A stretch of DNA of 64,000 nucleotides from an uncultured Solirubrobacterales bacterium (GTDB lineage Bacteria > Actinomycetota > Thermoleophilia > Solirubrobacterales > Solirubrobacteraceae), in the NCBI GenBank assembly GCA_963788385.1, contig CAWBGR010000012.1, positions 24,843-88,842 of the forward strand, given 5' to 3'. The notes below the pieces were generated by a model that had not been told where the DNA came from, searched no databases, and saw only the letters and a list, made by a program, of their open reading frames with translations. Positions 1-64,000 of the stretch are shown here, piece by piece (the stretch's first letter is position 1; each line of letters opens with the position of its first letter). The position numbers were made by a program, and so were the translations under genes.

Positions 1-2
1 TC

Positions 3-1007
3 ATGGTGGTCTTCGATCGCACGGTCGAGACGACGTTCTTCATCCCGAGCGCCGGCGGCAGCCCGTTCCTTTGGGATGAGCTGTTCTGGTTCTTCGGACA
101 CCCCGAGGTCTACATCCTCGCGCTGCCGGGCTTCGGGATCGTGCTCGAGATCCTGCCGGTGTTCGCACGCAAACCACTCTGGGGCTACCGCCTGGCGGTA
201 GCCGGGATGTTCGGCGTGGCGCTGATGAGCTTCATGGTCTGGCAGCACCACCTGTTCATGAGCGGGATCAACTCCGACCTGCGGCCGTTCTACATGTTCA
301 CGACTGAGTTGATTTCGATCCCGACCGGCCTGATCTTCCTCAACGGGATGGGGACGCTGTGGAAAGCGCGCATCCGCTTCACCGTGCCGATGCTGTTCGC
401 GCTCGCGTTCTTCTTCAACTTCCTGATCGGCGGGCTCTCTGGTGTTTTCCTCTCCGACGTGACGAGCGACGTCGTCACGCACGGAAGCTATTTCGTGATG
501 GCCCACTTCCACTACACGATCATGGGCGGACTGGTCTTCGCGCTGATGGGCGGCATCTACTTCTGGTTGCCGAAGATCACCGGCTTCAACCTGAACGAGA
601 AGCTCGGGAAGCTGCACTTCTGGACGATGTTCGTGTTCTTCAATCTCACCTTCTTCCCGCTGTTCGCCGCCGGCATGCTGGGCATGCCGCGGCGCGTCTC
701 CAGCTACAACGCCGCGCTGCACAACCTGAACGTGTTCGTCTCGATCGCCGCCTTCTGCTTGGGCCTTTCGATGCTCATCTTCCTTGTCAACCTCGTCTGG
801 TCGGTTGTGTTCCGGCGCGAGCGCGCCGAGGCGAACCCGTGGCAATCGAAGTCGCTCGAATGGCAGCTGCCCTCCCCGGTGCCCGTCTACAACTTTGAGC
901 GGATCCCCACGATCACGTCGCATCCGTATGGCTACGGCACGCCTGAGGCCCCGGCCGTCGCCGACTTCGGACCACGCGTCATCGCCGGTGAAGGCAGCGT
1001 CGCGTGA
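3..1007 (+). CDS. ctaD: cytochrome c oxidase (heme-copper oxidase) subunit I, C-terminal ~334 aa; 5' end lies outside the window
   Basis: Canonical subunit-I motifs are present: FGHPEVYILALPGFG (CuB His plus cross-linked Tyr), WQHHLFMSG (HH CuB ligands) and VMAHFHYTIMGG (heme His ligands). Multi-TM hydrophobic profile. Confidence 0.95.
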   Translation: MVVFDRTVETTFFIPSAGGSPFLWDELFWFFGHPEVYILALPGFGIVLEILPVFARKPLWGYRLAVAGMFGVALMSFMVWQHHLFMSGINSDLRPFYMFTTELISIPTGLIFLNGMGTLWKARIRFTVPMLFALAFFFNFLIGGLSGVFLSDVTSDVVTHGSYFVMAHFHYTIMGGLVFALMGGIYFWLPKITGFNLNEKLGKLHFWTMFVFFNLTFFPLFAAGMLGMPRRVSSYNAALHNLNVFVSIAAFCLGLSMLIFLVNLVWSVVFRRERAEANPWQSKSLEWQLPSPVPVYNFERIPTITSHPYGYGTPEAPAVADFGPRVIAGEGSVA

Positions 1008-1627
1008 GCACGCACGAGAGCCTCATCGCAGACCCCGAGGATCCCGCGGTCGTCGGACGCAACCTAGCGGTCGGCGCACGCCTGCTCGCGAGCGCGGTCG
1101 TGTTCTTTTTCATGGCGTTCGTGTTCGCGTTCTTCTACCTGCGGGCGCTCAACACCAGCCACGACTTCCATCCGGCCCACACCAATCCGCCCACGGGCTG
1201 GGGCGTGGCGATCCTGCTGTGCGTGCTCGGCTCGGTCGGGGCGTTCGAGCTGGCGCGCCGGGCACTCGATGACGGCAAGGAAAGCCCCTGGCGGACCGGC
1301 TCGCTGCTGGCGGGGGTGCTCGGCCTCGCCGCGATTGTCGTGCAGTTCATCGAGTACTACAACCTCCCGTTCGGCGCCAGCGACGGCGGTCTGGCGAGCG
1401 TGTTCCTTGGCTTCACCGTCGTGTTCACGCTGTTCTGGTTCGGCGCGGTGTACTGGATCGAGACGCTTTGGGCACAGTCGCTGCGCCAGCCGGCGGCCGC
1501 GCACTCGGATGGTGTCGCCGAGCCGTCGTCGCAGCTGCGGCCGAGTGCGGACGCGTGCGCCGTCTTCCTCTATGTGATGGTCCTCGTGGAGCTGTTCGCT
1601 TTCGTCCTGCTCTACCTCGTCAAGTGA
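1004..1627 (+). CDS. ctaE: cytochrome c oxidase subunit III-like membrane protein (207 aa)
   Basis: GTG start overlaps the ctaD stop (GTGA at 1004-1007). About 5 TM helices. Size and position match actinobacterial CtaE. Motifs FFYLRAL and the C-terminal WIETLW helix fit subunit III. Confidence 0.7.
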   Translation: MSTHESLIADPEDPAVVGRNLAVGARLLASAVVFFFMAFVFAFFYLRALNTSHDFHPAHTNPPTGWGVAILLCVLGSVGAFELARRALDDGKESPWRTGSLLAGVLGLAAIVVQFIEYYNLPFGASDGGLASVFLGFTVVFTLFWFGAVYWIETLWAQSLRQPAAAHSDGVAEPSSQLRPSADACAVFLYVMVLVELFAFVLLYLVK

Positions 1628-1836
1628 CCGTCGCCGGCCTGATACTCGCCGCGGACGGCACGACCACCTTCGCGGGCGCGCTCACGCTGGTGCTGCCGAT
1701 CGCGCTGGTCATCGTCGTGCTGGGCATATGGTGGGTGGCGCTTCGGCGGGGGCGCGCCGGCGCGGGCGCCGGCGCCGGCGTAACCAAGCCGCCGGTTCCC
1801 GGTGAGGAGCCACCGCCCGCGCATCACGTTCCGTGA
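1624..1836 (+). CDS. small single-TM protein (70 aa), possible oxidase-associated small subunit
   Basis: GTG start overlaps the ctaE stop (GTGA at 1624-1627), in frame with ORF 1468..1836. One hydrophobic helix (LTLVLPIALVIVVLGIWWVAL) followed by an (AG)n/Pro-rich tail. I recognise no family. Confidence 0.4.
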   Translation: MTVAGLILAADGTTTFAGALTLVLPIALVIVVLGIWWVALRRGRAGAGAGAGVTKPPVPGEEPPPAHHVP

Positions 1837-1867
1837 TGCGCGGCCGGCCTGAGCCTGGCGCGTCACG

Positions 1868-2716
1868 ATGCCGGCTGCCGTAGACCTCCCGCTCGCTGTC
1901 CTTTCGCTCGTCGCCTGCCTGCACGTCCTCGGCGAGCACCGCGCGGTGCGCCTGCTCAGGCGACCGCGCAGTCGGCGCGAACGCTGGCGCGCGGCTTCCT
2001 TCTACGCCGGTCTGCTGGTGATCCTGGCCGCCCTCGCCTCACCCATCGACACGCTGGCCGAGAAGCTCTTCTGGGTGCACATGACCCAGCACGTGATGCT
2101 GCTGACGATCGCCGCTCCGTTGATCGTGCTGGGCGCGCCGTGGGCGTCGATCTGGCGCCCGCTGCCGCTGGGCTTTCGCCGCAGCGTCGCCAAGACGATC
2201 AGCCGCTCGAGCTGGTGCGCCCCCCTTCGCGGGCTGGGGCGACTGCTTTCGCGGCCGATCCCCGTCTGGATCGTTTTCAACGCGAATCTCGTCGCCTGGC
2301 ACGTACCGGCCCTTTATGACCTCGCCGTCCGCGACCGCGCGGTACACGACCTCGAGCACGTGACATTCCTGGTGTTTGGCGTGCTGCTCTGGGCGCAGGT
2401 GCTGGATTCCCCGCCGTTGCGCGCACGCCTCAGCGCCATTCACCGGGTCTACTACATGGTCGCCTCGGCGACCGTCGGCTGGGTCGTTGCACTCGTCCTG
2501 GTTTTCGCCTCCTCGCCGCTGTACCCCGCCTACGCACACCTCGCGCACCGGCCCGGCGGCATCTCCGCGTTGACCGACCAGCAGCTGGCCGGGGGCGTGA
2601 TGCTGGTTCCTGGATCGCTCTCGATCACGCTGTTCGTATTCATCCAGCTCTACCTCTGGATCGGGGTCGACGAGGACTCCGCCAAGCGGCGCGGCAGCGC
2701 GCTGAGGCCGCTCTAG
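1868..2716 (+). CDS. ctaG: cytochrome c oxidase assembly factor, Caa3_CtaG-type membrane protein
   Basis: Polytopic membrane protein directly downstream of ctaD/ctaE. Family-typical motifs: HMTQHVMLLTIAAPLIVLG, HDLEHVTFLVFGVLLW and DQQLAGGVM. Confidence 0.75.
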   Translation: MPAAVDLPLAVLSLVACLHVLGEHRAVRLLRRPRSRRERWRAASFYAGLLVILAALASPIDTLAEKLFWVHMTQHVMLLTIAAPLIVLGAPWASIWRPLPLGFRRSVAKTISRSSWCAPLRGLGRLLSRPIPVWIVFNANLVAWHVPALYDLAVRDRAVHDLEHVTFLVFGVLLWAQVLDSPPLRARLSAIHRVYYMVASATVGWVVALVLVFASSPLYPAYAHLAHRPGGISALTDQQLAGGVMLVPGSLSITLFVFIQLYLWIGVDEDSAKRRGSALRPL

Positions 2717-2952
2717 CCCACCGAAGCGCGCCCGCGAGAGCTTTTCTACGACAGACGTCCAATCCGTTTGTCACGGCGCGACCCGTGCCTCAACATGACG
2801 GCGCCGGCGCAAATCTCATGGCCGACTGGCGGACCCCACCGTCTCACCACTAGACAAGCGACCCGTCCGCTCGCGACGGGCCTGCGCCACCACAGGACTC
2901 TACGACCAGACGGTTTGGTCGCGGCACCGCCAAGAAAGGCACTCCCACTCAA

Positions 2953-3603
2953 ATGTCATCGTTCGCGGCCGGATCCAGACCCCGCCACACAATGCGCCGC
3001 CTCCTGCTGAGCGCCGGAGTGCTCGGCGGCCTCGCCCTCACGGCACTGCCGCTCGCCTCGGCACAGGCGGCCAACCTCACCGCCACGACCCCCTGCGGCA
3101 GCACGACGCTTTCACAGCCATTCACGCGCTGGGGAGACGCCGGCTACTACTGGCTGCTGCCGGGCGGAAGCTTCGAAAGCGCCCTGACCGGCTGGACGCT
3201 CAGCGGCGGCGCGGCCAAGGTCGCCGGCAGTGAGCCATTTGCGGTGACCGGTTCGCTGGGGGCGTCCTCGCTCTCGCTGCCGGCGGGCGCCAGCGTGCAG
3301 ACACCGTTCGTCTGCGTCGACGGCGCTGACACCTACTTTCGTTTCTTCGCACTGAACAAGGCTCCGGGGTCGAGCCTCAGCGTCTCCGTCGTCTACACGA
3401 TCGCCGGCCTGCAGACCGCCTTCCCTGTGGGGACGGTCGTGGGCGACTCGACGTGGCAGCCCGCCGCCGCGATGCACACCGGCGGCAAGATCGCCTCGAA
3501 GCTCTCGCTCAACGGCACGGCGCAGATGGCGTTGCGCTTCACCGCCACCGGCGGCACCTCGCAGATCGACGACGTCTTCGTCGATCCTCGGCTGAAGCAC
3601 TGA
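2953..3603 (+). CDS. secreted protein of unknown function (signal peptide, beta-rich)
   Basis: N-terminal MRRLLLSAGVLGGLALTALPLASAQA signal peptide (alternative start at 2992). High GC3 coding pattern. A strong hairpin follows the stop. Confidence 0.6.
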   Translation: MSSFAAGSRPRHTMRRLLLSAGVLGGLALTALPLASAQAANLTATTPCGSTTLSQPFTRWGDAGYYWLLPGGSFESALTGWTLSGGAAKVAGSEPFAVTGSLGASSLSLPAGASVQTPFVCVDGADTYFRFFALNKAPGSSLSVSVVYTIAGLQTAFPVGTVVGDSTWQPAAAMHTGGKIASKLSLNGTAQMALRFTATGGTSQIDDVFVDPRLKH

Positions 3604-3612
3604 CGTTGGCGA

Positions 3613-3649
3613 CCGGTCGATCCTGCTGCGATCGAGCAGGACCGACCGG
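3613..3649 (+). terminator. stem-loop immediately after the stop of 2953..3603 (candidate intrinsic terminator, no U-tract)
   Basis: Arms ccggtcgatcctgct / agcaggaccgaccgg are 15 nt with one mismatch, around a 7-nt loop gcgatcg. The structure starts 10 nt after the TGA. Confidence 0.5.
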
Positions 3650-3830
3650 CGGCCACTCCCGCCCCTGGAACGGGACCGGCTGAACTCCAGCCCGGCCCCG
3701 GTCCAAGACTCCCGGGAGACGCTGGCGCCCGCCCGCCGGCGTGACCGTGGCGATTGCAGGGCGTCCGGCTTGGGGCAGCGATTAGGCCGCAAGCCGCCGA
3801 ATCACGCCAGTAGGACGCTCACGAGGATCG

Positions 3831-5999
3831 TTGACGGTCGTAAAGATCGCCATTGGATCCGTCGATACTTTCGACATGCTGGGCCAGCTCAGCCTCGAGC
3901 TCCAGGCCGTCATCGCGGACACGCTGCAGGAGCCGGGCGCGCGGATGACGGTGCGCGAGCGGCTTGTAGAGGCGCTAGTCGGAGGCGGGTTCATCGCCGC
4001 CGTGGTGGGCGTGTGGGCGCTTACGCCGCCACACGGCTTCGGAATGACCGCTGCAATCGCGTGTTTCGTCGTCCTCGTGGCTGCGCTGCGCGTGCGCGTG
4101 GACACCCCGTTCGGCTTCACCGTCCCGGCGCAGCTCGCCTACGTCCCGCTGCTGTTCGCGATGCCGGTCGCGCTCGTCCCGATCGCGGTCGCCGCCGCCA
4201 TGGCGCTCGCCCGTCTGCCTGAGATCATCACGGGCGACACGCGGGCCAGCCGACTGGGCCAGAGCTTTGGCAATGCGTGGTTCGCGATCGGACCGGCGTT
4301 CGTGTTCGCAATCGCCAGGGTCGCCCCGACCAGGGCTTCGCCCGCACTGCTGATCGGGGCGCTCGCGGCCCAGTTCGTCGTCGACTTCGGGGTTTCGGGA
4401 CTGCGTTTTGCGCTCGGCCGCGGCGCCACGCTCGCCGCCCAGCTCGGCGACAGCTGGGTCTACGTCGTCGACGCCGGGCTCTCGGGGATAGGCCTGCTTG
4501 TGGCCAACGAGGTTCACAGCTCTCCCCTCGCTCCCCTCGCTCTGCTCCCGTTGCTCGGGCTCGTGGCGATGTTCGCGCGGGAGCGGCGCGAGCGTCTGGA
4601 AAGCCTGCTCGAGCTCAACGACGCCTACCGCGTCGCCCGCGACGAGGCGATCGAGGCCTCGAAGATGAAATCGGCCTTCCTCGCCAACGTGAGCCACGAG
4701 ATCCGAACACCGATGAACGGAGTGATCGGCATGAACGACCTGCTGCTCGAAACGCCGCTCAGCAAGGAGCAGCGGACCTACGCCGAGCAGGTGAGCCGCT
4801 CTAGCGAGCACATGCTCGCGATCATCAACGACATCCTCGACATCTCCACGATCGAGACGGGACGCCTCAAGCTGGATCGCGTCGACTTCGACCTGCGCGA
4901 CACCGTCGACCAGGCGTGCGCGCCGGGTGCGCTGCACGCACGAAGCCAGGGAGTCGATCTGGCAATCGAAATCGACCCGGAGCTGCCGCGCCGGGTGACC
5001 GGCGACGGTTCGCGCCTGCGCCAGGTGCTGATGAATCTCGTCTCCAACGCCGCCAAGTTCACCACCGCCGGCTCGGTCACGGTCCGGCTCAGCAAGGCTC
5101 CGGACCCGGGGATCAACGGCATCCGCTTCGAGGTCACCGACACCGGTATCGGGATCGACCCCCAGGCCCTGGAGCGCATGTTCGAGCCGTTCACGCAGGC
5201 CGACGTCTCGACCACGCGCGTGTACGGAGGCAACGGCCTTGGGCTCGCCATCGCAAAGGAGCTCGTCGAGCTCATGGGCGGCGCGATCGAGGCCGAGAGC
5301 GAGCTGGGCGCCGGCAGCCGGTTCTGGTTCGAGCTGGCGCTGCCACCGGCCGCGGCGAGCGACGGAGCACCGGTGGCCGCGGCCGCGCTGCGGGCCGTTG
5401 CGCCCCGACCGCAAGCGAGCAGCCGCCCGTCCCTCGCCGCAGACCATACGCCGGCTCGCGACACCCGCGTCGGCGAGCCGCCCAGCCCCGCGGGTCGCCA
5501 GCCAGTCAGCGTCGAGTCTGCCGCGAGCGACTCCGGCTCGGCGCGGGATACGGACAAGCCCGACCGCCGGTCCCCCGCGATCGTGCTGGTGGTCGAGGAC
5601 AGTCCCGTCAACCGCCTCGTCGCAGGACGCGTGCTCGAGCGCGCAGGCTTTCGTACCCAACTCGTCGACGACGCTTTGCAGGCGCTTGAGGCGCTTGACG
5701 TTCAGCAGTTCGACGCCATCCTCATGGATTGCCAGATGCCCGGCATGGACGGCTACGAGGCAACGCGCGAGCTGCGCCGTCGCGAGAGCGCCGGCGGGCG
5801 GCACACGCCGGTGATTGCGATGACCGCGCACGCGATGACCGGAGACCGCGAACGATGCCTGGACGCGGGCATGGACGACTACATCACAAAGCCTGTTCGC
5901 TCCCAGGTGCTGGTGGAAGTGCTGCAACGCTGGATCGGTGACGAGCGTGTCGCGGGGGCCTACGACGAGGACTCACTGCGCGTCGCGGCCGTACCGTGA
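3831..5999 (+). CDS. hybrid sensor histidine kinase / response regulator (membrane N-domain, HisKA, HATPase_c, REC)
   Basis: H-box [21 protein letters not shown] boxes [12 protein letters not shown] and [17 protein letters not shown]-terminal receiver [11 protein letters not shown]...[16 protein letters not shown]...ITKP. Several N-terminal TM helices. Confidence 0.9.
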
Positions 6000-6042
6000 G
6001 GCGGACCGCAGCGGCGACCGCAGCAGCGGGACCGCCGAGGCC

Positions 6043-6064
6043 GACCCGCCCCGCGCGGCGGGTC
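6043..6064. terminator. GC hairpin between convergent genes (candidate bidirectional terminator)
   Basis: gacccgcc-ccgcgc-ggcgggtc: perfect 8-bp stem with a 6-nt loop, between the kinase stop (5999) and the hyuB stop (6117). No U-tract. Confidence 0.3.
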
Positions 6065-6116
6065 CCGGGCTGACTCACCCCCAGGCTTTAGTCGCCCGCC
6101 GGCGGCCGCCTCACCT

Positions 6117-7667
6117 TCACCGATCGTCCCGCCGTGCGGGATCCGTCGCGCCGGGCACCGCTGGCTGCTGAGCGTCGTGCCCGTAGCCGCCGCCGCCTGG
6201 CGTCTCGATTCGCAGGCGCGAGCCGGCCGCCATCGTCCCGGTTGATTTCCCGCCGAGCGGCTCGCCGTCGAGTGTGTCGCGGCCGGGCGCCCCGTCCTCC
6301 CCTCCGTCCGCGCCACGCGGACGACGGCGCCGGCGCTCGGCAATCAGCGAGAACTGCATCGGCTCGAGCGCCTCGAGTTCGCGGACGATGCCGTCGCCGC
6401 CGCGAAACCTCCCCGCCCCGCCGGAGTCCCGCCGGCGCTCGCTGCGCAGGACCTGAAGCGGGTATGCGCGCTCGAGCGCCTCGACCGGGGTGTTGAGGGT
6501 GTTGCTCATCGCGACGTGCACGCAACTCGGCCCGTTCGCGTCGGAGCAGGCGCCCTGGCCGCCGCCGATCGTCTCGTAGTAGGAGAAGCCGGCGTTACCA
6601 AGCGTCAGGTTGTTCATCGTCCCCTGCCCGAGCGCCCGGCCGAACGCACCGAGCACGAGATCGGCGACACGTGAGGAGGTCTCGACGTTGCCGGCGGCAA
6701 CCGCAGCCGGGCGACGCGCGTTCAACAACGAGCCGGCGGGGGCGCAAATCTCGATCGGCCGGTAGGCGCCGGCATTGGGCGGCGTCTCGGGATCGGTCAG
6801 CACGCGTATCGCGAAGTAGCACGCGGAACGCGTCACCGCCAGCGGAGCGTTGAGGTTGCCCGGATGCTGTCCGGCGCTGTCAGCGAAGTCGAGCACGATG
6901 CGCCCGCCGCACACCGTCGCCCGCAAGCGCAACTCGAGATCGCCTTCGGGCGCCTCGATGACGTCGCGCGCCTCGCGCACCCCGTCGCCCAGCGCGGCGA
7001 TCGCAGCACGCGCCCGCCGCTCGCCGTAGTCGAGCACCGACGCCAGCGTTCGCTCGAGGTCCCGCGGCCCAAGCCGGCGTGCGAGCTCCTGGAGCCGTCG
7101 CGCGCCGATCACGTTCGCAGCCAGCTGCGCGCGCAGGTCGGCTGCCCGCTCCGCGGGCTGGCGCATCGATGCGACGAGCCCGTGGATCTGTGCCTCCGCG
7201 AACGGTTGCGGCGGGATCAGGACGCCTTCCTCGGCCAACGTGTGGCTGTCCGCCGGCATCGAACCGGCCGTGATCCCGCCGACATCGGCGTGGTGCGCGC
7301 GCGTCGCGGCGAAGCCGATCAGCCGGCCGTCGAGGTGAGCCGCGCTGATGACCGTGATATCCGGCAGGTGCGTGCCACCGGCGAACGGGTCGTTGAGGAT
7401 CCACGAGCGGCCCGGCGGCTGGTCGTGCGCGAGCACCGTCGCGACCGCGGCAGGCATCGCGCCGAGGTGAACCGGAATGTGCTCGGCCTGCATGATCATC
7501 TCACCGCGCGCGTTGAACAGGGCGCTCGACGCGTCGCGGCGCTCTTTGATGTTCGGCGAGTGCGCGGCCCGGATCAGCAGCGCACCCATCTCCTCGCACG
7601 CGGCATGCAGCGCCCCCAGGGTTATTGGCAGCTCGATCGGGTCGCCGGCCCGCGTTCCTGCGTTCAT
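6117..7667 (-). CDS. hyuB: hydantoinase B / oxoprolinase family protein
   Basis: Hydantoinase_B-like sequence from MNAGTRAGDPIELPI...HSPNIKERRDASSALF...EHIPVHLGAM. ATG at 7667 overlaps the hyuA stop (ATGA). The longer ORF (to 7904) is an Arg/Gly-rich extension overlapping hyuA. Confidence 0.9.
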   Translation of the reverse strand: MNAGTRAGDPIELPITLGALHAACEEMGALLIRAAHSPNIKERRDASSALFNARGEMIMQAEHIPVHLGAMPAAVATVLAHDQPPGRSWILNDPFAGGTHLPDITVISAAHLDGRLIGFAATRAHHADVGGITAGSMPADSHTLAEEGVLIPPQPFAEAQIHGLVASMRQPAERAADLRAQLAANVIGARRLQELARRLGPRDLERTLASVLDYGERRARAAIAALGDGVREARDVIEAPEGDLELRLRATVCGGRIVLDFADSAGQHPGNLNAPLAVTRSACYFAIRVLTDPETPPNAGAYRPIEICAPAGSLLNARRPAAVAAGNVETSSRVADLVLGAFGRALGQGTMNNLTLGNAGFSYYETIGGGQGACSDANGPSCVHVAMSNTLNTPVEALERAYPLQVLRSERRRDSGGAGRFRGGDGIVRELEALEPMQFSLIAERRRRRPRGADGGEDGAPGRDTLDGEPLGGKSTGTMAAGSRLRIETPGGGGYGHDAQQPAVPGATDPARRDDR

Positions 7668-9607
7668 GTGCGGGTCAGCTCGATCGTCGCATCGGCCAGG
7701 ACAAGTCCACTCCAGCCCGGCGTTAGGAGCAGCGTCGAGCCCGTCATCGCGCAGAGCGCCGGGGCCGGGATTCGCTCGCCAGGCGGCGGGTCGCCCACGA
7801 TCAGCGCCGCCTCCAGCTCCCGCCCGCCAAGGCGGATGCGCGTGCCTGACCGGCTCACCTGCGAGCTTGCCGCACGCGTCGCAAACGAAGGTGCCTCGCC
7901 CCACACCGACACCGTTACCGTGACGAGCTCGATCTCGCTCCCGGTTTCGCTGTACCCGTAAGCCCGTTCGTGTGCCTCCTCAAAGCGCGTACGAAGCAGG
8001 CGTGCGTCGGCATCCGGCGGGGCGTCGACGGTCAGCTCGAACGACTGGCCGCGATATCGCAGCGAGTAGCGCACGCGCTCCTCGCATGGATCGCTGCCGA
8101 GCTGCGCCCGCGCGCGGGCGCGCAAAGGCCCAACCGCCGCGGCGTCGAACGCGCCTGTCGCGTCGCGGCGTGGCGCCGCCGCCGCCAGCCCGAGCGCCGA
8201 GAGGACGCCGCAAGCCCGCGGGCAGAGAATCCGGCGGATGCCCAATTCCTCCGCGATCGCAGTTGCATGCAGTGGGCCCGCGCCGCCGAACGCCATCAGC
8301 GCGTAGGCACGCGGGTCGATACCCCGGGCGACCGTCACTGCTCGCATCGCCCGGAGCATCTCGGCGTTCGCGACCTCGACGATGCCTTCGGCGGCGCGCA
8401 GCGGCTCCACGTCCAGCTCCTGCGCGAGGCGCCCGACAGCGGCCAGCGCCAGCGCGTGATCGAGGCGCACGCCCCCCGCGAGCAGCCCGCCGCTTGGCAG
8501 GTGTCCGAGCACGAGATGGGCGTCGGTGACGGTCGGCTGCGTGCCGCCGCGCCCGTAGCCCGCCGGCCCGGGCACCGCGCCGGCCGATCGCGGGCCGACG
8601 CGCAGGACCCCGCCCGGGTCACACCAGCCGATTGAGCCGCCGCCGGCGCCGACCGTCTCGATGTCCAGGCTGGGCAGCGCGAGCGGCCGACCCGCGATCC
8701 TACGACGGTCCGTCTCGCGAACCTCGCCCCGGTCGATCACGCAGACGTCGGTGGAGGTGCCACCCATGTCAAAGCAGAGCACGTCGCGCGCGCCCGCTGC
8801 CGCCGCGATCAGGCGCGCTCCCTGGGCCCCTGCGGCCGGACCGGAGAGAACTGTCAGCGCCCCGTGCGCGCCGGCTCGCGCCGCGCTCGTCAGACCGCCC
8901 GATGACTGCATCACGCCGACGGCCGGCAGCCCAACCTGCGCACAGCGATCGGCGAGCCCGGCGAGGTGACGGCACAGCAGCGGCGAGAGCGCGGCGTCAA
9001 GCTCGGTCGTGGCTCCACGCTCGTATTCGCGCGGCGTGGCGCTGACCTCGTGCGAGAGCGAGATATGGACGTCGGGCATCTGGCGGCGCAAGGCGGCGCC
9101 CACCTCGAGCTCGTGCGCAGGGTGCGCGGACGCGTGCAGCAGGACGACCGCGATCGCCTCGACCGAAGCCGCGGCGACCGCCGACGCCAACTCCGCGAGG
9201 CCTGCCGGTGCGCGCAGCGGACCGTGCGGCCCGGTCCGCTCCTGGACCCCAAAGCGCAACGGCGCCGGCGCGAGCGCCGGCGGATGTTCGGCGCAGAGCC
9301 TGTAGAGGTCGGCGCGCGCCTGGCGGCCCAGCTCGATCAGGTCGGTGAAGCCTTCCGTGGCTACCAGCGCCGTGCGTGCCGTGCGCCCCTCGAGCAGAGC
9401 GTTGGTCGTCACCGTCGTGCCGTGGGCGAACGCGGAGATCTCGGCCGCCGTGACGCCCGCGGCGTCCAACGCGCCCTCGATCGCCCGGATCACTCCGACG
9501 ACCTCCTCGGCCGGGGTACTCAGCGTCTTCGCCGTATACACCTCCCCGGTCTGTGAGACCACAACCGCATCGGTGAAGGTCCCCCCCACATCAACGCCGA
9601 GCAGCAT
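7664..9607 (-). CDS. hyuA: hydantoinase A / oxoprolinase family protein (ATP-dependent)
   Basis: Start chosen at MLLGVDVGGTFTDAVV (sugar-kinase/actin-fold phosphate-1 motif). A second ATPase motif, FDMGGTSTDV, is present. The upstream part of ORF 7664..9841 is Arg-rich and overlaps the next gene. Confidence 0.9.
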   Translation of the reverse strand: MLLGVDVGGTFTDAVVVSQTGEVYTAKTLSTPAEEVVGVIRAIEGALDAAGVTAAEISAFAHGTTVTTNALLEGRTARTALVATEGFTDLIELGRQARADLYRLCAEHPPALAPAPLRFGVQERTGPHGPLRAPAGLAELASAVAAASVEAIAVVLLHASAHPAHELEVGAALRRQMPDVHISLSHEVSATPREYERGATTELDAALSPLLCRHLAGLADRCAQVGLPAVGVMQSSGGLTSAARAGAHGALTVLSGPAAGAQGARLIAAAAGARDVLCFDMGGTSTDVCVIDRGEVRETDRRRIAGRPLALPSLDIETVGAGGGSIGWCDPGGVLRVGPRSAGAVPGPAGYGRGGTQPTVTDAHLVLGHLPSGGLLAGGVRLDHALALAAVGRLAQELDVEPLRAAEGIVEVANAEMLRAMRAVTVARGIDPRAYALMAFGGAGPLHATAIAEELGIRRILCPRACGVLSALGLAAAAPRRDATGAFDAAAVGPLRARARAQLGSDPCEERVRYSLRYRGQSFELTVDAPPDADARLLRTRFEEAHERAYGYSETGSEIELVTVTVSVWGEAPSFATRAASSQVSRSGTRIRLGGRELEAALIVGDPPPGERIPAPALCAMTGSTLLLTPGWSGLVLADATIELTRT

Positions 9608-9683
9608 CGCCGGCACGTTATCGATGCTCGCGCGGGCACCGCATCGCCTCTGTGCCCGGCGGCACTCCGCGCCGCAGCGGTGG

Positions 9684-10568
9684 CTATGCGTGCAGCGTCG
9701 CGGCCGCCGTCGCACGCGGCAGCGACGCCGCGAAAAGCGCCTGGGCGCGGCGCGTGAGCGGACCGGGCGCCGCGAGCCGGCGGCCGTCGAAGGTCGCGAC
9801 CGGGACAACCTCGGCGCCGGTCCCTGTGAGAAACGCCTCATCGGCAGTCCAGGCGTCGGCGCTCACGAGCGTGCGCTCCTGCACGGGGATGCCGTCGCCG
9901 CGGAGCAGGTCAATCACGTGCTCTCGCGTGATGCCCTCCAGCGCGCCGGCTGACACCGGCGGTGTTCGGACCACCCCACCGCGGACGAGGAACACGTTGT
10001 CGGCCGTGCATTCAGCGATCTCGCCGGCGCCATTGAGCAGCAGGGCCTCGTGCGCGCCGCGGGCGCGAGCCTCGGCGGCCGCCAGCACCGAGGTTAGGTA
10101 GTTCAGCGACTTGATCTGCGGCGGCACGCTGTCTGGCGCTGCGCGGCGCAGGCTTGAGGTGACCACGTCCACACCGCGCTCATAGAGCTCGGGCGGATAG
10201 AGCTGGAGCGAGGCCGCGATCAAGATCGTTGTCGGGCGCTCGCAGGTGTGTGCCGAGACTCCGAGCATGCCGCGCCCCCGCGTGACGATCAGGCGCAGGT
10301 AGCCGTCTGGCTCGCCGAATCGAGCGATCGCGTCCGAGCACAACTCGGTGAGCTCTCGGTCGCCGTGAGGAACATCGATCATCAGACACCCCGCCGACGC
10401 GCGCAGCCGGCTCAGGTGAGCCCCGAGCAGGAACGGCGTCGCGGCGTAGAAGCGGATGCCCTCGAACACGCCATCGCCGTAAAGCAAGCCGTGGTCGAGC
10501 ACGGAAACACTCGCGTTCGCGGCGTCGTCATGCCAGACACCGTCGACCCAGGCTATCGGCTGGCTCAT
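9684..10568 (-). CDS. fold-type IV (class IV) aminotransferase, branched-chain / D-amino-acid aminotransferase-like
   Basis: VSVLDHGLLYGDGVFEGIRFY at the N-terminus. IKSLNYL (PLP Lys region). ECTADNVFLVRGGVVRTPP...LEGITR motif. Confidence 0.85.
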   Translation of the reverse strand: MSQPIAWVDGVWHDDAANASVSVLDHGLLYGDGVFEGIRFYAATPFLLGAHLSRLRASAGCLMIDVPHGDRELTELCSDAIARFGEPDGYLRLIVTRGRGMLGVSAHTCERPTTILIAASLQLYPPELYERGVDVVTSSLRRAAPDSVPPQIKSLNYLTSVLAAAEARARGAHEALLLNGAGEIAECTADNVFLVRGGVVRTPPVSAGALEGITREHVIDLLRGDGIPVQERTLVSADAWTADEAFLTGTGAEVVPVATFDGRRLAAPGPLTRRAQALFAASLPRATAAATLHA

Positions 10569-10569
10569 T

Positions 10570-10590
10570 GTGCGAACTTACTGTTCACAC
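10570..10590. promoter_or_regulatory. imperfect inverted repeat in the 60-bp divergent tetR/aminotransferase intergenic region (candidate TetR operator)
   Basis: GTGCGAAC-ttact-GTTCACAC: 7 of 8 arm positions are complementary, in the only AT-richer stretch between start codons 10568 (-) and 10629 (+). Confidence 0.3.
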
Positions 10591-10628
10591 AGTTAGTTGT
10601 CAAGGCGAGCCGCTAGGCTTGGGACACC

Positions 10629-11300
10629 ATGCCTGCGCAAGCGCTCCAATCGCAGGGAATCCGCCATCGCGACGCGGCCGCCTCGCGCCAGGCAATCCTC
10701 GACGCCGCAGAGCAGCTGTTCGCGCAGCGAGGATACGAGCGCACGAGCCTGCACGAAATCGGGCGGCTTGCCGGTGTGTCGGCCGCGCTGCCGGCGTATT
10801 TCTTCGGCGGCAAGCAGGCGCTCTACGAGGCGGTGCTGGAGCGTCTGCTGCTCGAGCGCGAGCGGCGCCTCGAGCCGATCGCAACGCTGGCTGCGCAGGA
10901 GCTCGAGCGAAGCGGCCGGCTGCGACCCGCGCTCGAGCTGCTGATCGACGGCTACATCGACTTTCTGCGCGAGCGCACGACGCTCGTGCGCCTGATGGGC
11001 CGCGAGGCGCTGGGAGCCGGCCGCCACCTCGCTCCCGGGCCGCGTCATTCCGTCGCGGTGGCGAGCGGGCTAGCTCGTTTCATTCGCTCGCTGCCACCGC
11101 CGCCCGGTCCCTCCGTCGACCCCGAGCAGCTGCTCATCTCAGTCGTTGCTTTGTGCTTCTTTCCGATCGAGCACAACGACACGATGCTCGCAGCGATGGG
11201 ACTGGACGCGACCGGCGAGGAGTTCGCGGCCGCACGCAAGCGCCACGTCGTCGACGTGCTCGAGCGCGTTCTGAGCGGCGGCGCCGCCGAGCGGCAATAA
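10629..11300 (+). CDS. TetR/AcrR family transcriptional regulator
   Basis: N-terminal HTH: SRQAILDAAEQLFAQRGYERTSLHEIGRLAGVSAALPAYFFGGKQALYEAVL. Divergent from the aminotransferase-hyuAB operon. Confidence 0.9.
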   Translation: MPAQALQSQGIRHRDAAASRQAILDAAEQLFAQRGYERTSLHEIGRLAGVSAALPAYFFGGKQALYEAVLERLLLERERRLEPIATLAAQELERSGRLRPALELLIDGYIDFLRERTTLVRLMGREALGAGRHLAPGPRHSVAVASGLARFIRSLPPPPGPSVDPEQLLISVVALCFFPIEHNDTMLAAMGLDATGEEFAAARKRHVVDVLERVLSGGAAERQ

Positions 11301-11503
11301 CGCTAGCGGCGACGCGCGCGCCAGCGCACGATCATCCGCCACAGACGCCGAAGCATTCGAGTCCAGTCACCCATCGGCGTCGAGTCTCGCACACGCTCAG
11401 GGCAGCTCGACGTGGGCCGCTCGCAGCGAGACGGTGCGCCGCTGAGCGACGACCGCCGGTAGAGGCCGGCCGGGAGCGTGCGCCGTGCGTCCACGGCGCC
11501 GGC

Positions 11504-12667
11504 TCACGTCCCGATCGCGAGGCCCAGCAGGAAGGTCACACCGCCGACGATGGCGCCGGCGGCAGTCATCTCAATTCCCGCAGACCAGGCTGTGCGCAGA
11601 GTGAACAGCGACTTCGCGGCGCCGACGGCGAAGTGCGCGACGAGCGAAACCGACGCGGCGACGATCACGCCGGCCGTGCCGTGCAGAAAGAAGAACGGGA
11701 TCACCGGCACCATCGCGCCGACGGCCGTCGAGAGCCCGCCGGCGAGCGCGGCCTGCACAGCGTCCCCACGCTCGGCGTCTGCGCTGCCGAACTCCTCGAT
11801 CGCCACCGCCCTGAACAGCTGTTCGGGATCCTCGGCGATACGCGCGACCACCATGTCCGCCTCGGCCACCGTCAGGCCCTTGAGCTGGTAGAAGAGGGAA
11901 AGCTCCTCCTTCTCCTCCTCAGGGTGAGTGCGCACCTCCTCGCGCTCGCGCGCGAGATTGGCAGCCGCAACCTCGGCGACGGACCGTTCAGCGAGGTAGG
12001 CACCCGTCGCCATCGAGAGTGCCGAGCCGATCGCCCCGAACAACCCCGCCGTCAGCACGAGGTGCGACCCGCCGGTGGCCCCGGAGAAGCCGGCGACCAG
12101 GCCGAACACCGCGGCCAGCCCGTCGTTGGCGCCGTAGATGACACCCGAGATCCAGCCGCCGGAGGCGCGGTGCCAGCGCTCGCGACCGAGGATCCGCGTC
12201 AGACGAACCTGAGGGCCGTCGCTGGCGGGCCCGGAACGGTCGCTCACCGGCAGCGCACCTGAGCGCAACTGCCCGAGCGCGACCGTGTGCTGCTCCTCCT
12301 CGTCGCGGATCTGCTCGAGCAGGCGGTCGGTGTCGGGATCGCCCGTGGGGCGCTCCTGGATCTCGCTGGCGATATCCGCCTCCATTGCCTCTTGGCGCGC
12401 GAGCAGGCGGTCGACCGGCGCGACGCGCGCCTGCAGGCGCCGCCAGGCGGAAAGCTTGACGGCGGCCTCGTCGGGGATCTGGATCCCGAGTTCCGTCATC
12501 CGCCGCTCGAGCCGGTCGCGGTGGGATCGCTCAACCTCGGCAAGCCGATTGAGCACGGCGGCGCGACGAGGATCTGACTCCCGCGCCGCGATCAGCCCAT
12601 AGACGATGGTCGCCTGGACCTCATCGGTCCAGGCGTCGATCAGGCGCCCGCTGACATCTGTCCCCAC
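11504..12667 (-). CDS. ferritin-like (rubrerythrin/ERM-type) domain fused to VIT1/CCC1 iron transporter
   Basis: N-terminal four-helix-type segment with E..H pairs (EVERSHRDRLERR, DEEEQH). C-terminal VIT1 membrane domain (GANDGLAAVFGLVAGFSGA...; terminal TM helices). Confidence 0.85.
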   Translation of the reverse strand: MGTDVSGRLIDAWTDEVQATIVYGLIAARESDPRRAAVLNRLAEVERSHRDRLERRMTELGIQIPDEAAVKLSAWRRLQARVAPVDRLLARQEAMEADIASEIQERPTGDPDTDRLLEQIRDEEEQHTVALGQLRSGALPVSDRSGPASDGPQVRLTRILGRERWHRASGGWISGVIYGANDGLAAVFGLVAGFSGATGGSHLVLTAGLFGAIGSALSMATGAYLAERSVAEVAAANLAREREEVRTHPEEEKEELSLFYQLKGLTVAEADMVVARIAEDPEQLFRAVAIEEFGSADAERGDAVQAALAGGLSTAVGAMVPVIPFFFLHGTAGVIVAASVSLVAHFAVGAAKSLFTLRTAWSAGIEMTAAGAIVGGVTFLLGLAIGT

Positions 12668-12670
12668 CGC

Positions 12671-14798
12671 TCAGAGAGCGTAGTGCACCCTGGGATGGGC
12701 GCGCAGGAACTCCCGCGCGCTGCGATAGGGATGGCGCAGCTCCGTCGCCTTGCCGCGGCAGTCGACCAGGTAGTTGCCGGTACTGGTTATGCCGCCGGCC
12801 CACACGCTCGCCGGAACCTCGGGACAGACCAGGCGCGCGGCGGTCGAGGCGCCGTTTCCGCCGCGCGTCGAGTAGATCCCCGAGACGAGCATGTAGCGGG
12901 CCTTGTCTTCTGACACGAGTGTGGCCAGCTGATCGCCACTGAGCGCCGGATCGGTCGTGTTGTAGCCGCCTTCGGCGGAGGCCGCGACGCCGAGCAGGAT
13001 CAGTGGCGAGGCCTGATCGGATGAAACGGTGAGGAGCGCGTAGGGCCGGGTTTCGCCCTGGCTGTGCAGGAAGGCGACCAATGCGAGATCAGCCGACAGG
13101 CCGGCGGCGGTGAGGCCGTATCCGCCGTGACCCGGATAGCTGTAGGGACCCGCGACCGGGAACGTTCCGCTGACCGGGGCCAGCCAGACACTGAAGGAGT
13201 AGACCATCGGCGCGACCAGCAGCGCGCCCACAGCGACGCCGAGCGCCCAGCCGGCCCGCGCGCGAACGGCCGCGATCACGATCAGCGCGACCACGCACGC
13301 CACGACCAGCGGCACGCGCCACCACAGCGGATCGCCCTCCCGCGCGATCAACACCAGCTGCGCCGCCGCCGTGCAGGCGATCGCCGCCACCGCGAGCAGG
13401 TACCCACCCAGCGCCCAGCGCGGTCGCTCGCTGCGCACGAGCGAGCCGATCGCCACCGCACCGCCGCCGGCCATCGCCGCAAGGCCCGGACCCAGCGCCG
13501 AGGAGTAGTAGGGATGCACGATCCCGGCGGAGAAATCCAGTGCCAGAAGCTCAACCAGGAACCAGCCGCCGAGCACGAAGAGTCCCGCCAGGCGCCGGTC
13601 ACCGCTGCGACCGCGCAACACGAGGCCCAGACCGAGCATGCCTATCAGCGCGAGCGGCACGAGCCAGCCCGCCTGGCCGCCCATGCCTTCGCCGAATATC
13701 CGCAGCGGGCCGCGCGGGCCGCCGAACGGCACCGGCGAGACCGCGCGCCGGCGTCCCTTCTTGTGCGACACGGGAGGGTTGTGCACCACCACCGGCCGGT
13801 GTGTCGCGATGTAGTGGCGCTCGGAGGATGTCAGCGGGACGTTCACGCCGCGACGCACGAGCGGCCGCGTCTGCGCCCTCGTGAGATAGGTCTTTGTCGA
13901 CCCGGGCCCGCCCTGCTGGCCGCCGACCCGCCCGAACCCGTTGTAGCCGAACTCCAGCTGAAACTCGGAGTTGTGCGGACGCTGCCGCCGACGTAACGGC
14001 CGCTGGGAGGCGGGGGTCAGACTGGACCGCCAGCGACCACGAGACCGCGACGGCGACGAACACCACCCCCGCCACCGCCAGCTGCCCGAGCCGCCGCCGC
14101 CACGACCCCGGCGCACACACCAGATAGCCAACCGCGATCCCCGGCACCACCAGCAACGCCGCCAGCGACTTCGTATTGAACGCCAGCCCCACCAGCACCC
14201 CACACCACACAAGCGTCCGAAAGCGCCCCGAATCAATCGCCGCCAACCCCGCCCCACACGCACCAAGCATCAACAGAATCAGCAACGGATCGACCGCGTT
14301 CTCACGCGACACCGCCACAAACGACGGAAACACCGCCAACGCCAACGCCGCCACAAGCCCCGCCACACGCCCGAACCGCGGCGCAACGATCCAATACAAC
14401 AACGCCACCGCCAACACCGCACAGATCCCCTCCGGCACAATCAAGCTCAGCGGCGCAAACCCGAACAACTTCGCGCTCAACGCCTGCAACCACAACGCCA
14501 GCGGCGGCTTGTCAACCGTGATCAGACCGTTTGGATCGGCCGCAACGAAGAAGAAGTTGTGCCACGAGCGCAGCATCGACTTCACCGCCGCCGAGTAAAA
14601 CGTGTTCGCGTAGCCGTTCTGGCCGAGCTTCACGAACTCCAGCAACCCGCTCAATACGAGAATCGCCGCCAGGCACAAACGCGCAACCCGCGCGCCGATC
14701 GCCTCAGCGGCGGCTGGAAGCAGCGGGGGCCGCGCCGGCTGGGCGACTCGAGGAGTGGTCGTTGCCAAGGTCTGAAGGAGGGGACTGGCGGCGGGCAC
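12671..14798 (-). pseudogene. glycosyltransferase family 39 (PMT/ArnT-like) gene with a broken reading frame near 14,020-14,024. N-terminal fragment = ORF 13599..14798 (meaningful down to ~14,020); C-terminal fragment = ORF 12671..14266 (meaningful from ~14,020)
   Basis: Frame A reads the GT39 N-domain (NTFYSAAVKSMLRSWHNFFFVAADPNGLITVDKPPLALW... to ...AVSWSLAV). The family-typical continuation LTPASQRP...NSEFQLEFGYNGFGRVGG and the C-terminal TM/periplasmic region are in frame B. A third frame reads YVGGS at 13981-13995. It could also be two separately called CDSs or a sequencing error. Confidence 0.6.
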
Positions 14799-14917
14799 GC
14801 GCCAAGCGGCCCGCGCTGGCGTCAGAGGCTATCCGCCCTACGCCGCGCGAACGCTTAAGACCCGGTTAGCCGACGGTCAGGTCCGAAGCGGCGACCGGGC
14901 ATCCGGCTCGCCGGCGC

Positions 14918-15331
14918 TCATGTGTCGCCGTCCTGAAAGCGGGCGACGCTGAAGCCCAGCAGGAGCGGGATATCCACCGCGAACACCGCGAGCATCAGGC
15001 TCAGGATCAGGAGCTGGGTGCCGCGCGTATGGTCGTAGATGAAGACGTACTCGAGCATCCCTGCGATCACCACGTAGGCCAGAAACACCCAGCCGCTGAC
15101 GAGCCGGAACGCACCCCAGGCAAAGTTGTCAATGCGCGCGAGCAGACCGATGTCGACCGCCAGCAGCACGGCGGCCGCTGCCAGCAGCGCGATCGCCGGC
15201 CCCTGCGGCACGTGGCGCGGCAGGTGGGCAGCGGTGTAGATGCCGCCGGTCACGATCAGCGCGAGAACCGCTACGGCGATCTGCTGGACAGGCGGTAGCC
15301 GGCGCTCCTGCACCGGTGCGTGGGCCTCCAT
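14918..15331 (-). CDS. integral membrane protein, unknown function (137 aa, ~4 TM)
   Basis: Hydrophobic helices throughout. Starts 4 nt after the stop of the upstream membrane-protein gene on the same strand. Confidence 0.55.
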   Translation of the reverse strand: MEAHAPVQERRLPPVQQIAVAVLALIVTGGIYTAAHLPRHVPQGPAIALLAAAAVLLAVDIGLLARIDNFAWGAFRLVSGWVFLAYVVIAGMLEYVFIYDHTRGTQLLILSLMLAVFAVDIPLLLGFSVARFQDGDT

Positions 15332-15334
15332 CGC

Positions 15335-15934
15335 TCAGCTGCTCGCAAGCTTGGTCATGATCACCAGTGTCGCGATCTGCATCAGTCCGGTTATCCCGGC
15401 TGTGAAGATGAAGACCTTCATCAGCCGGCCGATCCGGGCGCCATTGGGATTTGGCTTGCGCAGCTCGAACAGCACCGCGATGTTGGCCGGCTCGAGCAGC
15501 CCGAGCGCGATCGTGGCCATCACGCCGACGACGATGTAGGACGCCACGATCCAGGGATGGTGTGGCGAATTGGGGGCGAGGTTGCCGAGCTTGCGCGCCA
15601 GCTGGAACCCGGACCCGAGCGTCATCGTCACGAGGGTCGGCATGATCAGCAGCATCTTCGGCATCACGCGGCTCGAGAATTCCATCCGCGCCGGAATCGA
15701 CATCGTGCCGATGATCGGGCCGAGAACGAGACCGAAGAAGAGGTCGATACCGGTCCACAGGCCGCCGCCGGCTACGTGGTAGAAGTCAAGCGCCCACTGG
15801 CTGTTCGTGGCGATCGCGACGACCAGGCCGACGACGACGACGGCGACGACCGGCAAGCCCCTGGTCGGCACGATCGCGAGCGACCGCCGTGACGGGGCGA
15901 GGGTTGCGGGGAGGGGTTCGGCAACGCTTGCCAT
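15335..15934 (-). CDS. integral membrane protein, unknown function (199 aa)
   Basis: Five or six predicted TM helices with coding-like GC3. Forms a pair with 14918..15331. Confidence 0.6.
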   Translation of the reverse strand: MASVAEPLPATLAPSRRSLAIVPTRGLPVVAVVVVGLVVAIATNSQWALDFYHVAGGGLWTGIDLFFGLVLGPIIGTMSIPARMEFSSRVMPKMLLIMPTLVTMTLGSGFQLARKLGNLAPNSPHHPWIVASYIVVGVMATIALGLLEPANIAVLFELRKPNPNGARIGRLMKVFIFTAGITGLMQIATLVIMTKLASS

Positions 15935-16061
15935 CGCTTGCGGTTCTCCTCGGTAGGACTATCGCGACCGGCTCGCGCGAACACGCGAAAGATAGCTTGC
16001 GCGCAGCACTTTTCAAGCCGCCGCTCAGCACGGGTCGCAACTCGTTACGCATACTTGGCGC

Positions 16062-17948
16062 GTGAGACCGCAAAGCCCAACCCAGGGGCGAGCCCCGGCG
16101 CCGCGCCTGCGGCGCATGCCGGGCATCGACGGCCTACGCGCCGTCGCCGTCGCCGCGGTTTTCCTCTACCACGCAGGCGTCTCCTGGCTGCCCGGCGGCT
16201 TCCTTGGCGTGGATGTGTTCTTCGTGATCAGCGGGTACCTCATCACCTCGCTGCTCATCGCCGAATTCGATCACAGTGGCCGCATCGCGCTGGCCCGGTT
16301 CTGGGCCGCCCGGGCTCGGCGCCTGTTGCCCGCGCTGTTCGTGCTGCTCGCCGTCTGCCTGCTGATCGGCGCGACGCTCCAGCGCGGCAAGCTCGTCGGC
16401 CTGCGCGGCGACGCGCTGGCGTCGATCTTCTACGTCGCGAACTGGCGCTTCATCTTTGAGCACGAGAGCTACTTCGCCCAGTTCGGACGTCCTGGACTGC
16501 TGAGGCACCTTTGGTCGCTGGCGGTCGAGGAGCAGTTCTACCTCGTGTGGCCGCCGCTGTTCATGCTCGCGATCAAGTTGCGCGGTCGCCGGTGGTTGCC
16601 AGCGCTCGTCGCGATGGGCGCCGTCGGCTCGACGGCGCTGATGTGGGCTCTTTACGTGCCGGGCTCAGACACCTCGAGGATCTTCTACGGCACCGATACG
16701 CGTGCTGCGCCGCTGCTCGTCGGCGTGCTGCTGGCGTTCGTCTGGAAGCCGTCGGCCATGCCGGCCTGGTCAGGCCTGGGGGCCCGGCGAGTACTCGACG
16801 CCGTGTCGCTCGTTGCACTCGCGGCTGTCATCTATGAGTTCGCAGCGGTGCACGACTACGACCAGAGCCTCTACCGGGGCGGCTTTCTCGTCCTCGCGCT
16901 ATGCGCCGCTGTGATGCTGGCGACGGTCGCGCACCCGGCAGGCATGCTCGGGCACCAGCTCGGCCGGGCCGTCCCCCGCTGGATCGGCGAGCGCAGCTAT
17001 GGGATCTACCTGTGGCACTGGCCGATCCTGGTGTTCACCCGGCCGGGCATCGACGTGCACCTGGCTCGCGGCGTGTTGATCCCGGCCCAGGCCGCAGGCA
17101 CAGTCCTTGCGGCGGCGATCTCCTACCGCTACGTCGAGCTTCCGGTCCGCACCGGCGCTCTGCGGCGCCTGCGTCCCCGCAGGCCCCGGATTCTCGCCCA
17201 GCCACGAACCCCGTTCGCGTTCGCGGCCGCCGCCGTGTCGGTGCTGCTCGCGCTTGTCGCGCTGACCCCGCAGGGCATCGCGGCGCTGCCGCCAGGCTTC
17301 TCGCGCGCGGCCCTTTCCGGCTCGGCCCGGGCCGCCAAACAGCTCGTATTGCCGGCGGACTCCGCCGGCCGCCTTCCGGCCGCGACCCGACCTTCACGCG
17401 ACTCGGGCAAGCGCCGAAAGCAGCAGAGCAGGCGCCACCGCACCGTCGCTGCGATCCCGCGCTCCGGGCCGATCCTCGCCGTCGGGGATTCGGTCATGCT
17501 CGGTGCGTCAGCCGCGCTGGAGTCGGCACTCGGTTCGCAGCTGCACATCGACGCCGTCGTTTCGCGTCAACCCGAGCAGACGATTGCTCGGCTCTTCGCC
17601 TACCGCGCGGCGGACTCGCTGCCGCGCCGGGTGATTGTTCACATCGGCGACAACGGGCCTGTGTACTACGCCGACCTGCAGCGCCTGAAGCAGGCTCTCG
17701 CCGGCGTCCCGCTGGTCGTCATCGTCAACGTCAGGGTGAACACCAGCTGGCAGGGCGAGGTGAACAGCGAGCTGGCGCAGGCCGTCGAGGGCTGGCACGA
17801 AGCGACGCTCGCCGACTGGTACGACGCGAGCGCGGCCGCGGGGACCCTGGCCGACGGCACGCACACCACACCGGCCGGCGCCCAGCGGTTCGCAGCCGTA
17901 ATCGCCCGCGCCGTGCACGATCCGCACCTCGGCGGCGTGACGCACTGA
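16062..17948 (+). CDS. acyltransferase family 3 membrane protein with C-terminal SGNH/GDSL-like domain (OafA/YrhL-type O-acyltransferase)
   Basis: MPGIDGLRAVAVAAVFLYHA...GGFLGVDVFFVISGYLIT (AT3 N-terminus). About 10 TM helices. C-terminal soluble domain ILAVGDSVMLG...HIGDNG. The start may be the internal ATG at 16116. Confidence 0.85.
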   Translation: MRPQSPTQGRAPAPRLRRMPGIDGLRAVAVAAVFLYHAGVSWLPGGFLGVDVFFVISGYLITSLLIAEFDHSGRIALARFWAARARRLLPALFVLLAVCLLIGATLQRGKLVGLRGDALASIFYVANWRFIFEHESYFAQFGRPGLLRHLWSLAVEEQFYLVWPPLFMLAIKLRGRRWLPALVAMGAVGSTALMWALYVPGSDTSRIFYGTDTRAAPLLVGVLLAFVWKPSAMPAWSGLGARRVLDAVSLVALAAVIYEFAAVHDYDQSLYRGGFLVLALCAAVMLATVAHPAGMLGHQLGRAVPRWIGERSYGIYLWHWPILVFTRPGIDVHLARGVLIPAQAAGTVLAAAISYRYVELPVRTGALRRLRPRRPRILAQPRTPFAFAAAAVSVLLALVALTPQGIAALPPGFSRAALSGSARAAKQLVLPADSAGRLPAATRPSRDSGKRRKQQSRRHRTVAAIPRSGPILAVGDSVMLGASAALESALGSQLHIDAVVSRQPEQTIARLFAYRAADSLPRRVIVHIGDNGPVYYADLQRLKQALAGVPLVVIVNVRVNTSWQGEVNSELAQAVEGWHEATLADWYDASAAAGTLADGTHTTPAGAQRFAAVIARAVHDPHLGGVTH

Positions 17949-17983
17949 GCGCCCGCTCCACGGCGCACGCGCCGCCGCGGCGC

Positions 17984-18976
17984 CTACCCAGGCGGCGCGA
18001 TCAGCAGGTAAACCCTGGCCGGAGGCGTGGGTGCGAAGGTGAACACCGACCACAGCCGGTCCTCATAGCTCACCGTTCCGTGGCTTGGCAGCACGATCGG
18101 TCCGGGCCCGCCGCTGCCGGCGATCACTCGCTGGCCGATGCGCACGACCACTACAGCCCCGGTCTCGGAGTTCACCACCTGGACGAAGTTGGGGTAATTG
18201 GCCGCCAGCGGATGGAAGCGCAGCGCGAGACGCTCCGCCACACGCCCGATCTCGCTGACGTCAACCGCCGCGCAGCTCTCGCCGGCCAACGCCGCCGTGG
18301 GCGCCGGCACGGCGATCACCGCGTCGAGCGTGCCGGTCGGAAAGGCATCGTAGGTCAGTGCGGTCGAGGCGTAGCGGACGCCGCCGAGCGCCAGCGAAGG
18401 GCCGGACGGCTCCGCCCGCGGGAATGCCGCACCGAGCTGCGCCACGCGAGCGCCGCCGACGTAGATGGCGATCGGATCGCCGAGAGCTCGCGACTCGAGC
18501 TTGGTGAAGCCAACGTCGTCCTGGACCGACATGACGAAGGTGCCGATCTGCGCGCCGGTGGGCGAGCGCAGAACGCCGTCAACCGGAGCGATCACGTATG
18601 GGCCGCCGACATCCGCCAGCAAACGGCCGGCGGCGTCGTAAACGCGCAGGCGCACGATGTGCCAGAAGTGGTGGTAGACGATCCGTGCCACGGCCTTGGC
18701 GGTCGCGGCGACGTTGTCGGCCGCGACGGCGGCAATCAGGTCCGGCGCGGTGGTGATGTGGCCGAGGTCGGTCTGCGTCTCGGTGCCACCCAGCTCGCCG
18801 CGATAGATGTTGTTCGCCACCATCGCGTCGATTGCCGCGAGCGTCGAGGTGGTCGATCCGGCGCACGCGACAGCCACCTGGGCCGACGCCGCGGGCAGGG
18901 CGCCGGCGAGCGCGGCCGCCGCCAACAGCCCACACAGGGCGCCGACCCGCCGACGGTCACCAGTCGAGCGAAACAC
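17984..18976 (-). CDS. secreted protein of unknown function
   Basis: Signal peptide RRRVGALCGLLAAAALAGALPAASAQ. GTG start at 18976 chosen because the longest ORF (to 19054) overlaps the upstream GT39 gene. Confidence 0.6.
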   Translation of the reverse strand: MFRSTGDRRRVGALCGLLAAAALAGALPAASAQVAVACAGSTTSTLAAIDAMVANNIYRGELGGTETQTDLGHITTAPDLIAAVAADNVAATAKAVARIVYHHFWHIVRLRVYDAAGRLLADVGGPYVIAPVDGVLRSPTGAQIGTFVMSVQDDVGFTKLESRALGDPIAIYVGGARVAQLGAAFPRAEPSGPSLALGGVRYASTALTYDAFPTGTLDAVIAVPAPTAALAGESCAAVDVSEIGRVAERLALRFHPLAANYPNFVQVVNSETGAVVVVRIGQRVIAGSGGPGPIVLPSHGTVSYEDRLWSVFTFAPTPPARVYLLIAPPG

Positions 18977-19025
18977 GCCGCTATTTTCCCGTTTCCGCGG
19001 TCCGGCGTGCGCCGTGGTCACCCGG

Positions 19026-20321
19026 TCAGAGGCTGAACGCTGGAAGTGCGACAAACGGATACGTCAGCACGGCGGCGGCGAGCACAAGCACCAGCCAGCC
19101 GCCGAGCGCCCAGCGCGGCATCCAGGGTCGCGAGAACGCCCGCGCCAGCGCGAGGTAGATCCCCGGCATCACGATCACCATGTAGTACAGGTAGCTGGTC
19201 CTCTGCCAGAACAGGCTGAGCGCCACGAACGGCAGCCAGGTGCCGAGGAACCACGCGACCGCCACGATGTCGACATCCGGCCCGCCGCGCCAGGCGCAGC
19301 GCAGCGCGAGCGCCAGCGCGGGGATCGCGAACAGCAGCATCGGCGGGCTGATGAAGCCGAGGAAGTGGACCGTCCAGGTGCGCGCGCTGCCGGCGCTGAC
19401 CGTCACAGTGAGGTAATTGATCGGCTTCAGGTCGATCAGCCAGTCCCATGGATAGGCGGCGATGCCCTTGGGCCCGTTGGGGCTCGTCTGCCCGGCCGCG
19501 TAGCTCAGCATGCGCGCCGTGTGGGCGAACGGGCCGCCGGTGATCGTCTGCCCTGTCTGGGGGTCGTAGGGCGGCGCGATGCGGTCGAAGATCGCCAGCA
19601 CCACCAGATAGACCGTGGTCGCGACCACGGCGAAGAGGCCGAACGCGCGCGCCGCCGCCCGCAGGCCGGCGCGGCGGTGGCGAAACAGCTCGACCAGCAG
19701 CAGCACCGCGAGCAGGTAGGGGGCCACAAGCTTCGCCGTCGCCCCCAACCCGAGGGCCACCCCGCCGGCAAGCGGACGTCCGCGTAAGTACAGCGCGGCC
19801 GCCCAGATCATGAAGGCGGCGACGTAGATGTCGAGCGTCCCGATTCGTCCGGCAACCAGCAGGAGGTTGTCGGACGCCATCAGCGTCGCCGCGAGCAGCG
19901 AACACCACTCGCCGGCGCCGCTTGCGCGCGCGAGCGCGAACATCCCGAGGATCGCAAGCGATCCGAACAGCACACTCCCGATCCGCCAGGCGAACGGGCC
20001 GTCGCCAAACAGCTCGATCGCGCCCGCGATCACGAGTTTGGCGAACTGCGGGTGCTCGGAGTTCGGATCCTGCCCGGAGGGGTCGCCGGCGTAGTTCTGC
20101 CCGGCCGGCACCGCGATGCCGTCGATTCGCCGCGCCGCGTTTACGTAGTAGGCCTCGTCGAAGATCAATCCGTGCGCGGCCGCGCCGCGGCAGGGGTTGG
20201 CGCACGGATCGCTGAGCCATGCCACGCGGACCGCGAGCGACACCACAGATACCAGCACGAGCCCCGCGATCGGCATCCAGGGGGCCCGCAGGACGCCGCG
20301 GAGTCGATCGCCTCGCCGCAT
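19026..20321 (-). CDS. glycosyltransferase family 39-like / phospholipid-carrier-dependent glycosyltransferase (PMT_2-type), 431 aa
   Basis: FDEAYYVNAARR...EHPQFAKLVIAGAIELFGDGPFAWRIGSVLFGSLAILGMFALAR (DE motif plus loop-1 region of C-type GTs). Polytopic. Confidence 0.8.
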   Translation of the reverse strand: MRRGDRLRGVLRAPWMPIAGLVLVSVVSLAVRVAWLSDPCANPCRGAAAHGLIFDEAYYVNAARRIDGIAVPAGQNYAGDPSGQDPNSEHPQFAKLVIAGAIELFGDGPFAWRIGSVLFGSLAILGMFALARASGAGEWCSLLAATLMASDNLLLVAGRIGTLDIYVAAFMIWAAALYLRGRPLAGGVALGLGATAKLVAPYLLAVLLLVELFRHRRAGLRAAARAFGLFAVVATTVYLVVLAIFDRIAPPYDPQTGQTITGGPFAHTARMLSYAAGQTSPNGPKGIAAYPWDWLIDLKPINYLTVTVSAGSARTWTVHFLGFISPPMLLFAIPALALALRCAWRGGPDVDIVAVAWFLGTWLPFVALSLFWQRTSYLYYMVIVMPGIYLALARAFSRPWMPRWALGGWLVLVLAAAVLTYPFVALPAFSL

Positions 20322-20395
20322 GTCCGCGCGACGCTACCGAAGTGCCGCCCACCGAGGCGATCGAAACGCCCGCGCCACCCCGGTCGCGGCGGATC

Positions 20396-20884
20396 TCAGC
20401 GCTGCGCGGCGATCATCCAGCGCTGCTTCTCGAGCAGGCCAACCGTCGTGATCATCAAATCCTCGGTGACGGCGTCGTACTCCGCCGCCTGTTCCATCCG
20501 CTCGCGCGCCCCCGTGATCGTCTCGTCGAGCGCCGCGATCAGCGTCGTGATGACGGCATCGGTTCGAAGTTCGCCAGGCGCGACTTCGGCGAGCCGGCTC
20601 TGTGCGCCAACCGTGCGCGCCTGGCCATCGGGCGCGACCCCGAGTGCCCGGCCGCGCTCCGCGGTCTCGTCCGCTCGCTCCTGCCACTGCTCGACGAGCA
20701 CATCGAGGTGCTCGTGAAGTGCCTGGAACTCGGTCCCGGTGAGGTTCCAGTGCAGGTGCTTGCCGAGCAGCGCGAGTTCGATCAAATCGATCAGCTCGCT
20801 CTGCAAGAGGCTACCCAGCGCCGCCCGCTCCTCGTGGCGGAGCGTTGGGTGGCCGTCGGTGACGATCAGGTGGTTCGCGGTCAT
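20396..20884 (-). CDS. dps: Dps family DNA-protection/ferroxidase protein
   Basis: LLGKHLHWNLTGTEFQALHEHLDVLVEQWQERADETAER: the Dps ferroxidase-centre H..H..D..E pattern. 162 aa. Confidence 0.9.
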   Translation of the reverse strand: MTANHLIVTDGHPTLRHEERAALGSLLQSELIDLIELALLGKHLHWNLTGTEFQALHEHLDVLVEQWQERADETAERGRALGVAPDGQARTVGAQSRLAEVAPGELRTDAVITTLIAALDETITGARERMEQAAEYDAVTEDLMITTVGLLEKQRWMIAAQR

Positions 20885-20997
20885 GCCGGCCGTCCTTTGT
20901 CGCGGTCGTGAAAATGCTTCCCCCCAGGTTAGCGATGCCCCGCAGCGGCCCGCCCGGCACGCCGCCGGACCAGCCCGTCACGCTCCCCGGGTCGCGT

Positions 20998-21972
20998 TCA
21001 GGGGCGCTCGAGCATCTGCAGGAACTCCTCCTCCGTGTGCCGTCCGGGCGGCTCTCCGGCACGCGCGTCGGCCACAGCGAGCCGGCGCAGCAGTTCGTTG
21101 ACCGGCGTTGCGACCTCGTGCAGCCGGCCCAGCAGAACGACCTCGCCGTTCAGCTGGTCGGCCTCGATCATTCCGCTGCGACGCGCGAGGCTCTGCCACG
21201 AGGAGCCGCCCGCGCGGGATGATCCGGCGACCGGCCGCAGGGTGATGAAGCGGTTGAAGCGCCGCTCGTAGATCTCGTCGCCAACGTAGCCGATCCCGGC
21301 CGCGTCGAGCACAGCCACGGCCTCGGCCAGCGCACGACGCTGGACCTCCGGGGCACCGCGGTCGCGGCCGAACAGCGCATCGACGGCGTTGGGGACGTTG
21401 CGCAGGAACTTGGCGTACTTCCAGCGCGACACGTCCTCGCGGGCCTCGGACGCAAAGCCCGAGCTTTCGAAGGCGGCAGCGATCTCGCCCGCCCGGCGCC
21501 CCGGCCCATCGGGGTAGCGACCGACGTCGAGTGCGCCGGTCACCGGCGCGGAATGCGCGACAACCACGCCGGGAACCAGATGCGTCGCCGGCAGCTGAAC
21601 GACCACCGAGTAGACCTCCGCGAAGCGGCGCAGGGCGAGGCGCTCGTTCTCGACGCCGTTCTGTGCGCACGCCACCGCGACATCGGGCCCGGCCGAAGCA
21701 TCCAGGCGCTCGAGCGCCGCCGCGGTGTCCTGGCCCTTCATCGTCAGCAGGACCACGTCGTCGCGGCGCCAGTCCAGCTCCTCGGGACCACCGGCGACCG
21801 CGATCGGGAACACCTGCACGCCGTCGGGAGACTCGAGGCGCAACCCATCGCGCTCGATCGCGTCGCGGTGGGCACCGCGGGCGATCAGCACAACGTCATG
21901 GCCGTGCTCGAACAGGCGGCTGCCGATCACTCCCCCGACCGCCCCTGCGCCGTAGACGACGAAGCGCGCCAC
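20998..21972 (-). CDS. panE: 2-dehydropantoate 2-reductase (ApbA/PanE family)
   Basis: GTG start. N-terminal Rossmann motif VVYGAGAVGGVIGSRLFEHGHDVVLIARG and a C-terminal ApbA_C-like region. Confidence 0.8.
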   Translation of the reverse strand: MARFVVYGAGAVGGVIGSRLFEHGHDVVLIARGAHRDAIERDGLRLESPDGVQVFPIAVAGGPEELDWRRDDVVLLTMKGQDTAAALERLDASAGPDVAVACAQNGVENERLALRRFAEVYSVVVQLPATHLVPGVVVAHSAPVTGALDVGRYPDGPGRRAGEIAAAFESSGFASEAREDVSRWKYAKFLRNVPNAVDALFGRDRGAPEVQRRALAEAVAVLDAAGIGYVGDEIYERRFNRFITLRPVAGSSRAGGSSWQSLARRSGMIEADQLNGEVVLLGRLHEVATPVNELLRRLAVADARAGEPPGRHTEEEFLQMLERP

Positions 21973-21982
21973 CGCGAACCGC

Positions 21983-23149
21983 CTACTCGAACGCCGCGTG
22001 ACCCGTCAGGGCCTTGCCGAGCACGAGCGTGTGGATCTGGTGGGTGCCCTCGTAGGTCAGAACCGACTCGAGGTTGACGAGATGGCGCATGACCGGGTAC
22101 TCGAGCGTGATCCCGTTTGCGCCGAGCAGCGCCCGCGCCCGGCGCGCGACGTCGGTGGCCATCCGCACGTTGGAAAACTTGCCGTAGCTGATGTGCTCGG
22201 GCGTGACGAGACCCGCGTCCTTCAGGTGTCCGATCCGCGTCGCGAGCAGCAGACCGTTGTTGACCGCCACGTGCATCTCGACCAGTTCCTGCTGCACGAT
22301 CTGGCGCGCCGAGACCGGGCGACCGAAGGCGACCCGGCTCGCGGTGTAGTCCAGCGCCGCCTCGAGGCACGCGCGTGCAGCTCCAACGGCGCCCCACACG
22401 ATGCCGTAGCGCGCCTCGCTCAGGCAGGAGAGCGGGCCGCGCAGCGAGTTCGCGCCGGGAAGCATGGCATCGGCGTCCAGCCGGCAATCCTCGAAGATCA
22501 GCTCGGATGTCGTCGACGCAACCAGCGACAGCTTGTCCTTGACGTCGACGGTGCGAAAGCCCTCGCTGCCGGCCGGCACGAGGAAGCCCCTGACGCCCTC
22601 GTCCGTCTTCACCCAGACGACAGCCACGCCGGCGCGGCTGCCGTTGGTGATCCACATCTTGGTCCCGTTGAGCACCCAGCCGTCCCCGTCGCGGCGCGCG
22701 CTGGCGCGCATCGCGGCGGGGTCGCTGCCCGCGTCGGGCTCGGTCAGTCCGAAGCAGCCGATCACCTCACCCGCCGCCATGGGCGCGAGCCAGCGTTCCT
22801 TCTGCTGCTGCGAACCGAAGGCGTGGATCGCAAACATTGCCAGCGAGCCCTGCACCGACACGAGGCTGCGTAGACCGCTGTCTCCAGCCTCGAGCTCAAG
22901 GCAGGCGTGGCCGTAGGCCGTGGCGCTGGCGCCCGCACATCCGTAGCCCTCGAGGTGCATCCCGAGCACACCGAGCTCTCCGAGCTCGGGGCCGAGCTCC
23001 GGCGGCAGCCCGCCGGCGCGCCAGGCATCGATGACAATCGGCAGGAAGCGGCGGCGAACCCAATCACGCACAGTCGAGGCGATCAGCCGCTCCTCGTCGC
23101 TCAGCTCGCCGGCAAGTCCGAACGGGTCCTCGACTGAGTAGCTGGTCAC
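21983..23149 (-). CDS. acyl-CoA dehydrogenase, glutaryl-CoA dehydrogenase-like
   Basis: ACAD motifs: GCFGLTEPDAGSDP, WITNG, C-terminal YEGTHQIHTLVLG. GTG at 23149 is preceded by AGGAG 5 nt upstream; the longest ORF extends to 23206. Confidence 0.9.
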   Translation of the reverse strand: MTSYSVEDPFGLAGELSDEERLIASTVRDWVRRRFLPIVIDAWRAGGLPPELGPELGELGVLGMHLEGYGCAGASATAYGHACLELEAGDSGLRSLVSVQGSLAMFAIHAFGSQQQKERWLAPMAAGEVIGCFGLTEPDAGSDPAAMRASARRDGDGWVLNGTKMWITNGSRAGVAVVWVKTDEGVRGFLVPAGSEGFRTVDVKDKLSLVASTTSELIFEDCRLDADAMLPGANSLRGPLSCLSEARYGIVWGAVGAARACLEAALDYTASRVAFGRPVSARQIVQQELVEMHVAVNNGLLLATRIGHLKDAGLVTPEHISYGKFSNVRMATDVARRARALLGANGITLEYPVMRHLVNLESVLTYEGTHQIHTLVLGKALTGHAAFE

Positions 23150-23248
23150 TGCATCTCCTAGCGTTCGCGGCGCCGATTCGTGTGGCTCACAGCCGACCAT
23201 ATTCAATCGGGAAGTCCGCCCGCACCCGCCGGTGGGCGCGAGCCGTGC

Positions 23249-24430
23249 TCAGGCTCCGCCGGGCAGTGGACCATCAGCGCCCAGCCAGGTGCGCAGCGCT
23301 TCGCCGTCGGCGCCGAGCGCCGGTGGAATCCGGCGGTACGACGGCGGCGTGGCGTCCAGCGCGATCGGGCTGGCGACCTGACGGGCACCCTCCGCCATCT
23401 CGACGATCGAGGGAAGCCCGAGTGACGAAGCCAGCGCGAAAGCGCCGCTGACGTCGTTGACCGGGCCACAGGGCACCCCGGCCGCGCTCAGCGTCTGCGC
23501 GAGCGCCGCACCCGGGCGCTGGCCGATCAGCGGGCCGAGTTCGGCGACCAGGTCGGCGTGATGCTCGACCCGCGCCGCGTTGGTGGCAAAGCGCGCGTCG
23601 GTGGCGAGGGCCGTGCAGCCGAGTTCGCGGCACAGTGAGAGGAACTGGCGGTCATTCCCGACCGCCACGACGATCTCGCCGTCCGCCGATGCAAACGATT
23701 CGTAGGGAGCGATGCTCGGATGGCGATTGCCCATCCGCGCCGGAATCACGCCGGCGCCGAGGAATCCCGACGCCTGGTTGACCAGCGCGGCGAGCAGCGA
23801 GCCGAGCAGTGACACCTCCGCGCGCTGTCCGATGCCGCTGCGTTCGCGCTCGGCCAGAGCGGCAAGGATCGCGACGGTTGCGAACAGCCCTGCAATCACG
23901 TCGACCAGTGCGACCCCCACTTTCGTCGGCGGGCCCTGCTCCTGTCCGGTCACGCTCATCAGGCCTCCGACCGCCTGCACCAGCAGGTCGTAGCCCGGTA
24001 GCGCCGCGCCCGCACCGGAGCCGAAGCCGGTCAGGCTGCACGAGACCAGCCGCGGATTCGCGGCGCGCGTCGTCTCCTCGCCAAGGCCGAAGCGCTCCAG
24101 CGTCCCCGGACGGAAGTTCTCGATCAGCACGTCCGAGCGCTCGATCAGGCGCGCGGCGAGCACGCGATCTCGCCCATCAGCCAGATCCAGCACGATGCTG
24201 CGCTTGTTGCGGTTCACCGACTGGTAGTAGGTGCTGGTTCCATCCGGGGCCCACGGCGGACCCCATGACCGGGTGTCGTCGCCTGAAGGACGCTCGACCT
24301 TGATCACCTCGGCACCCAGGTCGCCGAGCACCATCGCCGCAAACGGCCCGGCCAGCACTCGCGAGAAGTCCGCGACGAGCACCCCTTCCAGCGGTGGGCG
24401 GCGAATCGGGGACGGCGGATTGGCTGGCAC
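23249..24430 (-). CDS. family III CoA-transferase (CaiB/BaiF)
   Basis: PLEGVLVADFSRVLAGPFAAMVLGDLGAEVIKVERP...GDDTRSWGPP signature. GTG start at 24430; the longer ORF to 24607 would overlap the divergent mocA-like gene region. Confidence 0.85.
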   Translation of the reverse strand: MPANPPSPIRRPPLEGVLVADFSRVLAGPFAAMVLGDLGAEVIKVERPSGDDTRSWGPPWAPDGTSTYYQSVNRNKRSIVLDLADGRDRVLAARLIERSDVLIENFRPGTLERFGLGEETTRAANPRLVSCSLTGFGSGAGAALPGYDLLVQAVGGLMSVTGQEQGPPTKVGVALVDVIAGLFATVAILAALAERERSGIGQRAEVSLLGSLLAALVNQASGFLGAGVIPARMGNRHPSIAPYESFASADGEIVVAVGNDRQFLSLCRELGCTALATDARFATNAARVEHHADLVAELGPLIGQRPGAALAQTLSAAGVPCGPVNDVSGAFALASSLGLPSIVEMAEGARQVASPIALDATPPSYRRIPPALGADGEALRTWLGADGPLPGGA

Positions 24431-24527
24431 TGGCGCTGAATCTAGCGACGTGGCCCGCGAAGAGAGTCGTCCGGCGCGCCCGCGGCCGCGCTTGCGGATG
24501 GCGCGAGCCAGCCGGATACTCCTCCCC

Positions 24528-25142
24528 ATGGGCGCGCGTGACCACAGCGCAAGAGTCGCCGGGCTCGTGCTGGCCGCAGGCTCGGGGCGGCGCTTCGGCT
24601 CGCCCAAGCAACTGGCGGCGCTGCATGGCCGGCCCCTGCTGGAGCACGCGCTGCTCGCGATGGCAGGCGCCGCATGCCTCGACGAGGTGGTCGTCGTGCT
24701 CGGATCCCACGCCGACGAGATCCTCTCCCGGGTGCAGTTGCACGGCGCGCGGGCGGTGATCTGCGCCGGCTGGGAGGAGGGTCAGGCCGCGTCGCTGCGG
24801 GCCGGCGTTGCGGCGCTCGAGCAACACGCGGAGGCGATTGTCGTGACGCTCGGCGACCAGCCGGCGATCGACCCGCGCGCCATCGATCGCGTGGCGTCCG
24901 CGCGAGCCGACGCCGCGCTCGCGCTGCGCGCGAGCTACCTGGGCAAACCAGGCCATCCGGTGCTGCTTGAGCGGCAGCTCTTTCGGGAGGTCGCTGCGCT
25001 GCGCGGTGACGAGGGGGCGCGGCGCCTGCTGGGCGGCGTCGCCGTGGCGCTCGTCGAGTGCGACGGGCTAGGCAGCGACGCCGATATCGACACCTGCGAG
25101 CAGCTGGCGCTCAGCGCGGGCGGATCGTGGTGGCCGTCGTGA
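24528..25142 (+). CDS. mocA: MobA-like NTP-transferase, probable molybdenum cofactor cytidylyltransferase
   Basis: VAGLVLAAGSGRRFGSPKQLAALHGRPLLEHAL N-terminal nucleotide-binding motif. 204 aa from the internal ATG at 24528. Neighbour of xdhC/coxDE. Confidence 0.8.
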   Translation: MGARDHSARVAGLVLAAGSGRRFGSPKQLAALHGRPLLEHALLAMAGAACLDEVVVVLGSHADEILSRVQLHGARAVICAGWEEGQAASLRAGVAALEQHAEAIVVTLGDQPAIDPRAIDRVASARADAALALRASYLGKPGHPVLLERQLFREVAALRGDEGARRLLGGVAVALVECDGLGSDADIDTCEQLALSAGGSWWPS

Positions 25143-26220
25143 TGAGGGCCTCTCCGCCGCGCCCGGATCTTGCCGCAATCACCTCCGCCATGATCGAGAT
25201 CGCGACCTCCTCGGGCGTCGCCGCTCCGATGTCGAGCCCGCAGGGGGAATGCACACGCGCGAGCGCCTGCGGATCCACTCCCGCCGCGAGGAGCCGGGCA
25301 GCGCGTTCCTGCGCGGTCCGGCGGCTGCCGAGCGCGCCGATGTAGCCGGCGTCGCTGCGCAGCGCCGCGACGATCGCCGGCTCGTCGAACTTCGGGTCGT
25401 GGCTGAACACGATCACCCCGTCGCGCGGCCCGAGCTCGCGCTCATCGATGGCGGGCGCCGGCCAGCCGATGTGCACCGTCGCAACCCGCGAGAATCGCTC
25501 GGAACGCGCGAACGCCTCCCGCGCATCGGCGATCACCACCTCGTAGCCGGCCGCGGAGGCCAGCGCCGCGACGGCGGCGGAGTAGTCAATGGCGCCGACC
25601 AGCACGAGCGTCGGCGGCGTCCGGAAGGCCTGCAGATGGACACTCAGCCCGCTGCCGAGCGCCTCACCCCCGCGCCCGTAATGGCGCACCGCGCTCGTGC
25701 CACGCTCGCTGAGCGCGGCGAGGTCGCGCGCCACACTCCGGTCGAGCAGCTCCGGTCCGTGCAGGCTGCCGATCACGCGTCCGTCGACGACTGCAAGTTT
25801 TGCTCCCGGCTCGTCCCCCTCGACGAGGGTCGCAATCCCAGCCGCCAGGCCCCGTGCCGCAGCATCGAAGGCCTCGGCACTGGTTGCTCGCGCGCCACCG
25901 GCCAGCTCGTGAACGAAGACGTGGACAGTGCCGCCGCACATCAGTCCTACCTCGTGCGCCGCCTCGTCAGACACTCCGTAGCGAAGCGTCCGCGCCGCGC
26001 CGTCCCCGGCGAGCAGCTCGAGCGCGTTGACAACCACGTCGGCCTCCACGCAGCCGCCCGTGATCGAGCCTTCGATTGCGCCGTCCGCGTCGATCAGCAT
26101 GAACGCTCCAGGCTGAAACGGTGAGGACCCCTCGGCGTCGGTCAGCAGCGCGCAGACGATGCGCCGATCCTCGGCGACCCAGCGCAGTCCGACAGACAGC
26201 TGCTGGCTCACGACGCTCAT
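25111..26220 (-). CDS. xdhC: XdhC/CoxI family molybdenum-hydroxylase accessory protein
   Basis: N-terminal XdhC_CoxI motif (ALLTDAEGSSPFQPGAFMLIDADGAIEGSITGGCVE). C-terminal Rossmann-like XdhC_C (LVLVGAIDYSAAVAALA). Confidence 0.85.
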   Translation of the reverse strand: MSVVSQQLSVGLRWVAEDRRIVCALLTDAEGSSPFQPGAFMLIDADGAIEGSITGGCVEADVVVNALELLAGDGAARTLRYGVSDEAAHEVGLMCGGTVHVFVHELAGGARATSAEAFDAAARGLAAGIATLVEGDEPGAKLAVVDGRVIGSLHGPELLDRSVARDLAALSERGTSAVRHYGRGGEALGSGLSVHLQAFRTPPTLVLVGAIDYSAAVAALASAAGYEVVIADAREAFARSERFSRVATVHIGWPAPAIDERELGPRDGVIVFSHDPKFDEPAIVAALRSDAGYIGALGSRRTAQERAARLLAAGVDPQALARVHSPCGLDIGAATPEEVAISIMAEVIAARSGRGGEALITTATTIRPR

Positions 26221-26426
26221 GACATCAGCGTAAAGCAGTGATGCGCGCCAGCTCGAGCGCTGCCAGCCGGCCGGCGGATTTCAGATCGGCTCGCGTCGCG
26301 GCGCTGGACCTCAAACCGGCGTCGTATTGAGCCCGGTGTCGCCGTGACCTGCGGGCATCGCGACGGGACAGAGGGGCGTCGCCTGGGTCCCCGGACCCGG
26401 CTGCGCCTCCTGACCGCTGCGCACCG

Positions 26427-27713
26427 TCAAGGCCGCGGACGGCGCGACGCGGCGCCCGGCGGCGCCGCGATCGCCTCCGCCACCTCGGCGAGCGCCGCGA
26501 AGCTGTGCCCGCTCACGAGCGCATCGCAGTAGGGCAGGGCCGCCCTCATCCCGCCGGCCGCGACGGAGAACGAGCTCGAGCTCGCCCGGGGATTGACCCA
26601 GACGATCCGGTGGGCGAGGCGCGCGAGGCGCTCCATCTCGCGCCCCACGAGCATCGGATCGCCGCGTTCCCAGCCGTCGGAGAGGATGACGACCACGGCG
26701 CCACGCGCCATGCCACGGCGGCCGTGGCGGTCGTTGAACGCCTTCAGCGCGTCGCCGATCCGTGTCCCGCTCGACCAGTCCGGCGCGGCGGCCGCGGCGC
26801 GCTGGATCGCCCGCTCGGGGTTGCGTGATGCCAGCGAGCGCGTCAACCGCGTCAGGCGAGTGGCGAACACGAACGCCTCGGCGCCCGGTCCGCTGCCAGC
26901 CGCGCAGGTCAGGAACTGAAGGTATGCGCGCGCATACGGCTCCATCGAACCCGAGATGTCGCACAACATGACGAGGCGTCGCCGGACGACTCGCCGGCGA
27001 CGCCGCGCGAGGCGGATCGGGTCGCCCCCCGTACGCAGGCTGGCGCGCAGGCTTCGGCGCATGTCGATGCGCTCGCCGTGATGCGCCTTCTCGTAGCGGC
27101 GGGTGCGTCGCGACGGAGTGCGGAGCGACAGCTGGGACATCAGCCGGTAGAGCTGCGCGAGCTCGCCCGGCTGGAGCGCGTCGAAGCTCCTGGTCCGCAG
27201 CAGCTCCGCTTCGCTGGCCATCGCCTGGCGATCCTCGACCTCGGCCGCGTGATTGTCCTCGTCGAGCGCACCTGGCCCTTTCGACGACAGATTCGCGCTG
27301 CGATCGAACACCGCGGAGCGCGGCGGAACCCGTGCTCCATCGTTGTCTCCCCGGTCCTGGGGAAGCGGCGTTGCGGCTGGCACATCCAGGCCGTCAGACC
27401 CCGGCTCACGGCCTTCGCCGCCAGCAAATACCGACGAGAAGACAGCGTCGAACGCCCCGACCTGCGCCGCGTCGGACACCGCCACGGCGCGCAGCGTCCA
27501 GTACAGTCGCCGGCGGGTCACCGGGCGCGCGAGCGTGAGCGCCCGGGCTAGGTCCGCCGCTCGCGCGGGCGTCATCGGGACTGCGGCGTCCTGCAGTCGG
27601 CGGCTGAACGCCCCGACAAGCGCCGGTAGATCGAGATCGATCAGCTCGACCGCGGATACCGCCCCGGGAGCACCGGCGTCAGTCACCGGCACGCACGAGC
27701 GCTTCGAGGCCAC
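26427..27713 (-). CDS. coxE: VWA domain protein, CoxE-like
   Basis: MIDAS region LVMLCDISGSMEPYARAYLQF...VVILSDGWERGD, directly downstream of a MoxR ATPase. The start may be the GTG that overlaps the coxD stop (about 27,686). Confidence 0.85.
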   Translation of the reverse strand: MASKRSCVPVTDAGAPGAVSAVELIDLDLPALVGAFSRRLQDAAVPMTPARAADLARALTLARPVTRRRLYWTLRAVAVSDAAQVGAFDAVFSSVFAGGEGREPGSDGLDVPAATPLPQDRGDNDGARVPPRSAVFDRSANLSSKGPGALDEDNHAAEVEDRQAMASEAELLRTRSFDALQPGELAQLYRLMSQLSLRTPSRRTRRYEKAHHGERIDMRRSLRASLRTGGDPIRLARRRRRVVRRRLVMLCDISGSMEPYARAYLQFLTCAAGSGPGAEAFVFATRLTRLTRSLASRNPERAIQRAAAAAPDWSSGTRIGDALKAFNDRHGRRGMARGAVVVILSDGWERGDPMLVGREMERLARLAHRIVWVNPRASSSSFSVAAGGMRAALPYCDALVSGHSFAALAEVAEAIAAPPGAASRRPRP

Positions 27714-28602
27714 CGGCGCGGATCACCTCCTGGTCTTCACCGTATTTGAGCACCGATCCGAGCGTGCGATCCACAGCCGCGGCGTCCAGGTGCTCGATTC
27801 CAAGCAGCTCGAGCGCCGCCAGCCAGTCGATCGCCTCCGCGATGCCGGGCGGCTTCTGCACGTCGCTCTCACGCATCCGCGACACAGCGTTCGCGACTGC
27901 GACCGCAAGCGTCTCGGAGGCGCCCCTGACTCGCAGGCGCACGATCGCCACCTCGCGCTGAGCGCTCGGATAGTCGATCCAGTGGTAGAGGCAGCGGCGC
28001 TTCACGGCGTCGTGGAGGTCGCGCGTGCGGTTGGAGGTCAGCACGATGATCGGCGGCTGCGTCGCCCGGATCGTGCCGAGCTCGGGAATCGTCACCGCAG
28101 ACTCCGCGAGCAGCTCGAGCAGAAACGCCTCGAAGTCGTCATCGGCACGGTCGACCTCGTCGATCAAAAGCACAGCCGGCCGCGGGCCGGGGTGCTCGAG
28201 CGCGCGCAGCAGCGGGCGCCGGATTAGGTAATCCGAGCCAAACAGCTCCTCCTCGCCAAGCGGCGAGCCACTCGATTCCGCGAGCCGAATCGCCAGCAGC
28301 TGGCGCGGATAGTTCCACTCATACAGCGCTTCGGCAGCGTCAATCCCCTCGTAGCACTGCAGGCGAATCAGCGGCGTGTCCAGCACCCGCGCCAGCGACT
28401 TGGCGGCCTCGGTCTTGCCCACCCCCGCCTCGCCCTCGAGCAGAAGTGGCTGCGGCAGGCGCACGCTCAGAAACATCGAGGTCGCGAGACCCTCGTCGAC
28501 GAGATAGTCGACCTCGGCCAGGCGCTGCGCGAGCGTCTCCACGTCGGGCACCAGCCGGCGGAGATCTCCGTCGGCCTCGCCCGTGACGACGCTCGGGCTC
28601 AT
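27679..28602 (-). CDS. coxD: MoxR-type AAA+ ATPase, CoxD-like
   Basis: Walker A LLLEGEAGVGKTEAAK and Walker B VLLIDEVDRAD. ATG at 28602 (MSPSVVTG...). The 5' part of ORF 27679..29319 is an Arg/Gly-rich artefact overlapping mog. Confidence 0.9.
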   Translation of the reverse strand: MSPSVVTGEADGDLRRLVPDVETLAQRLAEVDYLVDEGLATSMFLSVRLPQPLLLEGEAGVGKTEAAKSLARVLDTPLIRLQCYEGIDAAEALYEWNYPRQLLAIRLAESSGSPLGEEELFGSDYLIRRPLLRALEHPGPRPAVLLIDEVDRADDDFEAFLLELLAESAVTIPELGTIRATQPPIIVLTSNRTRDLHDAVKRRCLYHWIDYPSAQREVAIVRLRVRGASETLAVAVANAVSRMRESDVQKPPGIAEAIDWLAALELLGIEHLDAAAVDRTLGSVLKYGEDQEVIRAGGLEALVRAGD

Positions 28603-28799
28603 CGCGCCACCACCGCCGCCTCGCAGACGCCGGGCGGGAATCCGCGCAGTGGCTGGCGTAGCTGCCGCAGCTGCAACGGAGCACGGCGACCGCGACCACG
28701 GCGAAGGCCTCGTCCGGCGTAGCGCACGCAGCGAGGATAGAGCGAGGCGCGTAACCCCCGCAGGCGGGCGCCGGCCGCCAAGCGCCAGCCGCTCACCGG

Positions 28800-29285
28800 C
28801 TAGTGCTCGCTGCGGACATCCGCCATCAGCGCCACGGCGTGCGGCAGCGCGTCGGCGATCGCCGCGCCGGCCTGCTCGATCGACCGCGGCGAGCCCGGGA
28901 AGTTGATGATCAGGGTCGCCCCGCGAATGCCCGCCACGCCGCGCGAAAGCAGCCAGTGCTTGGTGTGCGCCCGCGACGCGTCGCGCATCGCATCGGCGAT
29001 GCCCGGCACCTCGCGTTCGATCACGCCCCGCGTGGCCTCCGGTGTGACATCGCGCGGCGCCACGCCGGTGCCGCCGGTCGTCAGCACCAGCGCGCATCGA
29101 TCGACGTCGCTGAAGTGGCGAAGGCGCCCCGCGATCAGCTCCCGCTCGTCGGAGATCACCTCGCGCGCGACGACCTCGCCGCCGATGCCCGAGGCGAACT
29201 GCTCGAGGCGATCGCCGCTCTCGTCGCCACCCACGCCTGCCGCCCGCGACGTGCTCACCGTGATGATCGCCACCCGCACGCTCAT
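28800..29285 (-). CDS. mog: molybdenum cofactor biosynthesis protein MogA/MoaB family (MPT adenylyltransferase-like), 161 aa
   Basis: VAIITVSTSRA...LVLTTGGTGVAPRDVTPEA...INFPGSP motifs. ATG at 29285 overlaps the moaC stop (ATGA). Confidence 0.85.
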   Translation of the reverse strand: MSVRVAIITVSTSRAAGVGGDESGDRLEQFASGIGGEVVAREVISDERELIAGRLRHFSDVDRCALVLTTGGTGVAPRDVTPEATRGVIEREVPGIADAMRDASRAHTKHWLLSRGVAGIRGATLIINFPGSPRSIEQAGAAIADALPHAVALMADVRSEH

Positions 29286-29770
29286 TCGCCTTCTTCCAGG
29301 CGCCAGTCGCTGCGCCCACCGGTCTTCTCGAGCAGCACGACCTGCTCGACCGCCACCCCGCGCTCGAGTCCCTTGACCATGTCGTAGACGGTCAGCGCAG
29401 CCACGCTGGCGGCGACCATCGCCTCCATCTCCACCCCGGTGGCGGCCGACACGGACACCTCGGAGATCAGTTCGACGAGGCCGCCCTCGACGTCCACCCC
29501 TGCCCGCACGTCGACGAAGCTGAGCCCGATCGGGTGCGCGAGCGGAATCAGCGCAGCGGTCTGCTTGGCCGCCATGATCCCGGCGAGACGGGCGGTGCCG
29601 AGCACCTCCCCCTTCGCCACGTTGCCGGCGACTATCGCCGCCGCGGTCTCGCGCGACATGCGGACTCGCGCGCGCGCCAGAGCGCGACGTTCGCTCACCG
29701 GCTTGGCGCCGACGTCGACCATCCGGGCGTTGCCGCCGGCGTCGAGGTGCGTGAGGCGCTCGCCGCTCAC
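29282..29770 (-). CDS. moaC: cyclic pyranopterin monophosphate synthase accessory/catalytic protein MoaC
   Basis: LTHLDAGGNARMVDVGAKPVSERRA...KGEVLGTARLAGIMAAKQTAALIPLAHP...EMEAMVAASVAALTVYDM. Confidence 0.95.
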   Translation of the reverse strand: MSGERLTHLDAGGNARMVDVGAKPVSERRALARARVRMSRETAAAIVAGNVAKGEVLGTARLAGIMAAKQTAALIPLAHPIGLSFVDVRAGVDVEGGLVELISEVSVSAATGVEMEAMVAASVAALTVYDMVKGLERGVAVEQVVLLEKTGGRSDWRLEEGE

Positions 29771-30444
29771 GGTCCGGCCGCCTCCGCCGGCGACGCCACG
29801 GTCTCGCCCGCCACCCAGCTTGCCTCACCGCCGTTCAGCTCCCGCTTCCAGATCGGCGCCTCGGCTTTGATCCGGTCGATCAGCTCGCGGGCGCCGGCGA
29901 AGGCTGCATCCCGGTGCGCCGCCGAGACCGCCACGACGACGCCCGGCTCCCCCAGCCCAACGCGGCCCACGCGGTGCTCGGCCGCCGCGGCCGCCAGGCC
30001 ATGGCGCTGCACGCACTCGGCTGCGATCGCCGCCATTCGCTCCTGCGCCATCTCGCGATAGGCCTCGTAGTCGAGAAACTCGACGTCGCGAACGGTGCCC
30101 TCGAAGGTGACGACGGCCCCCGCACCCGGCCGGCGCACAAGGTCGGTTACACGAGCTGGCACGATCGGGGCCTCGGTGACTGTGGTGTGCGGTCCCTCCC
30201 CACCACTCACCGGCGGCAGCAGGGCAAGCTCGTCGCCCGCATGCAGCCGCGTGTCCTCCCCGACCAGTTCGCGGTTGACGGCCATCCGCACCGGCAGCCG
30301 CGGGAGCAGATCGGCAAGCGGCGAATCCGCCGCGAGCGCCGCCAGCGCGTCGGCCACCGTCGCCCCGTCAGCCAGCTCCGCCTGGATCGCATCGGCTCCC
30401 GCGCGCTCGCGCAGCTGGGCGAAAAGTCGTATCCGCACGATCAT
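29767..30444 (-). CDS. fused molybdopterin synthase: MoaD (sulfur-carrier, residues 1-82 ending GG) + MoaE (catalytic subunit)
   Basis: N-terminal ubiquitin-like MoaD (MIVRIRLFAQLRERAG...GDELALLPPVSGG) runs straight into a MoaE-like domain (GAVVTFEGTVRD...HRVGRVGLGEPGVVVAVSAAHRDAAF...IKAEAPIWKRE). Confidence 0.85.
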   Translation of the reverse strand: MIVRIRLFAQLRERAGADAIQAELADGATVADALAALAADSPLADLLPRLPVRMAVNRELVGEDTRLHAGDELALLPPVSGGEGPHTTVTEAPIVPARVTDLVRRPGAGAVVTFEGTVRDVEFLDYEAYREMAQERMAAIAAECVQRHGLAAAAAEHRVGRVGLGEPGVVVAVSAAHRDAAFAGARELIDRIKAEAPIWKRELNGGEASWVAGETVASPAEAAGP

Positions 30445-30508
30445 GACCCGCTCAGCCTACCCCGCGCCTGCCCGCGGCTCCTCGAGGCGGCCCTGTTATC
30501 TTCGCGTG

Positions 30509-31507
30509 ATGGCGGGACGCACGCAACTGACGGACGGCCACGGACGCGCGATCGGCGATCTGCGCCTCTCGGTGACCGACCGCTGTGGCTTCCGCTGCCG
30601 CTACTGCATGCCGGCGGAGGGCATGCAGTGGCTCGACCGCGCGGAGCTGTTGACCTTCGAGGAGATCGAGCGCCTCGTGCGCGTCCTCGTCGAAATGGGC
30701 GTACGCGACGTCCGCCTCACCGGCGGCGAACCGCTCCTGCGCCGCCAGCTGCCCCGGCTGGTCGCGATGCTGGCGGCGATCCCCGGGCTGGGCGAGCTGG
30801 CGCTGACGACCAACGGCTACCAGCTCGAGCGCGACGCCGACGCCCTCGTCCACGCGGGCGTAACACGCTTCAACGTCTCCGTCGACTCCCTCCAGCGCGA
30901 GCGTTTCAGCGAGATGACACGCCGCGACGCGCTGGACAGGGTCCTGCGCGGCCTTGCGACGCTCGCCTCCTTCCCCCAGGCCCACCCGATCAAGGTCAAT
31001 GCGGTGGCGATGCGCGGTTTCACCGAGACGGAGGTGATCCCGTTCGCCCGCTTCGCACGCGAGCACCCCTACGAGGTCCGCTTCATCGAGTTCATGCCGC
31101 TCGACGCCGACCACGCCTGGACTGCCGGCGACGTCTTGAGCGGCGAGGAGATCCGCGCCGCGATCCATGCCGTCTACCCGCTCGAGCCCGAACCCCGCAA
31201 GCCCAGCGCGACCTCACGAACCTTCCGCTTCGCCGACGGCCGCGGCCGAATCGGCTTCATCAACCCCGTTTCCGAGCCCTTCTGCGGCGACTGCAACAGG
31301 ATCCGCGTGACCGCCGACGGCCAGCTGCGCACGTGCCTTTTCTCGCTGCGCGAAACGGACCTGCGCGCTGTTCTGCGCGGCGGTGGCGGCGACGACGAGC
31401 TCGAGACCGTCCTGCGCGACGCCGTCTGGCGCAAGGAGCTCAAGCACCACATCGGCGATCCGGGCTTCGTCCAGCCCGCCCGCACGATGTCGGCCATCGG
31501 CGGTTGA
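30509..31507 (+). CDS. moaA: GTP 3',8-cyclase MoaA (radical SAM)
   Basis: LRLSVTDRCGFRCRYCMP (CxxxCxxC cluster), RLTGGEPLLR, C-terminal FCGDCNRIRVTADGQLRTCLF. ATG at 30509; the upstream part of ORF 30095.. is antisense to moaDE. Confidence 0.95.
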   Translation: MAGRTQLTDGHGRAIGDLRLSVTDRCGFRCRYCMPAEGMQWLDRAELLTFEEIERLVRVLVEMGVRDVRLTGGEPLLRRQLPRLVAMLAAIPGLGELALTTNGYQLERDADALVHAGVTRFNVSVDSLQRERFSEMTRRDALDRVLRGLATLASFPQAHPIKVNAVAMRGFTETEVIPFARFAREHPYEVRFIEFMPLDADHAWTAGDVLSGEEIRAAIHAVYPLEPEPRKPSATSRTFRFADGRGRIGFINPVSEPFCGDCNRIRVTADGQLRTCLFSLRETDLRAVLRGGGGDDELETVLRDAVWRKELKHHIGDPGFVQPARTMSAIGG

Positions 31508-31509
31508 TG

Positions 31510-31539
31510 GGGTGAGTGGGTGCGGGGCACCCCTCACCC
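31510..31539. terminator. strong GC hairpin between convergent moaA and moeA (candidate bidirectional terminator)
   Basis: gggtgag-t-gggtgc-ggg-gcaccc-ctcaccc: 13 bp with one bulge. Begins 3 nt after the moaA stop. Confidence 0.45.
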
Positions 31540-31575
31540 GGGCAGACCGCGCCGCAGCCGACGGCCGCCGCGCTC

Positions 31576-32772
31576 TCAGAGGAGTTCGATCGTGACCTGC
31601 TCGCCGGCCGCGACCGCGCCGCTGCCGGCCGGGATCAGCGCCAGCGCGTCGGCGCCCAGCATCGAGGTGAGGATGTGTGAGTCCTGCACGCCGGTCGGCC
31701 TCACATGCCAGCCGTCCGGGCGCAGTTCGAGCCGGCAGCGAACGGCCTCGACGCGCGCTGGCGTGCGCCGGCAATCCTCATCGAGTGTCGCGACCGTCCG
31801 CCGGCGCTCCGGCGGCTCGCCGGCGAGCGCCTGCAGCGCCGGGCGCGCGAACAGCAGGAAGGTGACGAGCGACGACACGGGGTTGCCCGGCAAACCGAAC
31901 ACGAGCGTCTGCTCGCGGGTGCCGAACCAGAACGGCTTGCCCGGCCGAAGCGCCACGCCCGCGATATGTCGCTGCACGCGCAGGCCGTCGAGAACCGCGG
32001 CCACGTGATCGTGTTCGCCCACCGACATCCCGCCCGTGATCACGGCCGCGTCGGCGCAGAGCGCCGCAGCGATCGCCTCACGGATCAGCGCCTCCTCGTC
32101 GCGGGCGTGCACGACGGACACGACCTGCGCCCCCGCCTGCTCGACGAGCGCGGGGATCACGAACGCGCTCGAGTTGCGCACCGAGCCGGGCCGCGGCTGC
32201 TCGTCCACCGCGAGCAGCTCGTCGCCGGTGGTGACGACGGCGACGCGCGGGCGCGGGCCGGTCGAGACGACCGGGCGGCCCATGGATGCGAGCACGCCAA
32301 GCTCGGCGGGGCCGAGTCGCACGCCCGGCTCGAGCACCGTCTCGCCCGCTCGCACGTCCTCGCCCGCCCGGCGCACGAACCGGCCCGCCTCGACGCCGAT
32401 CAAGAGCTCGACCTCGTCAGCGTGGCGCCGCGTCTGCTCGACTGCCACGACAGCGTCGGCACCCGCCGGGATCGCCGCTCCGGTCGAGATCGCGCATGCC
32501 TCCCCCGCCGCGAGCACCGCCGCGGACGGCGCGCCCGCCCTTGACTCATCGACGATCACCAGCCGGGCGCCAGCGCCGCTGTCGGCGGCCCGGACCGCGA
32601 AGCCGTCCATCGCCGAGTTGTCGAACGACGGCACGTCTTCGGGCGCCCGGATCTGCTCGGCAAGCACCCGCCCGAGCGCCTCGCCCAGCGCCACCGTCTG
32701 GGGCTCAAGCGGCTGCGAATGCTCGAGCACGAGTGTGCGCGCGGCCTCGAACTCGGTCAGCTCCGTGGTCAC
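31576..32772 (-). CDS. moeA: molybdopterin molybdenumtransferase MoeA
   Basis: DVPSFDNSAMDGFAVRAAD, AISTGAAIPAGADAVV, ITGGMSVGEHD, GLPGNPVSS motifs. 398 aa. Confidence 0.9.
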   Translation of the reverse strand: MTTELTEFEAARTLVLEHSQPLEPQTVALGEALGRVLAEQIRAPEDVPSFDNSAMDGFAVRAADSGAGARLVIVDESRAGAPSAAVLAAGEACAISTGAAIPAGADAVVAVEQTRRHADEVELLIGVEAGRFVRRAGEDVRAGETVLEPGVRLGPAELGVLASMGRPVVSTGPRPRVAVVTTGDELLAVDEQPRPGSVRNSSAFVIPALVEQAGAQVVSVVHARDEEALIREAIAAALCADAAVITGGMSVGEHDHVAAVLDGLRVQRHIAGVALRPGKPFWFGTREQTLVFGLPGNPVSSLVTFLLFARPALQALAGEPPERRRTVATLDEDCRRTPARVEAVRCRLELRPDGWHVRPTGVQDSHILTSMLGADALALIPAGSGAVAAGEQVTIELL

Positions 32773-32965
32773 CGCCGAAGCACTCTATTCACGCCCGGGC
32801 GCGGCCGAGCGCCGCCGGTGCAGGCGGGTCCGGTATCTTTGCGCGCTCCGCGGCTTCGGTTTGGGAGGGCGGTGCGCGCCCGTGTGAGCGCACGGCGCGG
32901 GCTCGCGGGCGGCTGTGCTGGCGTGGCGTCATCCGTTTGTCCCCTGTCGAGGTTCGGGAGTTTTG

Positions 32966-34174
32966 ATGAGTTCTGATTCTGGGTTTCTGTTCACGTCGGA
33001 GTCGGTCACGGAAGGCCACCCCGACAAGATCGCCGACCAGGTTTCCGACGGTGTGCTGGACGCCGTGCTGAGCGATGATCCCTACGCGAGGGTGGCGTGC
33101 GAGACGCTGGTCACCACCGGACTGGTGGTGGTTGCCGGGGAGATCACCACCTCGACCTTCGTCGACATCCCGGCCGTCGTGCGCGAGACCGTGCGGCGGA
33201 TCGGCTACGACGACGCGACCGCCGGCTTCGACTGCGACACCTGCGCGGTGATCTCGACGATCGACCGCCAGTCGCCCGACATCGCCCAGGGCGTCAGTGA
33301 GGCGTTCGAGCGGCGCGCCTCCGGATCCGGCGACGAACTGGACCTCGCGGGCGCCGGCGACCAGGGCATGATGTTCGGCTACGCCTCGGATGAGACGCCG
33401 GAGCTGATGCCCCTGCCGATCTCTGTGGCGCACCGCCTCGCGGAGCGCCTTTCAGCGGTGCGCAAGGACGGCACGCTGGGGTACCTGCGCCCGGACGGCA
33501 AGACCCAGGTCAGCGTGCGCTACGAGGGCGGCCGGCCGGTCGCGATCGAGAAGCTCCTGATCTCCACCCAGCACGCCGACGGCGTCGATTCGGAAACCCA
33601 GATCAAGGCCGACCTGTGGGAGCACGTCGTGACAGCCGTGCTGCCGGAGGCGCTCTACGACCCGGCCGCGCTGCGCCGCGACTTCCTCGTGAACCCGACC
33701 GGGCGCTTCGTGATCGGTGGCCCGATGGGCGACTGCGGACTGACGGGCCGCAAGATCATCGTCGACACCTACGGCGGGATGGCCCGCCACGGCGGCGGCG
33801 CGTTCAGCGGCAAGGACCCTTCGAAGGTCGACCGCTCAGCCGCCTACGCCGCCCGCTGGGTCGCGAAGAACTGCGTCGCCGCCGGCCTTGCGCAGCGGCT
33901 CGAGGTCCAGGTCGCCTACGCGATCGGCGTCGCTCACCCCGTCTCGGTGATGGTCGAGACGTTCGGCACCGAGCGCGTCGACCGCGCGAAGATCGCGGCC
34001 CTCATCGACGAGCACTTCGACCTGCGGCCGGGCGCGTTCCGCGAAGAGTTGAAGTTGCACCGGCCGATCTACCAGGCGACCGCCGCCTACGGGCACTTCG
34101 GCCGCGATCACCCCGACTTCACCTGGGAGCACACCGGCAAGGCAGACGCGTTGCGAGCCGCCGCGGGGCTATGA
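32966..34174 (+). CDS. metK: S-adenosylmethionine synthase
   Basis: [58 protein letters not shown]: canonical MetK motifs. ATG at 32966 chosen over the longest ORF (32915). Confidence 0.97.
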
Positions 34175-34207
34175 GCGCTTCCGCGGCACGCGCGCCGGCC
34201 TGACCGA

Positions 34208-35632
34208 ATGCGCGAGGAGCCCGCAGGGTCGCTGTCGCTGGCGGGCCGCGAGGCGGTGCTCGAGCACGCCGCGGCACTGATCCTCGAGACCTGGCGCTCC
34301 TTCGATACCGCTCGCGCCGGCCAGCCCCTTGCGGGCGAGCGCCACCTGTCGCTGCTGCGCGAGGCGCTGCCGCAGTCTCCCGGCGAGGCCGTCCGCGAGC
34401 TCGACGCGGCGGCCGAGGTTCTCGACGTCTCGTTGACCCAGGCGCGGCCGCGCTTCTTCGGCTGGATCGGCGGCTCGGGACTCGAGATCGGCGTGCTCGC
34501 AGACGCGCTGATGGCTTCCCACGACGTCAACGTCGCGCTGAGCGCAGGCGCCGCAACCTTGCTCGAGCGCCAGACGGTGCGCTGGGCGGGCGAGTTCGTC
34601 GGCTTCGCTTCGGGCGCCGACGGACTGATGGCCGCGGGCGGCACGCTCTCAAACCTGACGGCGCTGACCGCGGCGCGCGAGCGCGCGATCCCCGGCGCGC
34701 GCTACGAGGGGCTCGCCGGCCACCGTCTCGCGCTCTACTGCTCCGCCGAGGCGCACTACTCGGTGCGCCGCGCCGCGGAGGTGCTGGGCATCGGCGGGCA
34801 CAGCGTGCGCGCGATCGCGATCGACTCGAACCGCCGCATGGACCCGGGCGCCTGCGCTGCGGCGATCGACGCCGACCGCCGGGCGGGCATCGTCGCGGTC
34901 GCAGTGGTGGCGACCGCCGGCACGACGCTGACCGGTGCGGTCGACGATCTGGAGGCGCTGGCCGATGTCTGCGCCGGCCGCGAGGTGTGGCTGCACGTCG
35001 ACGGCGCCTACGGCCTGCCGGCGGCCTCCACGGCACTCGCCGGGCACCTCTTCAAGGGCCTCGCCCGGGCGGACTCGGCGACCGTCGACGCCCACAAGTG
35101 GCTCTACGTGCCGAAGGCGTGCAGCGTGCTGCTTGTGCGTGACGCGGCGGCGCTCGAGAGCGCGTTCAGCCACGACGAGAGCTATGTCCCCCACACCGAC
35201 CGCGAGGCCATCCACCCCGTAGATCGAACGCTCGAGTACTCGCGTCCGCTGAGCGCCCTGAAGCTGTGGCTCGCCTTCCGCGTGCACGGCGCCCAGGCGA
35301 TCGCCGCGGCGATCGAGCGCAACCTGCGCCAGGCTCGCCTGCTCGCCGAGCTGATCCGCGCGGATCCGCGGCTCGAGCTGCTCGTCGAGCCGCAGCTCTC
35401 GGCCGTCTGTTTTCGCCACCGCCCACCAAGCCACCTCACCGCCGTCGCCCACAACGCCGCGCTGGCCGCCGCGATCGCCGCCGACGGGCGCATCATGCTC
35501 GCCGCGGCGACCGTCGACGGCGTGCCGTGCCTTCGCGCCTGCATCGTCAACCACCGCACCAACGAGGACGACGTGCGCTCGATCGTGGCGGTGGTTCGCG
35601 AGCTCGGCGAGCGCGTCTCCCGAGCGGGCTAG
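34208..35632 (+). CDS. PLP-dependent group II amino-acid decarboxylase
   Basis: GGTLSNLTALTAAR, HVDGAYG, and the PLP-lysine motif SATVDAHKWLYVPKACSVLLV. Confidence 0.85.
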   Translation: MREEPAGSLSLAGREAVLEHAAALILETWRSFDTARAGQPLAGERHLSLLREALPQSPGEAVRELDAAAEVLDVSLTQARPRFFGWIGGSGLEIGVLADALMASHDVNVALSAGAATLLERQTVRWAGEFVGFASGADGLMAAGGTLSNLTALTAARERAIPGARYEGLAGHRLALYCSAEAHYSVRRAAEVLGIGGHSVRAIAIDSNRRMDPGACAAAIDADRRAGIVAVAVVATAGTTLTGAVDDLEALADVCAGREVWLHVDGAYGLPAASTALAGHLFKGLARADSATVDAHKWLYVPKACSVLLVRDAAALESAFSHDESYVPHTDREAIHPVDRTLEYSRPLSALKLWLAFRVHGAQAIAAAIERNLRQARLLAELIRADPRLELLVEPQLSAVCFRHRPPSHLTAVAHNAALAAAIAADGRIMLAAATVDGVPCLRACIVNHRTNEDDVRSIVAVVRELGERVSRAG

Positions 35633-36294
35633 CCCGCGAGGCCCTCCCACCACAGGCCAAACAGCTCCCACGCGTGACGGCGGGCGAGCGGTGCGAGCTC
35701 CTCGCTCTGCGCCCGCAGCTCCTCGGCGCTTACGCCGAGCTTCGCGAGCTCGGCCTCCGATCGCGACCAGGAGGCGATCACCTCCAGCGTGACCTCGGGG
35801 TGAAACTGCAGTCCCACGTGGCGGCCATGGCGAAACGCGGCCGGCCCGGCTTCGCTGTGGGCCAGCGGCTCGCCGCCCGGCGGCACGCTGAGCTGCTCGT
35901 AGTGCCAGTGGAACCACGGGCCGGGCGGAACGCCGTCGAGGGGCTCGGACAGCTCGAACCAGCCAATCTGCGGCTTGGACGCAGGCGACACCTCGCCACC
36001 CAGCGCGATCGACAGCGCCTGGCCGCCGAAGCACACCCCCAGCACCGGGATCTCCGCGGCCACCGCGTCGCGCAGCAACTCGATCTCCGCTGACACCCAC
36101 GGCGGATCGCTGCCCCTCGCCGACGACACCGAGCCCAGCGACGCGACGAAGGCAAAGCCGGCCAGGGCGGGCAGCGGCCCCTGGGTGACGTCGTGAACGA
36201 CGTAATCGCAGCCGTGCTCGCTCAGCCACTCCTCGAGCAGCGCGGCGGGCGCCTCGTCGCCGTGGCTGAGGATCAGCCCGCGTCTGGGAGCCAT
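35629..36294 (-). CDS. class I glutamine amidotransferase-like protein
   Basis: IPVLGVCFGGQALSIALGG (nucleophile-elbow Cys) and LQFHPE (His-Glu). ATG at 36294 (MAPRRGLILSHGDE...). Confidence 0.8.
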   Translation of the reverse strand: MAPRRGLILSHGDEAPAALLEEWLSEHGCDYVVHDVTQGPLPALAGFAFVASLGSVSSARGSDPPWVSAEIELLRDAVAAEIPVLGVCFGGQALSIALGGEVSPASKPQIGWFELSEPLDGVPPGPWFHWHYEQLSVPPGGEPLAHSEAGPAAFRHGRHVGLQFHPEVTLEVIASWSRSEAELAKLGVSAEELRAQSEELAPLARRHAWELFGLWWEGLAG

Positions 36295-36313
36295 CTCGCC
36301 GCCATCGCGCACG

Positions 36314-37063
36314 TCACAGCCACACCGTAGCGGCCAGCTCGCCGGCCAGTCGGTCGGCCACAGCAGCGCTTCGGCGCCCGGCACGCACCTGCGCGCGTGC
36401 GAGCAGCGCGAGTGAGCCGCTCAGCAGCACCACGTCCGCTTCGCGCAGCTGCGCGAGCGTCAAAGGCAGCTCGCGTGCATCGATACCCAGGCGCCGCGCG
36501 TGCTCGAGCACGGCGGCCCTGACGACACCCGGCAGAATCGAGCCGTCGAGCGGCGGCGTCGCGAGCACCCCGTCGCGCAGCAGGAACACGTTGGCCCGCG
36601 TCGTTTCGAGCAGTTCGTCCGAGCGGTTGACGAGCAGCGGTCGCACACCCGCCCCCGCGAGCCCCTCGATCTGCTCAAACCAGGATCGGTCGATCAGCTT
36701 GTGGGCCCCGGCGCCGCCCCTGACCCGAACCGCCATGAGCGTGACATTCGCCACCGGCAGCACGGCCGCACGATCCAGGGGCGCGATCTCGATCTCGATC
36801 GCCGGCGGCGAAGCCCCGTGCGGCAGCGCCTTGACGCGCAGTCGCGCGAGCGAGTGCCCTTCGGCGGCCTCCGCGAGCGCTGCGCCGAGTCCCGCTGGCA
36901 GCGCTGCGCCGTAGAGCAGGCGGACGCTCGCACGCAGCCGCGCCAGGTGACGGCTCGCCAGGTGCGGGCGCCCGTCGATCACCAGCAACGTCTCGAACAC
37001 GCCGAGGTCGGCCGCCGGCGCGCACACTGCGGCGAAGTCGAGCGGCGGTTCGGTCACGGCCAT
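36314..37063 (-). CDS. pabC: fold-type IV aminotransferase-like, probable aminodeoxychorismate lyase
   Basis: GVFETLLV, AHKLIDRS (Lys region), ETTRANVFLLRDGVLATPPLDGSILPGVVR. Divergent from pabAB. ATG at 37063; the rest of ORF 36314..38242 is antisense to pabAB. Confidence 0.75.
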   Translation of the reverse strand: MAVTEPPLDFAAVCAPAADLGVFETLLVIDGRPHLASRHLARLRASVRLLYGAALPAGLGAALAEAAEGHSLARLRVKALPHGASPPAIEIEIAPLDRAAVLPVANVTLMAVRVRGGAGAHKLIDRSWFEQIEGLAGAGVRPLLVNRSDELLETTRANVFLLRDGVLATPPLDGSILPGVVRAAVLEHARRLGIDARELPLTLAQLREADVVLLSGSLALLARAQVRAGRRSAAVADRLAGELAATVWL

Positions 37064-37090
37064 GGGCGCAATACTCGCGTAACGGCGATC

Positions 37091-39256
37091 ATGCGCCATG
37101 AGGGCCCGTTGACGACGCTCCTGATCGACAACCACGACTCGAACACCTTCAACCTTTTCCAGCTGCTGGCGCTGGTCGAGGGTAGCGAGCCGGTGGTCGT
37201 GCGCAACGACGAAGCCGAGTGGCTGGCGCTCGACGCCGGGCGCTTCGCCCGCTGCGTCATCTCCGCCGGCCCGGGACGGCCCGACCGCCCGCGCGACTTC
37301 GGCCTCTCGCGCAGCGCGCTGGCACAGACTGACCTTCCGGTGCTCGGCGTCTGTCTCGGGCACCAGGGCCTCGTGCTGGCCCACGGCGGCGAGGTCAGCG
37401 CCGCGCCGCGGCCCATGCACGGGCGGCGCAGCCGTATCTTCCACCACGGCTGCGAGTTGTTCGGGGGGATCCCACAGGGCTTTCTCGCGGTGCGCTATCA
37501 CTCGTTGTCGGTTCGCGAGCCGCTGCCCGCCGCACTCGAGGTCATCGCCCGCACGGCGTCGGGAACGGTGATGGCGGTCCGCCATCGCGAGCACCCGCAT
37601 TGGGGGGTGCAGTTTCACCCGGAGTCGGTGCAGACGGAGTGGGGCGCGCGGCTGCTCGAGAATTTCTGCCGCCTGGGAAGCGGGCGCAGCACAGGAGTGC
37701 GCAACGCACGCGGGCGCAACGGCGGCGGCGCCCCCGCTCCGGCGCCGACGCCCACGCCCACGCCGCGCGCCCGGCGCCCGGCGCAGGGGCTCGAGCTTGT
37801 CGTGCGCTCGGTGCGCCGGCCGCCGCTCGCCGAGGACGCCTTCGTGGAGCTCTACGGGGCGCAGCGCAACGCCTTCTGGCTCGACTCGAGCTGCGAAGTC
37901 CCGCCGCTCGGAGCGTTTTCCTACATGGGCGCGGGCGGCGGACCGCTGTCGGCGCTGATCTGCCACGACGTCGCCGCGCACCGCCTGACGGTCGATCGCG
38001 GCGGACGCCGCGAGACCCATGACACCGCGCTCTTCGACTGGCTTGACCGCGAGCTTGCCGAGCTCTCGGTCGCGGGCCGCGACCTCCCGTTCGAGTTCAT
38101 CGGGGGATTCGTCGGCTACCTTGGCTACGAGCTGAAGGCCGAGTGCGGGGGCGCGCTCGCGCATCGCTCGCTCCTCCCGGATGCTGCGCTGATGTTCGCC
38201 GACCGCGTGATCGCCTACGACCACACCGCGGATGAGGCTCACGCGATCTGCCTGACGACGTCAGCCGACCGCGCGGACGCGGCGAGCTGGGCCGAGCACA
38301 TCGCCGGCCGGCTGCGCCGCGTGCGCAGAGCCCCACCACCGCAGCCGAGCGATCCCGGCGGGCTCACGCATTTTGCGCTGCGCCGCGCCGCCGAGGATTA
38401 CCTCACCGACATCGAGACCTGCCAGCGGCTGCTCGCGGCCGGCGAGAGCTATGAGATCTGCCTCACCAACGAACTCCTCGCGCCGCCATGCACGAACACG
38501 CTCGGCCTGCACCGTGTGCTGCGCCGCGTCAACCCGGCCCCGTTCGCCGCGTTCCTGCGCCTGGGCGGCGTCGAGGTCTCAAGCTCCTCGCCTGAGCGCT
38601 TCCTTGCTCTCGACCGCTCCCGGCGCCTCGAAGCCAGGCCGATCAAGGGCACCGTTGCGCGCGGCGTGACCGTGAGCGAGGACCGCGAGGCGGCAGCCCG
38701 CCTGCGCCGCGCCGGCAAGGACCGCGCCGAGAACCTGATGATCGTCGACGTGCTGCGCAACGACCTCGGCCGGGTTGCCGAGATCGGCTCGGTCGCGGTG
38801 CCCAGTCTGATGGCCGTCGAGAGCTACGAGACCGTGCACCAGCTCGTCTCGACGGTCCATGCGCGGCTGCGCGACGGCGTGACCATCGTCGACGCGCTGC
38901 GTGCGTCCTTCCCGGGCGGCTCGATGACCGGCGCTCCAAAGACACGCACGATGGAGCTGCTCGACCGCATCGAGACCCGTCCGCGCGGCATCTACTCGGG
39001 CGCGATCGGCTACCTGTCGGCAGCCGGCGCCGCCGACCTCAGCATCGCGATCCGCACAATCGTCAACTCCACTCGCGCGATGACGATCGGCGCCGGCGGC
39101 GCGATCACCGTGCAGTCGGACCCCCGCGCCGAGTTGCGCGAGCTGCTGCTGAAGGCACGCGCGCCGCTCGAGGCCGTCGGGCTGGCGCAACACGGCCGCC
39201 GCGACAGCGCGAGGCTCGCCGGCGGCGCTCAGAACTCGACGTTCGCGGCGAGGTAG
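37091..39256 (+). CDS. pabAB: aminodeoxychorismate synthase, fused glutamine amidotransferase (PabA) + chorismate-binding (PabB) components
   Basis: N-terminal LLIDNHDSNTFNLFQ...PVLGVCLGHQG...GVQFHPES. Pro/Thr/Ala linker. C-terminal chorismate-binding motifs (SSSPERFL, ENLMIVDVLRND, FPGGSMTGAPK, GIYSGAIGY). Confidence 0.9.
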   Translation: MRHEGPLTTLLIDNHDSNTFNLFQLLALVEGSEPVVVRNDEAEWLALDAGRFARCVISAGPGRPDRPRDFGLSRSALAQTDLPVLGVCLGHQGLVLAHGGEVSAAPRPMHGRRSRIFHHGCELFGGIPQGFLAVRYHSLSVREPLPAALEVIARTASGTVMAVRHREHPHWGVQFHPESVQTEWGARLLENFCRLGSGRSTGVRNARGRNGGGAPAPAPTPTPTPRARRPAQGLELVVRSVRRPPLAEDAFVELYGAQRNAFWLDSSCEVPPLGAFSYMGAGGGPLSALICHDVAAHRLTVDRGGRRETHDTALFDWLDRELAELSVAGRDLPFEFIGGFVGYLGYELKAECGGALAHRSLLPDAALMFADRVIAYDHTADEAHAICLTTSADRADAASWAEHIAGRLRRVRRAPPPQPSDPGGLTHFALRRAAEDYLTDIETCQRLLAAGESYEICLTNELLAPPCTNTLGLHRVLRRVNPAPFAAFLRLGGVEVSSSSPERFLALDRSRRLEARPIKGTVARGVTVSEDREAAARLRRAGKDRAENLMIVDVLRNDLGRVAEIGSVAVPSLMAVESYETVHQLVSTVHARLRDGVTIVDALRASFPGGSMTGAPKTRTMELLDRIETRPRGIYSGAIGYLSAAGAADLSIAIRTIVNSTRAMTIGAGGAITVQSDPRAELRELLLKARAPLEAVGLAQHGRRDSARLAGGAQNSTFAAR

Positions 39257-42075
39257 GCGAGCGAGGCGCTCCACGAGCTGCCGGAGACCGTGCCCGCAAG
39301 GGTCAGCGGCATGATGAAGTGCAGGCCGGCGAAGGCCGCCGGCGGCGTGGTCGAGTCCTCGGCTGACAGCGTGAGCGTCGTGGAGTGCGAGGCCGTCGGG
39401 GCAGCGGGCGCCGTCGTCCCCGCGCCGGGATAGAGGTCTGACTCGCTCAGCGCCGGACAGCTCCCGGCGCCGGCTGGGAACAGGCAGGTCGTGGTGCCGT
39501 TGTTGGCGGCTTGCACCGAGATCTCGACGCCGCCGTCCTGCGTCGGGGCGCTGGCAGGGTCGCTGAGCGTCCAGTAGGCGGTCGGCGAGAGTGAGAGCAG
39601 TTCGCTCGCCAGCGCAGATTGTGTGGCCTCGCCCTTGATCGTCGTGTCGGTCGCGGCGGAGACCGCTGAGGGAATCACGGCCAGATCGGCGAGCTCGCCG
39701 GTCCACTGCTCGTTGGTCGGCATGTCGGCCCAGGTGCCGGTGTTGTTCATGAACCCGACCGTCCAGTAGCCGGCGTAGTTGAGGTCGCTGATCCCGGAGG
39801 TCTTGCTCGCGACCTGCGCACCATCGATGTACAGGGTCAACGTGGACGGCGTGAACACGGCGACGGCGAGATGCCATGCGTTGTTGTCGTAGGTCGCGGT
39901 GGAGGCCGCCTCGACGCCGGTGCCGCCGCTGATGCCGGCGACGACCTTGCCGCTGTTGTCCATCCAGATCTGGCGGTCGTGCGAGAGCCCGGCGCCGCTC
40001 TGTGCGGCGTCGTAGCCGATGATTCCGCCTCCCGTCGCGTGACTCGGCGCCTTGAACCACGCGACCAGCGAGAAGGTGTCGGGCGCCGAGGCTAGGGGAA
40101 TCGCGCCGGCTGTCTCCATGTAGCCGCTCGCCCCGCTCAGGGCGGCCGCGTAGCTCGACGTGCCCAGCGGGCCGGGGACCCCCAGCGTCACCGTGGCGCC
40201 CACCGCGGTGGCGTCGTCGTTGGCGCTCGAGGAGTCCGGCTCGACTTCGAAGAACGGGAAGGCCTCGCTCTCGGTCGTGCCGCTGTCGGTGAGTGGCCAG
40301 TAGAAGCCGGGAGCATCGGTGAGCATCTGCGCCTCGTAGGCGCCGAGGCTTGTCTCGCCGTGCAGGGTCGTGATCTGCGCGGCGCTCAGAGCCGAGGCGA
40401 AGTAGGCGAAATGCGCGAGCTCACCGGTCCAGTAGTCGTCAGTCGGCTGGTCGGTCCAGTTTGTCGCTGCGTTGAGGACGCCGATCTGCCAGTAGCCGCC
40501 GCTCGCCCCGCCCGAGGTGGCGCTGGCGTTGGTGACTGCCGTGCCCGCGTCGACGTAGACCTTCAGCCCGGACGAGTTCACCGTGGCAACGAGCAGATGC
40601 CACTGCCCGTTGTTGTAGGCGCTCGTCGAGGTCGCCTGGTAGTAGGACGAGGACTTGTGCACGCCGACGACGATCTTGCCGCTGTTATCCATCCACGCGG
40701 CGGGGTCGTTCCCGGTACCCGAGCCCGAACGGGCACTGTCGAAGGTGAGGATGCCGCCACCGCCGCTCCAGCCGCTGGGCACCCGGAACCACACCGCGAT
40801 CGTGAACGCAGCCGGGAGTGCGGCGTTGGCGGTCGCGGTCTCGGCCCAGCTCGTCCCGTCGGTGGCGCCGTCGAAGTACATCGCGCCGTCGTTCGCGAAC
40901 GGGCCAGCGTCGGATGGCGTCACGCCGCCCATCGGCGTCCCGAGATTGTTGTTGCCGGTGAGGTCGGGCAGCGACGCCACGACGGGCAGGCCGGTCGCCG
41001 TCGTCGAGGCCGATTGCAGGGGCCAGAACTCGCTCGGCGAGTCGGCGAGGACACGGGTTTCGAAGCTCGACTCGGTGCCCGATCCGCTGTTGTAGAGCGT
41101 CGTCACCTGCGCTGCCGACAGCGCCGACGGGAACACGGCGACCTCGGCGAGTGAGCCGGCGAGGTAGTAGCTCAAGGGCGTCGGGACGTAGACCGCGCCA
41201 TAGGCCCAGCCGACCGTCCAATAGCCGTCGTAGGCCTGAGCTGAGGTGGCGCTCGCGTTGGTGGCGACGGAGGTGCCGTTGACGTAGATCTTCAGCCCCG
41301 CGGTGGAGCTGAACGACGCCACGACGTAGTACCAGCTGCCGGTGTTGTAGGTGGCCGACGTGGTGGCAACCTGAGTGGTGCCGCCTGTGTACTCGCCGGC
41401 GGCGATGTGCCCTGAGTTGTCCATCCACAGGTTGGGCGCCCACCCCGCGGGCGTCCCGCTCTGGGAGGTCGCGAAGCCGACAATCTCGCCGCCGCTCGAG
41501 TAGCCCGAGGCGACATCGACCCAGGCTGCCAGCGTGAAGTTGCCGCCCGACGGGCTCGCGACCTTCTGTTGCGTCTCGAGCATGCCGGTCGACCCGTTGA
41601 AGCTAGCGGCGGCGGCGCTCAGCGGGCCGCTCGCGCCGAACGTAACGCCCCCGAGCGGGAACGCGTCGTCACCGTCGCCGGACGCATCGCTGGCGACCTC
41701 CAGCCCGCCCGTCGCGCTGGTGAGCGTCGCGGAACTCGGCGCTGAGGTGCCGGCGTTCGCGAATGTGCTCGTCAGTGAGCTCGGCAAGAGGCTCGAGAGC
41801 TCCGAGCCCGGCCATGGGTTCCCGGTGCAACTGGTGCTGTCGCTGCTGAACGGCGCGCTCGTCGCGCCGGTCGAGGTGCACGTGCCGCCGCCGGCCGGCG
41901 CGTTCGTCAGCACAACCGAGGCCGCGGTCGTCGTTCCGCTCCCCGTGATCGTCGCCGTGAACGCGGCCAGCGTCGGCGTCGTGGCCGCCACCAGCGCCAC
42001 GGAGAGGCTGAACAGGATCAACCGCCGGACCAGGCGCCCACTGGGCCGGCGCAGCTTGGCGGCGCGGCCGCTCAC
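39229..42075 (-). CDS. 948-aa secreted protein: SipW-type signal peptide, TasA-like N- and C-terminal segments, three internal LamG/concanavalin-A-like lectin modules
   Basis: GTG start. N-terminus RRLILFSLSVALVAATTPTLAAFTATITGSG. Three repeats carry W(V/F)...GGG(I)...WMDNSG(H/K)(I/V).(A/V)G...Y(N/D).(G/N).W(Y/H)...L(K/T).Y(V/I).G. The termini resemble gene 43507..44202. Confidence 0.8.
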   Translation of the reverse strand: MSGRAAKLRRPSGRLVRRLILFSLSVALVAATTPTLAAFTATITGSGTTTAASVVLTNAPAGGGTCTSTGATSAPFSSDSTSCTGNPWPGSELSSLLPSSLTSTFANAGTSAPSSATLTSATGGLEVASDASGDGDDAFPLGGVTFGASGPLSAAAASFNGSTGMLETQQKVASPSGGNFTLAAWVDVASGYSSGGEIVGFATSQSGTPAGWAPNLWMDNSGHIAAGEYTGGTTQVATTSATYNTGSWYYVVASFSSTAGLKIYVNGTSVATNASATSAQAYDGYWTVGWAYGAVYVPTPLSYYLAGSLAEVAVFPSALSAAQVTTLYNSGSGTESSFETRVLADSPSEFWPLQSASTTATGLPVVASLPDLTGNNNLGTPMGGVTPSDAGPFANDGAMYFDGATDGTSWAETATANAALPAAFTIAVWFRVPSGWSGGGGILTFDSARSGSGTGNDPAAWMDNSGKIVVGVHKSSSYYQATSTSAYNNGQWHLLVATVNSSGLKVYVDAGTAVTNASATSGGASGGYWQIGVLNAATNWTDQPTDDYWTGELAHFAYFASALSAAQITTLHGETSLGAYEAQMLTDAPGFYWPLTDSGTTESEAFPFFEVEPDSSSANDDATAVGATVTLGVPGPLGTSSYAAALSGASGYMETAGAIPLASAPDTFSLVAWFKAPSHATGGGIIGYDAAQSGAGLSHDRQIWMDNSGKVVAGISGGTGVEAASTATYDNNAWHLAVAVFTPSTLTLYIDGAQVASKTSGISDLNYAGYWTVGFMNNTGTWADMPTNEQWTGELADLAVIPSAVSAATDTTIKGEATQSALASELLSLSPTAYWTLSDPASAPTQDGGVEISVQAANNGTTTCLFPAGAGSCPALSESDLYPGAGTTAPAAPTASHSTTLTLSAEDSTTPPAAFAGLHFIMPLTLAGTVSGSSWSASLAYLAANVEF

Positions 42076-42206
42076 AGCGGTCTCCCCTCCGGCGCCCGCG
42101 ACGGCGGCCCGCCGCCGCCCCGCTCGCCCCCTGCGCTCGCGTGCTCGTTCCGAGCACCCAGGCGGCGCGTGTCTCTGTCAGAGCTTCGCCACATTGCCGC
42201 TTCCTG

Positions 42207-43484
42207 TCACCCGCGGGCTTCGGCTGCTTCGCGGCCGACGCTGAGCCTGGCGAGCACGCGGCCGCGAGGGAGGCGACGGCGGGCTCGGTCTGGCGCGAGC
42301 GTCTCGGTACCTTCGCGCAGCGCCAGCATGCCAACCGCGAGCGGAGACAGCACGATCGCCGCAACCAGCACCCAGGCCCAGATTGGCAGGATCGCGTGCG
42401 CTTGTAGCGTCGAGTTCGAGCGGCTTGCCAGGCGCGCCGCGATGATGCCGGCGTGACCGGGCTCGATCACCGTGTGCGTGCCGGTGATGCTGATACGCAA
42501 AGGCAGAACGCCGCCGTTGACGAGCCGCGCAAGGAAGTTCGCACCCGAATGGGAGGAGGCGGCCATCGTCACGCCGCCATGGTGCGCTCCACGCGCGGCG
42601 GCGCTGTGCCCACCGGCAGCGGCGGTTGTGACCCGTCCGGCGCTCGCGACCGCAACCCGCACGAACGGCCGGACCATGTACAGCGGCAATGCGAAGGCGC
42701 CGCCGACCGTCACCGAGCGCATCGCCGGGCGCAGAAAGCGGGGCAGTATGAGGCTGAGGATCGCCCCCGCCGCAAGTACCGCGAGAGCCCACGGAAGCCC
42801 GTTCACCACCCAGCCGAGGTCGGGGATGATGGCGACCGGCACACCGATGATCGAGGTGCGCGTGAGCTCCCAGCCGTCGTCTGAGGTGTTCAGGTCGCCG
42901 CGGGTGCGAAACGCGCCGCCGGGGAGAAGCTGTGCGACCCGGTGCATGTAGACCGCGCCGGTGCTCGGAACGTGGAAGGCGACGACCATCCCGCGCCGCA
43001 GCGGGGCGGCCCCGATCGGCCGGGTCAGCACGAGGCTCCCAGCCGGCGCCGTCGTTCCCATCGAGGGGGTCTGCATCACGAGCATGTCGCCGTGGGCGAT
43101 GAAGATCCACCCGCCGAGGGCGAGCGCGGCCAGCGCACCCAGAGCAACCGGCAGCCAGCGAGCCAGTCGCCGCGCACGATATGAGCGCCGCGCCGGCGAG
43201 CCTGGCGGCCGCCTCGAAGCTGCGGTTCGAACCTGGTCGCCTGCTGCGCTCGCGGCCGGCGCGAGTTGCCGGATTGCCGCGGCAGCGGGCTGCGCCGTGC
43301 GCTCCGGCGCGCGTGCGCCGGCCGGCTGAGCAGCGCCGCCGCGGCGGCGCCCGAAGATCCACGCGCCGAGCGCGGCGAGGATCAGCGTGCCGGCGACGGC
43401 CGCCAGCCGGCCGCGAAGCGGCCGAGGCACGCGGTTTGCCGGAGCAACTGCCCCGTCCGCGCGCCTCGGCTTGACCTGCGCCAT
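42207..43484 (-). CDS. signal peptidase I, S26B (SipW / Sec11 / archaeal-type, Ser-His) with N-terminal extra TM plus linker and ~170-aa C-terminal extension
   Basis: Boxes QTPSMGTTAPAGSLVL (Ser), VYMHRVAQ (His in place of Lys), FRTRGDLNTSDDGW (GDNN..D box). ATG at 43484 preceded by AAGAGG. TM helices flank the catalytic domain. Confidence 0.75.
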   Translation of the reverse strand: MAQVKPRRADGAVAPANRVPRPLRGRLAAVAGTLILAALGAWIFGRRRGGAAQPAGARAPERTAQPAAAAIRQLAPAASAAGDQVRTAASRRPPGSPARRSYRARRLARWLPVALGALAALALGGWIFIAHGDMLVMQTPSMGTTAPAGSLVLTRPIGAAPLRRGMVVAFHVPSTGAVYMHRVAQLLPGGAFRTRGDLNTSDDGWELTRTSIIGVPVAIIPDLGWVVNGLPWALAVLAAGAILSLILPRFLRPAMRSVTVGGAFALPLYMVRPFVRVAVASAGRVTTAAAGGHSAAARGAHHGGVTMAASSHSGANFLARLVNGGVLPLRISITGTHTVIEPGHAGIIAARLASRSNSTLQAHAILPIWAWVLVAAIVLSPLAVGMLALREGTETLAPDRARRRLPRGRVLARLSVGREAAEARG

Positions 43485-43506
43485 GACGATCGACCTCTTG
43501 GATCGA

Positions 43507-44202
43507 TTACTGGTTGAGCGTGAAGGTGAATCCCTGGGTGGCCTGGAGTCCCATGTCGTTGTTCGTCGCTGAGGTGTCGAGCTTGGTGCTCACGACGACG
43601 GTGTCGGAGGCGCCGGCGGCCAGGCCGGAGCCGATCGTGGCGGCACTCGTCAGCGTCGCGAGCGTGTAGGTGCTCGACAGCGCCGGGCAGGCACTGGCCT
43701 GCGACGGGTAGTAACAGACCGAGGCGCCGTTGCCGATCGTGATGTCGACCTTGCCGCAGAACCCGGCGGTGTCACTTCCGTAGAAGGTGCCGCTGCCGGC
43801 CGCCGTGCACGTCGCCGGTGTCACGGTGAAGGTCCCAGCGTTTGTCGTGCCGACATTGGTGAATGTCAGCGTCTGCGTGTTCGCCGTGCCGCCCGGGACC
43901 TGGCCGGTCGGTGCGCCGAAGGTGTCGATCGTGGTGCAGCTGTAGCTGTTGCCGCCCAGGATGGCGCCGCTCGCCACGCCGGCGGAATAACAGGTGTTGG
44001 AGCTGCCGACCTCCTTGAGCACGATCGTGCCGGCGGTCAGCGTGCCGTTCTGGGTGATCGTGGCGTTGAACGCACCGAGTGCGCCCATCGTCGTCAGGGC
44101 CAGAGCCGCGGCAACCGCTGCCCCGACCGCGGCGGTCGTCACAGCCTGCTGTTTTGACCGTGGCCGGGGATGCTGGTGATGTCGAATCTTGATCAAGCGC
44201 AT
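43507..44202 (-). CDS. TasA/camelysin-like secreted protein with SipW-type signal peptide (231 aa)
   Basis: ATG at 44202 (GAGGA upstream). Basic n-region, h-region AAVGAAVAAALALTTMGALG, then AFNATITQNGTLTAGTIVL, as in SipW substrates. Beta-rich Thr/Gly/Ser mature part with paired Cys. Confidence 0.7.
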   Translation of the reverse strand: MRLIKIRHHQHPRPRSKQQAVTTAAVGAAVAAALALTTMGALGAFNATITQNGTLTAGTIVLKEVGSSNTCYSAGVASGAILGGNSYSCTTIDTFGAPTGQVPGGTANTQTLTFTNVGTTNAGTFTVTPATCTAAGSGTFYGSDTAGFCGKVDITIGNGASVCYYPSQASACPALSSTYTLATLTSAATIGSGLAAGASDTVVVSTKLDTSATNNDMGLQATQGFTFTLNQ

Positions 44203-44626
44203 GCTCGTTTCGTCCTCGGAATCGTCGCGGCAGCGCCTCAAATTGCGTCGGCGCACCTGGTCTATTTGTCCGCGATATCGGTCCACGTCCTGGGCCGCTT
44301 GACAGCCGGAAGATTCCTTTCATTTCTTCGAAAACTGATGAACAGCCGCGAGCGCGTGCTTCGCGCGCGACGGCCACCGCCCGCGCGGCGCATGACGCGC
44401 GCACGGCAAGCTGATCGCCGCCGGTGCGGCGAGGCGCCGGCCGCACGAACGGACCCACTGCGTTCGGCTTCAGCGGGCGATCGCCGCGGTCGGTCTGCTG
44501 CTCGCTGGAGCCCGCCGATCCGCGTCTTGGCTCGGCGTACGACCGTCCCCCGCGATGTTCAGTTTGCGCGAGCGCTCCGCGCAGTCGCTGTGGCGCCGGG
44601 CGGGGCCCGGCGAACCGCCTCCCCGC

Positions 44627-46030
44627 TCAGCGCGCGACCATCGTCGCCGCGGCGTCGCGGCTGCGAACCAGCACGACCGCGGTCACGCCGCCGAGTGCCG
44701 CGAGGGCCACCAGGGCCAGATAGGCGCCGTGGAAGGCGCCCAAGCGCGGCCCGGCGACGCTGGCCACGATCGCCGAGAGGATCGCCACGACAACCGCCAC
44801 CGACGCCTGTCGCGCGGTGTTGTATATCGCCGAGGCGTGACCGATGTCGGCCGGCGGGATCGTCGTGAACATCGCTGTCTGAACAGCGAGAAACGGCGCG
44901 GAGTTGGCGCCGCCGACGCAGAACATCAGACCGCGCACGAGCCACGGGTTCGTACCGGCGTCGACGAACTGAAAGCACAGCAGCAGTGCCGCCAGGACGA
45001 ACGCGCCGCCCGCCGCCATCCGGCGCGGGCCGAGCAGCGGATAGAGGCGCCCCACCGACTGCGAGGCGACAGCGACTCCGATGGCCTCCATGAACGTCGT
45101 CGTGCCAGAGGCGATCGGCGTGTAGCCGGCGACCTCCTGCAGGAAGATCGGCGTGAGGTACAGGGTGCCGAGAAATGCGCCGCTGGTGAGCACGAACACC
45201 ATGTTGGTGGAGCGAAACAGGCGATCGTGCAGCAGGCGCAGGTTCAGCAGCGGATTGGCGTTGTGGTACTCGGCATGCGTGAACGCGATCAGCGAGGCGG
45301 CGCCGAGCAAACCCGAGAGCACGATCGGCGGCGAGCCCCAGCCGTGGACCGAGCCCTCGTTCAGCGCGTAGAGCACGAGCGCCAGCCCGCCGCCCCCGAG
45401 CATGAATCCGCCCAGATCGAACCGCCCGCGGGCGGCCTCGCGGTGTTCAACGAGCGTGACGGCGCAGAACGCGAACACCAGCACGCCGATGGGGACGTTG
45501 ACCAGGAAGACCCAGCGCCAGGAGGCGTCCTGGGTGAAGATCCCGCCGATGATCGGCGCGCTCGCGGGAGCGATGATGATCGGCAGAAGGACCGTGCGGG
45601 TCAGCCGCGCCCGCCGCTCCGGCGGATAGGCGCGAAAAAGCATCGCCGTGCCCGCCGGCACCAGGAGCCCCCCGCCGGCGCCCTGGAGGACGCGTGCCGC
45701 GATCAGTTCGCCGAGGCTCTGCGCCGCCCCGCACGCGGCCGACGCCAGGGTGAATATCGCCAGCGCTGCCAGAAACGTCCGCTTCGTGCCGGCGCGATCG
45801 CCGATCCAGCCCGAAGCGGGGATTAACACGGCAAGGCTCAGCACGTAGCCGAGAACGGTCCAGTCGACGCTGGCAATCGAGGCGCCGAAATCGCGGCTCA
45901 GCGTGGGCAGAGCGACGTTGACGATGTGCAGATCCATCGCCGTCATGAAGACGCCGCTGACGTAGGCGACGATGACCGCGACGCTGGCCGCCGGTCGTCC
46001 GAGGACTCTCAATCGCTCATGCTCCTGCAT
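44627..46030 (-). CDS. MFS transporter, DHA2 (EmrB/QacA, 14-TM) drug:H+ antiporter family
   Basis: MDLHIVNVALPTLSRDFGAS...WTVLGYVLSLAVLIPASGWIGDRAGTKRTFL...ARVLQGAGGG. 467 aa, 14 hydrophobic segments. Confidence 0.9.
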   Translation of the reverse strand: MQEHERLRVLGRPAASVAVIVAYVSGVFMTAMDLHIVNVALPTLSRDFGASIASVDWTVLGYVLSLAVLIPASGWIGDRAGTKRTFLAALAIFTLASAACGAAQSLGELIAARVLQGAGGGLLVPAGTAMLFRAYPPERRARLTRTVLLPIIIAPASAPIIGGIFTQDASWRWVFLVNVPIGVLVFAFCAVTLVEHREAARGRFDLGGFMLGGGGLALVLYALNEGSVHGWGSPPIVLSGLLGAASLIAFTHAEYHNANPLLNLRLLHDRLFRSTNMVFVLTSGAFLGTLYLTPIFLQEVAGYTPIASGTTTFMEAIGVAVASQSVGRLYPLLGPRRMAAGGAFVLAALLLCFQFVDAGTNPWLVRGLMFCVGGANSAPFLAVQTAMFTTIPPADIGHASAIYNTARQASVAVVVAILSAIVASVAGPRLGAFHGAYLALVALAALGGVTAVVLVRSRDAAATMVAR

Positions 46031-46215
46031 GCATACTCGCCGACTTGACAGCCGGCGCGCGGCCTGACGCGACCAGGCCGTCTGCTACGGTTGACTGGCG
46101 GTCGGCATGCTCGGCCGCGAGGCAGCTCGCTTGGGTCCCTTGTTCATCGAGGTTTCGGGTCAGCCATAGCCTCCCGAATCTCTCGCGGCCAAGCGCCGCC
46201 GAACAGGAGTCATCC

Positions 46216-47487
46216 ATGTCCAAAACGTCCTTCGCCGAGCTCGGCGTGTCGCGCACTGTCGTCGACGCGCTTGCGCGCGGCGGCGTCACGCATCCGTTCC
46301 CCGTCCAGAGTCTTGTGATCGGCGAGGTCCTCGCCGGCCACGACGTGCTCGTGCGTTCACCAACCGGCTCCGGCAAGACGCTCGCCTTCGCCCTGCCGCT
46401 GGTCGAGCGCATCGCCGCGGACGCTGCGCGGCCCGCAGCGCTGATCCTTGCCCCGACGCGCGAGCTCGTCGTGCAGATCGCCGAGGAGCTCTACCCGATC
46501 GCCCATGCCCGCGCGCTCAAAACCGCGCCTGTGTACGGCGGCGTAGGTCTCTCACGGCAGTCCCAGATCGCTGCGCGCGCACACATCCTCGTAGCGACAC
46601 CGGGCCGCCTCGAAGACCTGATCGCGCGCAGAGCGTTCGATCTCGACGCCATCCAGATGCTTGTGCTTGACGAGGCCGACCGCATGCTCGACATGGGCTT
46701 CCGGCCTGCCGTCGACCGCATCGTGCGCCTCTGTCCCGCCGACCGCCAGACGCTGTTCTTTTCGGCCACCCTGTCCGGGGAGACGGGCCGCGTGGCGAAG
46801 GCCTATACGCGCAACGCGGTGCGCCTCGAGCACACGCCTGACCCCGGGCACGCCGCGGCGAGCGTCGAGCACCGCTTCGTGGAGGTCGAAACCCAGTCTC
46901 GCGTTGCCGCGCTCGTCGCCGAACTCGGCGCCGAGCGCGATCTGACCCTCGTGTTCGTCCGCACCAAGCGGGGCGCCGACCGCCTGGTCAAGCGGCTCGG
47001 CGACCATGGTGTCACGGCCGTCGCGATGCACGGCAACCGCTCCCAGAGCCAGCGCGAGCGGGCGCTTGCAAGCTTCGAATCAGCCCACGTCAGGACGCTG
47101 GTCGCCACCGACGTTGCCGCCCGCGGCATCGACGTCGACCGCATCTCCCACGTCATCAACTTCGACCCGCCGGAGGATCGCGACGCTTACGTCCATCGCG
47201 TCGGCCGCACGGGACGCGCGGGTCGCAGCGGCATCGGCATCACCTTCCACTCCGCCTCGGAACGCACCAAGATCGCCGGTCTGGCGGATGAGCTGGGGAT
47301 CGAACACGGCGTCGCCGCGGGGCTGCGCTCAGACGGCCCGCGGGCCGGTTCGCGCCCGGACGGCGCCAGATCGCCGGCACCGCGCCGCCCACGCAACAAG
47401 GGCCCGCGGTCCGGATCGGCGGCCGCCGCGGGCGGCGCCCCGGCCGCCGGACGCACGCGCTCCTACGGCAGGCAGAGGGGTCGCTAG
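46216..47487 (+). CDS. DEAD-box ATP-dependent RNA helicase with C-terminal Arg/Gly-rich tail
   Basis: Q-motif FPVQ, SPTGSGKT, PTRELV, DEAD (LVLDEADRMLD), SAT, HRVGRTGRAG. ATG at 46216 preceded by GGAG. Confidence 0.95.
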   Translation: MSKTSFAELGVSRTVVDALARGGVTHPFPVQSLVIGEVLAGHDVLVRSPTGSGKTLAFALPLVERIAADAARPAALILAPTRELVVQIAEELYPIAHARALKTAPVYGGVGLSRQSQIAARAHILVATPGRLEDLIARRAFDLDAIQMLVLDEADRMLDMGFRPAVDRIVRLCPADRQTLFFSATLSGETGRVAKAYTRNAVRLEHTPDPGHAAASVEHRFVEVETQSRVAALVAELGAERDLTLVFVRTKRGADRLVKRLGDHGVTAVAMHGNRSQSQRERALASFESAHVRTLVATDVAARGIDVDRISHVINFDPPEDRDAYVHRVGRTGRAGRSGIGITFHSASERTKIAGLADELGIEHGVAAGLRSDGPRAGSRPDGARSPAPRRPRNKGPRSGSAAAAGGAPAAGRTRSYGRQRGR

Positions 47488-47640
47488 TACCAACCTGGCC
47501 GGCGCGCCGTCAGGGATTGCGGCGCACCGGTCGGAACGCAACGTCCACGAGGCGGGGTGGCCCCTCCCCCCATGCTCGCTGCCGGCCCTCGCGCGTCAGG
47601 CGCCGGCGGGCCGCGGGAAGCGTGCGCGCGATCTCAGCGA

Positions 47641-47946
47641 TCAGATCTCGACGTGCACCTGGCCGCCCGAGAGCTTCACCGGATAGGTGCAAAGCGCAAC
47701 GCTGGCGGGCGGGCCCTTGGCCGCACCGTCGCGCAGATCGAAGCGGCCCTGATGCTTTGGGCATTCGATGACGTTGCCGATCACGAGGCCCTCGGCAAGA
47801 TGGGCGCGCTGGTGGGTGCAGATGCCGTCCGTGGCGAAGTACCCCTCCCGGGTGCGATAGATCGCCAGCACACGCTCGCCGACCGTCACCTCGATGACGT
47901 CCTCCTCCTCGATCTCCTGCGCACCGGCAACCGCAACCCAGGGCAT
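47641..47946 (-). CDS. Rieske [2Fe-2S] ferredoxin (101 aa)
   Basis: CTHQRAHL...17 aa...CPKHQGRF = CxH-x17-CxxH Rieske ligands. ATG at 47946, 2 nt after the stop of the desaturase gene. Confidence 0.85.
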   Translation of the reverse strand: MPWVAVAGAQEIEEEDVIEVTVGERVLAIYRTREGYFATDGICTHQRAHLAEGLVIGNVIECPKHQGRFDLRDGAAKGPPASVALCTYPVKLSGGQVHVEI

Positions 47947-47948
47947 CG

Positions 47949-49013
47949 TCAGACCGCGTCCTGCCCTGGGTCGGCGTCGATCTCCTGCGGCAGCGGGCGA
48001 TGCACCGAGTAGCTCGGCTCGCGCCGCTGTCGCCAGAGCGCGCGGATCATCTCGTTCCACGCCACCAGCGTGTTTGAGTACGCCGGAGGCGATTGGCTCG
48101 CGATCTCTCCGTGCAATCGAGCGAGCGCATGGAACGGCACCGTCGGATGCATGTGGTGCTCGACGTGGTAGTTCATGTTCCAGTAGAGCAGTCGCAGCAG
48201 CGGGTTCATGTGGACGGTGCGCGTGTTCTCGCGCCAGTCCGACACGTTCTCCTCCAGTCCGGCGTGCTGGATGAAGGTGACCCAGCTGTGCAGCGGCGCG
48301 CCGACGAAGCGGGCGACGAAGATGAAGAAGATCGGGTACCAGCTTTGGATCGCCACGGACAGCACGATCACGCCAGCGTAGAAGGCGACACAGGCTCGCG
48401 CCGACCACACGAGTTGGCGGTGATATGCCTTTGGTACCCAGCGCTTACCGAGGTCGTCCAGGCCGGTGAACGCGGTGCGGACCGTCGGCCACAGCCAGTT
48501 CACCACAGCGTTGTGGATCCGCATGAAGTCGAAGATCAGCGTGCCGAACTGCGGCGGGCGGTCGGTTGCGATCTCAGGGTCGATCTCGGAGTAGTAGGTG
48601 TAGGTGTGATGGCCGGCGTGCAGCCAGCGGTCGCGCAGCGGCTCCTTGAACGCGAACAGCCCGCTGACATGGTGAGCGACCTCGTTGATCCAGAGCGTGC
48701 GAAACGGGGTTCGATGATGGGTTTCATGCAGGATCGCCTCGCTGAAGGCGTAGACCGTCGCGTAGGCCAGGAAGCAGATCACCTTCAGCCAAAGCGGATG
48801 CGCGAGGACGGTGAGGGCGCCAAAGATCACGAGCAGCCCGAGGTAGCTCCCGAATCGCAGCAGACCAGGAACGTCGCTGCGCCGCTGCAGGGCTCGCATT
48901 CTGGCGCGCTCCACCGGGACCTTCGTCCAGTCGGGCTCCTCGAACAGCGGCATCCCGGTCGCGGGGTCCCACCGTTTCTCACGGCTCGCATCCGTGGCTG
49001 CGACCGGCATCAT
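47949..49013 (-). CDS. membrane fatty-acid-desaturase family (His-box di-iron) enzyme
   Basis: Three His boxes: HETHH, HAGHH and HVEHHMHP. Four hydrophobic segments. Confidence 0.85.
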   Translation of the reverse strand: MMPVAATDASREKRWDPATGMPLFEEPDWTKVPVERARMRALQRRSDVPGLLRFGSYLGLLVIFGALTVLAHPLWLKVICFLAYATVYAFSEAILHETHHRTPFRTLWINEVAHHVSGLFAFKEPLRDRWLHAGHHTYTYYSEIDPEIATDRPPQFGTLIFDFMRIHNAVVNWLWPTVRTAFTGLDDLGKRWVPKAYHRQLVWSARACVAFYAGVIVLSVAIQSWYPIFFIFVARFVGAPLHSWVTFIQHAGLEENVSDWRENTRTVHMNPLLRLLYWNMNYHVEHHMHPTVPFHALARLHGEIASQSPPAYSNTLVAWNEMIRALWRQRREPSYSVHRPLPQEIDADPGQDAV

Positions 49014-49657
49014 TTCCCTGCGTCCTCCGTCCTGCGTGCGGGTTGTCGTCAGCCCATGCTAGCCGCCGGGCTCCTCGCCGTCCGCAGAGCTGAGCCGTCA
49101 CTCGCGAGCCAGCGCGCAGCCCGACCGCGGCTTGAGCTCCGCGGCCGCGTTCAAGCGACACGCGACTGACCCCGCCGCTGGGCCTGCGGCGCAGCGTGGC
49201 GGCGGTCGCACCGCTTCTCTGTGTGCTGGCGACGCAAGCCGGCGGCGCGATGCCGCCAACGCTGTCCTTCGGCGCGCGCTTCACGCTCGCCGCAGGATTT
49301 CAGTACGACCTAGGGGCCGGCACATCGGCGCTGGGCCCCGACGGCACCGTGTGGGTCGCCCAGCCGCTGTCGCCATCGGGAGGATTCGAGATCGCTGCGC
49401 GGACGGCCGACGGCCACACGCTGCACCCCGGGGTCGCGGCCGGCAGCAGCCGGTCCCCTCCCCGGCTGGAGCCGTGTGAGGACCATTCGCCACAGCAGTT
49501 TTGGCAGATTCCAAGGCTTTCGGCCCCTGCCTCGGTGCATCCCCGCCCCCCGCCGATAGCGGCAGACCTTGACGCTATCGTTACGCTCGGTTGAGGCGCT
49601 GGTCGTCCGCGGGAACCCGATGCTGCGGATTCGGGGGCCGCGAGAAGAGGTAGGCGG

Positions 49658-50791
49658 ATGCCGAAGAAGCTTGTGGTCTGCTGCGACGGTACCTGGAACG
49701 TCCCGGACGAGATCCATGGCGGCGTGGGTGCGCCCACGAACGTCGCAAAGCTTGCGCTCGCCGTAGCCACGACTGCAGCCGGCGGGCAGCTGCTCTTCTA
49801 CGAGCCAGGCGTTGGAAGCACTCCCGACGAGCGGCTGCTCGGCGGCGCGTTCGGGTACGGGCTGTCGGCGAACGTGCGCAACTGTTACCGGTTTCTGGCG
49901 CAGGCATACGCCCCGGGCGATGAGATCTTCCTGTTCGGCTTCAGCAGGGGCGCGTACACGGCGCGGAGCGTGGCGGGACTGGTGCGCAACTGCGGGATAC
50001 TCCGCGCCGAGCACCTCGACCAGGTGGACGCGGCGTTCGCGTTCTACAGGGACCGCACCTCGCAAACCCATCCAGACGCGCTCGCGTCGCAGATCTTTCG
50101 CAAGATGTACTCGTGGGATCAGGAAGCAATCGAGTTCATCATTCACTTCATCGGCGTCTGGGACACCGTGGGCGCACTCGGAATCCCAGAAGGGCTTCCG
50201 GGCTGGTCCGAGATGTCGACGCGATTCACGGGCTGGGAGAAGCTGTGGGGCTTTCACGACACCCAGCTCAGTAGCCGCGTCCGCTTTGCCTACCATGCGC
50301 TCGCGATCGACGAGCAACGCGAGCCGTTCAAACCAACGCTGTGGACGCGTGACCCCGACAACAAGCAAGGCGGACAGACGCTCGAGCAGGTGTGGTTCTC
50401 TGGGGTGCATTCGGAGGTCGGGGGCGGATCCGCAGACCCATCACTCTCCGACATCGCACTCCTTTGGATGGTTGCGCACGCCACCGACTGCGGGCTCGTG
50501 CTGGAGCCCGGCCAGCTGAAGGTCGGCGCTGCGGTCGGCGCCGGGGAGGTCGTGGCTCCGAACTACGCAGCAACTATCCACGACTCACGCAGGGGGTTCT
50601 GGGAAGCGCTGCGTCCCTACCATCGACTCAAGGAGCTTCCGGTCGACGGAGCTCCGGGACAGTCGATCGCCTCGAGCGCCGACCGACGCTTCAGAGAAGC
50701 AGCCGAGCACTACTCCCCGCCCGGATTGCAGCACTACGTCGACGCATTGGGCATCACGGAAGTTCTCGAGGGCCCCCCGCCGCCCAGGTAG
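49658..50791 (+). CDS. DUF2235 alpha/beta-hydrolase (Tle1-type phospholipase-like)
   Basis: LVVCCDGTWN, nucleophile elbow FLFGFSRGAYTARS, IGVWDTVGALG, WFSGVHSEVGGG: the characteristic DUF2235 blocks. Confidence 0.85.
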   Translation: MPKKLVVCCDGTWNVPDEIHGGVGAPTNVAKLALAVATTAAGGQLLFYEPGVGSTPDERLLGGAFGYGLSANVRNCYRFLAQAYAPGDEIFLFGFSRGAYTARSVAGLVRNCGILRAEHLDQVDAAFAFYRDRTSQTHPDALASQIFRKMYSWDQEAIEFIIHFIGVWDTVGALGIPEGLPGWSEMSTRFTGWEKLWGFHDTQLSSRVRFAYHALAIDEQREPFKPTLWTRDPDNKQGGQTLEQVWFSGVHSEVGGGSADPSLSDIALLWMVAHATDCGLVLEPGQLKVGAAVGAGEVVAPNYAATIHDSRRGFWEALRPYHRLKELPVDGAPGQSIASSADRRFREAAEHYSPPGLQHYVDALGITEVLEGPPPPR

Positions 50792-50903
50792 CAGGCCCAG
50801 CGACGGCTCGCTGCACCCAGCTGCCACCAATCACGCCCCTCGGCCCGCCGGCGCCAGCTCGTGGCCTACGAGCGAGCGCCCTGGCGGTGGCGTCTGGGCG
50901 GCG

Positions 50904-53636
50904 CTACCCGGGGAGCGCGAGATGGAGATCAAACGCGAAGCTCAGGTGCCTGCGTGAGCCCGCCTGGCGCGGGTCGCGCAGTGGCCCTCTCTGATGATTG
51001 CTCCTGTTGCTCTGAAGCCGTCCGTCGCGCACGTCGCAGACGCTCGTGCTCCTGGCGAGAGGGCAGGCGACCTTCCGCTTGGCCGGAGCGCTCCCGGAAT
51101 CCGCGGATCCTGTCGCCGGCTCCTCCACGAAGCTCGTGGCAATCGTGAGCGCGTCGCCGTTGAAATCGTGCCACGTCCAGGTCGCGTCATAGATCCCCGG
51201 CTTCAGGCTCTTTATCGGCTTGCCAGACACGGTGTTGACGTCGCTCACCGTGATCGTCGGCTTCGTGCCATTCGCCGGCGTGATCGCCAGAAAAATGGGA
51301 TACGCGCTCGGGATGACCTCGTCGTTGGGACCGAGGAAGGACGCCTGCGCGCGCGCGGTGAACCGCCCGTAGACAGTCTCGCCGTCAACCGGCGAGGTGC
51401 TCGATATGTCGGCGACCTCCGTCTGCGTGAGTCCCCCGCTGCGGTCGTCGGCCTGCACGATCGCCGCGTCCGAGAAGCCCTCCGCCGACCCGCTCGCCGG
51501 GCAGATCCGGCCGGTCAGCGTCGCGCCGTTCTGGCCTGTGAGCCCGGCGACCGAACTGGCTGGTGACGGCGTTGACGGTGGCGCCCCGTAGTAGAGGCCG
51601 GGCTGGCAGCGGCTGCCGGCGGCGAGCACCGTCTCTCCGCCGTAGACCACCGCCCGCAGGTGGGCCAGGTGCAGCGTCGTCAGCACCATTCGTCCGTTGC
51701 TCAGCGTCAGGACGTCGCCGCCGGTCAGCGGCGGGGCGCCGTTGAACGGGCCGACCACAATCGTGCCGCGCTGGCCGGCGCGGCCGGTGAGCGTGTCAGC
51801 ACCCCGTGCGCGGGTCACGCTGTACTTGGCGCCGGGAACAAGACCGGTGCACTCGGCGGCTCCGAACTGCAGGTCGGCCGTGCACGTGGGGAAGCCCGTG
51901 AGCCGCCGCAACGGCAGCACGTCCGCAAGCGGGCTGCTGAACGTCGACTGCGCGCCGGGCTCGCCGAGCTTCACGGTGAGCTTGACGAGCGCTCCGGTCT
52001 CGTTGCCCTGCGGGTCGAGCGACGGCTCGACCGGCTGGGGCTGCGTGAACGCGCGGTTGTCGACCGAGCTGAAGGTGACCGCCTCGCCGGCGGAGATCGG
52101 CCCGGTCGCGATCGTCGAGGTGTCGGTCTGCGTGTTGCAGGTGTCAGTCGGCGAGTAGTCGGTGGCGCCGACCTCGAGCGTGAGGACGCCCGTCTGGAAG
52201 CACGGACCGACCGTCACAAAGCCGCCGCTGCGGTTGCTGACGTCGCCTGCGTTGTCGAGGTCGGACCAGCCGGTCCACCCTCCCTCCGCGAACGGACTGC
52301 CGCCGTTTCCGGTTGTGATGAAGTCCGGCAGCAGCGGCGCGCCGGAGTAGGTCACCGTGATGAGGTCGCGGTCGTCGCCAACGGCGAAGGGCGCCAGCGA
52401 CAGCGACCACGCACCGTCAGCGCCCGTGGTCGTGGAGGCCTGAACCACCTTGGTGGCGAGCGAGCTCGCGGGCGTGGTCGCACCCGAGATCGACGGTGCG
52501 CTCGCCGGCGTGCTCGCGCCCGAACCCCGCCGCTTGCGGTAAACGGCGACGGTGACCCGTACACCTGCGGTGTCTGAGCTGACGTTGCCGCTCACCGTGC
52601 TGCTGAACTGCGTCAAGTTGATCTGCGGGAGCGGCAGCGGGGATGCGGTCTGGGTCGTTCGCTGCACGCAGCCCCCGTCGTCGTTTGACCACATCTCCTG
52701 TATCAGGTACTCGTGGCCGCCGATGAGCTGGTCGTAGGGAGAGCCGTTCGCGGCGTAGCCGAGCGGGTTTCCTATCTGTGGGCCGGTCTCGCACTTGTCG
52801 GCCACCTCGTAGCCGTCGGGGTCCAGCCAGCCGGTGCCCTCGGGATCGGTGATCGCCTCCACCGTCTCGTGCGCGATCGTGTCGACCGTCGCCTCGGCGT
52901 CGGGATTACCTTCGGGATCGCCGCCCGGGACAGCTACGACCTCGACGATCGGGTCGATGATCACGCCGTAGATCGTGACGCCGTGGGCCCGGTTCATTTC
53001 CTCGTGGTAGCCGGCGAAGGTGTTGCTGCCGCAGGAGCCGACGGCGATGCATTCATCGACGTTCGCCGGCAGCAGCACGAACCAGAGGTTGCCCAGGCCG
53101 CGCTCGTCCGCCGGAGCGACCGAGTCGATCTCAGCCTGGACCTGGCCGTCGGTCACGCAGGTCTGCACGCCGTTCGGTGACGCGCAGCCACCCGACGCCG
53201 GATAGGCGTCGCCGTCGTCGATCGAGTCGCTCGCCGCGTTGAAGGCGATCGAGTAGCTGCCAAGCACAGCGGTGGAGCTACCGGTCTGCTGCCCGTACTG
53301 GCGCAGGACCGAGAAGACGTTGCTCGTCGTGCCGCTCGCGGCGGACGCGTCGGTCAGGAACTGCTTCACGAGCGGCTCGTAGCCCGGGGTGAAGGCGTAG
53401 CCGGCCGGCGCCCAGAAGATCGTGTGGACGACGACGTTCGCGGCCATCACCGCGCCGCCGTGGTAGTCGGCGGCCGTCTGATCGCCGGTCGCGATGTCGG
53501 TGTTCGCATACGAGGGGAAGAGCCCGAGCGCCCCACCGATACGCGGCTTGAACGTCGTGCTCGCCAGGGCGCTGCCGCTCCACAGCGCCAACACCGCGAA
53601 CGTCGCGGCCCCCAACCCGATAGCTCTGCGCATCAT
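50904..53636 (-). CDS. large secreted protein of unknown function (~910 aa)
   Basis: MMRRAIGLGAATFAVLALWSGSALAS signal peptide with GGAGG just upstream. N-terminal ~330-aa Cys-containing domain (YHGGAVM...IFWAP..., AHETVEAITDPEGTGW), then a long beta-rich Thr/Gly/Ser region. The longest ORF extends to 53888 but overlaps modC. Confidence 0.7.
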   Translation of the reverse strand: MMRRAIGLGAATFAVLALWSGSALASTTFKPRIGGALGLFPSYANTDIATGDQTAADYHGGAVMAANVVVHTIFWAPAGYAFTPGYEPLVKQFLTDASAASGTTSNVFSVLRQYGQQTGSSTAVLGSYSIAFNAASDSIDDGDAYPASGGCASPNGVQTCVTDGQVQAEIDSVAPADERGLGNLWFVLLPANVDECIAVGSCGSNTFAGYHEEMNRAHGVTIYGVIIDPIVEVVAVPGGDPEGNPDAEATVDTIAHETVEAITDPEGTGWLDPDGYEVADKCETGPQIGNPLGYAANGSPYDQLIGGHEYLIQEMWSNDDGGCVQRTTQTASPLPLPQINLTQFSSTVSGNVSSDTAGVRVTVAVYRKRRGSGASTPASAPSISGATTPASSLATKVVQASTTTGADGAWSLSLAPFAVGDDRDLITVTYSGAPLLPDFITTGNGGSPFAEGGWTGWSDLDNAGDVSNRSGGFVTVGPCFQTGVLTLEVGATDYSPTDTCNTQTDTSTIATGPISAGEAVTFSSVDNRAFTQPQPVEPSLDPQGNETGALVKLTVKLGEPGAQSTFSSPLADVLPLRRLTGFPTCTADLQFGAAECTGLVPGAKYSVTRARGADTLTGRAGQRGTIVVGPFNGAPPLTGGDVLTLSNGRMVLTTLHLAHLRAVVYGGETVLAAGSRCQPGLYYGAPPSTPSPASSVAGLTGQNGATLTGRICPASGSAEGFSDAAIVQADDRSGGLTQTEVADISSTSPVDGETVYGRFTARAQASFLGPNDEVIPSAYPIFLAITPANGTKPTITVSDVNTVSGKPIKSLKPGIYDATWTWHDFNGDALTIATSFVEEPATGSADSGSAPAKRKVACPLARSTSVCDVRDGRLQSNRSNHQRGPLRDPRQAGSRRHLSFAFDLHLALPG

Positions 53637-53884
53637 GCCTCCTCGGCTCGTCCAGAAGTCGCGTGGCCGCGCGCACGACTCCATGGCGGCAGCTTCGCAT
53701 GTCGGTGTGGTCCACGACCGCAGCCCAGGATACGAGCAGCGGGCCTCGAGCGCGACTGGGAACGATGGGCATGGCTCTCCACGGCGCATTACGGCGGCCG
53801 CCGTGTGCGATTTTCTGGCCGCGATCGCGATGCCGCAAGCGCCGCTGGCACACGGTTGGTCGCGGGGAACTTTTGCCCTTCGGG

Positions 53885-54916
53885 TCACGCTCGGGGCGGC
53901 TCATGAGTGCGGGCAAACAGGCGGACGTGAGCGGGCTCGACGCGCAGACCGACGGCTGAGCCTTCGCTGAGGCTGCTCGCCGTCTCGTCGCCGAGCCGCG
54001 TCTGGACGACGAATCGGCTGAGTCTGATCAGGAGGCCGCCCTCGTAAGGGCGTACCCCCACGACGTGGTCGATCAGCGTGCTCGTGCGTGGGTTCGCGAG
54101 CTTTAGCTCCCAGGGGTGGATCGCGATCTGCACCGGCCCTTCGGCGCGGCTGTCGCTGACCAGCTCGCCGCCGCCGTCCAGCGTGACCGCCGAGCCGTGG
54201 GCGCCCGGCGTCGCGGTGGCGGAGACGATGTTCGCGCCGGTGAGCGCGGCGACGACTGCGCTCGCGGGACGGTCGAGCAGCTCGGATGCGCTGCCCACCT
54301 GCTCGAGATGACCCCTGTCGAGCACCGCGACGCGTTGAGCGAGAGCGCTGGCGTCCTCGAAGGAGTGTGTGACCAGCACGACCGGCAGCGCCAGCTTTTG
54401 CAAACGGTCGCCGAGCTCGTCGCGCACCTGCGCATGCGTCGTCGCATCGAGTGCGGCGAACGGCTCGTCGAGGAGCAACACGCGGGGTTCGCGCGCGAGC
54501 GCGCGCGCGAGCGCCACGCGCTGGCGCTCTCCGCCGGAGAGCTGCGGAGGGCGCGCGCCGGCGAGGTGCGCAATCCCGAGACGCTCAAGCAGGTCGGGGC
54601 GGTTGCGCTTGGCGGCGAAACGAACGTTCGCTGCCACCGTGAGGTGGGGAAACAAGCCGTAGTCCTGGGGCACGTATCCGACCCGGCGATGCTCCGGCTC
54701 CAACCGCACCCCGTTCTCAGTGTCGAGCCAGACATCACCGGCGAGCGTGATGCGCCCGCGGGATGGGCGCTCGAGCCCTGCGATGGTGCGCAGAAGTGAG
54801 CTCTTGCCGGCACCCGACGGCCCGACCAGGGCAACTGTTTCAACACCGAGCGACAGGGCGACCGTGAGCTCGAATGCGCGTCGGGCTAACGCGATATCGA
54901 TCTCGAGCTGGGCCAT
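53885..54916 (-). CDS. modC: molybdate ABC transporter ATP-binding protein with C-terminal TOBE/Mop domain
   Basis: Walker A GPSGAGKSS, signature LSGGERQRVALARAL, Walker B LLLDEPF. C-terminal ~110-aa TOBE-like region. Follows modA-modB. Confidence 0.85.
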   Translation of the reverse strand: MAQLEIDIALARRAFELTVALSLGVETVALVGPSGAGKSSLLRTIAGLERPSRGRITLAGDVWLDTENGVRLEPEHRRVGYVPQDYGLFPHLTVAANVRFAAKRNRPDLLERLGIAHLAGARPPQLSGGERQRVALARALAREPRVLLLDEPFAALDATTHAQVRDELGDRLQKLALPVVLVTHSFEDASALAQRVAVLDRGHLEQVGSASELLDRPASAVVAALTGANIVSATATPGAHGSAVTLDGGGELVSDSRAEGPVQIAIHPWELKLANPRTSTLIDHVVGVRPYEGGLLIRLSRFVVQTRLGDETASSLSEGSAVGLRVEPAHVRLFARTHEPPRA

Positions 54917-55725
54917 GAGCCGAGGAATTTCGCGGCGAGGAGGATGGTGCCGCTGAAGATGAGCAGGAGAACTCCGATCGCGACGGCCTGGTCGAGGTTG
55001 GCGTCGAACAGGCTGTAAACGGCGGTTGCAAGAGTCTGGGTAACGCCCTGAAAGCTACCCGCGAACAGGATCGTGGCCCCGAACTCGCCTATTCCGCGGG
55101 CGAAGGCGAGCGCCGCGGAGGCACCCAGGCCCACCCGCGCGAGCGGTATGGCCACACGCACCATCCGCCGCAGTCGTCCGGCCCCAAGGGTCGCGGCGAC
55201 ATCGATCAGCGTCGAGTCGATCGCCTCGAATGCCGCGATCGCACCGCGAATGTAGAACGGGCTGGCGACGAACGTGATCGCCATCACCACGGCTGTGGGC
55301 GTGAACAGGACGTTCACCCCGAGCACGTGGAGCGCGTGTCCGAGCAGTCCGAGCCGACCATAGGCGACGAGTAGCGCGATGCCCGAGACCGCCGGCGGCA
55401 TCACGAGCGGTAACTCGATCAGCGTGATCACGAGCCTGCGCCCGCGAAAGCGGTTTCTTCCGATCACGTAGGCGAGCGGCGTCCCGAGCCCGATCGTGAG
55501 CGCCATCGCGACCGCGTTGGTCTTGAGCGAGACGACGATCGCGTCGGTCGTGACCGGCTGGCCGAGTTCGTCGATGAGCCGTCCCAGCGGTTGATAGGTG
55601 ACGAGCGCGACGATAGGCACGAGCAGGAAGCCCATGACGAGCGCAATCACCAGGCCGAGCGCGACTACCACGGCGATACGTCCCAGCGAGGAAGGTGTCC
55701 TCGCTCGGACGTAGCCGCCGATCAC
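54886..55725 (-). CDS. modB: molybdate ABC transporter permease
   Basis: EAA loop region AATLGAGRLRRMVRVAIPLARVGL and 5-6 TM helices. GTG at 55725 lies 8 nt after the modA stop; the upstream part of the ORF is Arg/Ser-rich and overlaps modA. Confidence 0.85.
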   Translation of the reverse strand: MIGGYVRARTPSSLGRIAVVVALGLVIALVMGFLLVPIVALVTYQPLGRLIDELGQPVTTDAIVVSLKTNAVAMALTIGLGTPLAYVIGRNRFRGRRLVITLIELPLVMPPAVSGIALLVAYGRLGLLGHALHVLGVNVLFTPTAVVMAITFVASPFYIRGAIAAFEAIDSTLIDVAATLGAGRLRRMVRVAIPLARVGLGASAALAFARGIGEFGATILFAGSFQGVTQTLATAVYSLFDANLDQAVAIGVLLLIFSGTILLAAKFLGSWPSSRSISR

Positions 55726-55732
55726 TGCGAGG

Positions 55733-56515
55733 TCATCCCTTGCCGAAGCCGGCCGCCCGCAGAAGCCTCTGGCCCTTCGACGACAGCACGAGCTTGATGA
55801 ACGCTTGGGCTGCCGCCAGGTTCGGGGTTGCCTTGACGACCGCGATGAAGTCCTGCGTATGCGGCATCGCCGCCGCCGGCAGCAGGATCGGCGTGACCTT
55901 GTTCTTTGCTGCCAGTGCGTCGGTGATGTAGACGAAGCCGACGTCGCCCTGCCCGGCCGCGATCTGGGCCACGACCTGGGTGACATCGGTCTCCTCGCTC
56001 ACGATGTTCGCGTCCGCCGCGGCCGTGATACCCAGGTTCGCGAAGGCCGATGACGCGTAGTCGCCGCATGGGACGGTGGCGTTGCAGACGACGATCTTCA
56101 CGCCGGGATTGGTGATGTCGGCCACGGACTTGATGTGGGCCGGATTGTCCTTCGGCACGATCATGACGAGCAGGTTCGTCGCAAACTCGACCGGCTTGTA
56201 CACCAGTCCGGCGGTGTACAGCGCCTCGGGATCCTTGAAGTTCGCGGCCGCGTACACGTCGGCCGGCGCGCCCTGCTCGATGTCCGTCTCAAGCGCGCCG
56301 GAGCCGTTGAAGGTGTAGTTCTCAAACGGCGCGATGTTCGGAAATACGTTAGCCAGGGACGCTGCTCCCAGGATGTTCAGCCGCACGTGCGCGTCGCGCG
56401 CAACCGGCGCAGCCTGCCCCACCGCCGAGTTTGCCAGGACCGCGCAGGCCCCGATCGCACCGGTCACGGCCACCGCCGCGAAGCGGCGTTTCGTGGCCAT
56501 CGAACTCATCCTCAT
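55733..56515 (-). CDS. modA: molybdate ABC transporter substrate-binding protein
   Basis: Signal peptide. LNILGAASLANVF...ADVYAAANF...FATNLLVMIVPKDNP...IVVCNATVPCGDYA, typical of ModA. AGGAGGA RBS upstream of the ATG. Confidence 0.9.
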   Translation of the reverse strand: MRMSSMATKRRFAAVAVTGAIGACAVLANSAVGQAAPVARDAHVRLNILGAASLANVFPNIAPFENYTFNGSGALETDIEQGAPADVYAAANFKDPEALYTAGLVYKPVEFATNLLVMIVPKDNPAHIKSVADITNPGVKIVVCNATVPCGDYASSAFANLGITAAADANIVSEETDVTQVVAQIAAGQGDVGFVYITDALAAKNKVTPILLPAAAMPHTQDFIAVVKATPNLAAAQAFIKLVLSSKGQRLLRAAGFGKG

Positions 56516-56654
56516 ACGCGTCCTCCTGGGTGGTTATTGCCGGCGAGAAGAGAGATTTTTAGTCAGGTCCTGATGATACTGAGCCGTCCGGCACGTCGCC
56601 GTCGCCGTAGCGGCCAAGTGGTGTTCTTGGCGCGGGCGCGGTAGCGTCGGAAAA

Positions 56655-57194
56655 ATGGAGTCCGCATCCGAAGAGCCATCGCTGGACGCTTTGGCGACCC
56701 TCGGACTGCTCGCGGAACGAGATACCCATGGCTGGACGCTCGTCCGCGCAATGGCACCGCAGGGCGAGATCGGACGCGTCTGGTCTGTCCGGCGAGCAGT
56801 CGTATATCGAACGATCAGGCTGATGATCGACGCCGGGCTCGTCGAGCCGGCGGGCATCGAGCACGGCGCCCGCGGAGCGCCGCGTACCCTGCTCCACCTG
56901 ACCCCGGCCGGCCGCCGCACCTTCGAACGATGGCTCGCCGAGCCCGTCGAGCACGTACGCGACCTGCGTTCAGCTCTGCTGCTGAAGCTCCTGTTCGCGC
57001 AACGTGCGGGGCTCGCCTGCGCGCCGCTGTTGCGGGCTCAGCAGGCCATCCTGGCGGAGACCGTCGAGGCCCTCGACACCCAGCTCAACGACCAAGACCC
57101 GATCGATCTGACGCTGCGCGCCTTCCGCCTCTGGACCGCGCGCGCCGGACTGCTATTCGTCGAAGGAGAACTCGCACGGCTCGGCGACGGTTAG
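56655..57194 (+). CDS. PadR family transcriptional regulator
   Basis: Winged HTH: LATLGLLAERDTHGWTLVRAM...VWSVRRAVVYRTIRLMIDAGLVEP. C-terminal coiled region. Confidence 0.85.
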   Translation: MESASEEPSLDALATLGLLAERDTHGWTLVRAMAPQGEIGRVWSVRRAVVYRTIRLMIDAGLVEPAGIEHGARGAPRTLLHLTPAGRRTFERWLAEPVEHVRDLRSALLLKLLFAQRAGLACAPLLRAQQAILAETVEALDTQLNDQDPIDLTLRAFRLWTARAGLLFVEGELARLGDG

Positions 57195-57367
57195 CGCAAC
57201 GATCGAAGCAGAGTGGCGCGCATCTCGGCTGTTGCAACCCCGATGGCTGCCCCTGTCAGGCGGTTTGACGAGTGGCGTCGTTGCCGGTGAGCCGCGATGA
57301 TTCGGTTGCGAGCACGCAGCCCGACAGCGGCGGCGGGGAGCGCGGCCCAACCTCGGATCCGACCGCT

Positions 57368-57835
57368 TCAAGCGGCCAAGCCGTCGCCGCGGCGGCTCGC
57401 GAGAGCCGCCGCGTAAACGAGCCACAGCGCGCCATCGACCCACGTAAAGCGCGATGTCACCGACGTGGCGACCGTCCCGTTAGCCGCGATGTAATGCCTC
57501 GTCTGGTACTGCCCGAGGACCACCTCGAGGATGATCAGCGGCACGAGCAGGACAAGATCATCAACCAGCACGGCTCCAACCCGTGACCACCAGCCCGCAA
57601 GGGCATAGCTGGGCACGTCAGGAGCCGGCAGGCGGTGCTCGCCACCGGGTAGATCGCTCCCGTAGCGCGGGGCGTCAAAGGGGTTCGCCGCTTCGCCGCT
57701 CACCGCACCTTCATCGGCTCCATGCCCGATTCGCCCAGGCGGCTGCCTCGATACTCGGCAAGCGGGCGGCGGAGACTTATCGATACCTCGTCCTCGCCGA
57801 CCTCGGCGCTGAAGCAGCGAAACATCTGGAGCCAT
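57368..57835 (-). CDS. RDD-family membrane protein, apparently C-terminally truncated (possible remnant)
   Basis: YALAGWWSRVGAVLVDDLVLLVPLIIL is a typical RDD start. The ORF stops after two helices, where the family normally continues (G-x-T-x-GK...). N-terminal start uncertain. Confidence 0.5.
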   Translation of the reverse strand: MAPDVSLLQRRGRRGRGIDKSPPPACRVSRQPPGRIGHGADEGAVSGEAANPFDAPRYGSDLPGGEHRLPAPDVPSYALAGWWSRVGAVLVDDLVLLVPLIILEVVLGQYQTRHYIAANGTVATSVTSRFTWVDGALWLVYAAALASRRGDGLAA

Positions 57836-57926
57836 GCTCCGGGGTCTCCGGGCCGCTGCAACGTGATCACGAATCGCAGCTGGATCGTCGTGAGGGCGGG
57901 AGTTGTGCTCAGCCCAGAAACGTGTA

Positions 57927-57950
57927 ATCTACAACCATATGGTTGTAGAT
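57927..57950. promoter_or_regulatory. perfect 24-bp palindrome at the start of the arsR-family gene (candidate autoregulatory operator)
   Basis: ATCTACAACCAT|ATGGTTGTAGAT: 12-nt arms, no spacer, verified base by base. It sits in an AT-richer patch, and the central ATG (57939) is an in-frame candidate start. Confidence 0.5.
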
Positions 57951-58286
57951 CGATTGACCGATGAAATGACTGATCGCGTGTTCTTGGCGTTGGGTGCGGC
58001 GACTCGACGCGACATCCTCGCGCGGGCGATCCGCCAGGAGCAGTCAGTCTCGGCGCTGGCACGTCGCTACGAGATGAGCTTTGCCGCGGTGCAGAAGCAC
58101 GTCGCTGTGCTGGAGCGGGCCGCACTCGTCACCAAGCAACGGCGCGGCCGCGAGCAGATCGTCCGCTGCAACCTCCCGACGCTACGTAAGGCCGCCGCGC
58201 TGCTCGACGCGTACGAGCAACTGTGGATTGCACGCGTAACACAAATCGCCGACGTTCTCGCCGGCGAGGAAAGGATCACGAGATGA
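57939..58286 (+). CDS. ArsR/SmtB family transcriptional regulator
   Basis: HTH: TRRDILARAIRQEQSVSALARRYEMSFAAVQKHVAVLERAALV. Stop overlaps the next gene's start (ATGA). Alternative starts at 57903 or 57966. Confidence 0.85.
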   Translation: MVVDRLTDEMTDRVFLALGAATRRDILARAIRQEQSVSALARRYEMSFAAVQKHVAVLERAALVTKQRRGREQIVRCNLPTLRKAAALLDAYEQLWIARVTQIADVLAGEERITR

Positions 58287-58795
58287 CGGTCATCAGCACG
58301 ACAAAGGACCCGGATGCGTTGACGATGACGCTGGTCGCACATTTCGACGCGAATCCCGACCGGGTCTGGGAGGTCTGGGAGGATCCGCGCAAGCTGGAGC
58401 GCTGGTGGGGTCCGCCAACGTTCCCGGCGACCTTTACCCGTCATGAGTTCAGGGTCGGCGGCGAGTCCCGGTACTTCATGACCGGTCCGGCAGGCGAGAC
58501 GCCTCGTGGCTGGTGGCGCATCGACGCGATCGACAAGCCACGCCGGCTGGAGTTCGCCAACGGGCTCGCCGGTGAAGACGGGGAGCCGATAGGCGGCGTC
58601 GAGCCGATGGCCGGCCATGTCACCTTCGTGGACGCCGACGGCGGAACCCGGCTGACCGTGATCACCCGTTTCACCGACGTTGAACAGATGCAGAGAATGC
58701 TCGCGATGGGCATGCAGGAAGGAATGACACAGGCGATCGGGCAGATCGACGCCCTCCTCACTCCCGGCCCGGTCCTGCGTGGCGAAACCGATTAG
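58283..58795 (+). CDS. SRPBCC-superfamily protein (AHSA1/Aha1-like START-fold)
   Basis: VWEVWEDPRKLERWWGPP...GGESRYFMTGPAGETPRGWWRIDAIDKPRRLEF. The classic ArsR-AHSA1 gene pair. Confidence 0.85.
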   Translation: MTVISTTKDPDALTMTLVAHFDANPDRVWEVWEDPRKLERWWGPPTFPATFTRHEFRVGGESRYFMTGPAGETPRGWWRIDAIDKPRRLEFANGLAGEDGEPIGGVEPMAGHVTFVDADGGTRLTVITRFTDVEQMQRMLAMGMQEGMTQAIGQIDALLTPGPVLRGETD

Positions 58796-58850
58796 TTTGG
58801 CCTGTCACCGCGGGCGTTGTTTCTGATAACCCATTCCAGGAGGACGCAAG

Positions 58851-59240
58851 ATGAGTAAGACAGCAACGCTGGTGCGCCAGATCAGCCTCGTGTGCGTTCC
58901 GACCATCGACCAAGACCAGGCGATTGGATTCTACGAATCGATCGGCTTCGAGAAGCGCACCGACATGCCGTTTGGCGGCCGCTACCGTTGGGTCGAGGTC
59001 TACCTGCCCAAGGACACGACCGGGATCGCATTGGCACCACCGCCGCCGGGGCAGCAGGTCGAACCGGTCCAGACCGGTATCACGCTGGCGACAGATGACA
59101 TCGACGCCACGCACGCCGAGTTCAGGTCACTCGGTATAGACGTCGACGCCGAGGTCGCGCGGATGGGCGATCCGGTCCCGCCGATGTTCTGGTTTCGCGA
59201 CCCGAGCGGTCACTCACTGATGGTCGTCGAGCAACGCTGA
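58851..59240 (+). CDS. VOC family protein (glyoxalase/bleomycin-resistance fold)
   Basis: 129 aa. VPTIDQDQAIGFYESIGFEK...WFRDPSGHSLMVVE, typical paired beta-alpha-beta-beta-beta modules. Confidence 0.9.
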   Translation: MSKTATLVRQISLVCVPTIDQDQAIGFYESIGFEKRTDMPFGGRYRWVEVYLPKDTTGIALAPPPPGQQVEPVQTGITLATDDIDATHAEFRSLGIDVDAEVARMGDPVPPMFWFRDPSGHSLMVVEQR

Positions 59241-59733
59241 GCACCGCCCGCGTGAGGGGCACCTACTTCGCGGATCTCGCCACGGGGTGGAGCACGCAGG
59301 CTCGCGACCAAGGCGGCCGGCACCATAATGCCTGCGGCGAGCACGAGCAGTCCCGTGAACACGCCGCTTCGGCGGCGCCGGCGCGCAGCCTGCCTACCCG
59401 CAGGCCTGTTTGGTTTGGCGTTGGGAGCGGCGAGGTGGCGTTGTCCTGCTTGCTTGGCGGCGACTGCCGCTGCGTGCCGGCTTCGCCAGCGGCCTGCTGA
59501 GAGGCCTTACCTCGATCGGGCGCGCACGCTCGCAACGGCGCGTGTCGCGCCGCCGGCGAAGGCGCCCGGTACCGCGAGAGCGGCGGCCGTCAAGCCCGGG
59601 GCAACGGCGGTCGTTCCTGCTGCGACGCGTGGTGTCAGACGTGGGCTCAGGTGGTCCTTGCGAGGAAAGTTGACAAGGTGGCTAGAGGCTGCGAGCACGC
59701 GACCGCATGCCTGCGAAGCGGCTGGCGCGTTCG

Positions 59734-61311
59734 TCAGCCATCGGCGGACGCGCTGGGGCTTGCGGGCTGCCACAACTGCGAGACGGGGCTGGGGCGCCCG
59801 ATCAGGAAGCCCTGTGCGTAGTCGACGCCGATCCGGCGAAGCTCATCCAGAGTGGCGTGGTCTTCGACGCCTTCGGCGATCGTCTCGAGCCCAAGCTGTC
59901 GTGCGACGCCGACGATCGCGTGCACGATCTGGCGGCTCTCCGGGTCGTTCAGCATGTCGCGCACGAACTGAACGTCGATCTTCAGATAGTCGACCGGCAG
60001 CTGGTGCAGGTAGGTGAAGGCGGCGTAGCCGACGCCGAAGTCGTCGAGTGCGAACTTGCAGCCGAGGGTGTGCAGCCGTGTCGCGAAGATCCGTGCGGCA
60101 GCGAGGTTGTCGGCGACGGCGGTCTCGGTTATCTCGAAGGTGAGGTTGCCGGCGACAGCGCCGCCGATCAGGATCGCCTCCTCGATTCGCTCGATTCCGC
60201 GGCTGGCTGACATCGTGCGGGCCGAGAGGTTGACGGCGACGCGATGGCCCGCCGCAGCGAGCTCGATCGCTCGATCGGTGACCCACCCGTCGATCACGCC
60301 GATCAGGTCGTAGCGTTCCGCGGCGAGCACGAACTCGCGCGGCTCGAGCAGGTCTTCGCCGCCGACGCTGCGGCGCATCCGCACGAGCAGCTCGACCTGC
60401 CCATCCCGTTCGCCGCCGTTCAGGTTGATGATCGGCTGGCCGTAGAGAACGAAGCGGTCCTGCTCCAGCGCCGAGTAGATCATCTCCGTGTACCAGGCGA
60501 GCTCCTGGGCGGCGAGTGCCTCGTGGCGACGGTCGGTGATGTCGGTCGACTCGACACAGACCGCGTCGATCGCCCCACTGTCGTCGCGCAGCGGAAACCG
60601 CGTCGTGATGAACACGCGCTCCCGGCCACCGCGCATGCGCACCTCCTCCTCGCGGATCGTCTGGCCGGCCAGCACCAGGCGCTCGGTGGCGTGAACCGTG
60701 TCGATCGAGGCAGGCGGCAGCAGCGTGCGGTCGCGCTGCCCGACGATCCGCTCGCGACGCACGCCGTAGAAGCGCTCGAATTCGCGGTTGACGAGCCGGT
60801 AGCGGAAGTCAGCGCCCTTGACGAAGATCACCGCCGGTGTGTTGTCGATCACCGAACGCAACGTCTGCTCGCTCTCGCGTGACAGTTGCGCCAGCGCGCG
60901 CCGTTCGGTGCTGTCGTTCAGATGTGAGAGGAAGCACAGTGGCTCGCCCGATTCGTCACGGATCAGCTCCGCGTGGACGCGCGCCCACAGAACCGAGTGG
61001 TCCTTGCGCGTGTAGCGCTTCTCGCGCTCCGACGTGGCCGACCCGCCGGCGAGCGCGGCGGCCATGAACTCGCGATCCGCCGCGACGTCCTCGGCGTGGG
61101 TGAAGTCCTGAAAGGCGGCGGCCCGCAGCTCGTCGGGGGAATACCCAAGCAGCAGGCAATAGGCGTCGTTGATCGCGAGCCAGCGGCCGTCCAGTGCGGC
61201 CACGCTGATCGCGCTTGGCGAGCGCTCGAAAGCGGCACGCAGCATCTCATCGGACGCGTGCGGCCAAGTCTCCGGCGAGCCGGCGTCCGCAATGCTGCGA
61301 GGGACCGCCAT
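59734..61311 (-). CDS. PAS/PAC sensor domains + EAL-domain c-di-GMP phosphodiesterase (no GGDEF domain seen)
   Basis: Two PAS-like segments. EAL domain with ELLVR, NLS, EITET, DDFGVGY, KID, AEGVE and QGFL catalytic blocks intact. ATG at 61311 (GGGAAGG upstream); the longest ORF uses TTG at 61344. Confidence 0.9.
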   Translation of the reverse strand: MAVPRSIADAGSPETWPHASDEMLRAAFERSPSAISVAALDGRWLAINDAYCLLLGYSPDELRAAAFQDFTHAEDVAADREFMAAALAGGSATSEREKRYTRKDHSVLWARVHAELIRDESGEPLCFLSHLNDSTERRALAQLSRESEQTLRSVIDNTPAVIFVKGADFRYRLVNREFERFYGVRRERIVGQRDRTLLPPASIDTVHATERLVLAGQTIREEEVRMRGGRERVFITTRFPLRDDSGAIDAVCVESTDITDRRHEALAAQELAWYTEMIYSALEQDRFVLYGQPIINLNGGERDGQVELLVRMRRSVGGEDLLEPREFVLAAERYDLIGVIDGWVTDRAIELAAAGHRVAVNLSARTMSASRGIERIEEAILIGGAVAGNLTFEITETAVADNLAAARIFATRLHTLGCKFALDDFGVGYAAFTYLHQLPVDYLKIDVQFVRDMLNDPESRQIVHAIVGVARQLGLETIAEGVEDHATLDELRRIGVDYAQGFLIGRPSPVSQLWQPASPSASADG

Positions 61312-61380
61312 GGGGATGACCTTCCCGGGCGAGCGGCGCCGCAACGGACGCTCGCACGCTCATATGGGCTGATCGCCGTC

Positions 61381-61447
61381 GGCGGCCCGGCCGGCTCCTA
61401 CGGAGCCCCGTGGCTTTGCGAACCCGCCTCGCGACGGGGGTGCCCGG
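61381..61447 (-). promoter_or_regulatory. tentative c-di-GMP-I (GEMM-I)-like RNA element in the 5' leader of the PAS-EAL gene
   Basis: Minus-strand RNA: CCGGGCACCCCCGUCGCGAGGCGGGUUCGCAAAGCCACGGGGCUCCGUAGGAGCCGGCCGGGCCGCC. It has a GCA start, a 6-bp helix closed by the GNRA loop GCGA, the CGCAAAGCC block, then a second hairpin. Judged by eye only, and it has deviations from the consensus. Confidence 0.25.
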
Positions 61448-61789
61448 TTCAGGAAACCCAGCCAGGTTGTGCAACAGCTATCGGCGCGCGAGACGCCCGG
61501 CTTGAACGGGCGGCGAAGCACCCGGAGTAGCAGGACGCCGACGCGCCGATCGGAGCGGCACGGCACGCCGCTCTGCTAGGCACTGGTGCTACTCCTCGCA
61601 GCCCGTGCGAGCGAGCAGGTCGCTGTCGCGCGCGGCGTCGCGCAGCGGCCGGTGATCTCGCCCGATTCCGCGCCGGGCATTTTCCGAGGCGAACCGTGTT
61701 CACAGCTATCTGACGAAGGCTCGCACCAGGGCCACGAAGCGTCCGCGCCGGCCCATTGCTCGAGGACGAGCGTGGGATGGCCCGCGGTA

Positions 61790-62512
61790 TCAGCTGCTCG
61801 GAACGGCGGATCGTTGGGAATAACGCGCGTGCATGTAGATCAGCTCGGCCGTCGTGAAGGTTGGTTCGCAGGTCTCGTTGGTCGTGTTGAACAGCAGGGC
61901 GTCCAGCTGCCAGCCGCTCAGCTGGAAGGCGTCCGGTAGCTGCCAGCATCCGTCTACGGGCAGCCCGAGCCAGTAGGCGACCTCGCGTGAGAGCGTTTCC
62001 TGCTCCGGACCGACCGAGCCTGCGCTGATGACGATGCCGTCCTGCGACACCGCGGCGGGTGGTGGCGTGAACAGCGTGGGGAACGTCGCCCAGCCGGTGA
62101 GGCCGGGACCAAGCCCGGTGATGTAGAGGTTCAGGGCCGAGTAGCCGGTCGCGTAGTCAGGGATCTCGCCGCTGAAGACGGTTTGCGCGTTGTAGGTGCT
62201 CTTCATCGCCCGCTCAGCCGGCGAGCCCGGCGTGATACCCGACGCGAACTGCGGCGCAAGCCTGAAGAAGGTAGCGGCCGGGAGAAACGAAAAGCCGGTA
62301 CCCGCGTAATCCAGATTCAGCTGACGAACCTGCGCGTCGACCGCATGAAGAGGCAACGGGCAGCTGGTCGGGGTCGCACAGAAGACGTTCAGATAGACCG
62401 GCACGATCTGCGCCGGCGGCACGTAGGTGGCCGCCGAGCTTTGGGAGGCAAACACCAGGGCGAGCAGGAGCGGCGCGGCGACTGCGAGCTTTCTGATCGA
62501 ACGACGCATCAC
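61790..62512 (-). CDS. secreted M43 (pappalysin/cytophagalysin)-like protein lacking all three zinc-binding histidines (predicted pseudo-protease)
   Basis: Signal peptide MMRRSIRKLAVAAPLLLALVFASQSSA. M43-like blocks VPVYLNVF, QVRQLNLDYAGTGFSF, LNLYITG...GWATFP, DGIVISAGS. The HExxHxxGxxH position reads REVAYWLGLPV. Confidence 0.7.
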   Translation of the reverse strand: MMRRSIRKLAVAAPLLLALVFASQSSAATYVPPAQIVPVYLNVFCATPTSCPLPLHAVDAQVRQLNLDYAGTGFSFLPAATFFRLAPQFASGITPGSPAERAMKSTYNAQTVFSGEIPDYATGYSALNLYITGLGPGLTGWATFPTLFTPPPAAVSQDGIVISAGSVGPEQETLSREVAYWLGLPVDGCWQLPDAFQLSGWQLDALLFNTTNETCEPTFTTAELIYMHARYSQRSAVPSS

Positions 62513-62874
62513 TGAGTCCCTTCAGTCTCGAAACGGCTGCCAGAGCGCGAGCAGCATACCCGTGGGCTGCGAGCAGCGCGAGAACAGCGCAAACCAGCCG
62601 CGAGGCCCCTGAGGAGCACCACAACCCCAGCCTACGTGGGCCTCGGCGGATCGCGCACGAGCGAACATAGGCCGTGTTGGGGAGAAAGATCCCCGGCGCG
62701 GATGGGAGATCCGGTCACCGGATCTTCAACGAGTTGAGCACCGCAGCGCCCGCGTGTCGCTGCCGCGTTAATCCGGGCAGGACCACGCTGTCGCTGGTCG
62801 CGCAGGGCTACACACTCGGCTGCTGGCGCCGGGGGGCTCGTGTCAGTGGCCGTCTGGTCAAGTTTTCGGTTTCG

Positions 62875-63963
62875 TCAGATGCACGCGGTGCCGCCGCACC
62901 CCGGTAGCTTCACCTTCGGCGGTACAGGCGGCTGGTGCCCGGCCGGATAGTAGAACTCGTAGCGGAGCTCGTCGAACGCCGTCAGTCCTGGCCCGACCAG
63001 CGTCCAGTCCAGCATCGGGTACTTGGTGTTATGCCCCGCTGAGTCGAAGTAGACGAACGCCTGGATGTCGTCCATCGGGCCTCCCGAGAGGATCGCGCTG
63101 GCAGCGCCTTCGAGGTAGGTCGCCTGAACCGTGCCGCTGTCCGCTGCGGTGCTCCCGGCGCCTGTTTCGCCGACCATCAGCGGCTTGCCTTGGTTTTTGG
63201 CCCATGCGTACCAGCTCCCGAACACCTGCGTGAACGACGGATCGTTGGGCGGATGGGAGTACCCGTCGGCGGCGATCCAGTCGACGTAGGGTGACCCGGG
63301 GTACCAGGCCGCCAAGCTGCCGACCCCGCCGTTTGCATCCGGGCACCACACGAAGGCGACGTTGGTCGCATCCACCGGCGGTTCGCCTTTCGGTTCCAGC
63401 TGGCCGTGGAAGATCTTCCAGATCCTGACCCAAGCCTCCTGGTAGAGCTGTGCGGGCGTCAGCGTGGGCGGACTCGGGTTCGGCGGCAACGCCGCGCAGG
63501 CCGCATGGACGCTGAGGTTCATCTCCCAGAAATAGCGCAGGAAGACCGGCTTACCAAATGCGAGTAGCCCCTTCGCGTAGTCGTAGATCACTGTGTCCTC
63601 CTTCCCAGCGACGATCGCCGCGTCCTGCCCGGCGAACGGATGCTCACCACACCCACCCCAGTCCAGCAGCGGGATAGCCCCCAAACTGGCGATCAAGTCC
63701 AGTTGGCTGGACGGCAGCGCCGTCTTGAAAGCCGAGTAGTCGTGCACGATCGCGAGCGGCCCAACCTGCTGCTGGAAACCCGTCAGCGCCGCGTCGGTCT
63801 CCCCCGAACCATTGGCTACCCAGGCCCCGCGGTAGACGCCGCGTCCCGCGCCGGGCACTCCCGGAAGATGCAACCCGGGTGCCGCTCCGGCACCCGTACC
63901 CGCTACCGCAACCAGCGCCCAGCACACGCCCGCCGTGATCGCTGCCAGCTTGAGGAGTTTCAA
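62875..63963 (-). CDS. secreted glycoside hydrolase family 26-like (beta-mannanase-type) protein
   Basis: Signal peptide. FLRYFWEMN (acid/base Glu block), FVWCP, YPGSPYVDWIAADGY, PLMVGETG (nucleophile Glu block). TTG start at 63963. Confidence 0.75.
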   Translation of the reverse strand: MKLLKLAAITAGVCWALVAVAGTGAGAAPGLHLPGVPGAGRGVYRGAWVANGSGETDAALTGFQQQVGPLAIVHDYSAFKTALPSSQLDLIASLGAIPLLDWGGCGEHPFAGQDAAIVAGKEDTVIYDYAKGLLAFGKPVFLRYFWEMNLSVHAACAALPPNPSPPTLTPAQLYQEAWVRIWKIFHGQLEPKGEPPVDATNVAFVWCPDANGGVGSLAAWYPGSPYVDWIAADGYSHPPNDPSFTQVFGSWYAWAKNQGKPLMVGETGAGSTAADSGTVQATYLEGAASAILSGGPMDDIQAFVYFDSAGHNTKYPMLDWTLVGPGLTAFDELRYEFYYPAGHQPPVPPKVKLPGCGGTACI

Positions 63964-64000
63964 CGCACCGCCACCTTCCCCTCCCGCTGATGGTACGGAT

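Follow-up and report, generated by a model that had tools for sequence, protein, structure and literature searches.

Three adjoining minus-strand open reading frames, A, B and C, in an uncultured peat-soil actinobacterium are best read as a single operon that encodes a secreted TasA-superfamily fibre, assembled by donor-strand exchange and carrying lectin domains. We put the probability of this reading at roughly 0.6. We propose that A is the major fibre subunit and C a lectin-bearing (adhesin) subunit, encoded together with a divergent signal peptidase, B. The product, which public annotation does not recognise, is probably a sticky fibre of the cell surface or the matrix. The genes lie in a stretch of 64,000 nucleotides, here called the window, and positions are counted from its first letter:

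44203..44335, minus strand: leader/promoter region 5′ of A, conserved and comparatively AT-rich (GTTTTCGAAGAAATGAAAGGAATC...GACCGATATCGCGGACAAATAGACC)
43507..44202, minus strand: gene A, 231-aa precursor from ATG; Cys-rich, acidic, candidate TasA-superfamily subunit
44074..44202, minus strand: residues 1-43 of A, predicted signal peptide of the SipW type
42207..43484, minus strand: gene B, 425 aa, S26B (Sec11/SipW-type) signal peptidase homologue with extra modules
43191..43484, minus strand: B, extension at the N-terminus (about residues 1-98), rich in Arg, Ala and Pro and containing a single hydrophobic helix
42825..43097, minus strand: B, catalytic domain (about residues 130-220) containing Ser141-His181-Asp203 (TPSM, YMHRV, TSDDGW)
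42300..42821, minus strand: C-terminal module of B, about residues 222-395, comprising TM2, TM3, a beta domain and TM4
39229..42075, minus strand: gene C, 948-aa apparent paralogue of A with three inserted Laminin_G_3 domains
41680..42075, minus strand: N-terminal A-like segment of C, residues 1-132, with signal peptide, AFTATITGSG, first strands and Cys66/Cys83
39571..41658, minus strand: triple-LamG insertion of C, about residues 140-835
39232..39534, minus strand: A-like segment at the C-terminal end of C (residues 848-948), with Cys864/Cys873

ORF analysis confirmed the three co-directional genes of the original prediction and their spacers of 22 nt (A/B, 43485-43506) and 131 nt (B/C, 42076-42206), and all of the peptides that it quoted (GALGAFNATITQNGTLTAGTIVL, TPSMGT, YMHRV, RTRGDLNTSDD and PTLAAFTATITGSGTTTAASVVL) are present in the translations. 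Purine runs resembling Shine-Dalgarno sequences lie 5′ of all three starts: GAGGA is followed after 10 nt by the ATG of A, AAGAGG after 9 nt by the ATG of B, and GGAGGGGAG after 6 nt by the GTG of C. The ORF of A could be extended to a GTG at 44286. The high GC content of the genome gives rise to many spurious ORFs, and all three proteins have an A/T/G/S-rich composition of low-complexity character. The region 44203..44335 is conserved in the window and at the related loci L001 and L002, and in part at L003; it contains no sigma-70 consensus match, terminator or Rfam match. The operon consists of the three genes only, flanked by an MFS transporter and PabAB, and the neighbouring genes are of the housekeeping type. 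It was found to contain neither an anchor (LPXTG, sortase or TafF-like) nor an adapter or regulator, and no further family is conserved beside the trio across the related loci.

Mature A is predicted to have 188 residues, a mass of 18.4 kDa and a pI of about 4.05. The original prediction called it TasA-like, and this held up as a remote relationship only. Direct profile searches with A returned no match at E≤1 in Pfam or NCBIfam, the TasA and SipW-signal models included, and none of its 72 close homologues matches the TasA models PF12389 (Pfam) or NF046066 (NCBIfam). The family is large, with 113 close homologues of A and at least 677 cluster representatives, and its outlying members provide the connection. 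In a sample of 82 distant members, each with E≤1e-19 to the A profile, 25 match PF12389 (Peptidase_M73, TasA/camelysin), 13 match NF046066, and 18 and 5 match TIGR04088 and TIGR04089, respectively, which describe the SipW-cognate signal-peptide class. The PF12389 matches lie chiefly within positions 4-89 of the 196-position model, its N-terminal third, and 5 of the 10 distant members scanned one by one exceed its gathering score (22.5 bits).

Profile and structure comparisons point the same way. In hhalign, the A3 family profile aligned with TasA at 90.1% probability (E 1.6e-6), bringing together the predicted mature N-termini and the AF-N-A/D...F-x-S-G-T-L/I-x-L block, as had been proposed from the motifs; with the A1 profile the probability was only 7%. 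Searching PDB sequences with the A profile found nothing. When the AF2 model of A was compared with the PDB by Foldseek, the best match was the TasA fibre subunit, 8aur_A (probability 1.00 over 181 columns), a modest fit with TM 0.39 and E 5e-3 from a model that is confident only at residues 100-231; a second TasA structure, 5of1_A, matched with probability 0.98. Members of the A family have six conserved Cys, which may pair as 71/89, 163/172 and 132/149, and no conserved Lys. By way of its distant family members and the profiles, A is a remote homologue of the TasA superfamily.

The strongest conservation in A bears on how the protein would be processed. Judged by its sequence, A would be cleaved after ...TMGALG to expose AFNATITQNG..., a putative donor strand. 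hhalign places 'LGAFNATITQ-NGTLTAGTIVL' of A on 'WAAFNDIKSKDATFASGTLDL' of TasA, whose mature protein starts at A28 (AFNDIK) in the fibre structure 8aur. Conservation of an A-F-x-A-T-I-T motif had been anticipated; across the 72 homologues, F45 and A47 never vary, and L42, G43 and I49 hardly do. The best-conserved block of the family directly follows the predicted cleavage site, and its alternating F45, A47 and I49 would fit either a donor strand or a recognition element for the peptidase whose S26B-type gene adjoins A. Neither A nor C matches TIGR04088 or TIGR04089 directly. The n-region of A, MRLIKIRHHQHPRPRSKQQ, lacks a twin-arginine motif and its orthologues are variable at this point; the N-terminus of C holds VRRLILF, which is ambiguous as such a motif.

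These observations also bear on a simpler reading, in which the locus is a secretion module only. In that case neither A nor C would polymerise. Both would be soluble or located at the cell surface (A as a camelysin-like protein there, say, and C as a secreted carbohydrate binder with LamG domains), and all that they would have in common is a non-canonical signal that requires its own S26B peptidase. The likeness of the A family to TasA and camelysin does lie mostly in the signal peptide and the first strands, the TIGR04088 and TIGR04089 classes matched by distant members are SipW-dependent signals found on diverse cargo, and the operon is without anchor or adapter genes. Against this, conservation does not stop at the signal but peaks just past the cleavage site, with alternating hydrophobic residues, and the fold of A is matched best by a TasA fibre subunit, with donor-strand pilins next, at low probability. 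The studied members of the superfamily in the papers cited here (TasA, AbpA, AbpX, CanA, 0406 threads and Tafi) are all filamentous. Moreover, both halves of the A fold are kept around the insertion in C, as described below, which is hard to explain by a shared signal alone. We consider a pure secretion module rather unlikely.

C was predicted to contain three LamG domains behind the same N-terminal motif as A, and both features were found. Pfam Laminin_G_3 matches C in three stretches (2.7e-47, best at residues 163-324), and on inspection each repeat contains WMDNSG(H/K)(I/V)(A/V)(A/V)G, at residues 217, 462 and 705. The sequences to either side resemble A. Positions 21-134 of the A1 HMM match C 24-132 (i-E 1.9e-10) and positions 146-208 match C 848-906 (i-E 2.7e-5); BLAST likewise aligns A 2-147 with C 4-133 (32% identity, E 2e-5) and A 150-229 with C 848-922 (33% identity, E 9e-5). 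This split architecture, with the A HMM at both ends, recurs in nearly all C orthologues, which carry one to three LamG domains and range from 278 to about 960 aa, and in dozens of them the two ends match at E 1e-10 or better. C retains the Cys pairs equivalent to 71/89 and 163/172 of A; the pair flanking the insertion is missing. From these alignments, C is a paralogue of A with three LamG domains set into its fold. The original view of C as a LamG-bearing accessory unlike TapA is therefore upheld as to the LamG domains, but as an A paralogue C stands nearer to TapA or TafC than was supposed.

C is the largest and most elaborate of the three proteins, and it could itself be the working product of the operon: a large lectin or polysaccharide binder, either secreted or at the surface, with A as its chaperone, cap or anchor in a reversal of the TapA role. 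A partner of the TasA fold can act as a chaperone by strand complementation (Roske et al., PMC10151520), and the presence of two A copies at five loci (L002, L003, L005, L006 and L040) suggests specialised A variants. Several observations make this arrangement unlikely. A is the first gene of the operon in the window and at most loci, and five loci (L009, L012, L017, L023 and L037) have orphan extra copies of A without C. In addition, the small subunits constitute the polymer in all characterised relatives, and the LamG protein accounts for about 1% of subunits in Tafi (PMC11821415).

The identification of B as an S26B peptidase is supported, despite weak scores against curated models. TIGR02228 matched at E 5e-6 with 26.4 bits, under its cut-off of 51.85, SipW NF046067 reached 14.9 bits against a cut-off of 190, and Pfam Peptidase_S26 matched only 3 of 21 B-family members (E 0.049). 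B accordingly belongs to a divergent subfamily and is not an equivalog of SipW. The profile searches originally suggested thus recovered Laminin_G_3 in C, but gave no direct Pfam or NCBIfam match for A and left B below cut-off. With the B family profile, SEC11A and SEC11C were matched at 2.8e-10 and 2.9e-10, and Foldseek placed the B model on SEC11C (7p2q_A, E 2.2e-5, probability 1.0, TM for the target 0.57) and SEC11A (7p2p_A, E 6.6e-5, probability 1.0), with bacterial SpsB and LepB lower. S141, M142, H181, G196, D203 and W205 are invariant in 39 B orthologues, and these segments align with SM, HRV and GDNNAVDD of SEC11A, D203 corresponding to the second D of GDNNAVDD. The first D, D197, is not conserved, being V, I or A in Acidimicrobiales. 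With a catalytic domain modelled at pLDDT 80-90, B is, by its sequence, an S26B (Sec11/SipW-type) peptidase homologue with an intact triad.

Two further parts of B lie outside this domain. The C-terminal module, present throughout the family, contains a beta domain of ~90 aa, predicted to be extracytoplasmic, with a conserved VNTG-LP, and a conserved WWGW in TM4; its AF2 secondary structure consists of helices at 224-246 and 249-271, strands within 277-364 and a helix at 368-395. G325, L327, P328, W369, W371 and P381 are conserved across the family. No known Pfam family or PDB sequence matched the module, and DUF5305 (PF17231) was not matched by B itself and by only 1 of 21 family members, at E 0.42. 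The predicted topology sets both the catalytic and the extra beta domain outside the membrane. The N-terminal extension occurs only in the closest relatives (the window and L001) and is modelled at pLDDT below 50; other orthologues start about 20-30 residues ahead of TM1. The helix of this extension, if inserted in the membrane, would make for an awkward topology.

The trio recurs. All homologous sequences come from metagenome-assembled genomes, and in the sources checked the named homologues are, with one exception, labelled "hypothetical protein". Co-occurrence of the three genes in related genomes, as had been predicted, was found by ORF analysis at 39 of 53 related loci, or about 40, with A, B and C on one strand within about 4 kb; at several further loci a contig end truncates the trio or a frameshift interrupts it. 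The hosts are Solirubrobacterales, Acidimicrobiales and a few other lineages, and the gene order varies among A-B-C, A-C-B and B-A-C. That the genes stay linked while their order changes argues for a functional connection. The A/T/G/S-rich composition of the proteins and the abundance of spurious ORFs in high-GC genomes could suggest unrelated neighbours with a coincidental motif, a compositional artefact of Ala/Thr/Gly-rich proteins. That explanation is effectively refuted by synteny over two actinobacterial orders and beyond, by the A HMM matches at both ends of C orthologues and by the invariant catalytic residues of B. Since, in a scan of all ORFs in the 64-kb window, the motif and A-family HMM match only A and C and the peptidase profile only B, and since A and C align and the trio recurs, the shared motif and the linkage are not due to chance.

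The fibre reading can be set out as a sequence of events. A and C would be exported, most likely by Sec, with their unusual signal peptides, and the membrane peptidase B (Ser141-His181-Asp203) would remove these to leave AFNATITQ... on A and AFTATITG... on C. If the subunits behave like those of TasA fibres, archaeal bundling pili and Tafi, the N-terminal strand of each could then enter the incomplete beta-sandwich of the next, and A would polymerise into a thin filament outside the cell, with three intrachain disulfides to stabilise it. The LamG domains of C would sit in the surface loop that Cys132-Cys149 closes in A. C may join the fibre as tip, initiator or occasional subunit and present domains that bind glycans or ligands, which would serve adhesion or cross-linking of the matrix, and the extra beta domain of B, between its two added TM helices, may serve as a built-in accessory or assembly subunit. 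A wider claim, which we consider doubtful, is that uncultured Actinomycetota of soil and peat (Solirubrobacterales, Acidimicrobiales), together with Dormibacteria, harbour an unrecognised and widespread clade of bacterial donor-strand fibres, with a lectin-in-pilin-fold adhesin and a peptidase that carries a fused accessory domain. If so, insertion of LamG in the pilin fold would allow a lectin subunit anywhere along the fibre and not just at its tip, and through the accessory domain of B, cleavage of the signal peptide would be linked directly to the hand-off and polymerisation of subunits. Three genes without a chaperone would then suffice as a minimal assembly machine, a functional analogue of the eukaryotic multi-subunit signal peptidase complex.

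The closest analogues of the trio are tapA-sipW-tasA and haloarchaeal Tafi. Like the Bacillus subtilis operon (PMC9674648, PMC10151520), the locus has three genes with a dedicated S26B peptidase between or beside two substrates. Common to these are a special type of signal peptide, predicted in A and C, and a mature N-terminus of the form AF(N)-...F-x-S-G-T-L-x-L. The major subunit is a jelly-roll in TasA and may be one in A, and in both systems the second substrate is related to it; donor-strand exchange is likewise proposed here. A differs from TasA in being very divergent, with no direct model match, and smaller (188 aa mature), in lacking the C-terminal tail, and in its six conserved Cys, where the TasA sequence compared has none. 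C differs from TapA, a chaperone or initiator, by its three inserted LamG domains, and B from SipW by the extra TM-beta-domain-TM module and, in this clade, by some 98 additional residues at the N-terminus. The operon resides in an uncultured actinobacterium, not in a member of the Bacillota.

Tafi comprises the major subunit TafA, the tip adhesin TafC, the signal peptidase I TafD, the adapter TafE and the anchor TafF (PMC11821415; PMC12337348). TafC combines a pilin-like domain with LamG, its tip position coming from the authors' structure-prediction model, and knockout of TafD abolishes fimbriae (PMC11821415). Here too a single cluster encodes a small, presumably major subunit, a larger, putatively pilin-like subunit with laminin-G/ConA-like lectin domains and a dedicated signal peptidase I, and assembly, actual or predicted, is by donor-strand exchange. 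The original prediction named no characterised cluster of this kind in a high-GC actinobacterial-type genome; haloarchaeal Tafi is a characterised precedent for a LamG-bearing subunit with a dedicated SPase I (PMC11821415). Tafi subunits have Tat signals, whereas A lacks a twin-arginine motif and C has only the ambiguous VRRLILF; TafC has one LamG appended C-terminally, whereas the C family has one to three inserted inside the pilin-like fold; and C matches the NCBIfam TafC model NF052521 weakly (3e-7, 29.9 bits against a 410-bit cut-off) and in the LamG region only. The A-B-C operon has no TafE-like adapter or TafF-like anchor, and the two systems occur in different domains of life.

BsaA/SipW of Clostridium perfringens (TIGR04090; PMC11580942) is likewise a SipW-dependent matrix protein encoded beside a sipW-type peptidase in a Gram-positive host. 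BsaA polymers have intermolecular isopeptide bonds, whereas the A family has no conserved Lys, and TIGR04090 was touched by 1 of 82 distant A-family members (E 0.018). AbpX/AbpA loci share with the trio a major subunit with minor or tip subunits, acidic proteins of pI about 4, and an unusual dedicated SPase I that is sometimes accessory-fused (DUF5305) (bioRxiv 10.64898/2026.01.04.697558; PMC9245690). AbpX-linked SPases have ten TM helices or the DUF5305 fusion; the extra module of B is different, with no significant DUF5305 match. At the conserved acidic position 4 of the AbpX donor strand, involved in Ca2+ coordination, Ala or Gly stands here, and the SLH or LPXTG anchors and c-di-GMP genes of bacterial AbpX loci are absent from the A-B-C operon. 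Across the TasA superfamily, loci commonly encode SPase I, accessory, minor and tip proteins, and Actinomycetota sequences have been placed in the central TasA cluster (bioRxiv 10.64898/2026.01.04.697558).

ORF analysis placed A, B and C exactly at the coordinates of the original prediction, with the same 22- and 131-nt spacers, and all peptide motifs quoted in that prediction were present in the translations. The features of the locus are as follows.

43507-44202, minus strand: A, the TasA-like subunit, 231 aa
42207-43484, minus strand: B, the S26B-type signal peptidase, 425 aa
43191-43484, minus strand: N-terminal extension of B (residues 1-98, about 98 aa), closest relatives only
39229-42075, minus strand: C, the triple-LamG protein, 948 aa
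36500-39256, plus strand: PabA-PabB fusion ORF, up to 918 aa (longest possible start)
44203-44335, minus strand: leader 5′ of A, comparatively AT-rich, GTTTTCGAAGAAATGAAAGGAATC...GACCGATATCGCGGACAAATAGACC

A purine-rich, Shine-Dalgarno-like element lies 6-10 nt 5′ of each of the three start codons. The PabA-PabB ORF, in which the GATase (PabA-like) and chorismate-binding (PabB-like) domains lie past about residue 207, is convergent with C; the two genes share 28 nt at the 3′ end of C, which leaves no space for a terminator between them. At the other end, a 424-nt intergenic region 5′ of A is followed by an MFS transporter gene. Bounded in this way, A-B-C is a self-contained three-gene operon amid housekeeping genes, in a genome with a GC content of roughly 70%. 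Across the entire 64-kb window, the AF-x-A-T-I...S/T-V/I-V-L motif is confined to A and C, as are matches to the A-family HMM; the peptidase profile matches B alone. Scans of the operon for promoters and terminators gave no match, the leader 5′ of A contains no sigma-70 consensus, and no riboswitch or known RNA family (Rfam) was matched in front of A. The leader is kept in L001 and L002, two of the 53 related loci compared with the window, and partly in a third, L003, despite A protein identities to the window of 88% in L002 and 77% in L003. Elsewhere in the window, a 994-aa minus-strand ORF (50904-53888) has no significant Pfam domain (best match Phi_1, E 0.003). It lies directly 3′ of co-directional ABC-transporter ATPase (53885-54916) and permease (54886-55986) genes, its start overlapping the end of the ATPase gene by 4 nt.

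Synteny in other genomes had been proposed as a check on the original prediction, and it was found: 39 of the 53 loci have A, B and C together on the same strand, inside about 4 kb (tblastn and ORF analysis). Several more loci are incomplete: L001, L024, L031 and L046 stop at contig ends, and frameshifts interrupt L052. The order is A-B-C or A-A-B-C in close Solirubrobacterales and A-C-B in Acidimicrobiales, and a few loci show B-A-C or C-A-B. Because linkage is kept despite this rearrangement, comparative sequence data provide good evidence that the three genes are functionally coupled; that they merely happen to lie side by side is excluded by the synteny together with the profile statistics. 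Some loci carry orphan extra copies of A, and in at least two cases a full trio is present on another contig of the same MAG as the orphan (L012 with L011; L037 with L010). The window has a single A; tandem paralogues, about 60-70% identical, are found in L002, L003, L005, L006, L009 and L040, suggesting that major and minor subunits may have specialized in some lineages.

Among genomes, the closest match comes from SPRUCE peat, a Solirubrobacteraceae MAG in which A is 98% identical. Other relatives belong to Solirubrobacterales, Acidimicrobiales/Acidimicrobiaceae, a few Frankiaceae and Jatrophihabitans, unclassified Actinomycetota and one Dormibacteria MAG, and most derive from bog, fen or soil metagenomes. 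The source-named homologues that we checked are all called "hypothetical protein", except for one B homologue (JGI: signal peptidase I). A literature search found no characterized actinobacterial TasA/SipW system and, as far as it reached, no cultured or experimentally studied example in the lineages that carry the trio. All-against-all clustering of locus ORFs revealed no further conserved neighbour, whether anchor, sortase or regulator. GGDEF genes, or GGDEF and HD-GYP-like genes, adjoin the trio in L004, L028, L036, L039, L041, L043 and L051; in L004 (12338-16951), two tandem GGDEF-type genes lie directly downstream. By analogy with other matrix systems, these neighbours hint at c-di-GMP control of the trio. 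No equivalent signalling gene adjoins the trio in the window, whose sole c-di-GMP riboswitch is about 17 kb from the operon (61378-61454, minus strand; Rfam RF01051, 46.6 bits, above gathering). A PAS-PAS-EAL phosphodiesterase gene (59734-61344, minus strand) lies directly 3′ of this element, an arrangement that would place a c-di-GMP-degrading enzyme under c-di-GMP-sensing control.

The TasA-like identity proposed for A was borne out, but remotely. A itself had no direct match to Peptidase_M73 in Pfam or to the SipW-dependent signal model and the rest of NCBIfam, and sequence searches of the PDB were negative with either the single sequence or a profile. The relationship is visible only through the wider A family, which comprises at least 677 cluster representatives (677 at E≤1e-3 and 372 at E≤1e-10 in an exhaustive profile search). 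Among the 82 more distant members covered by model scans, 25 match PF12389 Peptidase_M73 (TasA/camelysin), 18 match TIGR04088 (SipW-dependent signal peptide), 13 match NF046066 (TasA) and 5 match TIGR04089. The PF12389 gathering score was exceeded in 5 of 10 distant members scanned individually, and matches to this model fall mostly at positions 4-89 of 196. With hhalign, a profile from the more diverse alignment, A3, matched Bacillus subtilis TasA with 90% probability (E 1.6e-6, 105 columns), pairing LGAFNATITQ-NGTLTAGTIVL of A with WAAFNDIKSKDATFASGTLDL of TasA; A1, a shallow profile of close homologues, gave only 7%. The TasA sequence was checked against fibre structure 8aur, in which the chain starts at A28, AFNDIK. 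AF2 modelled A with confidence at residues 100-231 and poorly at 29-100. The best PDB match of this model in Foldseek is 8aur_A, the subunit of the TasA fibre (probability 1.00, TM 0.39); 5of1 follows at 0.98, and donor-strand pilins are lower in the list. From these profile and model comparisons we conclude that A belongs to the TasA superfamily, as a divergent protein outside the curated TasA family. The signal and N-terminal region of A is where its sequence is most similar to TasA, and the operon has no anchor or adapter; both points would suit a module for secretion only, with no polymerization, an explanation we regard as rather unlikely.

Directly after the predicted cleavage site of A, F45-x-A47 is invariant and I49 nearly so. 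The predicted mature protein, residues 44-231, is small and acidic (188 aa, pI about 4) and would begin AFNATITQ, and six cysteines (71, 89, 132, 149, 163 and 172) are conserved in the family. Two candidate traits were rejected: isopeptide cross-links of the BsaA or archaeal-thread type as a feature of the family, for which there is no conserved Lys, and Tat export of the type used by haloarchaeal Tat-fimbriae (Tafi), for which there is no consistent twin-arginine motif. In alignment A1 the C-terminal Gln is nearly invariant (...TLNQ or ...SISQ, then stop; window 43507-43512). Such conservation of a terminal residue is unusual, and it might mark a residue that makes contacts or cross-links within the polymer.

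The triple-LamG identity of C was confirmed by three Pfam Laminin_G_3 domains (2.7e-47), in a region of about residues 140-835; orthologues contain one to three. Mature C is predicted to span residues 38-948 and to start with AFTATITG. The remainder of C resembles A: residues 2-147 of A align with 4-133 of C (32% identity, E 2e-5) and 150-229 with 848-922 (33%, E 9e-5), and the A-family HMM matches both ends of almost every C orthologue (N-terminal about 10-135, C-terminal about 137-225). On these alignments, C is evidently an A paralogue split in two. Cysteine pairs equivalent to 71/89 and 163/172 are retained in C, and the 132/149 pair, which flanks the insertion point, is missing; this pattern locates the insertion and suggests that the cysteines of A may pair as three disulfides, 71-89, 132-149 and 163-172. 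C could instead be the main product and A its chaperone, which we consider less likely.

Assignment of B to the S26B (SipW/Sec11) type held up as well. S141, M142, H181, G196, D203 and W205 are invariant in an alignment of 39 orthologues, and the "GD" box varies at its first Asp. A B-family profile matched human SEC11A and SEC11C at about 3e-10, and its alignment with SEC11A pairs SM, HRV and, within GDNNAVDD, the second Asp, positions that correspond to the SEC11A Ser56-His96-Asp122 triad. The AF2 catalytic domain (pLDDT 80-90) is closest in fold to SEC11C and SEC11A (E 2e-5, probability 1.0), ahead of bacterial LepB and SpsB, in a whole-model Foldseek search dominated by that domain. B scores under the TIGR02228 and SipW cut-offs, and is an S26B-type enzyme of its own subfamily. 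Its large size reflects a family-wide C-terminal module and the clade-specific N-terminal extension. The module consists of two further TM helices (224-246 and 249-271), a beta domain of roughly 90 residues in which a VNTG-LP motif is conserved, and a final TM helix bearing a WWGW motif; it had no family match among the models scanned, and a DUF5305 or SPC-accessory identity found no support. From the position of TM1 (residues 99-128) and the positive-inside rule, the catalytic and extra beta domains would be extracellular. The extension has a second hydrophobic helix at about residues 24-48, and the linker behind it is very rich in Arg; if the helix were membrane-inserted, the catalytic domain would lie on the wrong side of the membrane.

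A TasA-type donor-strand-exchange fibre is, by analogy, the best-supported reading of the trio, and the overall interpretation of the original prediction is supported, with a fibre function that we infer. B would cleave a special signal peptide off A and C, the exposed AF-x-A-x-I strand of one subunit would complement the next, A would form the fibre shaft, and C would contribute lectin domains for adhesion or matrix binding. We likewise infer polymerization, the cleavage site, where C sits in the fibre, ligand binding and what the extra domain of B does. To our knowledge, experimental work on TasA-type fibres has been confined to Bacillota and a few archaea. Such fibres are emerging as a cross-domain way to build biofilm matrices, and abundant, uncultured peat and soil Actinomycetota appear to carry a compact three-gene version, a testable minimal system of subunit, peptidase and lectin subunit in which to learn how a Sec11-like peptidase passes its substrates to a self-assembling polymer. 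The LamG domains might indicate how these organisms attach to plant or Sphagnum polysaccharides. The trio is a good candidate for experimental work and for new annotation models, with alignments A1-A4 as profile seeds for the A family and B-type peptidases.

No concept is overturned, and the architecture is consistent with the existing framework for the TasA superfamily. Loci of this superfamily often encode minor and tip subunits along with an SPase I, which in some cases is fused to an accessory module; Actinomycetota sequences fall in the central TasA cluster (10.64898/2026.01.04.697558, a 2026 preprint). Precedents are TasA/SipW/TapA (PMC9674648, PMC10151520), archaeal bundling pili (PMC9245690) and the Tafi fimbriae, which need the SPase I TafD and whose TafC combines a pilin-like with a laminin-G domain and occupies the tip in the authors' structure-prediction model (PMC11821415). 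In overall architecture the trio resembles TasA and Tafi. It is distinctive in its LamG domains inserted into the subunit fold, its Cys-rich subunit A, its Sec11-like peptidase with a fused extracytoplasmic module that matches no family, and its minimal three-gene layout.

Follow-up and report, generated by a model that had tools for sequence, protein, structure and literature searches.

The 948-aa protein encoded in the 64,000 nucleotides of DNA analysed here (the window) is, as judged from alignment and profile comparison, a copy of its 231-aa neighbour that carries three LamG modules in one surface loop. Both open reading frames, which lie on the minus strand, exist as the first-pass annotation had described, and its proposal that the neighbour's domain is split in the large protein by an inserted three-LamG array is borne out by the alignment statistics, by conservation in over 30 related loci and by the flanking cysteines, which are kept or lost in pairs. 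The two genes belong to a minus-strand operon of three, which encodes a small secreted beta-rich protein, a dedicated SEC11/SipW-type signal peptidase and the large paralogue of the small protein, the peptidase gene sitting between the other two (Table 1). Promoter, terminator and Rfam scans over 38-46 kb gave no matches, and a second copy of the small gene was sought in the window and not found.

Table 1. Features of the three-gene locus, in window coordinates unless residues are given, with the basis of each assignment.
Feature	Position	Strand	Basis
Small protein, 231 aa, putative major subunit, family without a Pfam model	43507..44202	-	ORF, homologue clusters, AlphaFold2
Signal peptide of the small protein	residues 1-~44	-	followed by the conserved start A-F-N-A-T-I-T...G-T-I-V-L
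Cys132-Cys149 loop of the small protein, site of the LamG insert in the large protein	43756..43809	-	invariant columns, hhalign boundaries 132 and 147, flanking cysteines of relatives
SEC11/SipW-type (archaeal/ER-type) signal peptidase I, 425 aa	42207..43484	-	TIGR02228, family profile, relatives
Catalytic core of the peptidase, residues ~125-225, TPSMG...YMHRV...RGDLN...D	42810..43112	-	TIGR02228, family alignment, family profile
Split-domain LamG protein, 948 aa	39229..42075	-	ORF, Pfam, BLASTP, shuffles, hhalign, AlphaFold2
Signal peptide of the large protein, residues 1-~37, ending ...TPTLAA|FTATIT, n-region with VRRLILF	41965..42075	-	sequence, hydropathy, alignment to the signal/cleavage region of the small protein
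N-half of the small-protein-like domain, residues ~36-125, with conserved Cys66 and Cys83	41701..41970	-	BLASTP, z, hhalign
LamG module 1 and two-helix linker, residues ~126-362	40990..41700	-	Pfam Laminin_G_3, AlphaFold2 (confident 138-345), module HMM
LamG module 2 and linker, residues ~366-604	40264..40980	-	Pfam, AlphaFold2, module HMM
LamG module 3, linker and trailing YWTLSD strand, residues ~610-845	39541..40248	-	Pfam, AlphaFold2, module HMM, junction sequences
C-half of the small-protein-like domain, residues ~846-926, with conserved C864...C873-P-A-L motif	39298..39540	-	BLASTP, z, hhalign
C-terminal extension, ~22 residues, GTVSGSSWSASLAYLAANVEF, absent from the small protein	39232..39297	-	tail alignment, AlphaFold2 strand 937-947

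Homology between the small protein and both ends of the large one

BLASTP with compositional adjustment aligned residues 36-122 of the large protein with 42-131 of the small one (37% identity, E 5e-5) and residues 848-922 with 150-229 (33% identity, E 1e-4), and the two matches are collinear. Smith-Waterman scores of the two ends were 121 and 87, as against 30-57 for 110-aa windows of the LamG middle. Relative to composition-preserving shuffles these correspond to z = 7.4 for the N-terminal end and z = 5.9 for the C-terminal end, with 0 of 1000 shuffles reaching either, and the cross-controls (N-terminal end against the C-half of the small protein, C-terminal end against its N-half) were at chance. 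Profile comparison with hhalign gave 98.2% (E 3e-14) for the N-terminal end over residues 39-132 of the small protein, 96.4% (E 1e-9) for the C-terminal end over residues 147-228 and 99.3% (E 9e-21) for the joined ends spanning 39-228, while the LamG middle gave E 0.9. The N-terminal segment common to both proteins in the hhalign alignment reads LAAFTATITGSGTTTAASVVLT in the large and LGAFNATITQNGTLTAGTIVLK in the small protein. Within loci, large and small proteins share 64% identity in the x-T-x-G-T-I-V-L block, as against 10-40% in most other blocks.

The first-pass annotation had itself raised the concern that such an alignment might do no better than shuffled Thr/Ser/Gly sequence. This was checked, and since no shuffle in 1000 matched the observed scores and the profile statistics agree, the similarity of the ends is not an effect of Thr/Ser/Gly composition. 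The wider suspicion, that the resemblance arose by chance from shared composition or that the 948-aa reading frame is an assembly or annotation artefact fusing separate genes, retains a negligible probability. It is true that T, S, G and A are abundant in both proteins, and that AlphaFold2 is unsure of the ends of the large protein (27 sequences in the alignment; pLDDT <50 at residues 22-125 and 50-70 at 850-947). However, the shuffles with their chance-level cross-controls and the hhalign value for the joined ends refute this explanation, and so do the relatives: an identical protein of 948 aa was found along with over 25 orthologues of the same architecture, and the same junctions recur in 33 split proteins from independent assemblies. 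A homologue search with the C-terminal 124 aa of the large protein alone returned three fragments only.

The insertion site

The insert takes the place of the loop between Cys132 and Cys149 of the small protein, which a disulfide presumably closes there; both cysteines are invariant in the alignment of the small family, and in the AlphaFold2 model of the small protein this site is flanked by confident strands (108-136 and 152-230). Among 33 related split proteins both flanking cysteines are kept in 26 and both are lost in 7, the window's protein being one of the latter, and none has a single cysteine; the raw table held three mixed cases, whose printed flanks were read as cut-off artefacts of the 22-residue search window. 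Such paired keeping and loss fits a disulfide that closes the base of the insert. The same loop carries a different insert of 75 aa in one protein (P0170).

The LamG modules

The repeat blocks that had been picked out by eye are present in the translated sequence (FTLAAWV/FTIAVWF/FSLVAWF, WMDNSGH/K three times, YNTGSWY/YNNGQWH/YDNNAWH and LKIYVNG/LKVYVDA/LTLYIDG), and Pfam Laminin_G_3 (PF13385) matches in three stretches with E 2.7e-47 and 161 bits against a cut-off of 27.6. The AlphaFold2 model has pLDDT mostly 70-94 across the three modules, and Foldseek on this part finds laminin LG1-3/neurexin at E 8e-18. By the Pfam cut-off and the predicted fold, the three inserted modules are LamG (ConA-like) domains. 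The suggestion that orthologues with differing numbers of LamG inserts should be looked for proved fruitful, as relatives with 1, 2, 3 and 4 modules were found, a relative with a single module being ~480 aa long; the variation of the insert between 1 and 4 modules arose through independent duplications.

The concanavalin A-like superfamily also contains glucanases, and the Pfam clan is named "lectin/glucanases", so the modules might be catalytic (glycoside hydrolase or lyase-like), which would make the large protein an enzyme that the small protein carries on its surface or that leaves the cell together with it. We regard this as very improbable, because the best family matches are to the non-catalytic Laminin_G_3/LamG, the structural matches are likewise non-catalytic (laminin LG, neurexin LNS, pentraxins and clostridial neurotoxin receptor-binding domains), matches to glycoside-hydrolase families are none, and a tandem change in copy number from 1 to 4 is typical of binding modules.

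The small protein and the signal peptidase

The small protein belongs to a family of 667 clusters at 50% identity (matches with E<=1e-3), nearly all of 200-250 aa. AlphaFold2 predicts residues 100-231 as confident and beta-rich and residues 33-97 with low confidence, and low confidence extends over the first ~60 mature residues in the small and large proteins alike. Searches of the family against Pfam and NCBIfam gave no significant match, only weak unrelated ones below threshold, and against the PDB none by sequence. Since Pfam has no model for the small family and none of the hits listed has an informative source annotation, these data would allow a family definition and an annotation rule to be drawn up.

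From its motifs and profile matches, the 425-aa product of the middle gene is a SEC11/SipW-type signal peptidase I. Its own match to TIGR02228 (E 5e-6, 27 bits) lies under the cut-off of 51.85, but among its relatives 36/36 match TIGR02228 and 22/36 match SipW, and the family profile matches SEC11A/C with E 2e-10. The Ser (PSM, SM box), His (HR box) and Asp residues are invariant in 36 sequences. Which start codon is the true one is uncertain, given the poor conservation of the first ~90 residues. The protein has 3-4 hydrophobic segments by hydropathy and a conserved extra C-terminal region, which had no match in Pfam including DUF5305; that this region might be a subunit-like domain, as is reported for TafD, was considered and found no support (hhalign against the small family, E 0.5).

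The trio of small protein, split LamG protein and SEC11/SipW-type peptidase co-occurs in most of 53 loci, each of which has a record that marks its source as a MAG or an uncultured isolate. The 53 loci come from Solirubrobacterales, Acidimicrobiales, Frankiaceae, Jatrophihabitans and Dormibacteria, and the trio occurs in two differing gene orders. By this co-occurrence the three-gene set is conserved in uncultured soil and peat Actinomycetota.

Comparison with known fibre systems

The term "TasA-like" in the first-pass annotation does not stand as a statement of family membership. The Pfam, NCBIfam and PDB profile searches for TasA, TafA or solved fibre subunits were empty, and the Peptidase_M73 and SipW-cognate models were matched neither by the small protein, nor by either end of the large protein, nor by 58 members of the small family, at E up to 1-10. 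The Foldseek matches of the small-protein model are weak: the TasA fibre 8aur_A ranks third (E 0.028, probability 0.82, TM 0.35, rmsd 15.5; the N-terminal third of the model has pLDDT <50) and TasA 5of2 27th (E 0.21), type 1 pilus rods are also among the matches, and none has E<=0.001. With hhalign the resemblance to TasA (approximate sequence) is confined to an N-terminal motif (P 0.008, probability 4.8%), in which A-F-N...T-F-A-S-G-T-L-D-L of TasA (residues 28-46) is collinear with A-F-N...T-L-T-A-G-T-I-V-L of the small protein. On sequence grounds "TasA-like" thus holds as an analogy only.

As an analogy it has several elements. The donor strand of TasA consists of residues 28-38, directly after the SipW cleavage site (PMC9674648), and mature TafA of the haloarchaeal Tat-fimbriae (tafi) begins at Phe30 (PMC11821415); here the mature subunit is likewise predicted to start at a Phe just past the cleavage site, Phe45 in the small protein and Phe39 in the large one. 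The poor definition of the N-terminal part in the monomer model of the small protein is a further likeness to TasA, as it is expected of a region that rearranges. A TasA/tafi-type system is supported by the SEC11/SipW-type peptidase together with the common A-F-x-A-x-I ... G-T-x-x-L N-terminus.

The TapA-SipW-TasA operon of Bacillus subtilis also consists of three genes, which encode a peptidase of the SipW class, a major secreted protein of beta-sandwich fold and an accessory protein in which the N-terminal segment is repeated (PMC9674648, PMC10151520). There the N-terminal strand of TapA nucleates the TasA fibres, and TapA is presumed to attach them to the wall (PMC9674648). TapA does not consist of a TasA core into which something is inserted, it lacks LamG, and the proteins of the window differ from that system in their conserved disulfide-type cysteine pairs. 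The tafi of Haloarcula hispanica are similar in having a small major subunit, a larger subunit-like paralogue with LamG and a SEC11-type peptidase with an extra C-terminal region (PMC11821415, PMC12337348). In that system TafC joins a TafA-like domain to a LamG domain, occurs at ~1 per 100 TafA and was modelled at the tip, and the signal peptidase, TafD, bears an additional domain at its C-terminus (PMC11821415). In TafC, however, the LamG follows the subunit-like domain, whereas here 1-4 LamG are nested in a loop of it; in addition, the organisms here are Actinomycetota, not Halobacteria, and the small protein has no twin-arginine motif. Membership of the large protein in the TafC family was rejected, given this nested architecture and a match to the TafC model NF052521 (E 3e-7) of 29.9 bits against a cut-off of 410, in which only residues 233-333 align, with positions 269-368 of the 373 in the profile, i.e. 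its LamG part. Counterparts of TafB, TafE, TafF and TafG were not found in the window.

Binding modules grafted onto a pilin are found in sortase-pilus tip pilins such as RrgA and in Streptococcus sanguinis, whose modular type IV pilins include one with a ConA/LamG-like lectin module; tip pilins of the RrgA type are also nested, with one domain inserted in a loop of another. The common principle is that the subunit scaffold keeps its polymerisation surfaces and the binding module is grafted onto or into it, but the assembly machinery (sortase or type IV pilus) and the scaffold folds are unrelated to those considered here and there is no sequence relationship.

A possible fibre and its adhesin subunit

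With a modest preference over the other readings taken together, we favour an as yet undescribed Actinomycetota counterpart of TasA and the haloarchaeal Tat-fimbriae, in which the small protein would form the fibre and the large protein would be a minor adhesin subunit, its minor or tip position being suggested by analogy with TafC. We infer cleavage, polymerisation, strand donation, fibre position and ligand alike. Both proteins would be exported and cut by the operon peptidase at the common ...A|F-x-A-x-I-T site; the small protein would then polymerise into an extracellular fibre, its freed N-terminal strand being donated to a neighbouring subunit as in TasA and Tat-fimbriae. Since the large protein keeps the N-terminal segment and the core, it may be built into the fibre, as a rare subunit and most likely at one end, with the LamG array on the outside, where it would act as an adhesin that binds glycans or other surfaces. 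Against the fibre speak the missing family links to known fibre subunits, the weak Foldseek match to TasA and the low model confidence at the ends, and in the three-gene operon neither an anchor protein of the TafF or TapA type nor a sortase signal was seen.

Alternatively, the two may not polymerise but exist as separate proteins, secreted or associated with the wall, of which one is a plain beta-sandwich module and the other the same module with lectin domains; we consider this clearly less probable than the fibre, if still a serious contender. They might share a specialised peptidase only because their signal peptide is unusual. The small family lacks a recognised fibre-family signature, and the weak Ig-like matches (HYDIN/VesB-like Ig) in 20/58 of its members (best E 0.006) fit a generic beta-sandwich. 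There are also orphan small genes with neither a LamG nor a peptidase gene within 8 kb (loci L011, L014, L019, L025 and L039). On the other hand, in distant orders a plain paralogue is strictly paired with a decorated one that has the same N-terminal segment, as would be expected of a major and a minor subunit. The BsaA operon is one that combines a SipW/SEC11-type peptidase with small secreted paralogues and gives a fibre or matrix polymer. Characterised operons of this kind, such as those of TasA and tafi, yield fibres or matrix polymers (PMC9674648, PMC11821415, PMC11580942).

It is also conceivable, but unlikely in our estimation, that a fibre is made but that the large protein serves as its nucleator or as its anchor near the cell, similar to TapA, rather than as an adhesin at the distal tip, giving the first donor strand and binding cell-wall polysaccharide through its LamG modules. 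TapA is a precedent for nucleation and presumed wall anchoring (PMC9674648), an extra strand at the C-terminus of the large protein is conserved, and the three-gene operon has no other candidate for an anchor. The C-terminus of the large protein, however, has no wall-binding motif, sortase signal or membrane segment, and the sequence does not separate the nucleator from the tip role. As the first strand donor ends up at one fibre end in TasA-type growth, nucleator and tip can be the same molecule.

The C-terminal extension, predicted as a beta strand, is conserved among the aligned split LamG proteins. Its motif [FW]-[STN]-A-x-[ILV]-x, present in 21/32 split proteins, resembles F-[NST]-A-x-I-T, so that the tail might be a copy of the N-terminal donor motif; a donor-strand scoring matrix ranked the tail first in only 4/32 proteins and among the top three in 9/32, the tail of the window's protein ranking 38 of 857 windows. 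It is tempting to speculate, as a more specific and distinctly tentative form of the fibre reading, that these operons represent a new strand-donating fibre family of Actinomycetota and Dormibacteria with its own SEC11-type peptidase, in which the adhesin bears 1-4 LamG in a disulfide-stapled loop and its extra C-terminal strand fills its own acceptor groove. The large protein would then be a self-capped terminal subunit, found only at the fibre end.

Implications

If the fibre reading is true, fibres of the TasA/tafi type processed by a SEC11/SipW-type peptidase would extend beyond Firmicutes and archaea to Dormibacteria and to Actinomycetota of soil and peat (Solirubrobacterales, Acidimicrobiales), which are abundant but uncultured. 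With so compact a set of three genes, a test by heterologous expression is practicable. The locus would further show a clear evolutionary route to an adhesin subunit, in which binding modules are inserted in a permissive, disulfide-closed loop of a fibre subunit and their number is then tuned by tandem duplication.

The split domain and its insertion site

Both terminal parts of the 948-aa large protein (N-end, residues ~36-125, and C-end, ~846-926) are homologous to the 231-aa small protein encoded nearby, which confirms the resemblance that the first-pass annotation had seen by eye. BLASTP with compositional adjustment gave two collinear matches, large 36-122 to small 42-131 (37% identity, E 5e-5) and large 848-922 to small 150-229 (33% identity, E 1e-4). 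The Smith-Waterman z was 7.4 for the N-end and 5.9 for the C-end, and the observed score was reached by 0/1000 shuffles of the same segments at either end; cross-controls (N-end against the small C-half, C-end against the small N-half) scored at chance, and windows from the middle scored far below both ends. Comparison by hhalign, with profiles of 27 large-protein and 58 small-protein relatives, aligned the N-end (98.2%, E 3e-14) to small residues 39-132, the C-end (96.4%, E 1e-9) to 147-228 and the joined ends (99.3%, E 9e-21) to 39-228, and aligned the LamG middle to none (0.04%, E 0.9). An effect of composition as the source of the similarity is excluded by the shuffles, the chance-level cross-controls and the profile comparison.

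The homology breaks between small residues 132 and 147, inside a loop bounded by the invariant Cys132 and Cys149, and in the AlphaFold2 model of the small protein confident strands (108-136 and 152-230) lie on either side of this site. The loop is also permissive: in P0170, a 308-aa relative, the two loop cysteines enclose an unrelated insert of 75 aa. P0170, P0253 and P0254, small-family members of ~290-320 aa, all have short inserts (65-110 aa) that are not LamG and matched no Pfam family.

In 33 split LamG proteins from other genomes, the cysteines directly before the first and after the last LamG module are both present in 26 and both absent in seven, and no protein has just one; three apparent one-cysteine exceptions were artefacts of a 22-residue search window, as found by reading the printed flanks. 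The flanks in the cysteine-keeping relatives read ...S-C-G-V-A-E-L-A-D ... Y-W-P-L-Q-D-S-A-S-N-I-C-G-T-T-E-V-T-L-Q, and the group lacking both is a Solirubrobacterales clade with 3 or 4 modules that includes the window protein. Such a both-or-neither pattern is expected of a disulfide that joins the insert ends and places the halves side by side, and it fits a subunit-like domain whose two halves adjoin, joined at the base of the insert in the cysteine-keeping relatives. Two more observations agree with it: the confident strands on either side of the site, and the retention by the large protein (Cys66/Cys83 and Cys864/Cys873) of the small protein's two other cysteine pairs. AlphaFold2 gave the N-end of the large protein pLDDT <50 and the C-end 50-70.

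LamG modules and their copy number

Three LamG/ConA-like repeats had been read between the ends, and the middle indeed consists of three Laminin_G_3 modules (Pfam E 2.7e-47), confidently predicted by AlphaFold2 with two helices after each, in an array resembling laminin LG1-3 and neurexin LNS arrays (Foldseek 8e-18). The relatives with differing insert number that the annotation proposed to look for do exist: one module is found at loci L030 and L043 (about 480 aa), two in most Acidimicrobiales and in P0028 (711 aa), three in Solirubrobacterales and at L034, and four in P0007 (1180 aa) and P0010. In a four-module protein, modules 1 and 2 are 68% identical and each is 62% identical to window module 1, and L034 modules 2 and 3 are 85% identical; the window's three modules share only 37-40%. 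Copy number shifted independently in separate lineages.

A [FY]-W-P-L-x-[DS] strand precedes modules 2 and 3 of the large protein, and an extra copy, YWTLSD, nearly invariant among relatives, lies after the last module and before the C-half. Module 1 begins with G-L-E-V-A-S-D and not with this strand. Since the strand is lacking at the start of module 1 and a copy trails the last module, the register of the array is offset from the usual LamG_3 unit. In P0031 (710 aa, from another assembly), the signal-peptidase Pfam domains PF00717 and PF10502 stand together with two LamG modules, which would make it a peptidase-LamG fusion.

Termini shared with, or differing from, the small protein

The two proteins have in common the cleavage region and the next segment (LGAFNATITQNGTLTAGTIVLK in the large and LAAFTATITGSGTTTAASVVLT in the small), and their G-T-I-V-L block, 64% identical within genomes, is among their most similar parts. 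In the signal peptide of the large protein, a conserved Arg-Arg precedes hydrophobic residues (VRRLILF; family consensus R-x-x-R-R), and that of the small protein has no Arg-Arg. The motif could belong to a twin-arginine export signal, of the kind used by the haloarchaeal Tat-fimbriae (tafi), or to a mere Arg-rich Sec n-region. Except for one sequence that seems frameshifted, the aligned split proteins end in a conserved stretch of about 18-22 residues absent from small proteins (...S-x-x-W-S-A-x-I/L-x-Y-x-x-A-x-V-E-L), which AlphaFold2 models as a strand. By filling the acceptor groove of its own subunit, the strand might limit the large protein to a fibre end.

The gene trio

Features of the locus (positions in the window; residues from translated ORFs)
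Feature	Length or residues	Position	Strand
Small protein	231 aa	43507-44202	minus
Peptidase ORF	425 aa	42207-43484	minus
Split LamG protein	948 aa	39229-42075	minus
Signal peptide of split LamG protein		41965-42075	minus
Extra strand copy YWTLSD	830-845	~39541-39585	
PabA/PabB-like ORF (translation read by eye)	918 aa	36500-39256	plus

The three neighbouring genes lie in DNA of about 70% G+C, and their surroundings, judged by eye from ORF translations, appear ordinary: an MFS-type transporter and a DEAD-box helicase upstream, and downstream a convergent ORF that looks like a fused PabA/PabB aminodeoxychorismate synthase, whose 3' end shares 28 bases (39229-39256) with that of the large gene. 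The nearest relatives come from peat metagenomes, in assembled genomes of Solirubrobacteraceae; SPRUCE 532 has a small protein 98% identical to the window's, and a JGI metagenome encodes a protein identical to the large one.

By its sequence, the 425-aa protein is assigned to signal peptidase I of the SEC11/SipW (archaeal/ER) type. Alone it matched TIGR02228 at E 5e-6, below the model cut-off, and 36/36 of its relatives match that model and 22/36 the SipW model; their profile matched human SEC11A/C at 2e-10. The Ser of P-S-M, the His of H-R and one Asp are invariant. The protein has three or four hydrophobic segments and a conserved C-terminal region (~310-400, after the catalytic core) that matched no Pfam family and recalls the unexplained extra C-terminal domain of the tafi peptidase TafD (PMC11821415). 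The ORF starts with ~90 poorly conserved Arg/Ala-rich residues, with a hydrophobic stretch at 25-46; since relatives align only from about residue 45-95 on, the true start may lie farther downstream.

Scanning one genome per species gave 53 loci with a small-protein gene, and at most of them the split LamG gene adjoins it, with the peptidase gene within a few kilobases. In Acidimicrobiales the LamG gene follows the small gene and the peptidase gene comes last; in Solirubrobacterales the peptidase gene follows the small gene, a second small gene sometimes comes next, and the LamG gene closes the set. The few genomes with a small gene alone at one locus have the complete set at another. That the trio persists across orders and through rearrangements argues that its three products function jointly. 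Two paralogous small genes, in tandem or flanking the peptidase gene, occur at L001, L004, L005, L007, L008, L011 and L042, and only one is found in the window and at L003, its closest relative; a second paralogue might serve as a TafE-like adapter subunit. L009 (CAJCHW010000088.1), labelled "Chlamydiae bacterium", has a small gene 62% identical and LamG and peptidase genes typical of Solirubrobacterales, and is probably a mis-binned contig.

Relation to known fibres

The small-protein family comprises 667 clusters at 50% identity, nearly all of 200-250 aa, and none of the 113 matches listed has a Pfam domain or a source name other than "hypothetical protein". The label "TasA-like" did not hold as a family assignment: the small protein had no significant match in Pfam, NCBIfam or PDB sequences, and Foldseek with its model returned nothing at E<=0.001, the TasA fibre 8aur ranking third (E 0.028, probability 0.82, TM 0.35) and type 1 pilus rods lower. 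Against a TasA sequence, hhalign gave P 0.008 and a probability of 4.8%, and aligned only the signal peptide, the A-F-N start and the T-F-x-S-G-T-L-x-L and P-G...T..F.N.G blocks. The likeness to TasA is thus an analogy from context and a short motif.

Among operons of such shape, TapA-SipW-TasA and the haloarchaeal taf cluster have been studied best. SipW cleavage of TasA frees a strand (residues 28-38) that enters the next subunit (PMC9674648), and the mature tafi major subunit begins at Phe30 (PMC11821415). TafC, with a TafA-like and a LamG domain, is rare, about 1 per 100 TafA, and is modelled at the tip (PMC11821415); its LamG domain is appended, whereas those of the window protein are nested in the subunit-like domain. 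Given these precedents and the cleavage region and next segment common to both proteins, we think that the operon's peptidase would cleave the small protein, which would then assemble into a fibre, and that the large protein would be incorporated as a minor subunit displaying its LamG modules for adhesion; we infer every step beyond the genes belonging together. The system would work like tafi and TasA, although sequence tests for membership of either failed.

The full-text literature, queried for TasA/SipW in Actinobacteria, LamG with signal peptidase and pilin, and TIGRFAM names, did not describe the actinobacterial module. The large protein is a solid and tidy example of domain insertion with copy-number evolution, and its gene set probably gives uncultured soil bacteria a surface fibre not described before.
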